A stretch of 63,358 nucleotides of DNA, the filler included, from Craspedostauros australis (Eukaryota): NCBI GenBank assembly GCA_030167865.1. It is 8 parts of 8 records of this genome, joined end to end, with 100 filler letters (N's around TTAATTAATTAA, not from the genome) between each part and the next. Parts side by side here need not be neighbours in the genome. Positions count along the whole stretch, not along the records: positions 36,581 to 45,388 come from JALAGF010005728.1; positions 45,489 to 54,988 come from JALAGF010005730.1; 6 more parts are not named here. The stretch is one strand, 5' to 3'. Position 1 is the first letter of the stretch, and the number at the start of each line of letters is the position of its first letter. The translations under genes were made by a program, and so were the position numbers. Positions 1 to 63,358 of the stretch are shown piece by piece. A model generated the notes under the pieces. It worked only from the letters and a program-made list of their open reading frames with translations, had not been told where the DNA came from and made no database searches.

Positions 1-492
1 GAGTGCTGGTGCACAATCCCCGATGACCTTGTTCATTTTGGTGAGAGACTTGACGAGCGGTGGTCCGGGAGGGTAGACCAGGACAGCTGTCACTCCTGCG
101 CGGAGACATCCCACGAACATGGCGAAGAAGTGGAGTCCAAAGTCGTAGCAGAGGACGACACGGTCATCTTTCTTGGCACCCCACTTGTTGCGGATGAGGT
201 GAGCGCAGTGTCCTGCTTCATCCCAGAGCTGTTGGAAGGTGTAGTTGTTGGTTGCCTTGCCTTTTTCATTGTACCAGGTGGAGAAGACGGTGTCGGACTT
301 GAGTTCGACGATGTACTTGATGTGTTCGATGAAGGACTTGGTTTGGATGGACTTGTGGATGATCTCGTGCTCAGTGGTGATGGTGTTGGCCTTGGTGGTG
401 CCAGCTTCGATGTCGTTGACAGAGACAACATCGCGCTGTGCTTGCGCAGCCGTGGAGCTCTTCGAGTCCACACAATAGGGTTGTTTATCCAT
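1..492 (-). CDS. Fatty acyl-AMP ligase / AMP-binding enzyme, 5' part (runs off window start)
   Basis: Manual translation from ATG at 492: MDKQPYCVDSKSS...TWYNEKGKATNNYTFQQLWDEAGHCAHLIRNKWGAKKDDRVVLCYDFGLHFFAMFVGCLRAGVTAVLVYPP. The 'DRVVLCY..GL.F...F.GCL.AGV.AV.VYPP' segment is typical of FAAL/adenylation N-termini. Not in the ORF track because it has no stop inside the window. Confidence 0.75.
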   Translation of the reverse strand, partial: MDKQPYCVDSKSSTAAQAQRDVVSVNDIEAGTTKANTITTEHEIIHKSIQTKSFIEHIKYIVELKSDTVFSTWYNEKGKATNNYTFQQLWDEAGHCAHLIRNKWGAKKDDRVVLCYDFGLHFFAMFVGCLRAGVTAVLVYPPGPPLVKSLTKMNKVIGDCAPAL

Positions 493-663
493 GGTGACGA
501 AACACTTTCTGTGGGAGGATGATTATGCTGTGTTTGTTCGTTGGTTTTGTGAGTTTGTTTGTTAGTTTGTTTATTTTGTGTCGGCATGCATTTGATTTGT
601 GTTTCGTTGCGCGTTTGAGACACCTCTCCAGCCAATCTTCGTGGTTGAAGTCCAAGCAACCGT

Positions 664-740
664 GGCAACAGCGAAGCAAGTGTGAAGAGCTCAATCCAGA
701 GGCAACGGCAGAAGCAAGTGTGAAGAGCTCAATCCGGAGG
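664..740. repeat. Two-copy ~39-bp tandem repeat
   Basis: GAAGCAAGTGTGAAGAGCTCAATCC(A/G)GAGG occurs twice in tandem. Confidence 0.8.
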
Positions 741-2407
741 CCTCGCCACCTTTCGAGGGAGGGGTAATCCTCAGCTCTTCCCCCAACAACCACGAGTGGA
801 TTTCGGTGGCGGATGCAACAGCGGTGGTTCCACGACCAGATCAATAATCAAAGGGGGTCACTTTTCCGCAAGGGGCACCAGGAAATTCATTTAACCCAGC
901 CCGTCTCCACAGACGCGCCACAGCGACGCTGGTTTCCCCAAGCCGATTTGAAGTTTTGTGGGCCGATCGAAGAAATGGAGCCACACAGGTCAAACACAGT
1001 TGCACACGCTGCATACGTGTCAGGAATCGGGTGTTCTGAAATACCGAATTGCCGTACCTCCCAGGAGTGAGGAGCCGAACGTCATGATATGCTAAATTAC
1101 CGCAACTCCCACATTTGGATCTTTGTGACAGAAAAATGTGAGCTGCACGTGTTTTGATGACGGAGAACGACACGTGCCGAATGCGAACCGTGCCTTGGCG
1201 TTCGTGACCTCAATACAGGAATGCCAATCACACGTGGATGTCGCAGGGGGCAGGGATGTTGGAATCGTGACCAACATCACGATACGAGCGACCACGGCCC
1301 CCATGTCGCAACCAATGAGAAAAGAGTACCGGAGGAAGGCCAATGTCACGAAGAGTGAGATGGCCTGTGAACGAACCTGGTATGAGGAACCTCCAGGAAG
1401 CCGGTGAAGTGATCGGCAAAGTGATTGGAGAAACGACAGGCGAAACATCGGAGATGATCGGAGATGATCGGAGATGTGTGATGGTCGAGGAGCTGAATGA
1501 GCTCCCAACCAAGGTGTTCCCGTGACAAATGGGAGACCATGATCTGGTTGAATGAACCGACCTGTGTGATGCCTACAACTCGGCGATGTCTAAGGCATCG
1601 AAACTATCAGTGGAGGACAACGTGCTTTTGTGCACGAACATGGGGTACTCGGTGGTGCACGCATGTCCATGATGAATTTGCAGTGAATGCAAGATGAATG
1701 CCTGCTAGACCAACAGAGGGACCTATGGTGATCTCAGGAGGAGATCGAACTTTGAGATTGAGAGCAATGAAGAGCTCACAGTTCAGAGAAGTAGATTCTA
1801 ACAAACAATTAGCTTCCTACTATCACACCACCCCGGATTTCCAACATACATGATTGCCGCACCTCTCATCATTATTCGTCACACCTTTGGTAACTATTCG
1901 TCACACATTTGAATACCATGTCATTACGACCATGATTAAGGACACGAACGTGATTGATCTCAGTCCCACCATGAAGAAAGGGTAGCCTGTCCTCTGGCAA
2001 TACAAGAACCACACCAAACGCGGATCAGGAGGTCCCGATACCAAACCAACCATGGCAACCATGCAGACAGCAACGTCAGTCAGAACAGACAGCAGGGCAG
2101 TGGGCAAGTGATGCACCCCCTCTGGGGAGCAGCACGCGCCCCTCCTGTGGACAAGAAACGCCACAGGTTTGGAACATCAGAAAGGATCAGAACAACCGCA
2201 GATTTGGAACATCACCAAGGATGACACCTATTAGCACAACGCTTTATTCACCTGATTCGTTTTCTGATTAGTCTGTCCCGGTATGTGCTGAAACGATGCT
2301 TTCCTCAGACACATGATTTTCGGCATAAGGGACACACTAGAGAGAACATCAGAGATTCGGTCTGGCCACCACCTGGCAAACATGTGATGTCCAATTTGAC
2401 CTGATAT

Positions 2408-3336
2408 ACTTCCCAACTAAACCTGAAGTGACAACACCTCTGACAGCCTCAAGCATCATCAACGGAATGTGGAATCGACAGAGCCATGGAATGGTGATGA
2501 GTGACGTCGACACAGAAGACATCATCGCCACATCATGGGTCATCTCCACATCAGGATACGATTGCAGAGGTGCAATGACCGAGAGCTGATCTTGAACACA
2601 GCAACATGAGATCCATCTCAGTGAAGATAACATAGAACCAGAAGTCACTCAACCCAAACAGTGTCTTCACTCACCAGCTTGTCACCCTCGTCCTGAAAGA
2701 CTTGATCTCTCTTGAAGGACTCGTGTGATTTCGCTGTGTATAGTAACGAGATAACAACACCAATCGTGAGATGATGGCGTCACAGGATCAAGGATCAAAA
2801 CATATGACAGACAAGCACACAGGACTGCAGATTCCTACCATGCGAATGTAGACGGCTACGAATATGCAGATACAAACAATGAGATGCCAAGACGAGGACG
2901 CAGAGGAAAGAATACAAAGATGCACAAGCAAGGCATGATGAATGAAGAGGGAAGCACTCGAGGAACATCGTGATACCCCATGATGCCACCGCAACAAATG
3001 CCTGCAACGAGAAATGAAATTTGAAGAGAAAGTGAGATTGAGCTCACAGTTCTAAAACGGTACAGTTTCTAACAGCGGATTAGATATCTAGTACTAACTA
3101 TAACCCTGGATTTCCAACACATATAGTTCCCGGAGTACATTGAATTCAGTGAATCAAGTGGGATTTGAGTCCGCAATAATTCATGAATGAGAGTGGGAGA
3201 AGGAGGGGAAAGGGGGTTTTCCGTATTCGTAGGCGGAGGGTTTCGCGCCAAAATTGACGCGCCAAAATCAATTTCATGGGGATACATGGGACACACTAGC
3301 GCGGAAAGTAGTCTGTTCTTTAGATGAACTTCAACT
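2408..3336. mobile_element. Dispersed repeat, probably a degenerate transposable element, copy 1
   Basis: 2408-2610 resembles 52215-52405 (shared TACTTCCCAACTAAACCT, TGACGTCGACA). 3120-3336 resembles 53089-53314, and both end at GTCTGTTCTTTAGATGAACTTCAACT. Confidence 0.6.
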
Positions 3337-3991
3337 CCAACCAAGAAAAGAGAACAAGAAAAGGACACACCAAACATGAGTCATCTCGAGTTGTTCGCGT
3401 TTCTGTTCCTGTTCAGGGTGTGTGACTGACGCATCTGTCAGAGTTTTGTGGGTGCAGGGGTATGAGCTCTTCCCACTCCAATAATTGCTCGACTGTTTTG
3501 GGGGTTCTTCACCACTCACCACATGAACGCTGCTTCGTCCGGCGATCGGACATATGTTTTTGTTTTTTCGCGACAAAATGTTTCTATGCTCCACTGTGTT
3601 CGGCAGAACTGTGTTCGATTTCGTGTTGCTCGGAGTGCTGGTGTGCAGTCTTCTCCTTTCGCACTCACGAATCTGGACCCATCATCCAAAGTGCGGCCAC
3701 CGGAGGCGACAGAGAGCCGCATCTTGCGATTGTCTCACGATCTGATGAAGGAATTCATCTGGGCTGGATAACAAATGCAGCGACAGCACTCGTACGAGCA
3801 CTTATGTGTCCGAAGAAGGCACCCGGTGTAACACAACGCCGATGATTTTTCCAACTGCTCACAATTCTGAAGCCCGAGAACCGACAACTCACAAATCGAC
3901 AAGATCAAAGTAACAACGCTGCACCAATCGCAACACAACATAACACAACCACATCTGCAACCAACCCCTCGTTTCAACAACGCATTCCAAC

Positions 3992-4534
3992 ATGAGTAAC
4001 CCATCCGCTCCCTCCGATGCAAACCGCGCCGTCGACGATGACATCGAAGCCGGTACCGCCAACACCATCACCAACGCCAACGCCACTGAGCACGAGATCA
4101 TCCACAAGTCCATCCAAACCAAGTCCTTCATCGAACACATCAAGTACATCGTCGAACTCAAGTCCGACACCGTCTTCTCCACCTGGTACAATGAAAAAGG
4201 CAAGGCAACCAACAACTACACCTTCCAACAGCTCTGGGATGAAGCAGGACACTGCGCTCACCTCATCCGCAACAAGTGGGGTGCCAAGAAAGATGACCGT
4301 GTCGTCCTCTGCTACGACTTTGGACTCCACTTCTTCGCCATGTTCGTGGGATGTCTCCGCGCAGGAGTGACAGCTGTCCTGGTCTACCCTCCCGGACCAC
4401 CGCTCGTCAAGTCTCTCACCAAAATGAACAAGGTCATCGGGGATTGTGCACCAGCACTCATCCTCACCCAAACATCCATCAACATGCTCCGCGCTGCCGA
4501 TCGCGCCAATCCGGCGTCCAAGAGCCGCTCCTTG
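3992..4534 (+). CDS. Fatty acyl-AMP ligase / AMP-binding enzyme, 5' part (truncated by scaffold end)
   Basis: ORF MSNPSAPSD...DRVVLCYDFGLHFFAMFVGCLRAGVTAVLVYPPGPP... Positions 4083-4459 are the reverse complement of 1-377. Confidence 0.75.
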
Positions 4535-4578
4535 NNNNNNNNNNNNNNNNNNNNNNNNNNNNNNNNNNNNNNNNNNNN

Positions 4579-4590
4579 TTAATTAATTAA
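4579..4590. other. Artificial scaffold linker TTAATTAATTAA within N runs (also 6940-6951, 34573-34584, 36525-36536, 45433-45444, 55033-55044, 60951-60962)
   Basis: The same 12-mer, which puts stops in all six frames, appears seven times, always flanked by N runs. Confidence 0.97.
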
Positions 4591-4769
4591 NNNNNNNNNN
4601 NNNNNNNNNNNNNNNNNNNNNNNNNNNNNNNNNNCATCTTCCTCCACATCAACACATGTTCAACATGCACTTGCAATCTGTCCATCCCACACGTCGACAT
4701 GCCAACATTGCAATGACAATGGCTTCTTCTGCTGTTGCAAAACAGAATTGAAGCATGCCTTCTTTCCAG

Positions 4770-6894
4770 TTCTCACAAAAATCAACAGCAGCGCGCTCGA
4801 TCACCTTCCGCCCCAGTGATGGAGAGCATCATCAATGCGAACAACCCATCACACCAACAGCAGCGTGCTCCATCAACTTCCACCCCAGTGACGGACAGCA
4901 TCATCAATGCAAACAACTCACAAAACCAACAGCAGCGCACTCGATCAACTTCCACTTCAGTGATGGGGAGCATCATCAATGCTAACAACTCACCAAACCA
5001 ACAGCACCGTGCTCGATCAACTTCCACTCCAGCGATTGAGAACATCAGCAATGCAAACAACTCACCAAACCAACAGCAGCATGCCCGATCAACTTCCACT
5101 CCAGTGATGGAGAGCATCAGCAATGCGCGCAACCCACCAAACCAACGGCAGCATGCTCAATCAACTTCCACCCCAGCGATGGAGAGCATCAGCAATGCGC
5201 ACAACTCACCAAACCAACAGCACCATGCTCGATCAACTTCCACCCCAGTGACGGACAGCATCATCAATGCGAACAACTCAACAAACCAACGGCACCGTGC
5301 TCGATCAACTTCCACCCCAGTGACGGGCAGCATCATCAACGCAAACAACTCACCAAACCAACATCAGCACACTTGATCAACTTCCACCCCAGCAATGGAG
5401 AGCATCAGCAATGCGAACAACTCACCAAACCAACAGCTGCACACTCGATCAACTTCCACCCCAGTGACAGACAGCATCATCAATGCAAACAACTCATCAA
5501 ACCAACGGCGGCATGCTCGATCAACTTCCACCCCAGCGATGGAGAGCATCATCAATGCAAACAACTCATCAAACCAACGGCAGCGTGCTCAATCAACTTC
5601 CACTCCAGTAATGGACAGCATCAGCAATGCGCGCAACTCACCAAACCAACGGCAGCGTGCTCGATCAACTTCCACTCCAGTGACAGACAGCATCAGCAAT
5701 GCGAGCAACTCGCCAAACCAACGGCAGCGTACTCGATCAACTTCCACCCCAGTGACGGACAGCATCAGCAATGCGCGCAACTCACCAAACCAACGGCAGC
5801 GTGCTCGATCAACTTTCACCCCAGTGACGGACAGCATCAGCAATGCGCGCAACTCACCAAACCAACGGCAGCACATTCGATCAACTTCCACCCCAGTGAC
5901 GGAGAACATCATCGATGCGCGCAACTCACAAAACCAACAGCAGTGCACTCGATCAACTTCCACTTCAGTGATGGGGAGCATCATCAATGCAAACAACTCA
6001 CAAAACCAACAGCAGCATGCTCGATCAACTTCCACTCCAGTAATGGACAGCATCAGCAATGCGCGCAACTCACCAAACCAACGGCAGCGTGCTCGATCAA
6101 CTTCCACTCCAGTGATGGAGAGCATCAGCAATGCAAACAACTCACCAAACCAACAGCAGCATGCTCGATCAACTTCCACCCCAGTGATGGAGAGCATCAT
6201 CAATGCGAACAACTCGCCAAACCAACAGCAGCATGCTCGATCAACTTCCACTCCAGTAATGGACAGCATCAGCAATGCGCGCAACTCACCAAACCAACGG
6301 CAGCGTGCTCGATCAACTTCCACTCCAGTGACGGACAGCATCAGCAATGCAAACAACTCACCAAACCAACGGCAGCGTACTCGATCAACTTCCACTCCAG
6401 TGATGGACAGCATCATCAATGCGCGCAACTCGCCAAACCAACGGCAGCGTGCTCGATCAACTTCCACTCCAGTGACAGACAGCATCAGCAATGCGAACAA
6501 CTCAACAAAGCAACGGCACCATGCTCGATCAACTTCCACTNNNNNNNNNNNNNNNNNNNNNNNNNNNNNNNNNNNNNNNNNNNNNNNNNNNNNNNNNNNN
6601 NNNNNNNNNNNNNNNNNNNNNNNNNNNNNNNNNNNNNNNNNNNNNNNNNNNNNNNNNNNNNNNNNNNNNNNNNNNNNNNNNNNNNNNNNNNNNNNNNNNN
6701 NNNNNNNNNNNNNNNNNNNNNNNNNNNNNNNNNNNNNTGCTCGATCAACTTCCACTCCAGTGACAGACAGCATCAGCAATGCGAACAACTCAACAAAGCA
6801 ACGGCACCATGCTCGATCAACTTCCACTCCAGTGACGGACAGCATCATCAATGCGAACAACTCAACAAAGCAACGGCACCATGCTCGATCAACT
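4770..6894 (+). repeat. 72-bp tandem array (at least ~26 units, interrupted by an N gap), potentially encoding a 24-aa S/T/N/Q-rich repeat
   Basis: Unit ~GCTCGATCAACTTCCACTCCAGTGATGGAGAGCATCAGCAATGCAAACAACTCACCAAACCAACAGCAGCAT = ARSTSTPVMESISNANNSPNQQQH. One in-frame TGA at 5374-5376; possible splice acceptor TTTCCAG ending at 4769. Confidence 0.93.
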
Positions 6895-7817
6895 TNNNNN
6901 NNNNNNNNNNNNNNNNNNNNNNNNNNNNNNNNNNNNNNNTTAATTAATTAANNNNNNNNNNNNNNNNNNNNNNNNNNNNNNNNNNNNNNNNNNNNTTGAA
7001 CTGCAATCCTTGCGTTGCTCGCCCTCCAGCTCATGCACCCCTGCCACCTGTCCACCTCGTCACCCTGCCGAACATGCATTTGTATTGAAGCATATCCATG
7101 CGGATGGATCAGCTACCGCTCTACGGGTGATGATACTGGAAGACTGTGTGTGTGGAGGATCACCACGGCATGCTGCTGCGCAACAAAGAACGGCTGAAGT
7201 ACGACAGCACGAACCCCACCTTTTTACTCGATCGTCCTATCAATAGTAAGCTTAACACATAAAACAAGCAATCAGAAACAATCTTCACAGCTTACTTCCA
7301 AGTTTACTACAGTTATACCATCGTCTGATACAGCTTTGCTTTCAACATCAAACGGCGTCAAAGCCGGTTGAAGGACAGATCATCCTCCTGACAACGTGCA
7401 GAAGACACGGAATACTAACTAAACCTTTGTGATGTTTCGCGTGCTTTGTCTCGTTGGCTCACCAATGCACAGCTCACTTGGACGACTACTAATACGACTA
7501 TCACTACTAATACTCTACGCGCATGCTCAACTATCTACATCCACTCACAAATACTCACAAATACACAGAGTCAGTACAAGAATAGCATACTGTTTCAGCA
7601 TTATCCTGCAAGACGTTTTAGTAGTACCATACCTCCCCTTTCAGCATCCCTGGCTGCGTGCTTCTCCCCCATTCCCCTTGATGCCATGCCAGCTGCGAAT
7701 CCTGTCGTCGGTGTTATCTCCATACTTTTCTTCGTCCACTTTCACCTCCTCCGTGCCTTCTTCCATCAGTTTACCCAACGCTCTTTCTCAATCTACCCTC
7801 CCATTGTATCATGCCAA

Positions 7818-10800
7818 TTAAGTTAGCACACCATCAGCCTTGCTATCGCCGTTGCTATCATCGTTCTTGTCGTTGGTATCCACGGTGCTGCTGCTAGTGA
7901 TCATGTTCGCGCCAACACCGCCAGGAGACTCTTCGTCCTCCCGGATCCACCGTTCCACGATGCTTCGTCCTTTCTGCTTCCATTCCAATCGATTGTCGAA
8001 CGCATAGTCCAAGGCCTCGTCGCATGACACGCCGAACACACCGCATTCCTTCAGCTTCTGCGCGAGGGGGATGATGTTGTTGTCGAAGAACCAGAGCTCG
8101 CCTTCGTACCACTTCTCTGCCGGGTCCACGCTCGTTCTGCCGGCCCGGAACGCGGCTCGCATCTCACGGAACAGCCGATGGTTCCATTTCTGGTACACTG
8201 TCCAGTGCTGCATGGTGTGGGCGACGTCGGACGCCTGGATGAGATGCTCGATCACGATGGTGGCTCTCAGGTTAGCCGCCTCTTCATGCACCTCTCTCTG
8301 CGCCTCTTCGGTCAATGCCGCACCACCGATCGGAGACAGCAGCGACGTCGAGAACGCCTTCTCCCATCGTGAATCGCGGAAGCTCTTCAGCTCGGGATCG
8401 AACACGTCCGTGGCCATCACGGCGTTCACCACCAGCTGGCGGAAACGCTGTATCTGGAGGTCCGACTTGAACATGCACCGTCGCAAGTCCTCGTAGTCGT
8501 GCGACATGAGCAGGTCCCAGGCGACGGAGATGGAGTTTTGCTCCGCCACGCTCTTGTTGTCGTAGAGGGAAGCCAGCTTCGCCTTCTCCTTCACCAGAAC
8601 GCCGTTGGGCACGCCTGGGTGATCCACATCATGGATCAACGCGGAGAACACGAGCGCGAATTGAATCAAAGGGTCCGATGTCACGGCGTACGTGCAGCGG
8701 TTGATCGACATGGACACCGCGTCGTGGCTGGAACGGCTTTGGATGCTGCTTCTACCTGTGGAGTCATCGGGCGACAGCGGGCTGAGGACGCGTGACAGCA
8801 ACTTTCGCGTGGACATGGCCACGTGCGTTGCATGCTCGAAGTTGTGGAATGGGTTGGACTGGTGGAGGGATGCGAGCTGTCCCACGAACTGGCGCAGCTG
8901 CTGTTGCGCCTTGGCTGATATGCTGCCGGCCTGAGCGGAGGCGGACGGCGCCTTCTTGGATGACGAAAATGAGGCTCGTGGCGCTTTCGGAACAGCGATC
9001 TTGTCCACGATCTCGTTTCTTGGCATCGCCGTGATGGTTGAAAGTGGTGGCGGCGTCGGTGTCGGTGTCAGGGCTGGCGTCATTGCTGATGCCGGTGACC
9101 ATGTCTTTGACCGTCTTCCATGTCCGCTGCCAGACATGTGATCGATCGATCTGGATCCGCCTTGTGCATTATCGACAACGAGATCCTTCAGGAGCAGCAA
9201 CAGCAAATCAGCGTTCCAGTCGACCAACCGCTTGATCCTCGATTGCTCCCTTGCCTGTTGAGCCGATCCAGGAGTACCTTGTGCCTTCGCGCGCCGTTGC
9301 GACGGTTGGTTCTGGTTCGCCCCCAACAAGCTGCCTTCAACGTTGGCGTTGCTGCCATCCTTGCCACTGTGCTTCGAAGAACCAACGCTGATGTCATCGC
9401 TTGCTCTTCCTCCAGTTGATGAGGCCACGTCATCGCCTCCCTGCAACCCGTCCGATGCAGCACCTAATGATGCCGCCGATGATATCACGGATCCCGCACC
9501 TCGAGGGTCCACCCAGTACGTCTGGATGTCACCCTTGCCCTTCGCCGTGACGATTTCCTCTCTCGGTGTGACCCATGATCCCTTCCCGCCGTCGACAATG
9601 AGATCTGCCGTCTTCTGCGTCACATGGATCCTGTTGGGCTTGCCCGTGCTTTCCATGCGGGCCGCTGTGTTGATCGTGTCACCAAATAGCTGGAAACGCG
9701 ACTTGTCTCCACGCAGCACACCAGCCGTCGTCGGACCGCTGTTGAGGCCGAACCTCATGCACAGATCGTTGGTGCCGGGGCCCAACGTCGTTGACAGCAC
9801 CTTCGTCAGCTGGCTCATCTTCGATCTGCAGTCGTGGGCAAAACGGACCATCACGACGGCGTGGAATTTGCGTTCCGTCGGCAAACCGCAGACCGCGACG
9901 TAGGAATCCCCGATCGTCTCCACCTTGAAAACGCCGCGTTGACGAGCGATCTTGTCGAACGCGCCGTAGATGGCCTCCAAGAGAGTGAAGACTTGCTCCG
10001 GTTCTCTCGTCGAGCTCCAGGCCGTGAAGCCGACGATGTCGGCAATCATGACGGTTGTCGACGTGTAGAGTTCCGCAATTGGTCTGCCTTCGTAGCCGTG
10101 GTTGATGTCATCCATTGCATTCGAACCGTTCGTATTATCCGCCTCTCTCGCTGCGGAGGAGATCAACGAGGATGATCGATCATTGGTGGTGCTGCGTCTG
10201 CCTTGTGCTTGTATGCTGTCCCTCCTTTTCGTGCCATACGCAACGTCTTGGACAAGGTTCGAAAAGTTACGTGGTCGACTGCGCTTCTTGCCACTCTCCG
10301 CGTACAACCGGTCACGGACGTTGGCAGGGAAGAGCGATGATACCACCGCATTCGACTTTTCGGCCGAGGTGAGGATGGCGTTCTGCCGTTTGGCGACGAA
10401 GAAGTCGTACAGCATGAACGTCATGGATGTGATGAGGAAGATCGCTACAGCCATGACGGTGAACACGATGGGAAGGCTGGTGATGTGCTGATCCTGTAGC
10501 TCGTTTGTGGGGTAGATGCGGAATGTGTACGGGCAGAAGTCTTCGTCCAACGGCGGACCCGTGTAGGTGGAGTTGCGAATGCGGAAGGAGTCGAGGCTGG
10601 AGATCTGCGCCGAAAGTTCGAGGTCATCAAACTCGCGGCTGTGATGATCACCTCTTCCCAGGTACTTCACGTCTGGTCCAATGATCTCGTACGTGAATGT
10701 TGGTGCTGTTGCGAGTGGATGTAAATGTGCATGTGATGGACGAAGTGTAGAAGGCGAGACGAGACGATGAGTTGCTATACGTCGCTTTGCGAACAAGATG

Positions 10801-12651
10801 TGATACGCGCAATACGAGGAGAACCACAGATCCATTCATTCCTCCATTGCATGCCTGCATTCATTGCATGACGTACCACAATCATTGTCAATGACCACTG
10901 CGATGCCTGGTGATCCTTTTGGAAGAATATCACGCATCATGTCACGCCAGTAGAAGCTGGAGGCAAACGTTGCCACCAGTTCATCATTCTCTGGATCCGC
11001 CTGAATCTTATCGAAGGAGTTGAAGATGGGGAAGTAAATCTCAGCAGCAGGCTCCAACGGTTCCTCGTCCGGTGGGATGCGGTCCTTGTACCAAGATGCC
11101 AGATCTTGTGCGTCTTTGAGATCGGTCGCATTGTTACTGCAATACCAACGGGATGGCCAAAGAGAATGGTGTATGGAGTATCAGAGACAGTAAGAGAGAG
11201 AGAGAGAGAGTAGAAAGGCGTGTGTGAGTATGAGTCCAAATGAGCATGAAGGAAGGCAAACTTCAGTCCGACTGTACAAGACACGGTACTTACACGTCCG
11301 GTACCATGTACGGTTCGGTGATGGTGACTTTCCCGCTGTTGACCATGCTGTAATGAGCCTTCGTGTAATCCAACGTGAAATAATCGAAATTGTACGGTGG
11401 GTAGAATGGAACGATGGGATATGCATGCCAGGATGGCAGCATCAGTAGGCTGTGGCATGGAATACGCGGTGGTTGCAGAGAACAAGTGGCGCAGCGTGGT
11501 ACCATACGGATAGGATTGACATGCACAGCATTGGAATGTTAGACATTGGAACAATGCGCGTAGAACATATCATACCCGTAGAGCGAAGAGATGAGATGGA
11601 AAAAGATGTAGCAAAGCATGTGGATGAGTGGGTGAGCGAATGTCTGGAGTCAAATGGACAGAGTATCGAAACAAAAAGGTTCTTCTGGCGCCATTCCCAA
11701 ACGTGTACCCATCATCGTGGCTCCACGAACAGGAAGTCCTTGTTGTCACTGGATGAGCAGTTTGCTTCCTGAGTTGGACTGGAACTTCCCACAGAGTTGA
11801 CCAACTTACAGATCTTCGGGCCGGGGCACCCCGCCACCCTTATGAATTTCGTTGTTGGTGAAGTACTCAGTGTTGAGCGGGCCGTAGTAGTTGGTATCGG
11901 TCGCCATGATGCTGACAGTGTTGTCGACCCATTGGCGACCGGAAATCGCCGTGAAATTCTCCCACTTGGCACGCGTCTGACTCGTGATGAGCACGCACAT
12001 GACGAGGACCTTGATTCTCGAGGCACCGATGGTCTTTGCAGCCCGCACACCAAAGTCGCTGACGACGACGTTGGGCCATTCCTGGCTGGAGGAGTGCGCG
12101 GACGCGACGACGTCTATGCTGAGCAGATCGACGGCTCCAAACGTCTGCTCCAAAATGTCACCCACATCCTCCAAGATCTTGCCACCATACTCGTCGAACT
12201 GTTCTTCGAAGTTGTTGCGTTCCTGCGAGCTGGTGTAGAAGTACACCAAGACAGCAAGGACCGTTGTGAGGACCACCAGGATGCCAACGACGATGCACTT
12301 GCATCCCTTGAGGGCGTTCGTCTCGTTCGTCGCTATGCCATCGTCCTGCGTTTGCTGTTGGAAGCCTGAAGCCATGGAGTCCGTGTCGTTGCGGCTTCCG
12401 CCAGAGCTGCTGACGCCGTCAGATCCCAGCATGGTGTTCGACTGCTTGTGCTTGTGGTTATGATTGTGGTTCGAGTCGTTCGGGGCATCGTCGGAGGTGC
12501 TGTCGTCATCGTGGGCCTTTCTGTGTGCAGACACCTCTTCATCGCTTGTGCTTTCCGCTGCGCCTGCTACACGGCTAGAAGATACCTGCTGCGGCGCCAG
12601 AGGAGATCCGAGTGGTGGATTCATACCGGTGACATTGCTTGGACTCATCAT
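7818..12651 (-). CDS. Membrane class III adenylate/guanylate cyclase fused to a class I cyclic-nucleotide phosphodiesterase; 4 exons: complement(join(7818..10705,10877..11136,11294..11449,11810..12651)), 1381 aa
   Basis: GT-AG introns with consistent phases (exon total 4146 nt). Two TM segments flank an extracellular, CHASE-like region. Cyclase motifs IADIVGFT, KVETIGDSY, FQLFGDTINTAARMES; PDE motifs NPFHNFEHA, HDVDHPGVPN, ATD, QASDVAH. Confidence 0.9.
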
Positions 12652-14227
12652 GGTGTGTTGTTCTGTTTCGCTGATCTTCGTTGTGCGTGAGTCTCCTTGT
12701 CTGCAACGCTACCAGTACAGCACAATGCAATGCAATGCAAGACAAGACAAGACAAGACAATGCGTCTCCCTATGTTCGTTGGCTACTCTCGTGTTGCTTT
12801 TTGACCTCTTTCGCGGATTATGGCAGATCTGGGCGAAATGGCATTCGTTCGGTCTTGCCTCTTGTTCCCTTCGCTGCGCCGCCACAAACAGGCCGAAGTC
12901 CTTTTTCGGGCGTTGGATTGATCCCGTTGATACAATGTCCAGAGTGCTGCTTCAGTGCCACGTGTTCTTCGTTCAGTCACAAGGGGCGTGCATGCATTCA
13001 CCGTGCTCGATTAGCGCCTTCGGGGCACGTTCCGCCGCGTTCCGTTTTGCAACCGAGCAACCATCATGTGCGTGTCTCCAAATGGCGCAACAACAAGACG
13101 CATCCAGTACGCTGTTTTCGGCACGAACAGTGAAGAAGGGGTTCCACACCAAGCACCCGTACAGTACGACCGCTACGAATGCCGACGGTGCTGCGCGCAC
13201 GATCCACATGACGAGCTGGCTGCGCGCAACGCGCAATTCACGACCTGACGCAGAATCATGCCCAATCATAAGACCAAAACGTGAAGGCAATTGCAGTGGA
13301 CTGTTATTGGGACCTTTCCTCGCGCGGTCGGCTGAGATCAGTGCGCCTGCGAGTCTCTCCCTGTCACGCATACCGTCAACACTCGCACCCAAGTGACACC
13401 TTTTCTTTCCTGTGAAGAACTCCATTTCAATCTCTTTACCTGAACAAGCCCAAAGAGAAACAGAAGTAGCTCATTCGCGGCAACATTTGTACTTGCAACA
13501 GAAAAGGACAAGTCATATGCCTTGCATGGACAAAACGATCACAATTTTCTGCATGCAAGCGCAACGGTTCTTCGCCGACGTCTTTTGACGGGCTGATCAT
13601 CACCTGTACTACTATGTGTATTGCGTGGAAGAATCCACAACTGAGAAATGCATGTTCCTGCGGACCAAGTCTCGCGAGAAGACGAAGCCACAAACGATAT
13701 TTGATGTCCTTGTCCGCATTTTGGCCATTGTTCATCTCCGAACGATAGTGCAACGGAGCAGCCCGGCCAACGATGTCGTGCTCACTTCGGGGCGGAGAAA
13801 TGAAGCGATACAACGAGGCGAAAGAAGCACTCCTCTGTGGTGCCACCAACTCTCTCTCTCCGGAGAGCCGTGTCATCACACGCGACTTGGAGCGGCGCAT
13901 CGACGACCTGCCTCAGGGAGAACAACAACGACAACCGAACACAACGGGGTAGAGAAGATAAGACCACAGCAGAAGCAATGGCATCATCAATCATCTCAGC
14001 CGCCGCCACACCCGCTGCCAATCGTTCTCGCAACAAATAGTAATAATATCTTGCATTGGCGTAGCTCGTACTACGTAATACGCACAGCGAAGCAGCCCTC
14101 TACATGAGCTACGTACTCGTACGTACTTGTGACGTGATGGAGAAGAGGAGACGAACTTCCTCTCCGCACCCGTTGCTCGTATAATATTACTCTACTCTAT
14201 AATCCCATGCACGCTCATACCGAAGCG

Positions 14228-16609
14228 CTATGACATGCTGACGTACGGCACGTCTCCGAGGAGGAATATCTCAACCCACGCCCGCAACGCACTGTCCGCG
14301 AGATGTTCCACATCCACATCGGTACCGAAAACGCGCCTGCGTCTGTCTCCATCTTGGCTGCTGTTGATGATGACACCACCGCCGTTTCTGGATTCAGCGG
14401 ATGTCGCTGTTGGTCTTGGTGATGCCGAAGCTTCAGCAGCTGGCATACTCGTTGGAACCGGACTCCGATCATCAGCGCAACCATGCTGAATCGCAGAGGT
14501 CCACGCGTTGTCAGAAATTCGGATGTTATGCTCCATCGTCAATTCGTCCTTCAATGTCGTCTGAGTTCGAAGTTTGCTCCAGACTCTCATGGTTCTGGAG
14601 GATGTTGATGGCGCCTGCGGTGGTTGCGGCAATGACCCATCACTTTCGTCCACCACCGCAGCAAAGTTGCCATTGATGATTTGGCCCATGATGCCGCCAG
14701 CGCCGCTGTTTGGGTCTTTCTCCCAAACGCAAAAGCCTTGTACGACCATGAAATCGCTTGGTTTGGCGATCCCACCTTCGATGGCCGTCATGACTTGATC
14801 GAATGAACACGACCACACTTGGCAGTCAGTATCAACCTCTCGCGAGTTATCTCGCTTGTTCACTTCGTTCTCGCTCTCGTCGTTGTTTCTATCGCCATCG
14901 CCACCGTCTACCACCGGGATTAGAGATTGACCCACATTCAGCTGCTTCAGCAGGGTGTTGCAATGGAACCACAACAACGCGGAGGGATCGTGTTCCTCTC
15001 CATCGTCGTTGCTGGACCCGTCACCTTGAGCAGAAGAGTCTCGCGATTCCGGACCAGCACGGCCGTTCGGGCCACCGTAGCGAATTGGAAATTGGACGGC
15101 ATTCGGGCCGATTTGACATTCGTACAATTCGATGGTCGGCAGATTGAGCACGACGCCGACTGATGCATCGTCCGTCTCCTGCACCAACAGGATGATGGCT
15201 TTGTGCAGGAACTGGTCACGCAACATAAATCGTGTGGGATCGGTGCCGCATGAGTGCAGCAGCATTCCTGGTCGGATGGTTCCACGGCTTTGCGCAGCTT
15301 CCAGAGCACGATGGATGTCTTCATCGCACAACCTCGCCACTTCTTCGCCTTGCTGTGGTTGCTCTTCCATTCGCAATGTGCCAGCGTTTGGTCGGTTGGG
15401 AATTTGATTCGCATCTGCATCGACAATAGCATCTGGATCGCCTTCCTGATACGCAACCAGCAGCATCTCCGCCACCCATTCCTTGAGCATGAGTTCGGGG
15501 AACGCATTCGGATCGCCCATCTCATCTTGCTTGCCCAGCTTCTTCATGATTTGCTCCCACATTTCCAGCCCGGCAGACCGCGGATCGTACTGCGGCTGTC
15601 GCAACCGGCTCAGCTCATCCCAAAGCGTCGACGGATCCGTCGACACCATGTACCACGATTTGCGCTCCACTTCACGCTGCAGCTGACCGGGATCCCAACC
15701 GCAGAATCCGTAGAATGTGTAGAACGAATCTTGTGTGGCCAATCCCGCCTCAACCAGACCTCGCGCGCTGAGATGGCTTGTGAGATAGACGCCCGGCAGG
15801 ATTTCATCCGATACGCTGTGCGCCAACGGCGACGAGATGTTGTGCAGGCACACGAGCAACGGATCTTCGTCGTAGAGTCCCGCGAGATCACCGCCGAACG
15901 ACATTCTCCATGAGTTGGCGTTGCTGGTGACGGCGTTGCCATGCGGCTGTTCGTCGGCATCTGCCAAATCCGAACTATCATCGCCACGTTGCTCATCGTC
16001 GTCCGTACCAACCGAATTCAGCACTTCGTCATCCATGCCAATGTACTGAATATCGTCATCCGTCAAGTAAAAGTTGGACGGCCGATTGAGGATGATGCCC
16101 TGCGTGAATTCGTGCTCGTCATGATCCACGATGAGGACGACGCATTTGCAAAAGTAGGGCTGCCTTAAATCATGGCACCCCAACGTCGTCTCGACCTGGC
16201 TCACCACGATGGATCCCTTCTCGATCATGAGGCCGGAATCGTAGGTCCACGTCGTGTCGTCGTCATACGTGGCGGATTCGTGGCGCACGAGTTTGGCCCG
16301 GAATGCTCTCCAGTCGACGTCGTTGTGGGGTGATGAATCTTCCGATTGCTGGTTGTCGTCGTTGTCGTTGTCGTTCCAGAACGGAAAGTCGTCGAAACTG
16401 TCATTGTCGTTGCTGTTTGCGCGAACAATGATACCAGCACGTTGAGAGTCGGATGGGCGTACCAACGTCGTTGGATCTATTGCAACACCATGATGATGTC
16501 TTCGCCGCGACGCAGCGCGCAGCTGGAAGGCATGCACGCCGAATGAAGGATGCTGCTGCCACGATCCGAGCAGCGCAACGAAAACACAGCACGACCACGT
16601 TGCCACCAT
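14228..16609 (-). CDS. DUF179 (YqgE/AlgH-like) protein with two DUF179-like domains, probably plastid-targeted
   Basis: DWRAFRAKLV, YFCKCVVLIVDH...GIILNRP, FYGFCGWDPGQLQREVERKSW; second copy FLHKAIILLVQE...GVVLNLP...RYGGP. The ORF is open to 16843, but ATG 16609 gives a signal peptide followed by VHA|FQL (ASAFAP-like). Confidence 0.75.
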   Translation of the reverse strand: MVATWSCCVFVALLGSWQQHPSFGVHAFQLRAASRRRHHHGVAIDPTTLVRPSDSQRAGIIVRANSNDNDSFDDFPFWNDNDNDDNQQSEDSSPHNDVDWRAFRAKLVRHESATYDDDTTWTYDSGLMIEKGSIVVSQVETTLGCHDLRQPYFCKCVVLIVDHDEHEFTQGIILNRPSNFYLTDDDIQYIGMDDEVLNSVGTDDDEQRGDDSSDLADADEQPHGNAVTSNANSWRMSFGGDLAGLYDEDPLLVCLHNISSPLAHSVSDEILPGVYLTSHLSARGLVEAGLATQDSFYTFYGFCGWDPGQLQREVERKSWYMVSTDPSTLWDELSRLRQPQYDPRSAGLEMWEQIMKKLGKQDEMGDPNAFPELMLKEWVAEMLLVAYQEGDPDAIVDADANQIPNRPNAGTLRMEEQPQQGEEVARLCDEDIHRALEAAQSRGTIRPGMLLHSCGTDPTRFMLRDQFLHKAIILLVQETDDASVGVVLNLPTIELYECQIGPNAVQFPIRYGGPNGRAGPESRDSSAQGDGSSNDDGEEHDPSALLWFHCNTLLKQLNVGQSLIPVVDGGDGDRNNDESENEVNKRDNSREVDTDCQVWSCSFDQVMTAIEGGIAKPSDFMVVQGFCVWEKDPNSGAGGIMGQIINGNFAAVVDESDGSLPQPPQAPSTSSRTMRVWSKLRTQTTLKDELTMEHNIRISDNAWTSAIQHGCADDRSPVPTSMPAAEASASPRPTATSAESRNGGGVIINSSQDGDRRRRVFGTDVDVEHLADSALRAWVEIFLLGDVPYVSMS

Positions 16610-17460
16610 GATGCATAAGAAGCGATGTGCGGGGATGCCCGTTCGAAGTGGTTCCCACGATTCTGGTAGTATGGTTTGGATGATCGTTGCTGCATCCATT
16701 GAAGGAATGCGGATGTGAGTGTATCCGTTGGTGGTGTCGTGCGAGCCATCGTCCTGTCGTTGGTATTGCACGGAACAACGCAGCGTACTGTGGTGATGGC
16801 TCTTTACGCGTTCTTGTTGTGGCGCCAAAGCATTGATGGACATGAGTCCGGTCCAACTCGTGAATCAAACCGAATTAATCATATCAGTCGTATTTTAACG
16901 GTCGACAGTTATTGTCTGTGCGAGAAGCATGCGCAAATGGTCGCGCGTCCCGAAACCAGCGTACCGAAAAGAACAAGAATGAACAAAATCCGCACCTGCC
17001 AACCGGCAAGCAACCAAGGAGTGAGAGACGGAGGGATGTCACCACTCGAAACGCAATCCCGTTCACGGGAACAAACAGGACCAACAACCACCACAACAGA
17101 AGAGAGGGAGAGAGAGGGAGAGAGAGGGAGAAGACACAAAAGCTCCATCTCTCCGCACATCTCCTTCCTTGATTCCGGAAACCGCAACGGATGCGACCGC
17201 GGAAACGACATCATTGCGTTCCAAGGCAATCCCATACTACTACACGTGTTATACTTTCCCCTTCTTCATACTCCTGCGCATCGAAGAGAACCAAGAAGCG
17301 GAGGCAGAAGCAGTCCAGAACCATCAAGTGATCAATTGCATTGCGCTCCAAGATCGTGGACATCATTGGCATCCAGTCTCGACTTGTGGATCGTCCGAGC
17401 ATTGTTCCTCTGCAAGACCTGCTCCTCACAACCACAGCTATTCAGTAGCACTCCTGAACC

Positions 17461-19408
17461 ATGACGAACGATCACGAGCATGGACAAGTCCATGAGCAAG
17501 TCCATGAACATGAGCATGGCCATGACTCGCAGGAACACGACTCGAATGCAGGAGACTACGGCAGTCTGCGATTCCCTCTCTTCACAAAGCCAATCCAGAG
17601 GCAGAAATGGGGAGAGAAGCAGAGCCATCCGCACACCAACTGGGGCGACACCTTCTTCGATGTCTTCTACGTCGCCGCCGCCTACAACCTGGGCAACCTC
17701 ATCCGTCTGGAGCCTTCCCCCAGAGGCCTCTTCTACTTCGCCGGCTGCTTCTGGCCCATCCTCATGATCTGGAACTTCAAGACCTACTTTGACAGTCGCT
17801 ACTACACGAAGGATGATCTCTGGCACCGTGTTTACGATCTCGCCGTGCTCCTCACCTTGGGCGCCGCCGTGCTGCACATCCGACCGGTCGACATCCTTGC
17901 CAACAGCGAGGACAACATCGACATGTTCTCCTTCGCCCTGTCGGCCACGTTGGGACTCCTGCTGTCCATCGGTCGGCTTGTCGAGGTCGTGATTGGTGTG
18001 GAGGGGCAGCCGGTTGCCAAGGTGGCGGCCAAGCGCGATGTGTGGGCCATGCTGCTGCCCTTCTTCTCCTTGTTGGCGGCCACCGTCGTTGCGGGCGTCA
18101 AGTACTACGGTACGGACAATGATGAATATGATGATGGCAGCGACAAGGATTATGACAAAGACACTGGCAGCAGCAGCAGCTACGGTGACTACAATGTAAC
18201 CAGCGACGGGTATGGCAGATATCTGGCAGCGGCCGATGCTTCCAAATCGTCGGCGTCATCTTATGATGCCAATGAGACCGATGCTCCCATCTCGTTATGC
18301 GTCGCTGGGGGGATACTGTGGAACATTCTCCTCGTCGTTCTGGTCATGTTCCTCCTTCCTGGCGGTGGCCGGCACAAGGAGTGAGTCGTTTCCTGGTGTC
18401 CTTTTGTTTGCAATCGGTGTGGGCCTAAGTCACTACTCGCACCATGCTCTGCGCATACAGTCTCTGTCGTATTCATTGCCCATTTCCACCCACGTAACTC
18501 ACGGAATTCCATTGCTTCCGTCACCCGCATCCCTCCGCCTCTTTCACGCATCCACGTTCAGAGTCACCGTCCCCATGAATGTGTCCTTCACCATCCATCG
18601 GTACGGAGAATTCGTCATGCTCATGCTGGGAGAGACTGTCCTGTCGTTGCTCATCGTCACGCCATCCGGTACCCTCGACTATTTCAAGGCCTTCTTCGCG
18701 GGCATCGTCTCCATCACGCTCCTCGAGTACCTGCACTTCCGTTCCCAACCCAATCGGCCGGACGCTCACGCCATGCGACGTAGCAAGGAGGCCGGTATCG
18801 CCTACAGCTTCCTCATGCAGATCTACTGCGGCGCCCTCGTCGTCTTGGGCACCACCTACAAGATGATACTCTACGAATTCATCTACGAAGATGACAGCGA
18901 TAGTGACAAAGGCCGGCGAACGCTCTTCTCCGCCTTGTCCAGAATGCTGGCAGGCGCGACTGATTCCTCTTCCGACCTCTCCACGGACGAGCGTCGCCAA
19001 CGCATCGCCAACCTCTTCTGCGGCAGCATGGCCCTCGTCTGGCTGTGCTCCGACATCATGATCCTCGTGCACCGCGGCCTCCGCGATAACCTCGGTCGCT
19101 GTCGCATGCAGCGTGACGACAACAAGCGCACGATCGCGATCATGCTCGTCGTGCTGCGCGTCGCCCTCATCGGCTTCATCGTCTCGCTGAGCCAGTACGT
19201 CACGGAACCCAAGTTCCTGGCAGCGACCGGTCTCATCGGGATCCTGTGTCAGGTCATCCTGCGCTTCATCGGCACGGCCACGTTTGGTGATCAGGATGAA
19301 GATGTCGTCATCCCGGAAGGCGTCGATCCGGATTCGTACCGGGCGGCCCGCGCGTGGCCCAACACGACGCAAGGCAGGGTGCAGCGGCGCAAGAGTGTTC
19401 AGGATTAG
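17461..19408 (+). CDS. Low temperature requirement A (LtrA)-like polytopic membrane protein; join(17461..18380,18562..19408), 588 aa
   Basis: WGDTFFDVFYVAAAYNLG and HRYGEFVMLMLGETVLSLL match the LtrA-family W.ELFFDL.FV and ER.G.F..I.LGE motifs. A phase-2 GT-AG intron (18381-18561) joins the two ORFs in frame. Many hydrophobic helices. Confidence 0.8.
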
Positions 19409-19763
19409 AGGGCTCGCAGTGGCATGTGCTCGCAGTAGCATGTGCTTGAAGGTGGATCGCTCACTGAATGGGAACAGGATCGCTCCTAGATTAGGAACAG
19501 ATATTCTTCTCTTCGTTGCGTAAGTTGATCTCATGTGCGGAGCCTGTGCGGAGAATGTACAGAGTGTGTACAGAGAAGTGTGCGAACACCGAGTGGAACA
19601 GACTAGNNNNNNNNNNNNNNNNNNNNNNNNNNNNNNNNNNNNNNNNNNNNNNNNNNACTAGAGTGAAGCATGGTATTCCAATGGTACTTTTGCAACTTCG
19701 ACTATGACCAGTATTACGTTGAGTAGAGTAGAGTGGAGCAGAGGACTCGGATAGTTGAGAGAC

Positions 19764-20537
19764 TCAGCGTCCATTGCAATCGTTGGAACAGTGCTCCTTG
19801 TAGGATATCATCGTGCCGGTCCAGTCGCATCCATCTCGTGGACACCTGACTGCAACGTTACCCCAAACGCGTCGCGCCATGCCGCTCAAATCCTCCACGC
19901 TCGCGATCTCCTTACGATCCAGAGGACACAGTGGACAACCGTCGCTGTACGTGCGCAGCTGATGAAAACACGCGCGGCACATGATATGATCGCAGGATGT
20001 GACAATGGGATCGTCATGCGGGACGCTGCAGCAGATGGGGCAGATCATGGTGAGCATGATGTCGCTCTTCATCTCGTTCTCATCGAGTTCGGGTGGAGGG
20101 AGTTCGCGAGTGGTTTCTTCTTCAGGCGCGGACGCTTGCGTTGCGGCCGTCAGCAGGGCGTCGATGATCGCCTCGAAGCGGGTTGCATCGCTTTGGACGA
20201 CGCTGCTGCTGGTCTCTTCGTCCGGTGATTCGACGATATCTGTGAGCACGGCATCAATGATAGCGTCAAGGATTGGCTCGTCTCCATCTTCCTGTTGGGC
20301 CTCAAGAAGGCACTCCAACAATATGGTTCCTGCCAAGGCCTCCAAGGCCCCCTGCAATCCGGCTCGGGCGTGACGAATCTGCTCCTGCGATCTCCGATTG
20401 GACATGCGATGCAAGTCTTCCGCCACAACGAGACTGGCGATCTCTTGCGCCACGACGAGACTGGCGGGCTCTTCCGCGAGGGCGTCGAGAGATCTGGCAA
20501 GCTCCTCCGCGAGGGCATCGAGAGGATCTTGCGCCAT
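19764..20537 (-). CDS. RING-finger (C3HC4) protein with the start of a TRAF-type zinc finger; putative E3 ligase
   Basis: CPICC...CDHIMCRAC...CPLCPLDR followed by VRCPRDGCDWTG...EHCSNDC. The 3' end may be incomplete or spliced (N gap at 19607-19656). Confidence 0.8.
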   Translation of the reverse strand: MAQDPLDALAEELARSLDALAEEPASLVVAQEIASLVVAEDLHRMSNRRSQEQIRHARAGLQGALEALAGTILLECLLEAQQEDGDEPILDAIIDAVLTDIVESPDEETSSSVVQSDATRFEAIIDALLTAATQASAPEEETTRELPPPELDENEMKSDIMLTMICPICCSVPHDDPIVTSCDHIMCRACFHQLRTYSDGCPLCPLDRKEIASVEDLSGMARRVWGNVAVRCPRDGCDWTGTMISYKEHCSNDCNGR

Positions 20538-21897
20538 GATGCTGATGCTGACGTGCTATCTGTTCAAATTGTGCGCAACAGACGCAATCACTTGGCAATT
20601 CAGATGATCGCACGGCACAACCGCACGAATGGAACAGTCCGAAACACGCAGCCTCTATTCTGGCACACGCATTCTCATCTGCCATCGCAGAAGCGGTGAG
20701 CCTTTACGCCTATCAACAGCATCGCACCCTTCCACATCCCACAGAGTGCTCTCTTTGCAGAGAGTAATGAAGTGGGCGCGACCAACATTCTATGAGAACT
20801 TCGTTGACTGCGATCAACGCATGCTCGCACCATCTCGCGTTTGGTTGCATGCGCTTGGACCGCGACGAAGGAAAGTGTTGAACGACTGCCGGGAGCGAAG
20901 AACGGCGGGAAGTTTTCATTTCATGAGAAACGTCATATCAAGTACTATATATATGGTATATATAACGTATAGTACCACGATGAGTATCGATTGTTTATTC
21001 GCTCATCTCACGTCATGTCACCCCAAACCCTTGTTGCCACGCAGCGTCACGTCCACGATAGACGAACCGTTGATGTTCGTAAATGTGAATGTCGCTATGA
21101 CATGCCATGGATTAGCGTAATTATGATCGCGGTCTTGGGATAGTCGCTGCAATGTCGATGAAGGTGATCGTTTTGCGAACTGTTGCACATCAAGATGGCG
21201 GAAGAAAAAAGAGACGGTCACAACGAACCGACGAGCGACAAGCACAGACCCGTCGAGGAGGTCCATGGAGGCAAGGTGACTGGTCACCCTTGGCGCGCAA
21301 GAGAAAGAAGATGGCAAGAAGACGGCAATCAGTGATAAAGCCTCACCATTGTGATCGGAGAGTGGGCGAACAGCTGCAGTGTTCAGGGAGAGGAGAAAAG
21401 CTTGCCACAATCCAGCCACGGCATCGCCATCTCTCTCATACCGCTCACCAGTGTGCAAGCAAGAACGGCTTCAACCCATACGGAGTGCGACTGTTACTCC
21501 TCTGCTCTGAGCGTTCCTTGGACTTAATAGTCGTACGGCCCACAGCACCATTGATCATAGAGCAGAGCAGAGCAGAGCAGAGCAGAGTAGTACTGGAACA
21601 GACGGCCCAAGCGAAGCTGCAGAGACGAAAGCTCCCTCCAGAGAGGCTACTTACGAACACGACCTGCGAACACCAACACAAACACCAATACTAATACCAA
21701 TAGTAGTAGGCTCGCGCGGATGCTGCGTGATCGATTGCCTTCCGAACTGCATCATCCACATCGCAGCACTCTCCGCCTTTGATTCATTCTATTTCCATTC
21801 CAGAGAGAGAGAGAGAGAGAGAGCAGGCTTGTGAACAACATCACAATACCATCAACACAATCAATAGGAGCAAGATCGATACCATTGTTGAGAGAAG

Positions 21898-24800
21898 ATG
21901 GTGGAACACGACACCCTCAGTTCAGCGGCAACACCATTGACTGCCGCAATGGCAACATCATCCACAGCACCGTTGGCATCTCCTGCGCACCGCAGACCGC
22001 GTCCATCTTCCTCCAAGATGCTCAATAGCAACAGCAATGGCAACGGCAATGACTGGCAATCCACTGTTTCCTCCATTCGGACTGCGACGACGGCTCCAAC
22101 GCAAAGAACGGAGGATACCTCCCAAGTCATGTCCAGAGCAACTGCTGCTTCCAACTCAGTCAACCTGGGAGGCAACGGAAGCCCCCGCTTCCACCATCGA
22201 ACGGTTCGAGGGTCTTCCACGAGCACCTCGTCTCATATGCCATCGCAACACTCGCAACAACCAAGGAGAGCCTACGACCGCATGAAGAGCAACGCCAGCA
22301 ACGACAGCGAACGCGCCTCCGGAGACAACTCGTTCCGCACCTCCGCCTCATCAGCGAGGAGGATGCACACGTCCGGCGTGGACTTTTACGACACCGGCTA
22401 CACGAAAGAGGAATGCAACGCCGAGGAGCCGCCCATCACCAAGTTCCAGCACAAGGACGAGGCTCTGGCCTCCTTTCTGCAGCGCACGCAGGAGTATGGG
22501 ACGTTGCATGCTCTCAAGGATCAGATTCTCTTTCGCGATGTTAACACTGTTGACAATGTTGACAATGTTAACAGTGTTAACAGTAAGCAATCAAGTGCAG
22601 TGGTTGATTCGGAAGCGCCAACGTCCACTCCATCAGTGCAGCAACAACCACAACAGCCACATCCACAGCCACAGAAACAACAGAACATTGCTTCTTCGTC
22701 AGCCTCGCAGAACACATCGGATGCCGACCTCCTGCCAGGCGTCCTGGTCTGGGGTCTCAGCGGCACGGGCAAATCCAAGCTCGTCCAAACCTTCTGCAAG
22801 GACGTGCAGGACCAAACCAACACGAACCAGGTCTACCTCCTGCAGGGACAGTACGACGAGAACACGAGCGTCAATGTCAGCAGCGCCAGCACGATGCGCA
22901 GCACCGCGACGCGTCATCGCACCAAGAAACATCAGCAGTCGGATCCCTTCTCCGCCATCATCCAGGCCTTCACGGATTTTGCGCATCAGCTCGGCAAGGA
23001 TGAGGTCGATCTCGAGCGGATTCGTCGTGTCGTGCGTGAGACGATGGGGGAGAGCACCGCGGTCGGTTCGGCTTATGGCGGCAGTCAGCAGCAACGTGGA
23101 GGATCGACGGTCAGGTCCGCGTCGCCGTCCAGGCGGGAGTGTGATGCCAACACCACGGTCGGGAGCACCACCAGCGCCACGGATATGATGGATCCATTGC
23201 ATCATCATCGCAATCAACAACAACAATCACAGTCACAGTCACAATCACATAACAACAACAACAAGCACATTCCGCAACAGGAGGACTCCGAATATGAGGA
23301 CACCCTCACGGCCTTGGAGGATTACCATTACGACCGCGAGATCGTGTCGGCCCTCACATCCCTCGTCCCATCGCTCTCCATCATCTTCTCCAATCGTGCC
23401 GGCGGAAGCAGCATGGCCGACAACAGCAGCCTGCGCAGCGGCTCCATCCGATCCTCCGGCACCATCGTCTCCAACGAACAATCATTCTCGCATCTATCCT
23501 CGCCCGAAACCGCAAACCGACGTGCCAACAAGACCATGTTCGGGATCGAAAGTCGTTCCGCCAATGCCTGGAATCGGTTGCAGTACGTCTTCCTGCAGTT
23601 CGTCAAGGCCATCTCCACGAAGGAACGACCCATCATCCTATTTCTGGATAATCTCCAGTGGGCATCGTCGCTCAGTCTAGAGCTCTTGGCCAGTCTACTG
23701 TCCGATCCGGAGTTGAAGCATTTTCTATTCATAGGCGTCATCCGTGAGGAGCATTCGGCATCGGCCATGTCCACGACGTCCTCCTTGTCGCAACCGCGAG
23801 GTGTCAGCCATTCGCGTACAGCAACCGCTCGCAACAGCAACAATGACAATGAGATCCTGCCGTACACTGGTGCTGGTTCCAACAACAACAGCAATGACAA
23901 CCTCAGTGCGGACGACTCTCACACCCCCATCCAACAGTTCCTGGATCGGTTGGATGAAACTGGCAAACCCCTGGAGCAACTCACCATGCACAACCTCTCC
24001 TTAGCGGGAACCGTCCAGCTCGTCGCGGACATCATCGAACGCACGCAGGAGGATTGCGAATCATTGACGCAGCAGATCTACGCCAAGACGAAGGGCAACA
24101 TCCTCTTCACCATGCAGGCGCTCGAGGAGCTCGTGCGACATCACGTATTGATGTACAGCCGCATATCATTCCAGTGGGAATGGAATATCCCCTCAACGAA
24201 CTCACTCTTGTCGGATCGCAATGCATCGTCCAACAATCCCAACAACATGATCCTCATTCAGCAGCGATCCACGACCTTGCCCATCAGCGAACTGCCCATC
24301 AGCGACAACGTCCTCAAATCAATCACGTCCAAGGTCAAGAACCTGCCGCAGCCATTGCAAAAGGCCTTGGCCGTCGCATCCTACATCCGCTCCAACTTTG
24401 ATGTCCGCATCTTGGAATACATCCTGCGCAAGGAGACGCTCTACGGGTCCGACACGATGGGTTTGCTCACCACGAGCCCGCCCTCCAAGTCTTTGTCGCC
24501 GTCGTCGCAACTCAACGCGAGAGGCAACGTCGACACCAACACCACTCCGCCCCTGATGCAGTGGTTGGAAGAGGCCGTGCTCGAAGGGTTGCTCTTGAAT
24601 CCCGTCGGTGGTACCAAGTACCGCTTCGCGCATGGTCGCATCCATCAGGCCGCGTCGAGTCTCGTGCCATTCGGTGAAGAGCGTGATAAGCTGCGCGCCA
24701 GGATTGGCAAATGTTTGTTCCAGCTGTGGAAGTGCGATTTTGATGATATGAACGACATGGATATTGTGAATCAAGATGGCGGCGGTAACAACCACAACGG

Positions 24801-26937
24801 CGACGCAGCAGCAGCGACGAAGAGACGGCAGGAATTGCAAGCCCTGCAGGAATTGGTCGAACTGGAAGGCCTGCTGTTTGTTGCAGCGGATCATCTCAAC
24901 TGCGCTCCCAGCCGCGATCATCTATTCTCGCTGACGGTCAATCTGGATGTCGGCGAGAAGGCCTTGCAGATGGCCGCCATCGCACCAGCCTCGACCTACC
25001 TGCATCGTGCCGGCATGTACTTCCGAAAGCTGCGCGCACCATGGCAGGACCATTACGACATGTGCCTGCGATTGTGCCGCGCGAGGTGCGCCGTGGAACT
25101 GTCGCTGGGACACATCGGAATGGGCCGCGAGATTGGACAGGAGCTGTTCGAGAATGCACAATCTCTCGATGACAAGCTGCCGTCCTACCTGGCCATCATG
25201 CAGGCGCTGGGACGCCAGGACCAGCACATGGATTCGAGGTCCATGGCGCGGTCCGTCGCACAGCTCATGGGCATCTTCCCAAAGCGCAAATGGTCGCTGA
25301 TGTTCCACATCGCGAGGGACCTACGATACCTCAAGCGCTATCTACGACGTCACACCATCGAGGAAATCGTCATGCACAAGCCCATCCTGAACAACGAACG
25401 CATCGAAATGGAATTCAAGATCATGAGCGAATTCGCCATCCGATCATTCCTCACGAAGGGCATCGTGGAATGGCTGGTCGCGACCTGCAAGCTCTTGCGG
25501 GGTTCCATCATCCATGGCCCAGTCGCGGAAGCCGCAGGATTGTGGCCGGCACTTGGACTGTTCTTCCTGTTCAACGGCGATCTGGAGCTCGGGGTGAAGT
25601 GCGCGGACATCGCCCATGGCCTCATGAGCCGCCTCCATGACAACAGCTGCGCCGGCTGGGTGTACTTCCTCACCACCAACTACATCTACGCCTTCACGTA
25701 CCCTGTCTCCGACATCATCCGCAACTTCCAGAAAGGCTACATCGCCGGCATGGAAGCCGGTGAATTCGAAATTGGCTTCGTGAACTGGCATCTGTGCAAC
25801 ATCACGGCGTTCTGCACGGGGTACGAACTGGGCCCGCTCATCAAAACGTTCGAATCGGCCAAGCGCCATTCGTCCATCTACCGCGTGGAGTCCATGTCGT
25901 CGATCTCCATCGAGTACTTGTACCTGATGAGGACACTGACAGGAGAGCTGCCGTTGGATTGGGAGGACGTTGCCAGGGTGGCGCGCATCGACATCAGCCC
26001 GGACTCGTTCGATCCGTCCGACACGTACTCCATGACCTCGATTTGCAACACGCGCATGATCCTCGCCATCTTCTTCTTCAAGTTCGAATGGGCCGAGGCC
26101 ATCTGCGAGAAGTTCTGGGTCCTCACGTCTCATGAGAAGTCGCACATCGCCATCACGCAACGCTCGCTGCAGACGGGGCTGATCGCCGCGGGTCGATACC
26201 GCGAAACCAAGCGACGTCGGTATCTGAAACGTCTGCGACAGATGATCGTCACCCTGAAGAACGTGAAGAAGCTGAAGGGCGCCAAGGTCACGCACCAGAG
26301 CCGCATCCTCGAGGCCGAAGAACTGTCGTTGCGAAAGAGCAAGGACATCCGCGGCGTGCAGAATGCGTACGACGAGGCCATCAAGGCGGCCGCGGAAGCT
26401 GGTCACCTGCACGAGGCAGCTCTGACGGCAGAGCTTGCAGGCGAATTCTTTCTGCGCTCCAAGAGGAACACGTACGTCCAGGACTACTTCGTGCAGGCTC
26501 TTGGCTTTTACGAAGGATGGGGTGCTCACAGCAAGGCCAACGATCTGCGCCAGCGTCACGCCTTGTACACGGCATCCAGCAAGTCGGACAAATTGAATAT
26601 GCGGGCCTCGTCGCACTCGATGCTCATCCCGAATACAGTCCAGGACATGTCGACATCGCGTCGAACGACGGTGGATCTCATCTCCGTCTTCACTCCACCA
26701 CAATCCATGGTCGGATCGAGCGTCTCCGAGAAGGGATCGCGCATGCAGGGTGATACCGACCAGCAGCAGCAGCAGCACAAACCGCGCCATCTGGCACAAC
26801 GACACCATCAGACGCAAACGCAGCAGCCGCAGCAGAACATGCGTCATAATCATCATCAGCAACATGAGATGCAGCAGAAGCATGACGAAGTCGATGCGGA
26901 CGATGACGATGTATCTGTGCTCACGGGTGGATCGTAA
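21898..26937 (+). CDS. Large STAND-class / AAA_16 ATPase with a TPR-like helical C-terminal region, 1679 aa
   Basis: Walker A GLSGTGKS, Walker B-like IILFLDNLQWAS, KTKGNILF, YRFAHGRIHQAA, C-terminal AELAGEFF...YEGWGAHSKA. This resembles COG3899-type predicted ATPases. Single long ORF. Confidence 0.8.
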   Translation: MVEHDTLSSAATPLTAAMATSSTAPLASPAHRRPRPSSSKMLNSNSNGNGNDWQSTVSSIRTATTAPTQRTEDTSQVMSRATAASNSVNLGGNGSPRFHHRTVRGSSTSTSSHMPSQHSQQPRRAYDRMKSNASNDSERASGDNSFRTSASSARRMHTSGVDFYDTGYTKEECNAEEPPITKFQHKDEALASFLQRTQEYGTLHALKDQILFRDVNTVDNVDNVNSVNSKQSSAVVDSEAPTSTPSVQQQPQQPHPQPQKQQNIASSSASQNTSDADLLPGVLVWGLSGTGKSKLVQTFCKDVQDQTNTNQVYLLQGQYDENTSVNVSSASTMRSTATRHRTKKHQQSDPFSAIIQAFTDFAHQLGKDEVDLERIRRVVRETMGESTAVGSAYGGSQQQRGGSTVRSASPSRRECDANTTVGSTTSATDMMDPLHHHRNQQQQSQSQSQSHNNNNKHIPQQEDSEYEDTLTALEDYHYDREIVSALTSLVPSLSIIFSNRAGGSSMADNSSLRSGSIRSSGTIVSNEQSFSHLSSPETANRRANKTMFGIESRSANAWNRLQYVFLQFVKAISTKERPIILFLDNLQWASSLSLELLASLLSDPELKHFLFIGVIREEHSASAMSTTSSLSQPRGVSHSRTATARNSNNDNEILPYTGAGSNNNSNDNLSADDSHTPIQQFLDRLDETGKPLEQLTMHNLSLAGTVQLVADIIERTQEDCESLTQQIYAKTKGNILFTMQALEELVRHHVLMYSRISFQWEWNIPSTNSLLSDRNASSNNPNNMILIQQRSTTLPISELPISDNVLKSITSKVKNLPQPLQKALAVASYIRSNFDVRILEYILRKETLYGSDTMGLLTTSPPSKSLSPSSQLNARGNVDTNTTPPLMQWLEEAVLEGLLLNPVGGTKYRFAHGRIHQAASSLVPFGEERDKLRARIGKCLFQLWKCDFDDMNDMDIVNQDGGGNNHNGDAAAATKRRQELQALQELVELEGLLFVAADHLNCAPSRDHLFSLTVNLDVGEKALQMAAIAPASTYLHRAGMYFRKLRAPWQDHYDMCLRLCRARCAVELSLGHIGMGREIGQELFENAQSLDDKLPSYLAIMQALGRQDQHMDSRSMARSVAQLMGIFPKRKWSLMFHIARDLRYLKRYLRRHTIEEIVMHKPILNNERIEMEFKIMSEFAIRSFLTKGIVEWLVATCKLLRGSIIHGPVAEAAGLWPALGLFFLFNGDLELGVKCADIAHGLMSRLHDNSCAGWVYFLTTNYIYAFTYPVSDIIRNFQKGYIAGMEAGEFEIGFVNWHLCNITAFCTGYELGPLIKTFESAKRHSSIYRVESMSSISIEYLYLMRTLTGELPLDWEDVARVARIDISPDSFDPSDTYSMTSICNTRMILAIFFFKFEWAEAICEKFWVLTSHEKSHIAITQRSLQTGLIAAGRYRETKRRRYLKRLRQMIVTLKNVKKLKGAKVTHQSRILEAEELSLRKSKDIRGVQNAYDEAIKAAAEAGHLHEAALTAELAGEFFLRSKRNTYVQDYFVQALGFYEGWGAHSKANDLRQRHALYTASSKSDKLNMRASSHSMLIPNTVQDMSTSRRTTVDLISVFTPPQSMVGSSVSEKGSRMQGDTDQQQQQHKPRHLAQRHHQTQTQQPQQNMRHNHHQQHEMQQKHDEVDADDDDVSVLTGGS

Positions 26938-26961
26938 AATCAAATTCGATTTGGGCATCAT

Positions 26962-27337
26962 TCTTGTAATAGTGTGAAAGGCTGATTTATGATTACATGA
27001 CTTGCGTCTTCTACTGCAGTGCGAGATTGAACGAGGGCATGCATGCATCGTGCGAAAGCACGAGGTGCAGGCTCTCAGTTTTAGTAGAGCGGTGATCGAA
27101 CAGGATGACCGATGACTCTGACGTCGTCGATCTACTGACCGAACGAAGGATGACGATGCTTGAAGATGTTGCATCATCGTCCGAGGGTCTGAAGCTTCAA
27201 TGAACATGGCAGAAGTCGTAGGATGATGGGAGAGTTGTGTTTTTCGGCGCGAACTTGTTGTTGGCGCCATTTGTTGATTGGTATCTTCCACCGAGTCCCC
27301 AGTCACGGATACCGAGACGACTCGATGGACTCCAACA
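26962..27337 (-). repeat. 3' LTR (376 bp)
   Basis: Matches 33577-33952 with 2 substitutions seen on manual comparison. Confidence 0.97.
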
Positions 27338-27350
27338 CTCGCCCTCAATG
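27338..27350 (-). promoter_or_regulatory. Polypurine tract (CATTGAGGGCGAG) abutting the 3' LTR
   Basis: Purine-rich tract immediately before the TG of the 3' LTR on the element strand. Confidence 0.85.
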
Positions 27351-27405
27351 GACAAATGGGGTTCACAAAATGAGCGAAAACACGAAATGGGAAAAGAACG
27401 GAGTG

Positions 27406-30400
27406 TTACCAACCCATGAGGAGCTGGCGGGCCTCAGCAAACTTGACGCGAGCGAGGGCCTTGGTGAGGATGTCGGCCAATTGCTTGTCTGTGGACACAT
27501 GCTTGATTTCGACGGCACCCTTGCGGAGATGGGAACGGAACCAGTGGTACTTCACAGCGATGTGCTTGGAGCGTGGAGTCATTCTGGCTGGCTCAGTGGT
27601 GGCGAGCGCGATGGCTGCCTGATTGTCCTCGTGTATGGTAGTGAGGTCGGAGAGTTCGGGCGAGCGTATGCCGTAGCACGACGTGATCTCACGCAAAGTC
27701 TCACGGACAGGGACCAGCGTGCGCATAGCCGTAGAGAGCGCGATGTATTCGGACTCCTGAGTGCAGACGGCGATCTCCGTTTGCAACTTGGACTTCCAGA
27801 TGATTGGCATGTTGCCGAGCATGATGACGAATCCTGTGCGAGACTTGACGCACGCTGGATCCTGATTGTCTTCTGCGTTCCACAACCCTGCGAAGTCTGC
27901 GTCGACGTAGCAGTCCAAGGCGCGGTGCGATGATGGCTTGATGAAGAGGCCTTCTTGCGATGTGCCGAGCAAGTAGCGTCCGATGCGTTTGAGGGCCTGT
28001 TCGTGTGGCTGCTTGGGATCGTTGCAAAAACGAGCACACTGATTGATGGCGAAGGAGCACTCAGGGCGGGTGTTTGTGCCCAAGTACATCATCATCCCCA
28101 AGACGGAGCGGTAGTTGAACTCGCCAGAGCATGGCAAAGCATCCGCCAACTTGCCCAGCGTTTGATCAGCTGGTGTGGGCCGAGTGGAGGCATTCTCGAG
28201 TCCGAGGGCTTCGATGACGCGTTGCGTGAGGCCAGGCTGCGACAGCTTGAGAGTGCCGGCGCTGTTGCGCTCAATCTGGATTCCGAGATACGCCGAGAGG
28301 TCGCCTTCTCGAGTCAAGTCGAAGCCCAAAGCTTCCAGCTTGTCGATGAGAGAGGAGACGGATTCCGCGGTCTTGCCGCAGATGATGGCATCGTCGACGT
28401 ACAGGACCAACACAATGCCATCCTTGAGAAAGAGGCAGGGGTCCTTGGCGGAGACATGGAAGCCGAACTGGTCGGAGAGGAGTGCGGCACGAAGATGGTC
28501 GTACCAGAGCCGAGGAGCGCGCCTGTCGCCGTAGAGACTCTTGTTGATTTGGAAGATCTTGCCGCGAAGCTGCGGGTTCGAGTTGAACGGGCCAGGCGGG
28601 AGCTCCATGTAGATTGGTGAGGGGAGGGAGGACTGGACGAACGCGTTTTTGAAGTCGATGGATTGCGTGTGCAGTTTGAACTCCACTGTGAGAGCGAAGA
28701 GGAGCCGGATGGTGCTCCATTCGACAACAGGAGAGAACGTTTTGTTCTTGTCTCGCCCTGTTTCGAACTGGCGGTCGCCACGGACGCAGAGGCGTGCCTT
28801 CAGCTTCATGATGGAGTCGTCGGGGAAACGCTTGCGCTTGAAGACCCAAGTTGATGGTATGATCTCGTGGGTGCCTGCTGAGGATCGGGGAACCAGGTCG
28901 AAGGTACCTTTGTCCTGTAGCTGGTCGATCTCAGTGTAGATGGCTTTCACCCAGGTGGCACGTTCGTTGGCATCAGAGCACCGGAGCACGTCGCGAAGGG
29001 TAGGGTTGTCGGCGTCGTGCACGCGAACTCCCAGCATGCGAGGATCCATGTCGGTCACTTCTTGAGAGTAGGGATCGATGGCGGTATGCATGAGAGCGTG
29101 GAAGCGAGGGTCGATGGGTGTGGTGGTATCCCAGTCAAGGTTCTGAAGGAGGGACATGGGAGTGGTGAACTGTGGTCCGCGGCCGAGGGACAGGTTGACT
29201 TCCGGCACGAACTCGAGGGTGTCGGAGTTGACGGTGTCGTCTCCGTACTTGCGGCGATTGCGGCGCTGTCGACGGCCTCGCCCTAGTTGAGGTGCGGGCG
29301 GGTCCGGAGGTGCGGCAGGTTCGACGGGAGCTCCGTCGTCATCGAGGATCTCGATGCGGGGAGGTTCCGGAGCTGCGGCTTCGGCAGGGTTGCCATTGGA
29401 TTCAGACTCAGAGTCTGAGTCATCCGCGAAGACACGAATCCCCTCGCCCTCAATGAGAACACCAGAAGGAGAGGAAACCGGGGGCGGACTGCGGGTCGGG
29501 CGGCGGAAGCGGACCGGAGACGGCGGGATCGTGATCGGCGAGCACGACATCGCGGGAGGTGCGAAAGAGGTGCTCCCAGATGGGTTGCAGATCGGTGGAA
29601 CCGACGGATGAGACGGTGGAGAAGTCGTTGTCATAGACAACATGGTATTGACGAGACACCCAGCCGGTCTGGATGCTGCGAACTTGCCCCACAGACGAAG
29701 AGTGCTCGGGGTCGAAACCGGCGAACTGGCCGAGACGAGAGCGCGGCTCCCAGCGCGGGATGGACTTGGAGGCTTGAAGGCGGGGATCGAGGACGTAGGC
29801 CGGGCAGCCCCAGACCTTTGCGCGGTCAAGGTACCGAGTGCCGATGGCGGAGGCTGTGAAGGCATCCATGGGAGAGACACGCGAGACGCGGCGAGGAGTA
29901 TGGTTGTACAGCCAGGCGGCGTATGACATGGCCATGGGCCACAGGTCGAGGTTGGACTCCTTCGGCCAGTGCAGCTGTGCGTGGACAAGCATGGCACGAA
30001 CGCGGAGGGTCACAGTGAGGATGGCACGTTCAGCAGCTCCGTTCTGATGATGAGCGCCGACGGCACCAAACGTGAGATGCTGATCGGCGGAGAGGCTGCT
30101 GCGCCAGGCGGCGGAGTCAAACACGCCACGATCGATGTGGTAGTGTGAGACGGCGACGCCGTTGGTGCGAGCGAAGTGTTCGAATCGGTCCTTGGACAGG
30201 ATGGTGTCGCTGGCGCCGAAAGAGACTTGATGGTGGACAGCAACGAAACCAGTGTGCGCATCGACGAAGATCGTACCACCCACATAGCGCTGGGTCTGCG
30301 GTTCGCGCCCAAACGTGTTGAGGCGGCGACCACGCAGGCTGCACTCAAACTGGTCGACAGCGACGTGTTGGCCAGGGGCAGTGGTGACGGGAGCGATGGA

Positions 30401-31983
30401 TCGGATCTGATCAGGGTGAGCAGAGCGATGATTCGGCAGAGGCTGTCAACGACCTTTCGCAAATTCACATGTGGCACACTTTGGGAGTGAGCATGTTTTT
30501 GCGGATGGCACGGGCGGGCGAATGTGTCCGGTTGGAGGTGCCGGCGCGTTTTCGTCCAGGCCAACATGATCGAGCGAGGCGGGTGTGCGGTACATTTGTT
30601 GTACGTGTGCCATGCCGAGATGACCGAAGCGATGATGGTCACGCAGGAGGGCCTTCTGGGCAGAGGACAGATTGGTGTTGGCCTCAGAGAGGACCTGCAC
30701 GCCAGTTGGGGACGTAGCAGCAGTGTTGCAACCATGGCCGTAGGCACTGTGGTTGCTGCACGGAGGTCGATGAGAGGATGATGACTTGTTGACAGGCCGA
30801 CCCAGAGCCGTGGGGATGTTGGACTGAGGGTGGACTGGAACCTTGATGGTTTCACCGGAAGACGTGAGCATCCAAAACTCTCCGGCATTCCCACCATAAG
30901 TGGTTGTGTCCGAGGACTTCGTCGTGAGGGAGTGGTCTTGCGGCGAGATGAGGCGGGCATTACTGCCAGGGATGAGGTGACCAGGCATTGTGACGCGCTG
31001 GAAAGTCCCATCCACGGACATGATGTCGTAGGAGACTGTGCCGACTGCTGTTATGCCCAGCGATCCACTTGCTGTGTGGACCTTGCCATACGAACCGTAG
31101 ACGGGATCGTTGACAAAATAGTCAATGTCGAAGGTCATCGCGAAAGAACAACCGGTGTCCATGATTATGGGCACGAGATCGCTTTGCGAACACCGCGGGG
31201 AGTGATACGCGTTGTGGATGAGCTGTGACATGAATTGGTGATCCATGTGGAACGACGAAGCTTGAAGGGCCTTCGGGAACACGCTCAACGGACGGTCGAT
31301 TTTCAAATCGGCGAGGCTGGCCGGAGTCAATTTCGCGTCGGGCGAGGAGCGGCGCCGAAACAGATCGTGAGGGACAACACCGTGGGAAAAACCAGGTGTG
31401 ATGGAACGCGGGAAATCAACCGTTGAGCACCCAAGCTCGCCACCTCGCCCTTGGATCACCAGGTCATGGAACTCCCGATGGAAGCCAGAGAGGTGAAGCA
31501 GAGACGGAGGGGCAGAGCCACCGGACCGGAACGGTCCAAAGTCGGAGCACGGTAGATCCCATTTCGCGCCAGAAGCGAAGTTGGGAAGGGTGGAGAGGGA
31601 TGGCAGCATCACTGGCACGACTTCGCGGCCGACGGAGCGGATGCGAGAGTGCGCCAGGAGCTGAAGAGAGCTTGCCGGAAGCATCAGCCAGGAGAGGACC
31701 ATGAGGTGCCGAGGCAGACCCATGCCTGCCCGAGAGGCTTGGTGGATGGTGGACGGAGGGACGGAACGGAGCGGCGGATCCGGAGGATAGCGCAGACCCC
31801 GAAGGAAGAGAGTCATTGTGGGTGGAGCAGCACCGAAGGCAGCGACGACGGCCCACAGCAACGCAGATGCGCAGCACTGCAGGAGCCAGCCGACGAAGTC
31901 AGCGGTGTCCTGGAGCAGGAGCCACGCCACGAGGGCGATGGAGAGGAGAGGACTTATGCCGAGGACGACGGCCCTTGAAAAAC
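27406..31983 (-). pseudogene. pol: Copia pol (protease, integrase, RT, RNase H) with an in-frame TGA at 30446-30448 and a frameshift near 29490
   Basis: PR IIMDTGCSF; HHCC HHRFGH...CATC; IN AVDQF / HIDRG / QNGAAERAI; RT LYVDD; RNase H CYVDADFAG, HEDNQAAI; ends LLMGW*. Split across three ORF-track entries. Confidence 0.92.
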
Positions 31984-33372
31984 CGTCGACTCATCATCAG
32001 CCATGCGAACGCGAAGAACCGGAGCGGGAGTGGTCCCGACGGACGCCTTGTCGGCGGTACCGGCGGAGGACTCGGCCTTGCGCTCAGCGCGGGAGCGCTT
32101 GAACTCGGCGAACCACTTGGCGTGGCCGTCGGTGAGATGGTTGCCCCAGCGTTGGCAGTGCTTGTCGGAGCACCAGTGTTCCTGGCCGCGTCCGTCTTTG
32201 CGATTGCGAGAGTTGGACTCGCCTGCTTTCGGAGGAGTGCGGTCGACAGGATTGCCGTTGCGATCCTTGGTGGACTTGCCGCGCCCGCTGCCGGAGGAAC
32301 CAGAGGAGGACGTGGTGTTGAGGGCGGAGCCGGCGACTTTGCGGCGGCGGATGTTCCAAGTCGACTTGGAGACAGCGAGGTTGTAGATGGCAAGGGCCTT
32401 CGCCAACACGCTTTCCCAAGTGTCGAAATCCGAGGTGAGTCCGGAATCGGCTTGGACCTTGAGGGAGTGCCACTGAGACTTGAATGCGTAGTTCGTCGTC
32501 GTCAGGAACACGTCGAAGAGCACCTCATGCATGTTGTGCGGGATGCCCATCTTGGAGGCCTTGAGGCGCAAGACTGCAGACTTGAGGTGGCTGCACACCA
32601 ATGCCAGGTTCTCACCCTCCACCTTGTTCACCTTGAAATCGCGAATGCGGTCGAAAATCTCGCGGGCGGTTCCGGTGTTGGTGTGGGCGATGTGTTCCAC
32701 GATGAGGAAGAGGATGAGCGGACCCCCTTGTTCGTCGATGGGGATCTCATTCAGGCGCACGTTGATGATGGCCTGAAGCTCCTCGGTGCAGGAGTTGAGA
32801 ATGAAGGCTTGAGAGGTGTGGATGTCGGTGGCGATCTCTTCGTGGCTACCGTAGTGGTGGTAGGACCAGTTGGAGTCGCGCACCTGGGTTTCGGTGAACC
32901 CAAGGAAGTCGGTGAAGAAGCTGCGGACGCTGTCGAGGTCGAACGATGCGTTTCCGGAGCTGTCAACCGTTGGACGGGGAAGGATGTTAAAGACATCCAA
33001 CATGTCGAAAGAGGAGAGGTGAGTCTCGACTTGCTTGAGGAGCATGCCGAGGTCGTGGTTCTTGGAGAGGAAGTCGTTGGCCTGCACGTTGGAGGAGAGG
33101 TCTTGTACCTCGAACTGCAGCTTCGGCAACGGCTTGGTGATGTTGTCCAAGAGGACAAAGCGGTCCTTGGCGCTCAGCTTGGCGCGTTGGTCCTTGGAGA
33201 GGCGCACGGGACGGGCAGCGTCCGCAGTGCGGCGAGTGGTCTGAACAGCGAAAGACATGCTTGGTGTGACCGAGAGAGAAGGGATGGATGATGCGCGAGA
33301 CGATTGCGATGGGGATCGTGGCGGAGGGAAGAGAGGAAGAGTGTCTGCGACGGACGGGTCTTCGGATTGCAT
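31954..33372 (-). CDS. gag: Copia gag, 472 aa
   Basis: ORF downstream of the PBS (MQSEDPSV...) with a C-terminal zinc-knuckle-like HWCSDKHCQRWGNHLTDGH. Confidence 0.8.
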   Translation of the reverse strand: MQSEDPSVADTLPLFPPPRSPSQSSRASSIPSLSVTPSMSFAVQTTRRTADAARPVRLSKDQRAKLSAKDRFVLLDNITKPLPKLQFEVQDLSSNVQANDFLSKNHDLGMLLKQVETHLSSFDMLDVFNILPRPTVDSSGNASFDLDSVRSFFTDFLGFTETQVRDSNWSYHHYGSHEEIATDIHTSQAFILNSCTEELQAIINVRLNEIPIDEQGGPLILFLIVEHIAHTNTGTAREIFDRIRDFKVNKVEGENLALVCSHLKSAVLRLKASKMGIPHNMHEVLFDVFLTTTNYAFKSQWHSLKVQADSGLTSDFDTWESVLAKALAIYNLAVSKSTWNIRRRKVAGSALNTTSSSGSSGSGRGKSTKDRNGNPVDRTPPKAGESNSRNRKDGRGQEHWCSDKHCQRWGNHLTDGHAKWFAEFKRSRAERKAESSAGTADKASVGTTPAPVLRVRMADDESTVFQGPSSSA

Positions 33373-33565
33373 GAAGGCAATGGGGAGAGAGAGCACGAGC
33401 TGATGCGAGGGGATCAGGGGCTGATGAGAGAGAGTGGCTGACTGCGACGGTCGGCGATGATGGATCAGGTGAGTTGGCGGGGCGGTGAAGCACGACGAAC
33501 CAACTGAGAGCTGACTAAACTGATGAAGGCGGTGACGATGGAAGACTGAAGAGGATGTTAATCCA

Positions 33566-33576
33566 GGCTCATAACC
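33566..33576 (-). promoter_or_regulatory. Primer-binding site GGTTATGAGCC (half-tRNA iMet, Ty5/copia type)
   Basis: Lies directly after the 5' LTR on the element strand and matches the PBS type of yeast Ty5 and Drosophila copia, complementary to the tRNA-iMet anticodon arm. Confidence 0.8.
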
Positions 33577-33952
33577 TCTTGTAATAGTGTGAAAGGCTGA
33601 TTTATGATTACATGACTTGCGTCTTCTACTGCAGTGCGAGATTGAACGAGGGCATGCATGCATCGTGCGAAAGCACGAGGTGCAGGCTCTCAGTTTTAGT
33701 AGAGCAGTGATCGAACAGGATGACCGATGACTCTGACGTCGTCGATCTGCTGACCGAACGAAGGATGACGATGCTTGAAGATGTTGCATCATCGTCCGAG
33801 GGTCTGAAGCTTCAATGAACATGGCAGAAGTCGTAGGATGATGGGAGAGTTGTGTTTTTCGGCGCGAACTTGTTGTTGGCGCCATTTGTTGATTGGTATC
33901 TTCCACCGAGTCCCCAGTCACGGATACCGAGACGACTCGATGGACTCCAACA
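33577..33952 (-). repeat. 5' LTR (376 bp)
   Basis: Element strand reads TGTTGGAGTCC...ATTACAAGA; flanked by the TSD ATCAT. Confidence 0.97.
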
Positions 33953-34239
33953 ATCATGCTGCGTTCTGTTATACATATGATATACAGTAGCTTATAATCG
34001 CTAGGGGTCTCACGAGCACGGATGGATGGAACTGGACGATCGCAAACCAAGTGGTAGGTTGGAGTGCGCCACGCTGCCCCATGATGCGAGCTCGACAGGA
34101 GGAAACGGGGACAACTACGTTCGTTGGGCTAAGATCGTAATACTCTGCAAAAATCATCGCGGCGCTTTCCACAACAAGAAAGCGTGAATTTGTTATTTTG
34201 TATTGGCGACTGCGCTGCAGACGTTGAGAAATCGTGTGA

Positions 34240-34470
34240 GGAAATTCATTAACCAGCCCTTTTGAAGTGCCGATTTGCATCAACCAGCCTGTTTTGTGTT
34301 TCTTAGCGACCCAAAACGTCCAAATGTCCATACGACGTCCCGTGGACACAACATCTCACATCGACTCGCAAGTTTAGGTATAAATATAGACTACCTGCAC
34401 TACACACGAAAAGTATAAGCCACATCATACATGTTTAGCATAACCGCCATAGAATGCAATCAAATAGTCC
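34240..34470. repeat. Dispersed repeat with an inverted homologue at ~59625-59862
   Basis: AACCAGCCCTTTTGAAGTGCCGATTT...AAAACGTCC...TGGACACAA...ATCATACATGT shared in the opposite orientation on another scaffold. Confidence 0.8.
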
Positions 34471-37400
34471 ACTAAAATTTAATGCATCTAGTAAAAGGAA
34501 TAAATGGCTACCTTAGTTGTAGATGTGTNNNNNNNNNNNNNNNNNNNNNNNNNNNNNNNNNNNNNNNNNNNNTTAATTAATTAANNNNNNNNNNNNNNNN
34601 NNNNNNNNNNNNNNNNNNNNNNNNNNNNCGTGATACAACGAGGAAGTATGGCGGAAACGCTGAGTCCTCTCGAACCATCAAGCACGCAGACCCTGCGAAG
34701 TATCAGGCTGTGGATGACTTTGTTTCTCATTTCTGTTAAGCTGAAGCTCCGTTGTTTCTTCCATCTGCTGGGGTTGCATACCAGCATCCTGAACGCATTC
34801 CGAAATGGTGGCAACAAAAGCATTCCTGCACCTGACGATTGCAATCGTTGGCATCTCGTCTCAGGCATCTGGGAGTTGCTTCATGGCGTGATCTGGGCAC
34901 TCTTTGTTGTAGGGTCTGTGTGTCCTTCACAACTAACAGAACCAATGGAGTACGTGCTTCAAAGAAGGCCACTTCTTCAAATCAATCCCCAGTCCATCCT
35001 TTGTTCTCTCTGCTTCCTCGCGTGCGGGGAGTGCGATGTGTGATGGGTCGTTTGCATATGAGCACTGATGCGATCAGAGTAAACAGAAAAAGTAGAAGTC
35101 AATTGTTATGCAACTGTTTGCATGCGCCCACNNNNNNNNNNNNNNNNNNNNNNNNNNNNNNNNNNNNNNNNNNNNNNNNNNTTATGCAACTGTTTGCATG
35201 CGCCCACCTGCAGAAGTCTCTGCACCCCTGGATTCTTCGCACACTGGCAGCTGGGTGCCCATCGTTACCAGCCATACCAGTTCAGGATCCAGCTGTTGCC
35301 AAATGTTTACTCCAGAGAAAGAATGCGTACACAAGGAACCATCGATACGAACACAGAAACACGCAATGCACCGCAGCAGAGGGACAAGGGAGATTCAAAC
35401 CGTACCACTGATCACTTGAGATAGTGCTGCGTGAAGTCTCATGCGATGAGTACATGGTAGCGCCGCAACGGATATCGATATGTGCTTCAAGAGAGGCAGC
35501 AACCAACAAAAGATGCAAAAAGAGCAAAAGAGATCTGGTTGTGAGTAGGCCTTTGGATGATTGCCGCTGTTGGTTGCGTGCCGACGTAGGGTCGCTTGAG
35601 CCAAGAAGTGCAACATGTAATTCCATCTAAGATTGACGGGTGGACCACTGGCGCCACGAGTTGTCAATCAACAAATCGTGCTATATCGGCAACTCTCCCA
35701 GGGGGAAGTTCGTTGTACTCCAGAGGCATCGGTCTATCGTGCAGCGCCAATGTTCCTGCCCATGATGTGTCATTCACTTCATTGTCGCCAAACAGTCCTA
35801 TGTCTCCATTCACCACGTTTGGTTTTCGTTTGCGGTTTGAGCTCCACCGTGCTTGCCTGTAGATCTCTACCACCAGCGCCCCCTACTGTACTGCTTGCAT
35901 GCACTGNNNNNNNNNNNNNNNNNNNNNNNNNNNNNNNNNNNNNNNNNNNNNNNNNNTCTACCACCAGCGCCCCCTACTGTACTGCTTGCATGCACTGGCC
36001 CATGGAAGTACCCACACTTCTGGATTCTCCGCGCACTGGCAGTTCATGGCTGTCACCACCAGTTGTCCCAGTACATGACCTATTTGCTTGCAGGGGAGGA
36101 TCCCAAAACATAGATGACAACAAACAAAAGGGACAGAGATACGACAAAGAAATTGCGCCATACATTGCAGGAAGAGGATACAAGTAACAAAATAAATCAC
36201 CCACTGATTAACCGCTCCTTATCTACGGCTGCATCNNNNNNNNNNNNNNNNNNNNNNNNNNNNCTATGCGTGGCACGCGAAGGGGGCACGGACTCGGGTC
36301 TGTTGCGTTCCTTAATTTTGTGCTGGCGCCTGCGTTGACCGCCCCTGTGCAGTCCAGAAGCTATTGGCCACAGCCACCTTCATCCGCTTGTACAACGGCC
36401 CACCAGCAACAGGTCACCTGTAGTATGGCTGCTGCCTACTCCATCCATACCGCCAGACCTGATGCGGGACCTTGGCAGCCNNNNNNNNNNNNNNNNNNNN
36501 NNNNNNNNNNNNNNNNNNNNNNNNTTAATTAATTAANNNNNNNNNNNNNNNNNNNNNNNNNNNNNNNNNNNNNNNNNNNNATGTGTTCAGCAGGTAGTTG
36601 TTCCAAGCACTATACAGAGCATGGGTTGGACCTTTTTGTTAGTGCAAGCCTCTGCATAGTTGGACTCAATGACAGCATCGATACCATCTTCTGTGTCGAT
36701 GCCAATCCTGGTGTTGGTGTTGGCATGGTTGATGGCGATGGCGCTGTGTCACCGTTCACATCAAAGGGACACTTCTGCCCTTGTTTTGTTGGGATTTTGT
36801 GGAAACAATTTTGTCAATTTTTCGTATGATTTGGTATTATGATGCTAGTACTCGCGATGAGCGACAACAATACGCAGCATACGATAGTCCCATCGCAACG
36901 ATATCATGAAGGTATCGGTCGGAATCGTCGTTCAGTTACGACAATGGAGTTTGTCGCCTCGAGATACTCAAACGGAGATACTGCACGTAAAAATTGCATT
37001 TTATTTGCTCAATACGTGATTTCTGAGAAAGTGTAAAAGTTGTGCAAATCCTGGTGCGAAACCAACCACGCAATCCCACCGTCTCTGTCAGCGTTCACGA
37101 CGAGAATCGATCCGGCACAGAACGGATCATCTGCGTCACACGGTTCCAAATGAGAACTCCAAGCGCAACAAAGCTCGGGAGAAATGACCCAAACTCCCCT
37201 CAATTCACCCTTCAATGGGATGGCTTGCTCGTGCCATTGATAAAGTCTAAGCCATTTGATTGGCTGGAGTCGCCGGCCACGCCAAAAAATAGCCACTCGA
37301 ACCCCTCCAGTGAAACTCGAAGCTATGACCTACGAAGAATTCCTGAGAACGAAAATATGAGTCGAGAGCATTCTTTTCGCGGGAACATTTGTCATCGCCA

Positions 37401-37899
37401 AAACAACAAGTTTTAATTGGCTGGGCCAGTCATCTCCAATATCGACTAATTCGACCCTTTTTGCCGGGTGTCCCAGAGACGAACTTGGCCAGGAGGGATC
37501 GAGCCGGATGATCCAAGACAAGCTTGGAGGTGCTAGTAACCCTACCACCCAACGCAGACAAGCTATGTGTCTATTGGATTAGCCAACGATCAGTCTTCCC
37601 ATCAACACGGAGCGTGTGCGAGAGCATTCGTTCTGTGGCGATGACGATGACGATGGCCATGGTGGTGCTGTTGCAGACATTGCTGCAGAATACTGATACA
37701 GATCGTCACAACCGCAACGCTCACATGATGATCACCGTTGCCGTCAAGTATCTATTCACCGAGCATGCCAATACTCTCGCTCTCTCTCTCTCTCTCTGTT
37801 TCTGGAGAGAGACTTCGAACGATGCCGGCTGGTTGACTTGGTTCCTCACTCATTGATCGCCCAACCACAGAGACAGCCACAACCAGAAGAATCACAGCA

Positions 37900-38814
37900 A
37901 TGGCAGCATTGGCAGCAACAACGTGGTTGATGCATCAAAAGAGGATGATTGGTGCCATCTGCATCGTGTGCATGGTGCATGGTGGTGGCAACGACCTCAC
38001 TGTCGTCGCCATCCCCGTATCCTCACTCCAACGCAGCAGCAGCAGCAGCAGTCGCAGTAGCAGAAGCAACGGGAATGAGAATCACCAACCAATACGGAAG
38101 ATTGCCGTGATCGGCGGTGGCATCGCCAGTCTCTCCTTGGCGCATGCTTTCGAGAGCATCAGCAATACCGACACCAACGACACCAACGACAACAACGTCG
38201 CTTGGAAGGCATCATCCGAGGCCAAACACTTCCAGCAACAGATGCGACAGCAGATCGACGATGCCAAGATCCCCATGCACACCATCAGGCCCATCATCGA
38301 TCGATTCATCGACAAGGCCGATCGTTTCTTCGAGTTGGGGATCTACTTCCACAATCCCTTTGCGCGATGGACCAAGGCGATGATGGGCACCACCGGCAAC
38401 CGCAACGGCGACTGCAACGGCGACTGCAACGGCAACTGCAATGGAAGCACTTGCAAAGGCGTAGATGCGGCGCACGCCGTGCCACCATTCCTGGGACAGG
38501 GCGCCAATCAGGCCATCCAAGACGTCTACTGTCTGGCCAACGCCATTCGCCAATACAATATGCAGTGCGATGAACGAGCCAATGGCGGGATCAGCCTCGA
38601 AGACATCCTGCATATAGAATACAAGGACAAGAGATGGTCCACCACCACAAGCATCATGGACATCACAGGTGTCACGGCCAAGGCTGGTCTGCTGGGATAC
38701 CTGGAGGCCTCATCGGGGCCGTTGGCCAAGTTCTGGGACGTGTCCTTCTTCACCATGGACAAGACGGGCGTTGCGAAGAAGATCTTTTTGGATGCTGCCG
38801 TTCCAAGGGTATGA
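37900..38814 (+). pseudogene. FAD-dependent monooxygenase (salicylate hydroxylase / zeaxanthin epoxidase-like family), internally deleted copy
   Basis: KIAVIGGGIASL (GxGxxG ending in S) and DAAHAVPPFLGQGANQAIQD are present. The middle, including the DG motif seen in copy 2 (~41950-42790), is missing. Confidence 0.75.
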
Positions 38815-39210
38815 GAATGTATGGAGCGGTGTGAAATCAAGATGCGGCGAAGATAAGTTCCGTGGACTCTTTCGCTTTCTGTTAATAGACATTCCATTCT
38901 TCTCACCAACCACAACACGCAATCAACTGATCAACCAACCATCTCCCTTATCCTGTGCCACGACCACGAGCACACATGCATCGAGTACGCCCATCCTCAA
39001 CCAACGCATTATCATTATTCGGAGTAAGGCTGCACAGCATCCTATTGTACTCGTGACATGGAACGTACTCGTACTATCTCAATCATCGGTGCACTCCGCC
39101 TTGCTTTGCAAACTGTCGAGTGGAACCTTCGTCGCTTCGACGAGTGTGGCCAGTCCGCTATCACTTCCGATGCTCTGGCAGAAGCGCTTTGGTCTATTCC
39201 AGACGACATC

Positions 39211-40581
39211 TCAGCCTTGCTGGTTCTTCTCGTGGGCAATGGAATCCTTCTCAACTTGGACGAGCTGATCCGCTCTCTTGTCGTCCCATGCCTGCTTCAA
39301 CATCTCACTGCCCTGCAGAAGAAGATGGAAAGTCTCGCTCATGGGATCCTTTGCACCCAATGTATTCCAACGTCGGCGTCTTGTCATCAGCATCTTCCCA
39401 AACAGGGCCAGCGGCCGCGACCATGTTGGAAGCGAACACAGTGCTGCTCTCACCTTGTTGCAATAATTTCGCCGCAAGATACGTCTAACAAGTGCATAGT
39501 ACCAATGGGCATGTTCGTTGGGCGGGCGTGGTCGAATGCGGAGATAGGTGAGTTGGGTAGTCTGCTCCAAGGCTTGCTGAAGTGCTTCCATTTGTGCTGG
39601 GAGGGTCTCAGGCGGAACCGTGGACATGTCGGGCTTCCAGAACTCCAAGTATGTGAGACATGACAAGCTCTTGTTTCCCAGAAGCGATATCAAAATGTCG
39701 AACCATGCACCCCGCTGTTGTCGCGATAGCGCGTCCCAAATACCAGAAACCTCTAGGCTCTTCAGGTGTGATGCATCTGAAAGGAGTTTGATGATCCGCT
39801 CGATTTCTTGTTGTGAGTAGATTCGTTGGCCGTTAGAGAGCCGCGACCAATCGATTTCGAGCTGGTTGATGTGCTTGTTTGACTGGAGTAGCTTTGCCAA
39901 GCTATCGCAAGTGATACGGGTGCTATCAAAGGATACTCCGGTGATGCCGCAGTTGTTTGGAGACAGCCATCTGCACAAATCAGCGCCCCCATTGGCGAGC
40001 TTACACNNATTAAAGTCAACGTATTTGGAGTTTTGAGAGATGTTGAACATGAGCTTGTCGCAATCAACAAGATCACAAAAATACAAACCCACACAATTTG
40101 TCACAAGAGGGATGTCGTGGAGCTGCTTCATCTCCACGAAGGACTTGTCCAATTCGATGCATTCGTCGAATGAAGATTTGAGTGGATGTTTAGCAGCCAA
40201 TCGAATTACGAAGCGAATCGCTCGCTTGTCTTCTCCGAATTGGTCAATGGTGCCGAATTCCAGATACAGGGATCCAATGCACATCTGCCTGTCGCCCTTG
40301 TCAGAACTGTCTCTCAGCAGAACACGAGGTGACAAAGTAACGTTCTTGTGCCGCTTCACCATCGATTTCAAGTCATCAAAAGTGAATCCTGATTTGATCG
40401 CCATGTCCCAGTGTTCCTTCCGCTTGGGTGTGACACTGTAGCAGTCGATCTGCTTTGCTGTTGAGCACTGCGCGTTGAACACGGTCTTCGATGACAGCTC
40501 TTTGCCATGGAGCTGTTTCCAAAATGCCTCGAAGTGAAGGTCATGGTTGGTGTTGGCGACATCATCCATGTTGCAGTTCAT
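39211..40581 (-). CDS. LRR/RNI-like protein, paralogue A, 456 aa
   Basis: Repeated xLxLxx-type strands (IGSLYLEF, INQLEID, LKSLEVSG, LTYLEF, LTYLRI) separated by helical segments. Homologous to 44342-45388 and 53778-54988. Confidence 0.7.
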   Translation of the reverse strand: MNCNMDDVANTNHDLHFEAFWKQLHGKELSSKTVFNAQCSTAKQIDCYSVTPKRKEHWDMAIKSGFTFDDLKSMVKRHKNVTLSPRVLLRDSSDKGDRQMCIGSLYLEFGTIDQFGEDKRAIRFVIRLAAKHPLKSSFDECIELDKSFVEMKQLHDIPLVTNCVGLYFCDLVDCDKLMFNISQNSKYVDFNXCKLANGGADLCRWLSPNNCGITGVSFDSTRITCDSLAKLLQSNKHINQLEIDWSRLSNGQRIYSQQEIERIIKLLSDASHLKSLEVSGIWDALSRQQRGAWFDILISLLGNKSLSCLTYLEFWKPDMSTVPPETLPAQMEALQQALEQTTQLTYLRIRPRPPNEHAHWYYALVRRILRRNYCNKVRAALCSLPTWSRPLALFGKMLMTRRRRWNTLGAKDPMSETFHLLLQGSEMLKQAWDDKRADQLVQVEKDSIAHEKNQQG

Positions 40582-41659
40582 CCGTTTCTTGTTGTCACTG
40601 TCGTCGCAGTTGTTACGGCTGANNNNNNNNNNNNNNNNNNNNNNNNNNNNNNNNNNNNNNNNNNNNNNNNNNAATCGTATGAGTAGAGCTGACAGAGCAG
40701 GCAGAGTATGTAGAGTAGGTATGTGGTCCCAAATCAGTTGCGCTTGGATGGCGATTATGAGCCCATCTGCTCAAGTTTGCTGTCCTCCATGTCATGATCC
40801 TGTGCATTGATCACGAAGCAACATATCGTCAGTCAACACGCCTCCATGGACTTGCGCAGTTCCGCCACTGTGTATGACATGCTATGCGATGGTATGGTAT
40901 GGCGTGGTATGATATGATATGACCGTGGACAGCTACATCATGATCCGAAGCTGACTAGCTCGCTCGCTCGCACGATACGACCTTCGATGGTACCCAACTT
41001 GTCCACGCTGTGAAGTTGTGCCTCTTCATGTGATACCATTGTTTGTGTAATATGAGTAGGCACATCCCTCTGTGATGGTCTTGGGGGAGTCAACCATTAT
41101 GCCATACGAATGCATACTATCCGTACTCCGATCGGTACAGTTCTTCGACAGTTGGATGTCATCGAACGACTCCAATGGGCGGATCCGCAATGTGACGAAT
41201 CCACCACGATGACTTCTTCGGTGGACATCGAAGGCGATTCTCACGTTTTGCTGAGAGGATGATGACGATGACGATGGTGACATCACTCGTGTTTCAATCG
41301 ACAACAAACGTATCCAGGACTCATCTCGCCTCACCCAATCATTGCGAACTCTGTGACGAATGATCAACCATCAGTCTTCCCATCAACACGGAGCGTGTGC
41401 GAGAGGATTCGTTCTGTGGCGATGACGATGACGATGGCCATGGTGGTGCTTCTGCAGACATCGCTGCAGAAGACTGAGACAGATCGTCACAACCGCAACA
41501 CTCACTGATGATCACCGTTGCCATCAAGCGTCTATCCGCAGAGTACGCAAACCAGCACTCTCTCTCCAGAGACTTCGAGCAATGCCGGCTGGTTGACTTG
41601 GTTCCTCACTCATTGATCGCCCAACCACAGAGACAGCCACAATCAGAAGAATCACAGCA

Positions 41660-43420
41660 ATGGCGGCATTGGCAACAATGACACCAACGACGTGGTTGAT
41701 GCATCAAAAGAGGATGATTGGTGCCATCTACATTGCGTGCATGGTGCATGGTGGTGGCAACGAACTCACTGCCATCCCCGTCGTCCCCGTCATCCTCACT
41801 CCAACACAGAAGCGAAGCAGCAGAAGCAGCAGCAATGGGAGTGGGAATGAGAATCGCCAACCAATACGGAAGATCGCAGTCATTGGTGGTGGCATCGCCG
41901 GTCTCTTCTTGGCGCATGCTTTCGAGAACAACAACGGCAACGATGCACACAACATTGATGTGATATGCTTCGATGTGACATGCTTCTATGCGAGACCAGA
42001 ATTGGACGTCGTTGCAGGTGTGGGTGTGCAGCTTAACGGTGGCATGGCGGTGCTGAAGCAGATCTATCCGTCCCTGCAGCGTGCGGCGGCCAATGTCACG
42101 CTGCCGTTGACGACCGTGCGATGCAAGACCAACAACTGGATCTCATTCAACGAGGAGTTCCAGCTGCTGCACTTCAATCTCAGACAGATGACCATGGATG
42201 CGGAGTGACGCCACGACGAAGGCGCTGATCCAGGAGGAAGGCGAGGTCATGGCGTACCGTCCTCCATCATGCGAAGAGCGTTGCAGGAGGCGCTGCTTGA
42301 GGAGGTGGAGGTGACGCCCGTGCATCTTGGCAAAGCAAGTGATGAATGTGGAATATGAAAAGATGGAGAAGCGAGATGCCATCCATCTTGCGTTTGAAGA
42401 TGGAACGAGGGATGGGTCGTACTGGTACGATATGGTGGTGGGCTGCGATGGTGTCAACAGCGTCGTCAAGCAGTACAACAACGGCGATGTGCGGTCGCCA
42501 TCAGACAGTCAACGCAATTCTCCAGCTGTGTACTCGGGCATCCGCATCCAGTACGCCATCCAGGATGTCGCCAAAGAAGACAGCGACAACAACAGCGACC
42601 GCGGTAGCGACGACGGAATGAACACAACTACACATGATTCCGTCCTGCAGCAACACTTTGGCAACGGCACCTACTGCCTCGCTGGTAACTACCGCAGCGG
42701 CATCAAGCGCGGCACCACCCGATGCTGCTTCATCATTTTCCGCAACGCCTTGCTCTTCTCCAAGCCCGCCGTCAGCAAGGATGACGAGAACGTCACTTGG
42801 AAGGCATCATCCAAGGCCGAGCGCATCCAGCAACAGATGTGACAGCAGATCGATGATGCCAAGGCCTCCACGCACGCCACAAGGACCATCATCGATCGAC
42901 TCGTCGACAAGGCCGATCGATTCTTCGAGTTGGGGGTCTAGCTCCACAATGCCTTTGCGCGATGGACCAGATCGATGATGGCCACCAACGGAAATCGCAA
43001 CTGCAACCGCAATGGAAGCACCGGTGCAGACAAGGTCGCCATCCTGACTGTCTGCGGTGATGCGGCGCACGTCCATGTCCCCGTTCCTTGGACATGGCAC
43101 CAATCGGGCCATCCAAGATGCCTACTGTCTGGTCAACGCCATTCAGCAGTACACCATGCATTACAATGGACAAGCCAATGGTGGCAACAGCCTCAAGAAC
43201 ATCCTGAAGACAGAATACAAGGACAAGCGATGGCCTACCACCACGACCATCATGGACATCACGGCCACCTAGGGCATCATGGCCAAGGTTGGTCTGCTGG
43301 GGTACCTGGAGGCCTCGTCGAGATCGTTCGCAAAGTTCCGGGATGTGTCCTTCTTCACCATGGACAAAACAGTCGTTGCGAAGAAGATCTTTCTGGATGC
43401 TGCCATTCCGAGGGTATGAG
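41660..43420 (+). pseudogene. FAD-dependent monooxygenase pseudogene, copy 2
   Basis: KIAVIGGGIAGL, VVGCDGVNSVVK and CGDAAH motifs lie in different ORFs. Stops include TGA 42840-42842 (CGA in copy 1), and there are several frameshifts. Confidence 0.85.
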
Positions 43421-44341
43421 AATGCATGGAGCGGCGCGAAATCGCGCTGTGGTGCAGAAAGGTTCTGTGGACGGCTTTCGCTTGTTGTTGATGGACCAGC
43501 CATACTCATACGATCTAGACATTCCATACTTCTCACCAACCACAACACGCAATCACAAGCGAACACTTCCCAATCAACCAATCAATCAACTGATCAACCA
43601 ACCATCTCCCTTTCTCTGTGCCACGAGCACGAGTACACATGCATCGAGTACGCCCATGCTCGACCAACGCATTATNATTATTCGGAGTAAGGCTGCACAG
43701 TATCCTATTGTACTCGTGACATCGAACGTACTCGTACTATCTCAATCATCGGTGCACTCCGCCTTGCTTTGCAAACTGTCGAGTGGAAGCTTCGTCGCTT
43801 TGACGAGTATGGCCAGTCCGCTGTCACTTCCGATGCTCTGGCAGAAGCGCTTTGATCTATTCCAGGCAGCATCNNNNNNNNNNNNNNNNNNNNNNNNNNN
43901 NNNNNNNNNNNNNNNNNNNNNNNCTGTGGACGGCTTTCGCTTGTTGTTGATGGACCAGCCATACTCATACGATCTAGACATTCCATACTTCTCACCAACC
44001 ACAACACGCAATCACAAGCGAACACTTCCCAATCAACCAATCAATCAACTGATCAACCAACCATCTCCCTTTCTCTGTGCCACGAGCACGAGTACACATG
44101 CATCGAGTACGCCCATGCTCGACCAACGCATTATCATTATTCGGAGTAAGGCTGCACAGTATCCTATTGTACTCGTGACATCGAACGTACTCGTACTATC
44201 TCAATCATCGGTGCACTCCGCCTTGCTTTGCAAACTGTCGAGTGGAAGCTTCGTCGCTTTGACGAGTATGGCCAGTCCGCTGTCACTTCCGATGCTCTGG
44301 CAGAAGCGCTTTGATCTATTCCAGGCAGCATCTCGTCTTTG

Positions 44342-45388
44342 CTAGTTCTTCTCGTGGGCAATGGAATCTTTCTCAAGTTGGACGAGCTGATCCGCTCTCT
44401 TGTCGTCCCATGCCCGCTTCAACATGTCACTGCCCTGCAGCAGAAGATGGAAAGTCTCGTTCGTGGGATCCATTGTACCCATTAGACCCACTGCATCCAT
44501 TCTACCCCGACGTTTGTTTGTTCTCATCAGCATCTCCCCAAACAGGGCCAGTGGCCGCGACCATGTTGGAAGGGAACACAGCACTGCTCTCACCTTGTTG
44601 CGATGATTTCGCCGCAAGATACGTTCAACAAGCGCATCGTACCAAGGGGCATGTTCGTTGGGCGGGCGTGGTCGAATGTGGAGATAGGTGAGTTGGGTAG
44701 TCTGCTCCAAGGCTTGCTGAAGTGCTTCCATTTGTGTCGAGGAGATCTCAGGCCGAACTTCAAACATGCCGAGATCCCAGAACTCCAAGTATGTGAGAGA
44801 TGACAAGCTCTTGTTTCCCAGGAGTGATATCAAAATGTCGAACCATGTATCTTGTTCTTGTCGCGATAACCCGTTCCAAATACCAGAAATCTCTAGGCTC
44901 TTCAGGTGCGATGCATCTGAAAGGAGTTGGATGATCTGGTCGATTTCTTGTCGTGAGTAGGTTCGTTGCCGGTTGTAGTCCCCAAAGAAACTGATTCCGA
45001 GCTTGTTGATGTGCTTGTTTGACTGGAATAGCGTTGCCAAGCTATCGCGAGTGATAAGGGTGATTTTAAAGGATACTTCGGTGACGCTGCAATTGTTTGG
45101 AGACAGCCATCTGCACAAATCAGCGCCCCCATTGGCGAGCTTACAGCATTCAAACTTAACGTATTTCGGGTTTTGGGAGATGTTGAACATGAGTTTGTCG
45201 CAATCAACAAGATCACAATGCAACAATTTTACACGATGTGTCACAAGAGGGATGTCGTGGAGCTGTTTCATCTTCGGAAAGGGTGGACTCAAGCAGATGC
45301 CTCCGTCGAATGAAGATTTGAGTGGATGTTTAGCAGCCAATCGAAGTACGAAGCGAATTGCTTGCTTGTCTTCTTCTCCGAATTGGTC
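44342..45388 (-). CDS. LRR/RNI-like protein, paralogue B (5' truncated by scaffold end)
   Basis: Colinear with paralogue A; frame open to the N gap. Confidence 0.7.
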   Translation of the reverse strand, partial: DQFGEEDKQAIRFVLRLAAKHPLKSSFDGGICLSPPFPKMKQLHDIPLVTHRVKLLHCDLVDCDKLMFNISQNPKYVKFECCKLANGGADLCRWLSPNNCSVTEVSFKITLITRDSLATLFQSNKHINKLGISFFGDYNRQRTYSRQEIDQIIQLLSDASHLKSLEISGIWNGLSRQEQDTWFDILISLLGNKSLSSLTYLEFWDLGMFEVRPEISSTQMEALQQALEQTTQLTYLHIRPRPPNEHAPWYDALVERILRRNHRNKVRAVLCSLPTWSRPLALFGEMLMRTNKRRGRMDAVGLMGTMDPTNETFHLLLQGSDMLKRAWDDKRADQLVQLEKDSIAHEKN

Positions 45389-45718
45389 NNNNNNNNNNNN
45401 NNNNNNNNNNNNNNNNNNNNNNNNNNNNNNNNTTAATTAATTAANNNNNNNNNNNNNNNNNNNNNNNNNNNNNNNNNNNNNNNNNNNNCTTGTCCACCGA
45501 TGAGACTATCCCTTTGTAGCGTGCTTCTTTTCATCCGAAGGTCGTACCTTGCCGACACATCAACGACGACGACCCCCTGATGACACCTCGTCTCATCCTG
45601 CCGTAATTCTCGTACACCAAATCGCCCACTGCCATACTCGTATGAATACTGACACAATGGCATTCCTATCAATTATACTATGCAATGCGATACAACTCTA
45701 TGCTCGTTATCATCTCAG

Positions 45719-46766
45719 ATCCTTCACGAAGAACTACTTCTTGACGCATTTCCATTCCGACCACTACGGTGGCATCACATCCGCATGGAACCAAGGCATC
45801 ATCTACTGCTCGCTGCCGACCGCGAATCTGGTCAATGCACAGCTCGGAGTTGACAAGAAATACCTGCATCCATTGCCCATGATGGTACCCACGGTCGTGG
45901 AGAGCAGGGGCAAGGCCGTGACTGTGACGTTGCTGGATGCCAACCATTGTCCCGGTGCCGTCATGTTCCTCTTCCAGGTCGGCACGAAGCATATCCTCCA
46001 CGTTGGCGATTTCCGATGGAGCCGCGACATCATGTTCCATCAGCAGTACCTCAAGCCATTTCTCTTCAGCCGGAAGTTGCGGCTCGATGAGCTGTTCCTG
46101 GATACGACGTACTGCAATCCCAAGTACACGTTGCCGTCGCAGGAGCAGACCGTCCAGGCAACGCTCAAGGTCGTGCAGGATGAAGTGAAGCGGGCGAAAG
46201 AGAGCGGCAGCAGAGTCCTCCATTTGTTCGGTGCGTACACGATCGGGAAAGAACGCATGTACATGGCCGTTGCCCAGCACTTCGGATGGCGCATCTTCGT
46301 CGATAGGCGGCGGTACCGTGTCTTGCAAGCATCAGGGTGGCCCCCAGAGCAAATGACACTATTCACGACGACGCCGACCAACGACAGCTGTATCTGGGTT
46401 GTGCCTATGGGAGACCTCAACATGAAGAAGCTCCCGAAATATTTTGAGACTGCAATGTCGCTCTCATTGGCGTCGCCTGGCGTGGCACCATGCGATCGTA
46501 TCGTTGGGTATTCGCCGACGGGCTGGTCGCTGTCGGCCAAGCCAGGACGCGGACTGGTGGGCAAACGATCCTCCGGCAAAATCACCATCTACTCTGTTCC
46601 CTACAGCGAGCATTCCAGCTTTCCCGAACTCGTGGACTGCTTGAAATGCCTGAACCCCAGGAGGACAATTCCCACCGTCTCCGTATCGAAGACGAAGGAG
46701 CAGCTGGCGTTGCTCGAAAAGGGGGCGAGAGAAACGCAGACCACAATTCAACTTCGGTCCTCATAG
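45719..46766 (+). CDS. SNM1: DNA cross-link repair nuclease SNM1/PSO2 (metallo-beta-lactamase + beta-CASP), last exon; 5' part missing
   Basis: FLTHFHSDHYGG, DANHCPGA, LHVGDFR, LDTTYC, GAYTIGKER, PTGW, VPYSEHSSFPEL; acceptor CATCTCAG ending at 45718. Confidence 0.9.
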
Positions 46767-46909
46767 CTCGTCGAGATCTGTTCCTTTCGAGTATTTTACA
46801 GACGCATTTGATGAAACCTCATCGTGCTTACGAGTATGTCAGTATGTGTACATGTGTACATGTATGGATGGTGCTCGCCCACTACGAGTATCCCTCTGCG
46901 AGAACACCA

Positions 46910-49900
46910 TCATTGTCTTCTGCCGGGAGAGCTGTCAGGAAGATCATAGCACGCTTCATCGCCCATCATGTCACAGCAGATCGTGGTGTTGCAGCAGACG
47001 CTGCAGCAATCACACGTAACGGCCGGTGGCTCACCATCATCGAATGGTAGGCATTGGGCTGAGTATTCACCGGCATTGCGTTGCTGCGTTGGATCTGTTG
47101 CGTTGCAAACAATCGAATTGATGTCGCCGGTGACACTGATGTTGACCATTGTCAAGAGTTCCAGATCGAGAGTTGCGGAGAGCTGATTGAGTTCCGTTGG
47201 GATGGTACCAATAAAGTCGTTGTAGCCGAGGTAAAGCCTCCGAAGGTTGCTGAGTTTGCCAAGTTCGGATGGGATTTCTCCAAACATGACAGCTGATTCT
47301 GCGTATGAGTACGCACGAGTACGACAATGAGAGAAGGTGATTGTGATGATGTGAAATAGACGAAGGAGGTTGGCCATTGTGAGTTACGACCTGTCGTGGA
47401 CAAGCACCCAATGCTCATCAGCGACTTGGATAGGTCGATGAACTGATCGAGAGGAATGGGTTGAATATGCCAAGCACACATCAAACATGCGCCAAGCATG
47501 TACCAAGCATGTACCAAACGAGTCCGTGCTCAGACGAGTATCGTGACTTACCCAGATCCAATCGAGTCAACTTTGTGAGCAACCCTATTTCTGATATCAG
47601 CGGTCCTTTGACTTCGTTCCCAGCTGTGTGAAACAAAATGTGGAGGTGCGAGCAATGTATGAACATTGTGTGAGGATGCCATCTGAGCCAGAACATGGAA
47701 CAAGACCGTCCGGTCACGGTGGATTGGAGTGTGTCTGCGGTATGCAATACACATGGATACTTCGATTGCTGAGATGCATACTTACAGAGATTGAGATGGC
47801 GCAGATCAGTGAGCAACCCCATCTCTGTCAACATGGAATTCTTCATTCCGTTGTTGGCTGGAGGTTGGGAATCAAATAGAATGGGTGAGTCAAGATGATG
47901 AAAACAGAGTGCCGAGGTGAGATAAAAGGAGGAAAGGTGAAAATCAGACGATTCATCTGCTCAATGCACACCAAGAGCGACACGAAGGACACAGAGTCCA
48001 TCAAAGCGATTAACAGAAGCATACGTATCACTGTGTGTGCGCACTACTCACGTGCGTTGATTTGATCAATGTTGACGCTTTCTCTGTGGTCGCAGCTGAG
48101 TCCTATCCAATTGCAGGTCTCAAGTTCGCTCAACCAACCATTTTTCACGATCCAATTTGGTCCATCATACTGATAGTATGTAGCGACCATGATGTACCGC
48201 TCCAGCAACTGTTGTGCGGGGAGGGTGGGAAAGTCCAGCTTGGCGGGATCATCTTGGACCAACCACCACAGTGCACGATTGTACGGCGATTGGGGTTCGG
48301 AAACTGCAGCCGCTTGGCTTTGCGTGATGTTGGGATACAGCAAGCCCACCAGAAGATCGTATCGTTCCAAAAGTAGCCGCTGTTCCTCTGTGGAGGGTGC
48401 TGATGATGGTGCTAACGATGGTGTCAACGTCGGCTGTTGAGATGGTTGCCATGACGGAGCATCTGATTGCGTAACGGACGGCCTTCCTGATGATAGGATT
48501 GGTGCTGTCGGACCGCCGGAATCACTTTCACCTGTCAGAAGTACAGCGATGATCACAACACCAGCAACGATGAAGACGAAAGCGATGGAACAAATCCATT
48601 GAGCCCGGCCCCGTTCCATCCCGAAAATTGTCTTGTGGTCATCTTGCGATTCAATGGCTTCCGCAGTCACAATCATCATTTTAGATTGTTCGGAGCCTTG
48701 CACAGCCGCAGTTTCTTCGTCGACTGTCCTCGTTGCGACACCAGGAATTGTCGTGCTTTCGTCAAGACCATTCTCATTTCGAGCAGTTGTTGATGTTGCT
48801 GCAACGCTGAGCCGTGTGCTCCCATCGCCATGGCGCTCCAGATCTTGTCGCTTCTCCATCATCTGTTGCCGTTGCGCTTCGAGCTGTTGAGTACGTGCCT
48901 CCAGCTCCTGCAACCGCTCTCTGGCACGGATGGCTTCTGGCGACATGAAGTCATCGTCTCCGACTAAGTGCCCTTCGACCATCTGCGTTTGTCCCCGCTT
49001 CATGGATGGCATGTCACTACTATCGTCACCGTGAATATGGGCTGCCAAGGCGTTGTCCGATTGCGCTTCATCGTTCCAAGCATCTTCGGAACTATTGTAG
49101 TCATCATCGGATCTGCCTGTGTTGTTAACCCCAGCGACGCGGATAGCTCCTGGCCGACGCAAATCGAAGGAGGGTGTATCGGACGGCGATGCAGGTGCGG
49201 TTGCGGCAGCAGAAGGCATTGATGAATTGTGAGGTCGGGGTCCCGTTTCCATTTCCGTTCCTGCTTCTGGTTGCGTCGATGCCAATAGATGCGCTTGATG
49301 TGTTGTCGACGACGTGTCCATTGCCATCCCATCTGCGTGATCGTCATACGCCACATCATAGTTTTCCCTGACATCTCTCATCATGGGCTTTTCCTGTTTC
49401 GCGTTCGGGTCCGACCGAAGAGAGGCAACCTTGGATGGGTTGGGGTTCCCTTGTGTTGCAGCATGCAACTGCTCCTCGCGTCGCGATTTCGTCGGTGTGT
49501 TGCTTTTGTTCGCTCCTGGTTTGGTCGCCAAGCCTGTTTCATCCTTGATGTATTGTGGCATCGCTGCTTCCCGTTTCGCTTGCGGCATTCTATCGTCGGA
49601 TGCCGCAGTATCCAACTGGCGTTGGGTTGGTGCTGACGCGAACTGCTTGCTGTGTGCCGACTCTGGAGCAGACGCAAACAGACTTGGCGGAGACGATTGG
49701 AACCTTTGCTGCTGCTCCTTTGCGTGTTGTGAGTGTTGTGCGTGGTGGACAGAAGTCGGCTGTTCTGCCACTGCTCCAAAACGCGATGATCTCGCGCTGC
49801 GTCCGTAGCTGGAGCTCGGTACGGTCACCAACCCGCTCACTTCCTCAGACAGCGCCAATTTCGCAGCTGATTTTGCAGCTCGCATGGCAACCGAGTTTCG

Positions 49901-50158
49901 TGATGTCATCGTTCGATCGGTCGCCGATGATTGATCGAGAGGAGCGACTCTGTCTGCATCACCGTCGCCGCCATGATCTTGTTGACTATTTGCATCGTAC
50001 GCAACTCCTGCATTGGGTCGTCTCTGCCGCTGCACTTCGTTGAGCAACTCCAGCACCTCGTTGGGATCGTCTTGGACATCTTCCTCCTCCTCCTCGAAGC
50101 TGTCGTCCCTCGCTTGTCCGTGGTTGCTGGCGTTTCGGCGATGGTTGGGATCGCTCAT
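46910..50158 (-). CDS. Single-pass (type II) LRR surface protein without a kinase domain; complement(join(46910..47298,47552..47623,47786..47857,48052..50158)), 879 aa
   Basis: Long disordered N-terminus, TM WICSIAFVFIVAGVVIIAVLL, PS-rich stalk, cap motif SPYNRALWWL...ERYIMVATYY...GPNW...CNWIGLSC, plant-type LRRs (GEIPSELGKLSNLRRLYLGYNDFIGTIPTEL), Cys cap CDCCSVC. Phase-1 GT-AG introns; exon total 2640 nt. Confidence 0.85.
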
Positions 50159-52214
50159 GGTCCCAGTTCTTCATTCAATTCTATTCCACTCTGCTGTTTC
50201 TCGTTGTTGAGCTTGGTCCAACTCACCGACTTCTGCCAAACCTCTCTTTCGCGATACCTGTCGATCGACGGGCTCAGATCTGTGTTGATGCGTTCTTGTG
50301 GGTGGTCATCGCAGTCGCATCCTTCGTCGGCCTGGGACACTCAACATTTTGTCCAGAAGACCCATCTTGAACGTGATTGAAAGTTTTCGACACAACATTT
50401 TCTCTCTTTTGACAGAACTGATCGAGAAAACGATAGTGTTGCTCATTTTTACTAGTTTCGAAAATTTGAGAAATAGCGGTTTCCTTGGTTGTCAACAGTG
50501 ACACCTGGCAAAATCCAGAAAATTGGTCCATGTCCGACTAATTCGACCTCTATTTCGTTGAGCTGCGCGAAACACTTCGTTGGGCCTAATCGAAACTGTG
50601 ACAATGACCATCCATCCTAGAACACCCATCAATTTGTCCAAACTAAAGTGAAAAAACCAGTTTGAGTCTTACAGGACACGAATTAGAAATAAGTATTTTT
50701 TGCCAAAGAAAGTTACAGATTCTGTAGCACATGAACATTGAAGTAAGAACTTGCATCTAACGGACTATGTCGGACATATACGGACAGACTCGACCAACTT
50801 GGACAACTCAGGACAAATCTGGACAACTCCGGACAGCACTAGAACACAAGAGATTACCGAATCCAATAGAACAGATCTAGTGTCTCGTGGCTTGAGTGGA
50901 GGCCAATTTTTTGGTAACCATTGGTAATTTTTGGTAACTATAATAGAGCCCAAACGAAATGGCTGTTATCTTGTTGGCTGTTGTTTAGCTGTGGGCAGAG
51001 GCTTGATTGGCAAGCGGTCCGAACGTGAGTCTTCTGGATCACAAGTAGTCAATTGAGAATACTGATGATNNNNNNNNNNNNNNNNNNNNNNNNNNNNNNN
51101 NNNNNNNNNNNNNNNNNNNCTTGATTGGCAAGCGGTCCGAACGTGAGTCTTCTGGATCACAAGTAGTCAATTGAGAATACTGATGATGGGTGAAGAAACG
51201 TGCAGATTATGAGATTAGTGCTAAAGTTCTTCCCTGCGGGGAGGATCTCTTGTGGTGTCCTGAGTGACAGTGTGTATGGGTCATGTAGCCCAAGTACCGT
51301 GGGTCAAGATCCCTTGGTTGAATTCTGTGAGAGACAAAGGGTGTTGATGTGCATTGCTGAGGCGCTGTTCCCATGTGTTGGTGTTTTGGCGATGGAGGGT
51401 GTCAGTGGCTTGGTTATCGGAACCCTTCTGGTTCCTTGACGCGGGTTCCAAAGATCTGCTTCAATGTTCTGGATCTGTCCCCAAACGTGGGGGCCGGTGA
51501 AGTATTCATTCGACCTACTGGAATGCTGACGAGTCGGATGATTCGTAGTCTCTCTCTAAGGTGGGTACTAGTTTAGCTCTATTAAACTAGTCGTACGAGT
51601 CGAATTTGACGTAGACGACGGTACATTTTGTACGTCAGTCCCACGCGAAGTGGCCCCAAAACCATCATTTTGACACAAACCTCCTTGGCAAGTCCATGCC
51701 GCTCCGTTTGTTTGAGCTCTCCTTTGGAGAACATTCCCATGTGCGGCTTGTAATCACCCTCTCTAACTTTGGTGGCGATTGGTTGGGTAGTGGTCGAGAT
51801 CTGCTTGTTTCTCTGGAGCCGCCACTCGTTCTTGGCATTCACGAATGCCAATCACCGCGATGTATCGTGGCGAATTTCTGTGTGCCCCAGCGCGTGTTAA
51901 CACGTGGTTGAAATGATCACAAAACAATGTGGTGCCAACCGATGCGTTCCTCACATGCTTGTCGAGATGTACATGTGAGTATATGTCGAGATGTACGTGT
52001 ATATGTGCATCGATCACCCGTTACTCTCTAATACGCACTTGGACGGTACAACTATATTCGTGTCGATAGTATGCTGTGATTCGTCAGAATTACAGCGGAA
52101 ATGGAACACACGAAAAGGGGCAAGATTTCTGGAGGAAATTTGCAANNNNNNNNNNNNNNNNNNNNNNNNNNNNNNNNNNNNNNNNCATCAATGGTACCAA
52201 GAGAATCTCGAGGT

Positions 52215-53314
52215 ACTTCCCAACTAAACCTCAGATGACGATATCATCTGACAGACTCATGCATCACCAATGGAACGTGACATCTGGAGAGCAGAAGGAC
52301 GCCTACTGACGTCGACAGGATGGCATCGTGTCACCATGTCGACATCTGTCTCCAAGTCAGAGCAGGAGGCGAAGATCTGATGACCAACAGGATCATGGAT
52401 ACAGAAGGTGAACTTCAAATGGTAAGTACTCATGGAGTAGGAGCCAGTACTGAATGAACGGAGTGTCGAATGTGGAGTACGCATTGAACACGGAGTATCG
52501 TGTAGCACGAGCACACGATGTTGAGAGAGAGAATACAGAGAGGAGCAAGAGAGCATCTCGCGTACCGACTCATAGTCGGAGATCGAATCTACAAAACAGA
52601 TTGAAGCACCGAGAGCATCGGGCAAGAGAACGGGCATACACCGAGAGGATCGGAGTAACCAAGTAATGAAATAGCAAACGAACGACTATCAACCAACACC
52701 ATCTTCCACGATCGTAGGTTACCGTGAGCGGAACTTGCCAACATGCATTGTGAGTTGATCAGATTGAGATGTAGGATGAAGAAACAATGCTCAGTTGGGT
52801 AGTGTGGCTCTGCACTGATCATAAGAGGTTCAGTGTTGAGAACGGACGATCTCTTCCTCTCTCTCTCTCCACTATCTGTAGTAGTTGTTCTATGCTTGAG
52901 TACAAAGGCTTGACATCTTGGTTGAGGTTGTGTTTGAGAACACAGGTTGTCAGGCGACGGGAATTGGGGTTAGATTCCCTGCTCATGTTGAAGAAGGGAG
53001 GATCTCCTTGTTGTCGTCGAGTCAAGTTGGCAGTTGACATGGCTGACAATGGAATCAGAATTACGTGCGACACGAGATTTCAGAGGAGCATATAGTTCCC
53101 GGAGTGCATTGATCTCGGTGATTCAAGTGAGGTTTGAATCAGCAGTGATTCATGAGTAAGAGTGGGAGAAGGAGGGAGAAGGAGGGAGAATAGGAGTTTT
53201 CGTATTTGTAGGTGGAAGGTTTCGCGCCAAAATTGACGCGCCAAAAACAATTTGATAGTGCGACACGGGATGCACTAAGTGGAAAGTAGTCTGTTCTTTA
53301 GATGAACTTCAACT
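52215..53314. mobile_element. Dispersed repeat, probably a degenerate transposable element, copy 2
   Basis: Homologous to 2408-3336 in the same orientation, with the same right end. Confidence 0.6.
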
Positions 53315-53777
53315 GTTGCCAACGAGAAAATTCCGAAATTGCGTCCGTACGTCGTCCGTATGAAAAAGGCCGACAAGGGGTTAAAACAGGCATCGAGATG
53401 AACGGAAAGCGGAGACCGTTTGCGTGCAATGAACACATCAACAGAGAGCTCTCACTCTCCTCTTTCTAATGATGTAAAGATGTCAGGCACCGGCCATCAA
53501 CTCATCGAATGGCAGCTTGTGCCGTCGGCGATATGCCAATGGTTACCAATAATTACCAAAACGTGCCAAAAACCGGAAATTAGCCAATAGCCACCAGACA
53601 TTCCATACTTCTCACGAACCACAACACAAATACTACTACAATCGCAATCATAATCACAAGTGAACACCTCCCAATCAATCAACCTCCCAACCAACCAACC
53701 ATCTCCCTTTTCCATCCTACTCGTACAACAACACACTCACATGCACCAGAGTATCAATACTGTCTTCATGTGCTGTT

Positions 53778-54988
53778 CTAATTACTCGACGACCAGAGTA
53801 CTCCAAGGCAATGCAGGATCGCATCAATCATCGATGTGCCGTTGTTGTCCACACAGCAAGCAGAAGCATCATCAACTCGGACGAGCCGATCCGCTCTCTT
53901 GTCATCCCACGCCTGTTTCAACGCCTCACTGCCCTGCAGCAGAATGTTGAAAGTCTCGCTCGTGAGATATATTGTACTCATTAGACCCAGCGCATCCATT
54001 GTACTCCGTTTGCTTGTTCTCATCAGCATCTCTCCAAACAGGGCCAGTGGCCTCGACCATGTCGGAAGGGAACACAGCACTGCTCTCACCTTGTTGCGAT
54101 GATTTCGCCGCAAGATACGTCCAACAACCGCATTGTACGAATGGACGTGTTCGCCAGGCGGGCGTGATCGAATGTGGAGATAGGTGAGTTGGGTAGTCTG
54201 CTCCAAGGCTTGCTGAAGTGCTTCCATCTGTGCCGAGAGCGTCTCAGGCGCACCTTTAAACATGCCAGGATTACCATCGACACAGTATGTGAGAGATGAC
54301 AAGCCCTTGTTTCCCAGGAGCGAGATCAATGCGTCGAACATGATCATCTGCTTTTGTTGCGATGGCATGTCCCAGCAACAGGAAACCCTGAGCTTCTTCA
54401 AGTGTGATGCATCTGAAAGGAGTTTGATGATCTGGTCGATTTCTTGTTGTGAGTAGATTCGTCGGGCGCCGTAGATCACACCGAAATCGATGTCGAGCTT
54501 GTTGATGCGCTTGTTTGACTGGAATAGCTTTGCCAAGCTATCGCAAGTGATACAGGTGTCCAAAAAGGAGACTTTGGTGATGCTGCAATTGTTTGGAGAC
54601 AGCCATCTGCACAGATCAGCGCCCCCATTGGCGATCTTACTGATATGAAACATAACGTATTTGGAGTTTTGGGAGATATTGAACATGAGCTTGTCGCAAT
54701 CAACAAGATCACATGAATGCAAATGCACACGATGTATCACAAGAGGGATATCGTGGAGCTGCTTCATCTCCACGAAGCATTGAGGCAAGCGGATACATTG
54801 ATCGAATGGAGATTTGAATGGGTGTTTGGCAGCCAATCGAAGTCCGAAGCGAATCGCTTGCTTGTCTTCTTCTCCGAATTGGTCATTGCTGCCGAATTCC
54901 AGATTCAGGGATCGAATGCCTATCTGCCCGTAGCCCCTGTGACAACCATCGCTCAGTAAAATACAAGGCGATAAAGCAACGTGTTTGT
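53778..54988 (-). CDS. LRR/RNI-like protein, paralogue C (5' truncated, altered C-terminus)
   Basis: Frame is open from the scaffold end (KHVALSPCILLSDG...IRSLNLEF...LAAKHP). Colinear with A and B up to DDKRAD, then a different tail. Confidence 0.7.
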
Positions 54989-56081
54989 NNNNNNNNNNNN
55001 NNNNNNNNNNNNNNNNNNNNNNNNNNNNNNNNTTAATTAATTAANNNNNNNNNNNNNNNNNNNNNNNNNNNNNNNNNNNNNNNNNNNNAGTGCGTATGAG
55101 AGAATAGCGGGTGAACGATGCACATATACACGTACATCTTGATATATACTCACATGTACATCTCGACAACTGTTCATGATGCTCTTGGTATCTGTTGGTA
55201 GCATTATACCATGAGGTCGCGCGGGGAACAAAATACAGATGCCTATTGCCGCCGAGGAGTTGATTGCCTCCAATGGCAACCCGCGCAACAACTTTCCATT
55301 CCAGGTGCACGATGATAAACTAATAGGGACAGTGCCATTCCATTTCACACAGACCCCTGGTCAGGCCGTCTTTCACCTGTACTGCCAGGATGCAGCAGCT
55401 CACATCTTCCCTGCTGATCCCAACCTCAATGGTCACAGCGTAGAAGATGAGTTCAAATCCTCCCTCCGCTGCCCCTTGTCCAGCATCATCTCCAAAACAC
55501 CAAACCCAACAAGCCTATCCTCTTTGAAATATTTCTTCTTCTGGATGAATCAGCCTTGGCTCAGCAACAACAATCAACGTGGAGGGAATTCCAAAAATGT
55601 TACATACCATCTTGAAGGATCCAGACAGGTCATCTCAAGATGCGTTCGTGAGTAGAGCAAAACCATCCACACACATGCACAAGATCATCTGAACACCTTT
55701 ATTGACCTCTAAAATTCAGAACAGCTTGTGGAGGAGCTGAAAGCAAAGATCACGAAGGTGGAAGAGGAAGTGGGGACAAGGAAAGCACAGACAGTAGCCC
55801 ATGAAGAAAGCAAAGACGATGCCCCCAAGAATGCCAATGAACACATGGGGCCAAGGTAGTTGATGCAAGCACACCGAACCAAAATGGAGGCTCTCACTAT
55901 TAACTGGTCATCCCACAAGCGAAAACGGCGAGATTCGCAACTGGGATTCGCGTCTATCTTCAAAGCGGTCATTGTGAATCCCTCCATCTCTATCAGCAAA
56001 AAACCGAATAGTGCTAAGTACATTACTCCCGTAGCCCCCACTATCTATAAATTTCACTTGTGTTCCGTTCAGCAATCGCAT

Positions 56082-56150
56082 TGCCTGTAGCTCAACAGTA
56101 GAGCACCAGTAATTCTCACTGAGGTTCCGGGTTCGAATCCTGGCATGGTA
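56082..56150 (+). pseudogene. tRNA-derived relic (pseudo-tRNA or SINE head)
   Basis: A-box-like TAGCTCAACAGTAGAGC, T-arm CCGGG-TTCGAAT-CCTGG, stem CAGT/ACTG around a non-canonical 7-nt loop, imperfect acceptor stem TGCC-TG/CATGGTA. Confidence 0.65.
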
Positions 56151-56299
56151 CTTTGCTTTTGCTCTCCCCTTGTGATTTTTCAATAGTGCTCTTTCAATCT
56201 CCATTCTACTCCAACCCTACCTCACCAGTAGAACAAAGGTCAAGTACCAGCTGTGGTGTCCATTGCGCCAGGACTCCACCATGGCGACACACAGCCGAA

Positions 56300-57900
56300 A
56301 GAAGATGCAGTACAAACTGACTCAAGAGTTGAGGGAAACACATCACAACCAAGCTCATTCAAATATGGGTGATGACCAGATCGCTGGTGCGAATTTGCAC
56401 ATTGGTCTTTGTGCCCAAGCTGCATCATTGGAGAATGGAACACGTCGAATGCACCATGATGAGGGCAATGGCGATAGTGAAACGGTATGTCATGAGCATG
56501 GTTGCGATTCATTGCTGACGGCCTCTGCACCATCAGAATCCATTCTTTTGGTTCACAGTCGTCATCAGTCAATCTATCCTATTACTTTGCAGGAACTCAG
56601 CAACAGCTATATGCAACGAGCAACAAGCATGCCACAAGAGCGCTTTGGCCGTCGGGGGTCTCCATGACAGCAGCATTGAACAACTAGAAGAGGTGAGGTG
56701 TGTTCTGACATGGGCTACAAGCATGTTGAGGAGGTGACAATGCATGAGACTAGCGATGCATTGCATTTGTATATCTGTGCGGAATCTTCCCAAGTTGCGA
56801 GAGCTTGGCTGTTGGCAACTGGGCACAGATGATGCCTCTACACACACACTGGTGGCAGTGTGCCAGTGGGTCCGGCGATCAGCATTTGGTACAGATTTGA
56901 GAACAGTCCTGCCAGGTTCTGCGGACACCAGAATACGCAGCATCGACATACGCAAGTCAGTTGCTACACAGTTGGATCTTGGCCATTGGCCATCGTATGC
57001 CTTCCTACTCTGGCCATGCTGACAGCGGCCAATTGGCATATGCCAAAATTGTGACCAATGCAGGCTTTGTTTCGGGGTGCGCCTGGCAATGGAATTAATT
57101 GAGGCAAAGATATTGGAAGAGGGGAGATGACTGCTCACTACCTTGTTGTGCAGGGTCAATTTTTGGTGGAGTACGCTGGTTGTGAGATCAGTTGCACCAT
57201 GCAGATGCCACTTCTTCGGGCCAGTCGTTCACATGGGCAAGGCGACATCGGAGGAGAATCGATGCGAAGATTGCGAAAACCATGCAGAAGATGGGGTGCC
57301 CCACACCAGGTAAGTGCAGCGGTGATGGCATTGTGCGTGTATTGGAACATTGCATTCGTGGCTCAGACTCTGACACCACATGGTGGGTATTGCATTGGAG
57401 TTTTTCTTCAGCTCTGTTGCATGGTATGCATCATGCTATACTGCTGTGTGCAAACCCTCAATACTTGGACCATCCAGCGACTCATGTCATTGAATATTAC
57501 TATCACTGTCATCATTGTCGGCTGCAATCGAGTTGGTTGTCAAGCTCATACCTTCGCCGTCGGTCACAAAGCCTGAAAGGAATGCGACCAAATGGATACT
57601 CGTGCTAGGCCAGATTCCAGGGAGCAACACCGATCTGATACTTGAGTGCCATCATCTCCATCTGCAAACACTGATCAATCCCAGCGGCACGCGCCTGCTC
57701 CTTCATCCGACAGTCCTTGGATGATTGACCCAAGAGAGACTGAAGGAATCATCAACATGTCATGATCCTCGACCGGATGGACTCCTTTTTTGCATCAATC
57801 ATTGCACGCGACGTGGACAATGCGAATCGAAAGCGGGCCTTCGACAGATGTCAACATCACAAGTGTCGCGCGCGTGCATGGAGCGCAAACATCTTGCGTG
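56300..57900 (+). mobile_element. Highly decayed coding relic, possibly a non-LTR retrotransposon RNase H region
   Basis: Fragmented ORFs that look CpG-depleted by eye. LYCCVQTLN...ITITVIIVGCN loosely resembles the RNase H of diatom LINEs. Weak support. Confidence 0.3.
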
Positions 57901-59624
57901 GTCAAAGCTTGCCCAGGCAGAGTGACAAATTTTGAGTGTGCGAGATATGTGTTGCCCCCCACAATGAATTCAGTAGTGGATGCCGGTTGCGCTTTCGATA
58001 GCTGCCATTGCACGATGTCCAATCATGACAATTGGCGGTTGCAACGCAGATTGTTAAGGAGCTGCTTTTGTGGTTAGATTGTTGTTGTTGTTGTCATTGT
58101 TGTCATTGTAGCTCATGGTGTGTGGGCGTGGTAGAGGTTGGCGATCTTGGGGAGATTGCACCCAACACAACAGGATCACGGGTTGAACTCTCTCGCACCA
58201 AGATCCCAATCGCCGCAGGTATTCGCTGCCAAATACAAGGTCTGTCCCTCTATCGTGACGATGTTGTGCGTCACCGAGAAGAAATGATTGGTCGCTGAAA
58301 ATTCAAACAGTTTCATGGAGAACACCTCTCGTCGACACATGATCAGAAATCAGAAATTTGGAATCAAAACATGATGACGTCAGGCCTTTGTTCTGCTCCA
58401 AAACGTGAAATACGTTGAGAACAAGAAAATCATGCTTCTCCAGAAATGGGAAAACACGCGAAAATGCCTTCAATTCGGAAGAATCAAATGATCGACACCG
58501 AAATAAGAAGCCGATAGGAGAACAGATGAACAACGGCCAGAAGCCAAAGATGACTGTTGGCGACGACGAGCAGAGAGGAGGTCGAAAGGAACAAACAGAG
58601 AATAGACCTGAAGCAAGGATGAGGCCACAGAATAGATTGGGCATGTAGATGGAAGTCAGTGTGTGCTGATTGAGACAGGGACGAAGCTCAACGTCCTGGG
58701 ACATAAACGGCGACAGAACCGAGAACAAGGCAGTGTGACAGTCAAGCTGGGGGTCAAGATCTGGATTACCCACCAACCCACAACTCTGAATGTTGACAAC
58801 TGATCCACGGTCCAGACGAAGCAGAAGCCTCAGCGTGCCTACCGCTGCCACGCAATCCTCAACATTTCTTCGAAACCAACCGCCTTCCCCACGCGAAATG
58901 TGAGTGTGTCGATGTCGGACACGACTGGAGATCAAGCTGAAGCACGACTGGCGATTGCGAATCCAAGTTGCCCCTCTGCGTCCGCATGCTCAACGTTTTT
59001 AGTTATAGATTAATGCGAAAAATATAAACTTTTTAACTACAGGGCCCAGGAGCTTGTAACTTCACACATATACTCTCCACAATATAATAGGATGATATAG
59101 ATTATAAAATTAAAAATCCGCATTTGCGTACGTGCGAACCCTGAATGGGGTCATATGTCCGAGATACTGTACAGTTTGATGTGTACGGCTCAGTATCACG
59201 AGATTCATAGATTTGGGAACCAGCGCTCTTTCCAGAAGGATCCAGATCATCTCAGGCCACCCCCATGCTGATTGAAGCGCCATCGTTATGTTGACATTGG
59301 TAGAATTGCATTTGTTGGATGTTTCATATGCAGGTTTGGTTACACTCCTCCACACCGCACAGCCACCATCCAGGATCACATGATTTGATCTCGTATATTC
59401 TGCAACACCTTCTAGATGGATCCATTCACTTGCAAGCTGGTATTACACCTATTGGAATGCTCTCGATGTTCTGCTCTTGTTTGAATGTATAGTTTATCCT
59501 TTCGTATGATGCATTTGGTCAGCACAGGATCCACGACGCAAAGAATTGGAGCAAACGGATAGATGATGCGCATATCTACGACTAAAGTAGGCATTACTTC
59601 TCTTCATTGGATGTCATATATCCG

Positions 59625-59862
59625 GATGGACTATTTTCCTGCATTCTATTAAGAGTATTACAGACATGTATGATATGGTTTGTACTTTTTCGCGTGTGGT
59701 GTTGGCGTTCTACGTTTATCTACTAGCCTTGGAAGCCGATGCGAAACCATTGTGTCCATGGGACGTCGCGTGGACATTCGGACGTTTTGCGCCACTAAGT
59801 AATTAAAAATCAGGCTGGTTGGTGGAAATCGGCACTTCAAAAGGGCTGGTTCGTGAATTTCC
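59625..59862. repeat. Dispersed repeat, inverted homologue of 34240-34470
   Basis: Its reverse complement aligns over ~230 bp with many substitutions. Confidence 0.8.
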
Positions 59863-60303
59863 TCGTTTTCATTTTCTCTTCGTGTCGCACAAACGGGTGG
59901 ACACACAGGCAGAGCGTGCTTATCGACTGATCCGAACGTCATATCCATTCAGTCGTGGATACAACAAGACAAAATGACTGTGTCGGGGTCCTCTCTCGGA
60001 TGAGTACGATCGATGCCCATCCAGTAGCCAGGCCGCAACACTTCTCGTTGCGGTTCGACGCCACCCCGTTCATGCGATCGTAGCCGCAGGCATGTGTTTG
60101 CGCTGTATCTGCGAATCTCATACTCTACTCGCACAGCACCGTCTCTCTGTCTCTGTGAAGAGAGAAAGAGAGCGAGATAGAGCACTCCCCTCCACTGCAC
60201 TCTATTCCGCATTCCAGTACCACACGCACACCTCTCCCCGAATCGAGCAATTCTGATTTTTTTGTATTATTCTATATTACACGTTACAATGCATTTTGGA
60301 TGT

Positions 60304-60906
60304 TTAGCTGCAGCCACCTGCGCTGGCGGTGGGGCAGTCCTCGCTCGCGTCGTCGATGGTGTATGTCAGCGAAGCAGGAGTACACGGTTGTGCAATCACG
60401 CAGTCCTCACAGCTCTCGCCATTATCCGCATTGCAGACACCCTCCTCGATGACGATGTCGCTGATCGATAGATTGTCATTGGCAATACCCTTGCACACGT
60501 TGTCTCCTTTGCAGCCATTCTTGTTGATGGCGACGCCTCCAGGGAATTTGTTATTGCCTGCGTGGATGTCTTCGCAAGCGGACTCTCCATCGCATGCGCT
60601 CGGTCCAAGCATTACATCGTTCTTCACCACGGGTGATCTGTTTTGACCAGGACGGTTCGAAAGATTTAGGCATGCGTTGGTTCCATCGCAAGCCCCTTTC
60701 TCAATTCTTATGTTGCCGTTCACGTTGCGGCCAAGATTTTCGCAACTGTTGTCACCATTACACGCACCTGGTTCGATCAGCCTGAAGCCACTGTTCTCAG
60801 GACTGGTACGAAAAGAGTACTTGCCCAAGTTGAGGCAGGCTCTGGCGCCGTTGCAACTCTCAAGGGCGATGCCAAACACGCTGAAACCAGCGCAGGCCGC
60901 GTCACC
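60304..60906 (-). CDS. Cys-rich repeat protein (CxGxxxC repeats), C-terminal part; probably extracellular
   Basis: ESCNGARAC, GACNGDNSC, GACDGTNAC, SACDGESAC, NGCKGDNVC, GVCNADNGESC; 5' end lost in the N gap. Confidence 0.7.
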   Translation of the reverse strand, partial: GDAACAGFSVFGIALESCNGARACLNLGKYSFRTSPENSGFRLIEPGACNGDNSCENLGRNVNGNIRIEKGACDGTNACLNLSNRPGQNRSPVVKNDVMLGPSACDGESACEDIHAGNNKFPGGVAINKNGCKGDNVCKGIANDNLSISDIVIEEGVCNADNGESCEDCVIAQPCTPASLTYTIDDASEDCPTASAGGCS

Positions 60907-61379
60907 NNNNNNNNNNNNNNNNNNNNNNNNNNNNNNNNNNNNNNNNNNNNTTAATTAATTAANNNNNNNNNNNNNNNNNNNNNNNNNNNNNNNNNNNNNN
61001 NNNNNNGGAGAAGTCGTAGTTGTTGTTTACCACATAGATTATAGTCTTTAACTATGCGCCGTAGGCGCTTTGTGTCGCCTCGTTTTTCTGCATGAGTCAT
61101 CCGGCAGGAACGGATGATGTTGGGGAAGCTGCTGTCCTTGTGGTGTATTCGATTGTGTGCATTGGATAGTGTGCATTCGATAGTGTGCATTAGATAGTGT
61201 AGGTGTAGTTAGAGCATGCATGTTACGCTAAGCGTCACTGGACGTCAACGGCAGGAGACAGGGCAGCGCCCACGCNNNNNNNNNNNNNNNNNNNNNNNNN
61301 NNNNNNGGAGATGCGGCGACACATCCACGCTTTTTGCGCTGGGGAACGGTAGCTGCGATGTGGGACATAGCATGTAGCA

Positions 61380-63358
61380 GAGTGAACAGCCTACGGTATG
61401 GTCCCAGCAGGTGAGAGTACTGGCGGCGGCAGGTCAGGAAGAAGACCCGCACGAGGTGTGGGGCAACAACATGGCCAATGAGATCAGGAAATGGCGAACT
61501 GAAGGCAACACTATTACACTGGGGGTCGACCTCAACGACGACGTCCTGGACAGTACCACTACTCGCCTTCTGGAGGCCACAGGGCTGAAGAACGCGGTAT
61601 GGAATAGAACAGGAGACCAGGCAAGGCAAGCTACCCAACAAAGAAACCGAAACAACGTGCCTATCAACACGATATTCGTGTTGGAAGGAGTGCATCTGGA
61701 GAAGGCAGGCTACCTGGGGTTCGGCGAGGCCATACCATCTGACCACAGAGCAGTATGGGTCGACGTTGGTTTCGAGCAAGTCCTAGGTGTGGCCGTGAAG
61801 CCCATCTGGACCTCTCAGCCCAGGCGGTTGGTCCTCAGTGGCCCACGTGTCACCCAGAAGTACAATGATGCACTGTTGGAAGAGTACGGAAAGCACAACA
61901 TATGTGAACGGGTGCAAGAGATATGGCACCTGGTGAAATCTCAAGGATGGCGACTGACCCCTGCCCAACGACTCCAGTACGACAAGCTCTTGGCGCAGAC
62001 CTATGAGATCAGAAGATACGCAGAGAAGAAGTGTCACAAGCTGAGAATGGCTGCCGTGGCGTGGTCTCCCAACCTGCAACATGCAAGGAACGTGATCATG
62101 TTCTGGTCCTTGGAAGTGAAGCACATGTCCAGTGTCAAAGTCAGTTCGTCCCTTCGACAACGCACCAAGAAGTCAGTGGGGCTGGACAGCGAGGCAACGC
62201 TGGAGCAAGCGAAACAGAAACAGTCTGAAGCATACGCAGCCTATTACACACAGAAAAAACATCACACACAAGCGCGACAACACTACCTGGTGGAGATTAC
62301 GAGGCAACGCCACGATGCTCATGATCAAGAATACGAAGCTGCACTACATCTTCTGCTGAACCGTGAGAGACAAAGGGAGCAAGCAGGCCGCCTTCGAGCG
62401 ATCTTCGGTCAGGACAAGTCAATGACCACCAAAGTCCTGTTCACCGACGAAGATGGCAGGCTTCATGAATGCACTGAACACCATGAGATTGTCACCACGT
62501 GTATCCGGAAGAACAAGCAAAGGTTCTCACAAGCAAACGGTGCTCCCTGTATGACAGGTCGAGACAAGCGTGTCATGGATCGTATCTGGCAACCGGAACT
62601 CGCAGCCCAACTGGTGAACAAGGAGGGCACGTCTCCAGCCAAACTTGACCCCATGATCCGGACCCTACTCGCAGCACTAGAGCCCATAGCACAGGACNAG
62701 ACCGAACTCACAGTCGAGGATCACCAGAAAGCGTGGAAGCNACNAACAGAGCTCACCAACTTGGAGCCAAGCAACCCACATTTTGGCCACTACAAGGCAG
62801 CAATGATGGTGGATAGCTTGGCTAGAACGGACGCGCAGCTGCGTGATGTCTCATACCAGACGGGACACTCACCCTGACCATGGCAACGGATCACAGACGT
62901 TGAGATCCTGAAGAAGGCCCAAGTGTTCAATATCGAGAAAATGAGGACCATTCAACTCATGGACNNNNNNNNNNNNNNNNNNNNNNNNNNNNNNNNNNNN
63001 NNNNNNNNNNNNNNNNNNNNNNNNNNNNNNNNNNNNNNNNNNNNNNNNNNNNNNNNNNNNNNNNNNNNNNNTGCCATGAGTGCCGCCCTGAACAAGAGGC
63101 TGAGTGTTGATCTGGGTTTCCAACAGAAGGTGGCGATTGGGTTCTGCTCGAATGACGCCAAGTTGTGTTACAACAGGATCGTCCCCAACTTTGCGGCAGC
63201 TGCGATGATAGCAGCAGGCGCAGATGGGGCAGCCACGCGGAGCATGTTCAAGACCCTTCGAGACGCCGACCACTGCATCAGCACAGCGTACGGGGTGTCA
63301 GATAGGTCATACCGTCGAGGCGCAGACTGTGAAATGCATGGCATTGGACAAGGCAACG
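61380..63358 (+). mobile_element. Non-LTR retrotransposon (Ambal-like): AP endonuclease C-terminus and RT N-terminus, with a premature stop at 62875-62877
   Basis: APE motifs GVDLND...NTIF...SDHRAVWVD; GHYKAA...GHSP*PWQ...ILKK...EKMRTIQLMD. After the gap: CSNDAKLCYNRI...STAYGVS...GIGQGN (RT motifs). Confidence 0.85.

Follow-up and report, generated by a model that had tools for sequence, protein, structure and literature searches.

Does the change of reading frame between gag and pol in a retrotransposon of Craspedostauros australis mark a programmed -1 ribosomal frameshift, as the original prediction proposed, or a defect of a single copy? The window, that is, the whole stretch of DNA that was analysed (63,358 nt), is draft sequence with 30 runs of N.

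Architecture of the element and state of its pol gene

The element, located at 33951-26962 on the minus strand, is a Ty1/copia LTR retrotransposon. It has a pair of LTRs (375 nt, 2 mismatches) flanked by a 5-bp ATGAT duplication, the domain order PR-IN-RT-RH and a copia-type RT. The second part of pol matched RVT_2 at residues 370-614 (E 3.6e-41), the integrase could be aligned with that of L002, a related locus described below, and a match to SH3_retrovirus remained sub-threshold (22 bits vs a cut-off of 27 bits). The element is young and its closest named relatives are diatom sequences; the named RT relatives, 42-50% identical, comprise sequences of Fragilaria crotonensis and Cyclotella meneghiniana as well as an MMETSP transcript. 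A second copy of the element was absent from the 63,358-nt window, as 586 tblastn hits included 0 outside the element. Its features are as follows.

33952..33956, minus strand: ATGAT target-site duplication on the 5' side; an identical 5-nt sequence adjoins each end of the element, directly next to the LTR
33577..33951, minus strand: 5' LTR, 375 nt, 99.47% identity with the 3' LTR (2 mismatches)
31954..33372, minus strand: gag ORF, 472 codons, starting with the first ATG past the LTR (33372) and closed by TAA (31956-31954)
29453..31990, minus strand: pol part 1, -1 frame, with pre-protease region, protease and integrase; in-frame TGA at 30448-30446
from 31714, minus strand: conserved P..LMVLS..ML motif in the pre-protease region of pol part 1
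31159-31145, minus strand: protease DTGCS in pol part 1
29199..29501, minus strand: second frame break, in the integrase-RT linker, back to the gag frame; by eye at about 29440-29500, adjoining a C5 run
27409..30009, minus strand: pol part 2, RT-RNase H, gag frame, with the RVT_2 match
26962..27336, minus strand: 3' LTR, paired with the 5' LTR
26957..26961, minus strand: target-site duplication (ATGAT), 3' side; the same 5 nt as on the 5' side

The gag ORF carries a DRTPPK.GE ... HWC..C..RWGNH..GH knuckle and matched no Pfam family; judging from the lengths of its relatives, the ATG at 33372 is the probable start codon. Within pol, the in-frame TGA falls in the integrase, and the integrase-RT linker broken here is uninterrupted in L002. 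Because of this nonsense codon and the second frame break, a complete Pol cannot be made by this copy; the original prediction does not mention these two interruptions.

The gag/pol overlap and its counterparts in related loci

The junction of the two genes contains the following features.

31957..31990, minus strand: overlap of gag and the -1 frame, 34 nt (about 11 codons), enclosed by three TGA codons of the -1 frame on its 5' side and the TAA of gag on its 3' side
31978..31984, minus strand: proposed -1 shift site G_GUU_UUU (P-site GUU, A-site UUU), in phase with G_GGU_UUU of L001 and L002

Three-frame translation showed that three consecutive TGA codons close the -1 frame, followed by Val-Asp-Gly-Phe, and that the -1 ORF opens at 31990, directly after them, with two codons between the last TGA and the GGT of the heptamer. 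The gag frame ends with Thr-Val-Phe-Gln-Gly-Pro-Ser-Ser-Ser-Ala-stop. The quoted sequence (on the minus strand), the placement of pol in the -1 frame and the TGA-TGA-TGA two codons upstream were all seen as originally described; the short overlap holding an in-phase heptamer also stood, and its length, given as ~12 codons, is the 34 nt listed above. G_GUU_UUU is the only slippery candidate of the overlap in the X_XXY_YYZ phase. The heptamer as such is not enriched, with 5 copies in the window vs 4.83 expected; the non-random aspects are where it sits in the 34-nt overlap, its phase there and its conservation in relatives. It is a non-canonical heptamer, in that the identity of the XXX nucleotides is lacking and the P-site GUU would re-pair on GGU.

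Two related loci, L001 and L002, were found with a 4-sequence gag alignment and were the only loci giving DNA. Their gag products are 31-32% identical to that of the window, and they come from one metagenome with ~75% mutual identity, so that they amount to roughly one independent comparison. We found pol in the -1 frame in both: gag and pol occupy frames 2 and 1 in L001, and frames 0 and 2 in L002, where pol is open for 1196 codons through PR-IN-RT. A downstream -1-frame ORF overlapping the upstream ORF, as in canonical -1 frameshifting, is common to the window, L001 and L002. Sister copies with gag and pol in one frame had been named as the outcome that would speak against recoding, and the related loci came out opposite, each with an in-phase heptamer. 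In L001 and L002 this is G_GGU_UUU with UAA immediately 3' of it; no other canonical in-phase heptamer occurs in their overlaps of 76 and 97 nt. The window site aligns with both ungapped and in phase, so that site and phase are conserved in 2 of 2 loci, effectively one independent lineage. The CAA that follows the heptamer in the window aligns with the first TAA, adjoining the heptamer, in the relatives, and the gag TAA of the window matches the TAA that comes second in frame in the relatives, seven codons on.

In the comparison of L001 with L002, the 60-nt stretch from -20 to +39 around the heptamer was the conservation peak of 38 alignment intervals (0.90; others 0.48-0.88). The differences between these two loci were distributed over codon positions 1/2/3 as 58/41/159 in gag, counted in the gag frame, and as 59/33/147 downstream, counted in the -1 frame; the third-position bias of the -1 frame was already present at +45..+245 (24/14/35). 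This substitution bias shows that, right after the site, the -1 frame of the relatives is under coding selection. At the protein level, -1-frame similarity reaches back to 31885 with L002 and to ORF residue 33 with P0272, and the -1 ORF has its first AUG at 31816, downstream of both limits; the first ~30 codons past the site showed no demonstrable protein similarity.

Wider relatives and the RNA downstream of the site

A total of 633 gag relatives were found. Among the 150 listed (median length 489 aa), none showed pol similarity, and their ORFs stop about 68 aa past the knuckle, often in Phe. Phe was the last residue in 35 of the 150 (background 3.85%, p = 7e-18) and lay within the last three residues in 54. 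The listed pol relatives were mostly of pol-only length. One of 240 pol relatives, the diatom gene model P0285, has the gag type of the window fused to pol, either as a single ORF or through a modelled intron, and among more distant relatives, whose gag is of the classic CCHC type, 9 of the 14 long proteins examined were long single ORFs. P0137 (1782 aa), which by its length could be taken as a gag-pol fusion, is really gag with repeats and without pol. A search for longer homologues of the PR-IN ORF detected none at E <= 0.001 among 8000 candidates, which is weak evidence, and searches with the gag and RT alignments revealed no relative in viral contigs or in genome contigs.

The original prediction placed a hairpin, GCCG/CGGC with a 7-nt loop, 5 nt past the heptamer. 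The GCCG-N7-CGGC inverted repeat is present, but it is a different register that co-varies with the relatives.

31958..31969, minus strand: small hairpin, 4 bp with a 4-nt loop, 8 nt past the heptamer, aligned column for column with its counterparts in L001 and L002

In this hairpin (31969-31958), 12 of 12 cells are paired across the window, L001 and L002, and 3 of 4 pairs are compensatory; this covariation was reached by 20 of 500 shuffles. The energy is -3.9 kcal/mol in the window and -3.9 to -5.0 kcal/mol across the elements. Support for the hairpin is weak, and it may serve as the stimulator. The downstream fold of the window was no more stable than that of shuffled sequences (z = -0.49 for 85 nt, -0.67 for 78 nt and -0.80 for 128 nt), and a search for a stable RNA structure 5-9 nt downstream, as canonical sites have, gave z values from -1.32 to +0.92 throughout. 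The proposed long-range pairing of AGGGC with GCCCU found neither comparative nor energetic support. An outer helix suggested by RNAalifold, joining the heptamer with downstream UAAG(C/U)CC, was rejected, its sole changed column pair being a U-U mismatch in the window. C/U-rich tracts lie 3' of the site in the window element, L001 and L002.

Proposed slippage, its alternatives and known recoding systems

The frame change could stem from a 1-nt indel confined to this copy, or from misassembly of the T5 run, with the element normally having a single gag-pol ORF. The other defects of this copy (the integrase TGA and the second break by the C5 run), the draft state of the window with its many runs of N and the single-ORF organization of the distant CCHC-gag relatives are in its favour; however, it is contradicted by the -1-frame pol and in-phase heptamer found at the homologous site in L001 and L002. 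The lack of pol fusion in the listed gag relatives, the pol-only length of most listed pol relatives and the common end of the gag ORFs past the knuckle also argue against it, and we consider such an indel or misassembly highly improbable. Pol might also be made without slippage, from an internal AUG (the first at 31816), by termination-reinitiation or from a separate or spliced RNA, with the heptamer being incidental. The absence of a strong stimulatory structure is consistent with this, as are the onset of significant BLASTP similarity to L002 in the pol frame only at ORF residue 161 and the use of RNA isoforms to set Gag vs Pol in several Ty1/copia elements, as described in PMC5580714. Against this, the -1 ORFs of 3 of 3 elements overlap gag and are open from the heptamer on, the first AUG of the -1 ORF is at a non-conserved position, and the weak protein similarity and the third-position bias begin upstream of those AUGs. 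No AUG suited to reinitiation lies beside the gag stop in the window, L001 or L002, and the heptamer region is the conservation peak. We consider production of Pol without slippage quite unlikely.

A -1 shift could also take place at the U run in a non-tandem manner, either by a single tRNA-Phe slip on U_UUU_U, with the adjacent stop of the relatives or a bound protein taking part, or by polymerase stuttering on T5, a run that is possibly too short for transcriptional slippage. Among the listed gag relatives the residue before the terminal Phe varies, and an NNU codon exists for 34 of the 35, a pattern that a U run plus stop explains better than a fixed X_XXY does; however, these codons were deduced from proteins rather than read from DNA. 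The stop that immediately follows the heptamer in L001 and L002, the C/U-rich tracts past the site in all three elements and the knowledge of G_GUU_UUU from protein-dependent sites (PMC4524249) are likewise compatible with a non-tandem shift, whereas the fully canonical tandem site of L001 and L002 and the lack of an adjacent stop in the window speak against it. We consider it unlikely.

We prefer the hypothesis that the site is the gag-pol -1 recoding site of a diatom-related Ty1/copia element, to which we assign a probability of roughly 0.7 on the basis of sequence comparison; the recoding proposed in the original prediction is backed by the relatives L001 and L002. In this lineage, gag and pol are distinct ORFs that overlap, pol being shifted to the -1 frame. 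The majority of ribosomes would end at the gag stop and yield Gag, and a minority would step back 1 nt on the U-rich heptamer (G_GUU_UUU here, G_GGU_UUU plus a stop codon in the relatives) into the -1 frame and yield Gag-Pol. We infer that slippage actually occurs here, at an efficiency expected to give a minor Gag-Pol fraction, and that it may be stimulated by the conserved but weak hairpin 8 nt past the heptamer, by the stop codon that adjoins the site in the relatives or by a trans factor.

Gag-pol -1 frameshifting on an X_XXY_YYZ heptamer with a 3' structure is textbook knowledge for retroviruses and many Ty3/gypsy elements. The element resembles these in its -1-frame pol overlapping the end of gag, in its in-phase U-rich heptamer (canonical G_GGU_UUU in the relatives) and in the expected minor Gag-Pol fraction. 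It differs from them in belonging to Ty1/copia, with the order PR-IN-RT-RH, in having a 4-bp hairpin only, with no stable stem-loop or pseudoknot predicted, and in the gag stop right after the heptamer in its relatives. Ty1/copia elements are generally said to rely on a single ORF, on a +1 shift, on a stop codon or on RNA isoforms (PMC5580714 and, reportedly, a survey by Gao et al. in 2003). Examples in PMC5580714 are the +1 shift of Ty1, the stop codon of Tca2 and the RNA isoforms of copia, EVD and BARE. The element shares with Ty1, Tca2 and copia/EVD/BARE the superfamily and the need for an excess of Gag over Pol, but its direction is -1 and it lacks a single gag-pol ORF. The diatom CoDi Ty1/copia elements (Maumus et al. 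2009, PMC2806351) have the same PR-IN-RT-RH order and young LTR pairs, and diatoms are also the source of the named RT relatives given above; the available text on CoDi elements gives no shift site, direction or signal, and Maumus et al. report that stress induces such elements. A literature search brought up no description of a shift site for diatom-type copia elements of this kind. In agreement with the original prediction, PMC4524249 and papers on PRRSV describe G_GUU_UUU as the shift site in cardioviruses and arterivirus nsp2TF. The identical heptamer is the sole feature that the window element has in common with cardiovirus 2B* and arterivirus nsp2TF, and its relatives use G_GGU_UUU instead. 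As described in PMC4524249, shifting at these sites requires that a viral protein binds an element further 3', and a TMEV reporter with the same heptamer gave <1% shifting without the viral protein.

If the preferred reading is true, Ty1/copia would gain a further recoding strategy in the form of a -1 site conserved in a widespread diatom-type copia lineage, annotators should treat the gag/pol frame change as a non-defect and expect a gag ending in Phe-stop, and a compact, apparently structure-poor shift cassette would be testable in diatoms, where, to our knowledge, little is known about recoding. A broader and tentative proposal, which we hold to be possible but doubtful, is that this Pfam-less gag family (633 representatives) has a common minimal signal, NNU_UUU plus stop, at which a lone tRNA-Phe would slip by -1, with help from either the slow stop codon or a host factor on the C/U-rich tract and without a stable structure; G_GUU_UUU_CAA of the window would then be a derived form without the adjacent stop. 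Such a signal would represent a lineage-wide structure-poor -1 mechanism in a superfamily of single ORFs, +1 shifts and RNA isoforms. The residues preceding the terminal Phe in the 35 listed gag relatives were N (9), S (5), D (5), G (4), H (4), P (4), R (2), E (1) and L (1).

Organization of the element and of the gag/-1 frame overlap

The element carrying the proposed shift site consists of the following parts.

33951-26962, minus strand: complete LTR retrotransposon, with paired LTRs and a target-site duplication
ATG 33372 to TAA 31956-31954, minus strand: gag ORF of 472 codons
31990-29453, minus strand: -1 frame ORF with the protease motif DTGCS (31159-31145) and integrase
30009-27409, minus strand: RT-RNase H ORF, again in the gag frame (RVT_2, E = 3.6e-41)

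The two LTRs, of 375 nt each, differ at 2 positions and are flanked by the 5-bp duplication ATGAT, which fixes their boundaries; their termini (33951-33946 and 26967-26962) read TGTTGG...ACAAGA, as compared with the usual TG...CA. The order of protease, integrase, RT and RNase H, together with the RVT_2 match, identifies the element as Ty1/copia. Among the matches listed, the named RT relatives are from diatoms (Fragilaria crotonensis, Cyclotella meneghiniana and an MMETSP transcript; 42-50% identity). The copy in the window is recently inserted and pol-defective.

Translation immediately 3' of the 5' LTR (33576-33560, minus strand) gives the peptide Gly-Tyr-Glu-Pro, which also occurs where two gag relatives, P0017 and P0026, are extended N-terminally by read-through, suggesting that conservation of the primer-binding region is lineage-wide. 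The complement of this region is presumably similar to the anticodon loop of initiator tRNA-Met, in the manner of half-tRNA priming in Drosophila copia. A host ORF of 1681 codons with an AAA_16 domain (21892-26937, plus strand; E = 7e-20) runs in the opposite orientation and stops about 20 nt from the element, which lies downstream of that stop (element end 26957-26962) and probably occupies the 3' untranslated region of this host gene. The window is a draft assembly with 30 N runs (1325 bases in all), and the element itself is free of them.

We found all the sequence features of the original prediction on the minus strand, among them the gag end, the TGA block, the heptamer with its -1 phase and the inverted repeat GCCG-N7-CGGC 3' of it. 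The gag frame ends in Thr-Val-Phe-Gln-Gly-Pro-Ser-Ser-Ser-Ala-stop. In the -1 frame, three consecutive TGA codons are directly followed by Val-Asp-Gly-Phe, so that this frame opens at 31990, two codons 5' of the heptamer. The overlap is 34 nt long, and the sole in-phase slippery candidate inside it is G_GUU_UUU (31984-31978). Since this heptamer occurs in the window at chance level (5 against 4.83 expected), the word alone proves nothing; the weight lies on its position and phase.

Shift site and coding frames in two related elements

Scanning metagenomes with an alignment of four gag sequences yielded two loci with DNA, L001 and L002, both from one metagenome, whose gag is 31-32% identical to that of the element. 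In L001, gag (3576-5150) occupies frame 2 and pol (from 5075) frame 1; in L002, gag (757-2328) occupies frame 0 and pol frame 2, with 1196 codons open through protease, integrase and the start of RT. Pol therefore stands in the -1 arrangement in both and overlaps gag by 76 and 97 nt, respectively. In each, gag ends in Ser-Gly-Phe-stop, coded G_GGU_UUU_UAA, and G_GGU_UUU, of the canonical form X_XXY_YYZ, is the only canonical in-phase heptamer in the overlap. MAFFT aligned these sites with that of the element ungapped and in phase, with GUU in the GGU column and UUU on UUU. The CAA of the element falls opposite their UAA, and its gag stop falls opposite a second in-frame UAA, seven codons on, in both loci. 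The frame arrangement and heptamer phase of the element thus recur in both relatives; judged from these alignments, the position and phase of the site have outlived a divergence that left gag only ~31% identical.

L001 and L002 share ~75% identity at the DNA level. When 38 windows of 60 nt were compared, conservation peaked at -20 to +39 around the heptamer (0.90, as compared with 0.48-0.88 elsewhere). Differences at codon positions 1/2/3 numbered 58/41/159 for gag in the gag frame and 59/33/147 3' of the site in the -1 frame, where the third-position bias was already present at +45 to +245 (24/14/35). A tblastn comparison of L002 pol with the window extended the -1 frame similarity back to 31885, and BLASTP with P0272, the closest pol relative among those listed, extended it to residue 33 of the -1 ORF; in both cases the similarity reaches 5' of the first AUG in that ORF (31816). 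The conservation peak, the codon-position bias and this upstream similarity argue that the -1 frame would be translated from near the heptamer with no internal AUG start, less strongly so for its first ~30 codons. A pre-protease motif, P..LMVLS..ML (31714, minus strand), recurs in L002, P0272 and further pol relatives. In the form [FY]P..W[MV][IV]LS..ML (31714-31676), it is found in the window, L002, P0272, P0190, P0219, P0248 and P0162. The stretch from shift site to protease spans 150-270 residues, hydrophobic or basic.

Gag and pol relatives and alternative explanations

A phmmer search with gag, run on 1.84 billion representatives, produced 633 matches (E <= 0.001); the 150 listed have a median length of 489 aa. 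Five listed relatives exceed 800 aa, with the gag match at or near the C-terminus or repeats after it. The family is therefore large, although gag (31954-33372, minus strand) matched no Pfam family at E <= 0.01, and it carries a conserved DRTPPK.GE ... HWC..C..RWGNH..GH knuckle, unlike the classic CX2CX4HX4C. The 240 RT relatives among the matches listed are mostly of pol-only length; in the longer class, 88 of the 120 listed measure 1500-1700 aa. Of the 240, a single protein contains the gag type of the element: P0285, a 1969-aa diatom gene model. Since 9 of 14 longer proteins examined carry the CX2CX4HX4C knuckle and none the RWGxH knuckle, single-ORF relatives exist but belong to another gag type.

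We favor classical -1 slippage at the G_GUU_UUU site, with a probability of about 0.7, because the frame arrangement and in-phase heptamer are conserved, conservation peaks locally and the coding frame switches; this support for the predicted programmed frameshift amounts to about one independent comparison at the DNA level, together with statistics on proteins. Slippage of a non-classical type on this U run is unlikely. Expression of Pol without any frameshift is quite improbable, given that -1 frame similarity reaches upstream of the first AUG and that the codon bias sets in early.

The frame change could also reflect an indel or assembly error in this copy, which is indeed damaged elsewhere: an in-frame TGA (30448-30446, minus strand) interrupts integrase just past the zinc-binding C..C motif, and a second break, from the -1 to the gag frame, lies within 29501-29199 (minus strand; by eye ~29440-29500, adjoining a C5 run) in the poorly conserved integrase-RT linker. 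However, L001 and L002 are both -1 with an aligned in-phase heptamer, and 0 of the 150 listed gag relatives (of 633) showed similarity to the PR-IN or RT pieces of the element, making an error at the shift site very improbable. The linker is unbroken in L002, which makes the second break a defect or assembly error and no second recoding site. As L002 pol is uninterrupted, with Arg in place of the TGA, both lesions are peculiar to this copy or family and outside the expression strategy.

Among the 150 listed gag relatives, 35 end exactly in Phe (background 3.85%, binomial p = 7e-18) and 54 have Phe within the last three residues; for the best 30 matches, the counts are 10 and 18. Various residues precede the terminal Phe (N, S, D, G, H, P, R, E, L), and in 34 of the 35 relatives this residue has an NNU codon available (background 79.8%, p = 0.004). 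Read at the protein level, these termini fit a putative signal shared within the lineage, a U run (NNU_UUU) directly followed by the stop codon.

Known systems and a candidate stimulator

The proposed mechanism would be a classical gag-pol -1 frameshift at the heptamer, unusual in its host superfamily, Ty1/copia, and is thus of an already known kind, with no new mechanism. Ty1/copia elements are reportedly mostly single ORFs, as a 2003 survey by Gao et al. is said to have found. According to PMC5580714, Ty1 relies on frameshifting, Tca2 on a stop codon, and copia, BARE and EVD on splicing or RNA isoforms. The available part of Maumus et al. on diatom CoDi elements (PMC2806351) gives no shift site, direction or signal. 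In the literature searched, we found no paper describing a shift site in these diatom-type copia elements.

Downstream folds were no more stable than shuffles, with z = -0.49 for the window at 85 nt, -0.67 (window), -1.32 (L001) and +0.92 (L002) at 78 nt, and -0.80, -0.80 and +0.52, respectively, at 128 nt. RNAalifold on an ungapped 45-nt alignment returned a small hairpin (4-bp stem, 4-nt loop) 8 nt 3' of the heptamer (window 31969-31958). All 12 cells are paired, and comparison of the window with the relatives shows both bases replaced in 3 of the 4 pairs; slid registers pair 25-50% of cells, and 20 of 500 shuffles reached the observed covariation. With an energy of only -3.9 to -5.0 kcal/mol, this hairpin is a candidate stimulator, and the adjacent stop codon could contribute in L001 and L002. 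The originally proposed GCCG/CGGC hairpin was in a different register, and the AGGGC/GCCCU pairing found no support. According to the available part of PMC4524249, G_GUU_UUU is the shift site in cardioviruses and arteriviruses, where a bound protein is needed and shifting is <1% without it; by analogy, shifting in the element may be low-efficiency or factor-dependent. C/U-rich tracts lie 3' of the site in the window, L001 and L002.

Follow-up and report, generated by a model that had tools for sequence, protein, structure and literature searches.

The window, i.e. the whole stretch of 63,358 nucleotides of Craspedostauros australis DNA that was analysed, contains exactly three loci of one paralogous gene family, all of them on the minus strand, as revealed by a tblastn search with copy A as the query (Table 1).

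Three paralogous genes and a duplicated segment

Copy A, with its ATG at 40581 and its stop codon at 39211-39213, is the only complete copy of the three; its first residues (MNCNMDD...) agree with those of P0002, an independent relative, and NN at 40007-40008 results in one X residue in the protein. The 5' parts of B and C are hidden by gaps, and these two genes may be incomplete; A and P0002 are full-length proteins of 456 and 479 amino acids, respectively. B shares 76% of its amino acids and 87.2% of its DNA sequence with A, and C 67% and 81.2%, respectively; across the three pairs, the identities are 67-76% for the proteins and 81-87% for the DNA. The C-terminal tail of C is longer and divergent. 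A preliminary description of this DNA had proposed three paralogous open frames, and both the tblastn search and the alignment bear this out: The framework motifs and variable patches that it quoted are all found in the alignment, and its coordinates hold for A and B, but not for the upper end of C, where the frame opens at 54986 and position 54988 is out of frame.

The reading frames of A, B and C are each unbroken across their assembled length, and the genes are apparently intronless. Random placement of the 135, 220 and 185 nucleotide differences seen in the three pairs would leave the frame free of stop codons with probabilities of 0.0029, 0.0001 and 0.0009, and the 3, 4 and 1 indel events in these pairs are all in frame. 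Given that open frames are this improbable by chance (P <= 0.003), the LRR copies have probably been kept functional. As already claimed in the preliminary description, the co-duplicated monooxygenase genes decayed in the meantime: remnant 2 has stops and frame changes, and remnant 1 has lost its middle part and matches Pfam FAD_binding_3 over profile positions 291-318 only. The two duplication units share blocks of 84.4%, 79.8% and 87.2% identity in self-blastn. The stretches 43465-43873 and 43924-44332 are 99.8% identical across a 50-N gap, which looks like an assembly-style duplicate. Between parts of A and B and independent contigs of run X1, there are 0-3 differences per 115-154 bases.

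Table 1. Positions of the genes, predicted protein regions and duplicated segments in the window. Residues are numbered as in copy A; patch sequences are given in the order A / B / C.
Feature	Position	Strand	Description
Copy A (P0001)	39211..40581	-	complete 456-aa ORF including stop
Copy B	44342..45388	-	348 codons and stop; 5' end lost in N gap 45389-45488
Copy C	53778..54986	-	402 codons and stop; 5' end lost in N gap 54989-55088
Predicted LRR solenoid core of A, residues 138-352	39526..40170	-	eight strand/helix repeats
Conserved C-terminal helical region of A, residues 353-456	39214..39525	-	helices predicted, low confidence
Patch R1, residues 140-147	40141..40164	-	ECIELDKS / GGICLSPP / QCIRLPQC
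Patch R2, residues 161-168	40078..40101	-	TNCVGLYF / THRVKLLH / IHRVHLHS
Patch R3, residues 186-193	40003..40026	-	KYVDFNXC / KYVKFECC / KYVMFHIS
Patch R4, residues 214-222	39916..39942	-	TGVSFDSTR / TEVSFKITL / TKVSFLDTC
Patch R5 and long loop, residues 239-252	39826..39867	-	
Patches R6 and R7 and helix between, residues 274-323	39613..39762	-	variation mostly C-specific
FAD-monooxygenase remnant 1	37900..38814	+	open 304-aa ORF without the ~820 bp middle that remnant 2 retains
FAD-monooxygenase remnant 2	41660..43416	+	pseudogene: 3 in-frame stops, 2 frame changes
Segmental duplication unit 1 (monooxygenase and LRR copy A)	37584..40245	.	pairs with 41365-45388
Segmental duplication unit 2 (monooxygenase pseudogene and LRR copy B)	41365..45388	.	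self-blastn

A predicted leucine-rich repeat solenoid and its relatives

Eight repeats are legible directly in the alignment, with the LxxLxLxx(N/C/T)xL core and with C, T or S at position 9 in repeats R2-R4. Their L4/L6 anchors are the copy A residues 142/144, 164/166, 188/190, 216/218, 241/243, 276/278, 309/311 and 347/349, and they follow each other at an irregular spacing of 22-38 residues. In an AlphaFold2 model of A that was built from a shallow alignment of four sequences, strand and helix alternate over residues 140-385 in the manner of a solenoid, and DSSP assigns strands to residues 141-144, 161-166, 185-190, 215-218, 240-244, 275-281, 308-314 and 346-349. The pLDDT is mostly 62-91 over residues 141-380, with dips to 51-58 at 311-330 and, beyond this range, at 381-390; the mean of the whole model is only 58, the N-terminal residues 1-117 lie below 50, and the tail helices are of low confidence.

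Foldseek gave eight matches at E <= 0.001 (best E 3e-4), each of them an LRR protein or a complex that contains one. VIA-align yielded Z scores of 12.3-14.3 with 207-281 aligned residues for an axonemal LRR protein, ribonuclease inhibitor (RI; 2bex_A: Z 13.8, 241 residues, rmsd 4.8), NLRP9 (13.7), CARMIL, NLRP3 (13.2), SKP2 and NOD2 (12.3), and a Z of 13.4 for 1dfj_I; according to the program's own note, values of 12-14 are near the level that repeat proteins reach by arrangement alone. The neighbours in the ESM Atlas, which are leads only, are diatom and RanGAP, LRR_6 and LRR_TMOD-LMOD clusters. The Pfam LRR profiles stayed below threshold, the best being LRR_R13L1-DRL21 with 17 bits for A and 16 bits for B at a cut-off of 27 (none for C), and a profile search against PDB sequences gave no LRR protein and nothing below an E value of 0.18; thus, the assignment is based on motif and fold. 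These two place A, B and C in the LRR superfamily, with the model pointing to the RI-like or cysteine-containing alpha/beta class, and the solenoid anticipated in the preliminary description is what AlphaFold2 returned.

Searched with Pfam up to E <= 1, none of the three copies gave an NB-ARC, NACHT, F-box, Roc/COR or kinase domain; a very divergent F-box could escape these profiles, as residues 1-117 are modelled at a pLDDT below 50. An exhaustive profile search among 1.84 billion representative sequences without length limits gave no longer, fused relatives. Hydropathy analysis revealed no signal peptide or transmembrane segment, the maximum Kyte-Doolittle mean over 19 residues being 1.18 for A and 1.08 for P0002, and the first 30 residues of both proteins are hydrophilic (means of -0.80 and -1.25). 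These low values fit the earlier view that the proteins are apparently cytosolic.

The same collection of 1.84 billion representatives, searched with the family profile, holds only four relatives, P0002-P0005: two of them, P0004 and P0005, derive from a Craspedostauros transcriptome, and the other two are JGI records. They display the same pattern as A, B and C, and the full-length and the transcript-derived relatives are colinear with them. Judging from these sequences, the family seems to be restricted to the diatom lineage. It had been described as expanding, in agreement with the segmental duplication, the four further members and the many contigs of run X1 that are 90-95% alike. Transcription of the family is documented for P0004 and P0005, the members present in the diatom transcriptome.

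Purifying selection on the scaffold and positive selection on the exposed residues

Five framework motifs (68 codons) have no nonsynonymous difference in any of the three pairs, but 5, 7 and 8 synonymous differences, corresponding to dS values of 0.126, 0.184 and 0.214, near the gene-wide values of 0.151, 0.271 and 0.234. The absence of nonsynonymous changes at an ordinary dS indicates purifying selection rather than homogenisation. The frameworks had been called almost identical at the DNA level: this is correct for amino-acid-changing differences, which are absent, but not for the synonymous divergence, which is ordinary. The buried L4/L6 positions have a dN of 0-0.03, as compared to 0.48-0.60 for the exposed x positions of the xxLxLxx strands, so that buried hydrophobic residues are indeed kept while their exposed neighbours vary. 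In the C-terminal region, where a basic linker prone to indels intervenes (residues 399-420), pN is 0.03-0.09 in the windows 371-400 and 441-450. Both the hydrophobic scaffold and the C-terminal tail are under purifying selection.

The variation has a different distribution: 27 of the 39 motif-defined x positions are variable, as compared to 97 among the 300 remaining codons (Fisher p 1.3e-5), three different residues occur at 13 of the 39 versus 19 of the 300 (p 6e-6), and eight of the 16 sites with a posterior above 0.9 are among the 39 (p 1e-4). The L4/L6 anchors behind this partition were picked after viewing the alignment, from predicted strands and conserved hydrophobic residues, and the partition is thus not fully blind. 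Posteriors for omega > 1 reach 0.99 and 1.00 at residues 143 and 145 in R1, 0.99, 0.97 and 0.99 at residues 165, 167 and 168 in R2, 1.00 at residue 219 in R4, and 0.99, 0.96 and 0.92 at residues 246, 248 and 251 in R5. In alignment columns 276-300, 23 of the 34 variable nucleotide sites are singletons of C. One X1 contig differs from A at eight positions within 39996-40017, i.e. in patch R3. The variable residues are therefore not scattered but located at the strand x positions and in the loop directly after; their placement on one face of the solenoid is a prediction from standard LRR geometry and the DSSP strand positions.

All selection tests used three DNA sequences and our own codon-model scripts (not PAML or HyPhy), with posteriors by naive empirical Bayes and with models that contain no term for recombination or gene conversion, either of which can inflate such tests. 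M2a was preferred over M1a (LRT 54.6, p 1.4e-12), with an omega2 of 8.4 on 18% of the sites, and it was still preferred with terms for multi-nucleotide hits (LRT 17.2, p 1.9e-4). On a trimmed set of 311 codons, with linker and tail removed, the LRT was 54.8, and 20.7 with multi-hit terms (p 3.3e-5). In the partition model, omega at the 39 x positions was 4.2 as compared to 0.97 for the rest (LRT against an omega of 1 at the x positions: 46.0, p 1.2e-11); with multi-hits, the two values were 3.4 and 0.88 (LRT 22.8, p 1.8e-6). The dN/dS at the patches is thus above 1, as the preliminary description had expected. Omega is also high outside the x positions, 0.9-1.0 by maximum likelihood and 0.6-0.7 by NG86, and 0.76-0.92 for the whole gene. 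Relative to the gene-wide dS, dN at the x positions is larger by a factor of 2.2-3.2, and it is also above the divergence of the A/B duplication in its non-coding and pseudogene flanks (identity 79.8-84.4%). The dS at the x codons (0.13, 0.33 and 0.26) is similar to the gene-wide dS and thus not raised, which argues against local hypermutation. We conclude that the solvent-facing x positions and the loops that follow them are under positive diversifying selection. By analogy, the predicted binding-surface residues, which change faster than neutral DNA, resemble those of recognition proteins engaged in an arms race.

Candidate binders of variable specificity

Taken together, A, B and C probably represent a functional, recently duplicated and lineage-restricted diatom family of soluble intracellular LRR proteins, in which the paralogues would be binders of variable specificity with a constant tail. 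Each protein would consist of an N-terminal region, an alpha/beta LRR horseshoe of the RI or cysteine-containing type with about 8-10 repeats, and the conserved helical tail. The concave sheet of each paralogue may bind a different ligand, and the tail may link every paralogue to one common downstream partner, making the family a repertoire of binders. As targets, fast-changing or diverse molecules that viruses, bacteria, parasites or conspecifics bring into biotic interactions would be most plausible. A role in immunity or in self/non-self distinction is a conjecture. In its most specific form, which we regard as a tentative possibility, the family would be a diatom intracellular recognition repertoire of a new architecture, with a hypervariable alpha/beta LRR sensor and a private conserved helical output module, without NB-ARC, TIR, F-box, ROC or kinase domains; it would sense molecules of viruses, bacteria or parasites, or tell self from non-self between conspecific cells, and signal via a partner that binds the tail, resembling innate immunity but with an independent origin in diatoms.

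It is considerably less likely that the variable binders are substrate adaptors of a housekeeping complex, such as an FBXL/SKP2-like ubiquitin ligase, with the tail or the N-terminus docking to the complex and diversification tracking changing substrates rather than serving immunity. Several repeats resemble the cysteine-containing LRR type, the motif of which is LxLxxC/TxxITxDxL; SKP2, FBXL17, FBXL2, TIR1, COI1 and D3 are among the structural matches (Z 11.3-12.5 for the F-box/LRR proteins), and a variable LRR part flanked by constant parts would suit an adaptor. However, Pfam gave neither an F-box nor another docking domain at E <= 1, the model has low confidence for residues 1-117 and for the tail, and the LRRs of ribonuclease inhibitor and NLRP proteins match equally well or better.

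Could the surface merely be unconstrained, with an omega above 1 caused by multi-nucleotide mutation, ectopic conversion, the small sample or misalignment? The whole-gene omega, the drop of the LRT from 54.6 to 17.2 with multi-hit terms, the many further copies as possible conversion donors, and the position of the high-posterior sites 402, 405 and 406 in the indel-prone linker would all be in line with this idea. We consider it improbable, since significance persists with multi-hit terms after removal of linker and tail as well as in the partition, dN at the x positions exceeds both the gene-wide dS and the flank divergence, and the ordinary synonymous divergence of the frameworks gives no sign of homogenising conversion. 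Targeted mutation or cassettes, that is, templated donor conversion or local hypermutation instead of selection on ordinary mutations, might leave patches that return with the repeat period, codons that often differ at two or three positions, and non-zero multi-hit rates, as observed. Yet the synonymous divergence of the x codons is not raised, tblastn and self-blastn found no donor-like patch repeats within the window, and the buried L positions are constant inside the patches, which points to selection at the protein level rather than mutation of DNA tracts and makes this mechanism very unlikely. That the copies are decaying pseudogenes, or chimeras produced when a multi-copy family was assembled into a fragmented draft, is equally hard to believe: the assembly is rich in N gaps that cut B and C, with NN inside A and the 99.8% duplicate across a gap, and the adjoining monooxygenases are pseudogenes, but the frames are open beyond chance, the 68 framework codons are free of nonsynonymous changes, the X1 contigs agree with parts of A and B, and full-length and transcript-derived relatives are colinear.

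The proposed binders have counterparts in several known systems. In plant NLR/RLP LRRs, the buried leucine framework is conserved, the exposed x residues of xxLxLxx are hypervariable, and the genes are clustered in tandem with birth-and-death turnover (PMC3341825). A, B and C share the conserved framework, the hypervariable exposed residues and the duplicated genes, but they differ from the plant proteins in lacking NB-ARC/NACHT, signal peptide, transmembrane segment and kinase, and in their irregular alpha/beta RI/CC-type repeats of 22-38 residues as compared to the 24 residues of plant-specific LRRs; neither Pfam nor the profile search detected sequence homology between the two. The LRR-ROCO GTPases of Ectocarpus, candidate receptors of a brown alga, are likewise an LRR family of a stramenopile; their turnover is high, and the solvent-exposed residues of their LRRs are under positive selection (PMC3341825). 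ROCO proteins carry Roc-COR GTPase domains and have one exon per repeat, with exon shuffling. The likeness lies in turnover and in selection on exposed residues, whereas A, B and C have no Roc/COR match and unbroken frames rather than one exon per repeat. The RI and NLRP/NOD horseshoes are cytosolic, consist of alpha/beta repeats and are the best structural matches to the model of A; in contrast to them, A, B and C have shorter and irregular repeats and no NACHT domain, and the sequence identity is only 12-17%. F-box/LRR proteins (FBXL, SKP2, TIR1/COI1) have the cysteine-containing flavour and combine a variable binder with a constant docking part, but they carry the F-box that is missing here at E <= 1. 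In diatoms, the main tandem duplicates of Seminavis robusta include LRR proteins (PMC7335047), and such proteins are enriched in Nitzschia putrida, where those described are secreted (PMC9054022). In their accessible parts, these accounts deal with expansion, expression and secretion, and diversifying selection at individual sites of the LRR face is not mentioned. The present family, without a signal peptide, differs from the secreted N. putrida proteins, and its relatives are confined to the Craspedostauros transcriptome and two JGI records, unlike the LRR expansions of both species.

Viruses, algicidal bacteria, oomycetes and chytrids attack diatoms, which are major primary producers. In open-access papers and preprints, we found no diatom receptor family whose evolution bears the signature of pathogen recognition; the nearest stramenopile precedent that we found is the ROCO-LRR family of the brown alga (PMC3341825). 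The family described here is a small and concrete set of genes with defined predicted binding residues and a constant, putative docking tail, which makes it directly feasible to search for ligands and partners, to localise the proteins, to follow their expression under challenge and to generate knock-outs. Even if its role differs, e.g. if the proteins are substrate adaptors, it would be a clean case of a conserved scaffold with a diversified surface in a lineage-specific orphan family.

Structural class of the LRR family

In the LRR family represented by copies A, B and C, the scaffold and the C-terminal region are conserved, the strand surface is under positive selection, and signals for membrane insertion or secretion are absent. 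The preliminary description had expected an LRR solenoid, and this expectation agrees with the structural data: The AlphaFold2 model built from a four-sequence alignment (mean pLDDT 58) alternates between strand and helix over residues 140-385, with a block pLDDT that is mostly 62-91 but falls to 51-58 at residues 311-330 and 381-390. Foldseek gave eight matches with E <= 0.001 (NLRC4, NLRP3, the cytoplasmic-lattice NLRPs and leiomodin LRRs), and every row returned by VIA-align was an LRR protein, among them an axonemal LRR protein, ribonuclease inhibitor, NLRP9, CARMIL, NLRP3, SKP2 and NOD2 (207-281 aligned residues; Z 14.3-12.3, which according to the tool's own note is near the level that repeat proteins reach by arrangement alone). 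At the sequence level, Pfam returned no family at threshold, the LRR matches of 17 and 16 bits staying below the cut-off of 27, and none of the eight matches of the sequence profile against the PDB (E 0.18-0.96) was an LRR protein. Since all structural matches are LRR proteins and an LxxLxLxx(C/T) core is visible in eight repeats of the sequence, we conclude from the predicted structure that the family belongs to the alpha/beta LRRs of the RI or cysteine-containing class. The N-terminal 117 residues have no discernible fold in the low-confidence model, and the C-terminal tail modelled alone gave three helices of low confidence (pLDDT 57, pTM 0.28), to which we assigned no fold.

As had been proposed, a signal peptide or transmembrane region is missing, as neither a hydrophobic segment nor a signal-like N-terminus was seen. 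NB-ARC, F-box, ROC, kinase and transmembrane parts were not detected in the architecture by Pfam and hydropathy. SKP2 is one of the structural matches, and no F-box was found; we regard it as unlikely that the proteins are FBXL-like adaptors.

Selection on the strand surface and on the frameworks

The whole-gene omega of 0.76-0.92 masks a strong heterogeneity among sites. The predicted strands and their conserved hydrophobic L4 and L6 positions served to anchor eight repeats, and the five x positions (the non-L residues of xxLxLxx) of each repeat yielded 39 usable codons, with anchors that were picked after the alignment had been seen. At the x positions, dN is 0.48, 0.60 and 0.52 and dS is 0.13, 0.33 and 0.26 in the three pairs; at L4 and L6, dN is 0-0.03. 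The variable residues are not scattered, just as the idea of hypervariable patches on one solenoid face would have it, with the face itself placed by standard LRR geometry: 27 of the 39 x columns vary as compared to 97 of 300 others (p = 1.3e-5) or, inside the LRR domain, to 52 of 175 others (p = 7e-6).

Codon models were fitted to the three DNA sequences with our own three-taxon likelihood script (GY94, F3x4; naive posteriors, recombination-free). M2a was superior to M1a (LRT 54.6, p = 1.4e-12), with an omega2 of 8.4 on 18% of the sites, and x positions account for 8 of the 16 sites with a posterior above 0.9 (hypergeometric p = 1e-4). In a partition model with neutral branch lengths common to both partitions, omega_X was 4.2 and omega_rest 0.97 (LRT against omega_X = 1: 46.0, p = 1.2e-11). 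It is improbable that an omega above 1 is artefactual: If instantaneous double and triple changes are allowed, the LRT of M2a over M1a goes down to 17.2 (p = 1.9e-4), and the partition model then gives an omega_X of 3.4 and an omega_rest of 0.88 (LRT 22.8, p = 1.8e-6), so that dN/dS at the patches significantly exceeds 1 in either case. With the indel-prone linker and tail dropped (311 codons), the LRT is 54.8, or 20.7 with multi-hit terms. The three-taxon site patterns comprise 109 singletons in C, 62 in A and 54 in B as well as 18 three-state sites. Diversification of the patches by a targeted mechanism is very unlikely; synonymous divergence is not raised at the x codons, which argues against local hypermutation, and this candidate was therefore rejected.

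All frameworks and patches quoted in the preliminary description were found in the alignment of A, B and C. The five frameworks (68 codons) contain no nonsynonymous difference in any pair, and their dS of 0.126, 0.184 and 0.214 differs little from the values for the whole gene (0.151, 0.271 and 0.234), indicating that they are conserved by selection on the protein rather than by gene conversion. Homogenising gene conversion was thus ruled out by the synonymous divergence of these codons. The statement that the frameworks are almost identical at the DNA level was a slight overstatement, since there are 5, 7 and 8 synonymous differences.

Open frames, duplication and genomic surroundings

With A as the query, tblastn found matches at the positions of the three copies and nowhere else within the window. 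Protein identity is 76% for A-B and 67% for A-C, and DNA identity is 87.2% (A-B), 81.2% (A-C) and 83.7% in the remaining pair. Only A is known as a whole because N gaps cut off the 5' ends of the other two copies. A and B are part of a segmental duplication (37584-40245 pairs with 41365-45388) in which a FAD-monooxygenase gene was also copied, and C lies 8.4 kb further along the window. As the monooxygenase pair shares this duplication, it serves as an internal control, and it confirms that the LRR frames stayed open while their neighbours decayed: Monooxygenase copy 2 is interrupted by three in-frame stops and changes frame twice, and copy 1 lacks about 820 bp from its middle. With random placement of the nucleotide differences seen in each pair, the probability of finding no stop is 0.0029 (A-B), 0.0001 (A-C) and 0.0009 (B-C), and the 3, 4 and 1 indel events in the three pairs are all in frame. 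That the copies are pseudogenes or assembly artefacts can hardly be maintained.

The DNA of the window is nuclear and eukaryotic, and the draft assembly from which it comes has left 30 N runs in it. Its genes are diatom-like and include the cyclase/phosphodiesterase fusion, an AlgH-like gene, the Copia-type element and an SNM1/DRMBL gene. The best match on record of the latter has 64% identity, and the best named relatives of this gene, Nitzschia sp. Nitz4 (60%), Pseudo-nitzschia (Psemu1, 57%) and Thalassiosira sp. (54%), are all diatoms, indicating that the DNA is of diatom origin.

Features of the LRR copies and their surroundings
Feature	Position	Strand	Description
Copy A	39211-40581	-	456 aa, complete
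Copy B	44342-45388	-	348 codons; 5' end runs into N gap
Copy C	53778-54986	-	402 codons; 5' end runs into N gap
Cyclase/PDE fusion	7821-10835	-	1005-aa frame; guanylate/adenylate cyclase catalytic domain (E 1e-43), cyclic-nucleotide phosphodiesterase (E 3e-26)
Large STAND-like NTPase frame	21892-26934	+	1681-aa open frame; AAA_16 ATPase (E 7e-20), faint STAND-type matches (nSTAND6, E 0.037); LRR cluster some 12 kb away along the window
Copia-type element	26962-33955		379-bp direct repeats (26962-27340, 33577-33955; 99.2% identical) around RVT_2 ORF 27409-30009 (-), E 3.6e-41; probably a young LTR retrotransposon of roughly 7 kb
Different plant-type LRR gene	46913-50170	-	Between B and C, unrelated to them in sequence; split over several frames; weak LRR_1/LRR_4 matches; long low-complexity N-terminal part; hydrophobic stretch resembling a membrane anchor
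Tandem array	4772-6895		Long; 72-bp period, copies about 82-92% alike, broken by N runs, open in several frames
Probable dispersed repeat	40673-41181		Just upstream of A; nothing similar at other places in the window; up to 14-15 different X1 contigs at 40763 and 40791, all with another letter than the window
Short dispersed repeat pairs	3120-3336/53089-53314; 34238-34527/59571-59864; 51959-52039/55089-55169		75-93% identity; two of the three pairs have one copy near C
409-bp stretches	43465-43873; 43924-44332		99.8% identical, either side of a 50-N gap; look like an assembly duplication, not biology
Recurring gaps (44 N, 12 bases, 44 N)	4535-4634; 6896-6995; 34529-34628; 36481-36580; 45389-45488; 54989-55088; 60907-61006		Cut copies B and C; read as a scaffolding artefact

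Relatives of the family and its possible role

A profile search run exhaustively over 1.84 billion representatives retrieved only four related proteins, for which a word-index search gave the identities to A: P0002 (479 aa, full length) has 46%, and P0003, P0004 and P0005 have 69%, 67% and 61%, which puts these three at about the level of C. All four have the constant frameworks and variable patches of A, B and C. P0004 and P0005 come from the transcriptome MMETSP1442, labelled Craspedostauros by its source, and members of the family are thus transcribed in a raphid diatom. Whereas these members come as near to A as C does, the conserved SNM1 gene of the window reaches no more than 64% identity with any recorded protein, and the DNA probably stems from that genus or from a close relative of it. 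Among related DNA loci, none of 391 pattern matches in metagenome_contigs and none of 52 in viral_contigs was confirmed; the latter result led us to reject a viral origin of the family.

The contigs of sequencing run X1 give presence information only, and their depth is not a measure of copy number. Over 37500-45388, 536 contigs were found (129 with at least 99%, 167 with 95-99% and 240 with 90-95% likeness), and this spread indicates that, besides A- and B-like sequence, many diverged copies are present in X1. X1 was the only run with matching sequence; none was listed for RNA, and X2 and X3 gave nothing. In the coding region of A, 10 of the 13 differences listed fall in codons 162-163 and 189-196, i.e. 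in the patches of repeats R2 and R3. In these presence-only data, no contig covered the bins 37763-38025 and 41182-43022.

A conserved scaffold with a variable surface is the classic pattern of plant resistance-gene LRRs and of the Ectocarpus ROCO-LRRs (PMC3341825). For diatom genomes, tandem LRR expansions are reported in Seminavis (PMC7335047) and N. putrida (PMC9054022). Our search of open-access papers and preprints found no report of diversifying selection acting on individual sites of an LRR face in diatoms.

We suggest that the ligand bound by the concave sheet would differ from one paralogue to the next, and that the constant tail may contact a common partner through which every paralogue would report. 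The ligands may be molecules of pathogens, cues from conspecifics or endogenous substrates, and we are inclined to see the members of this family as variable binders with biotic targets.
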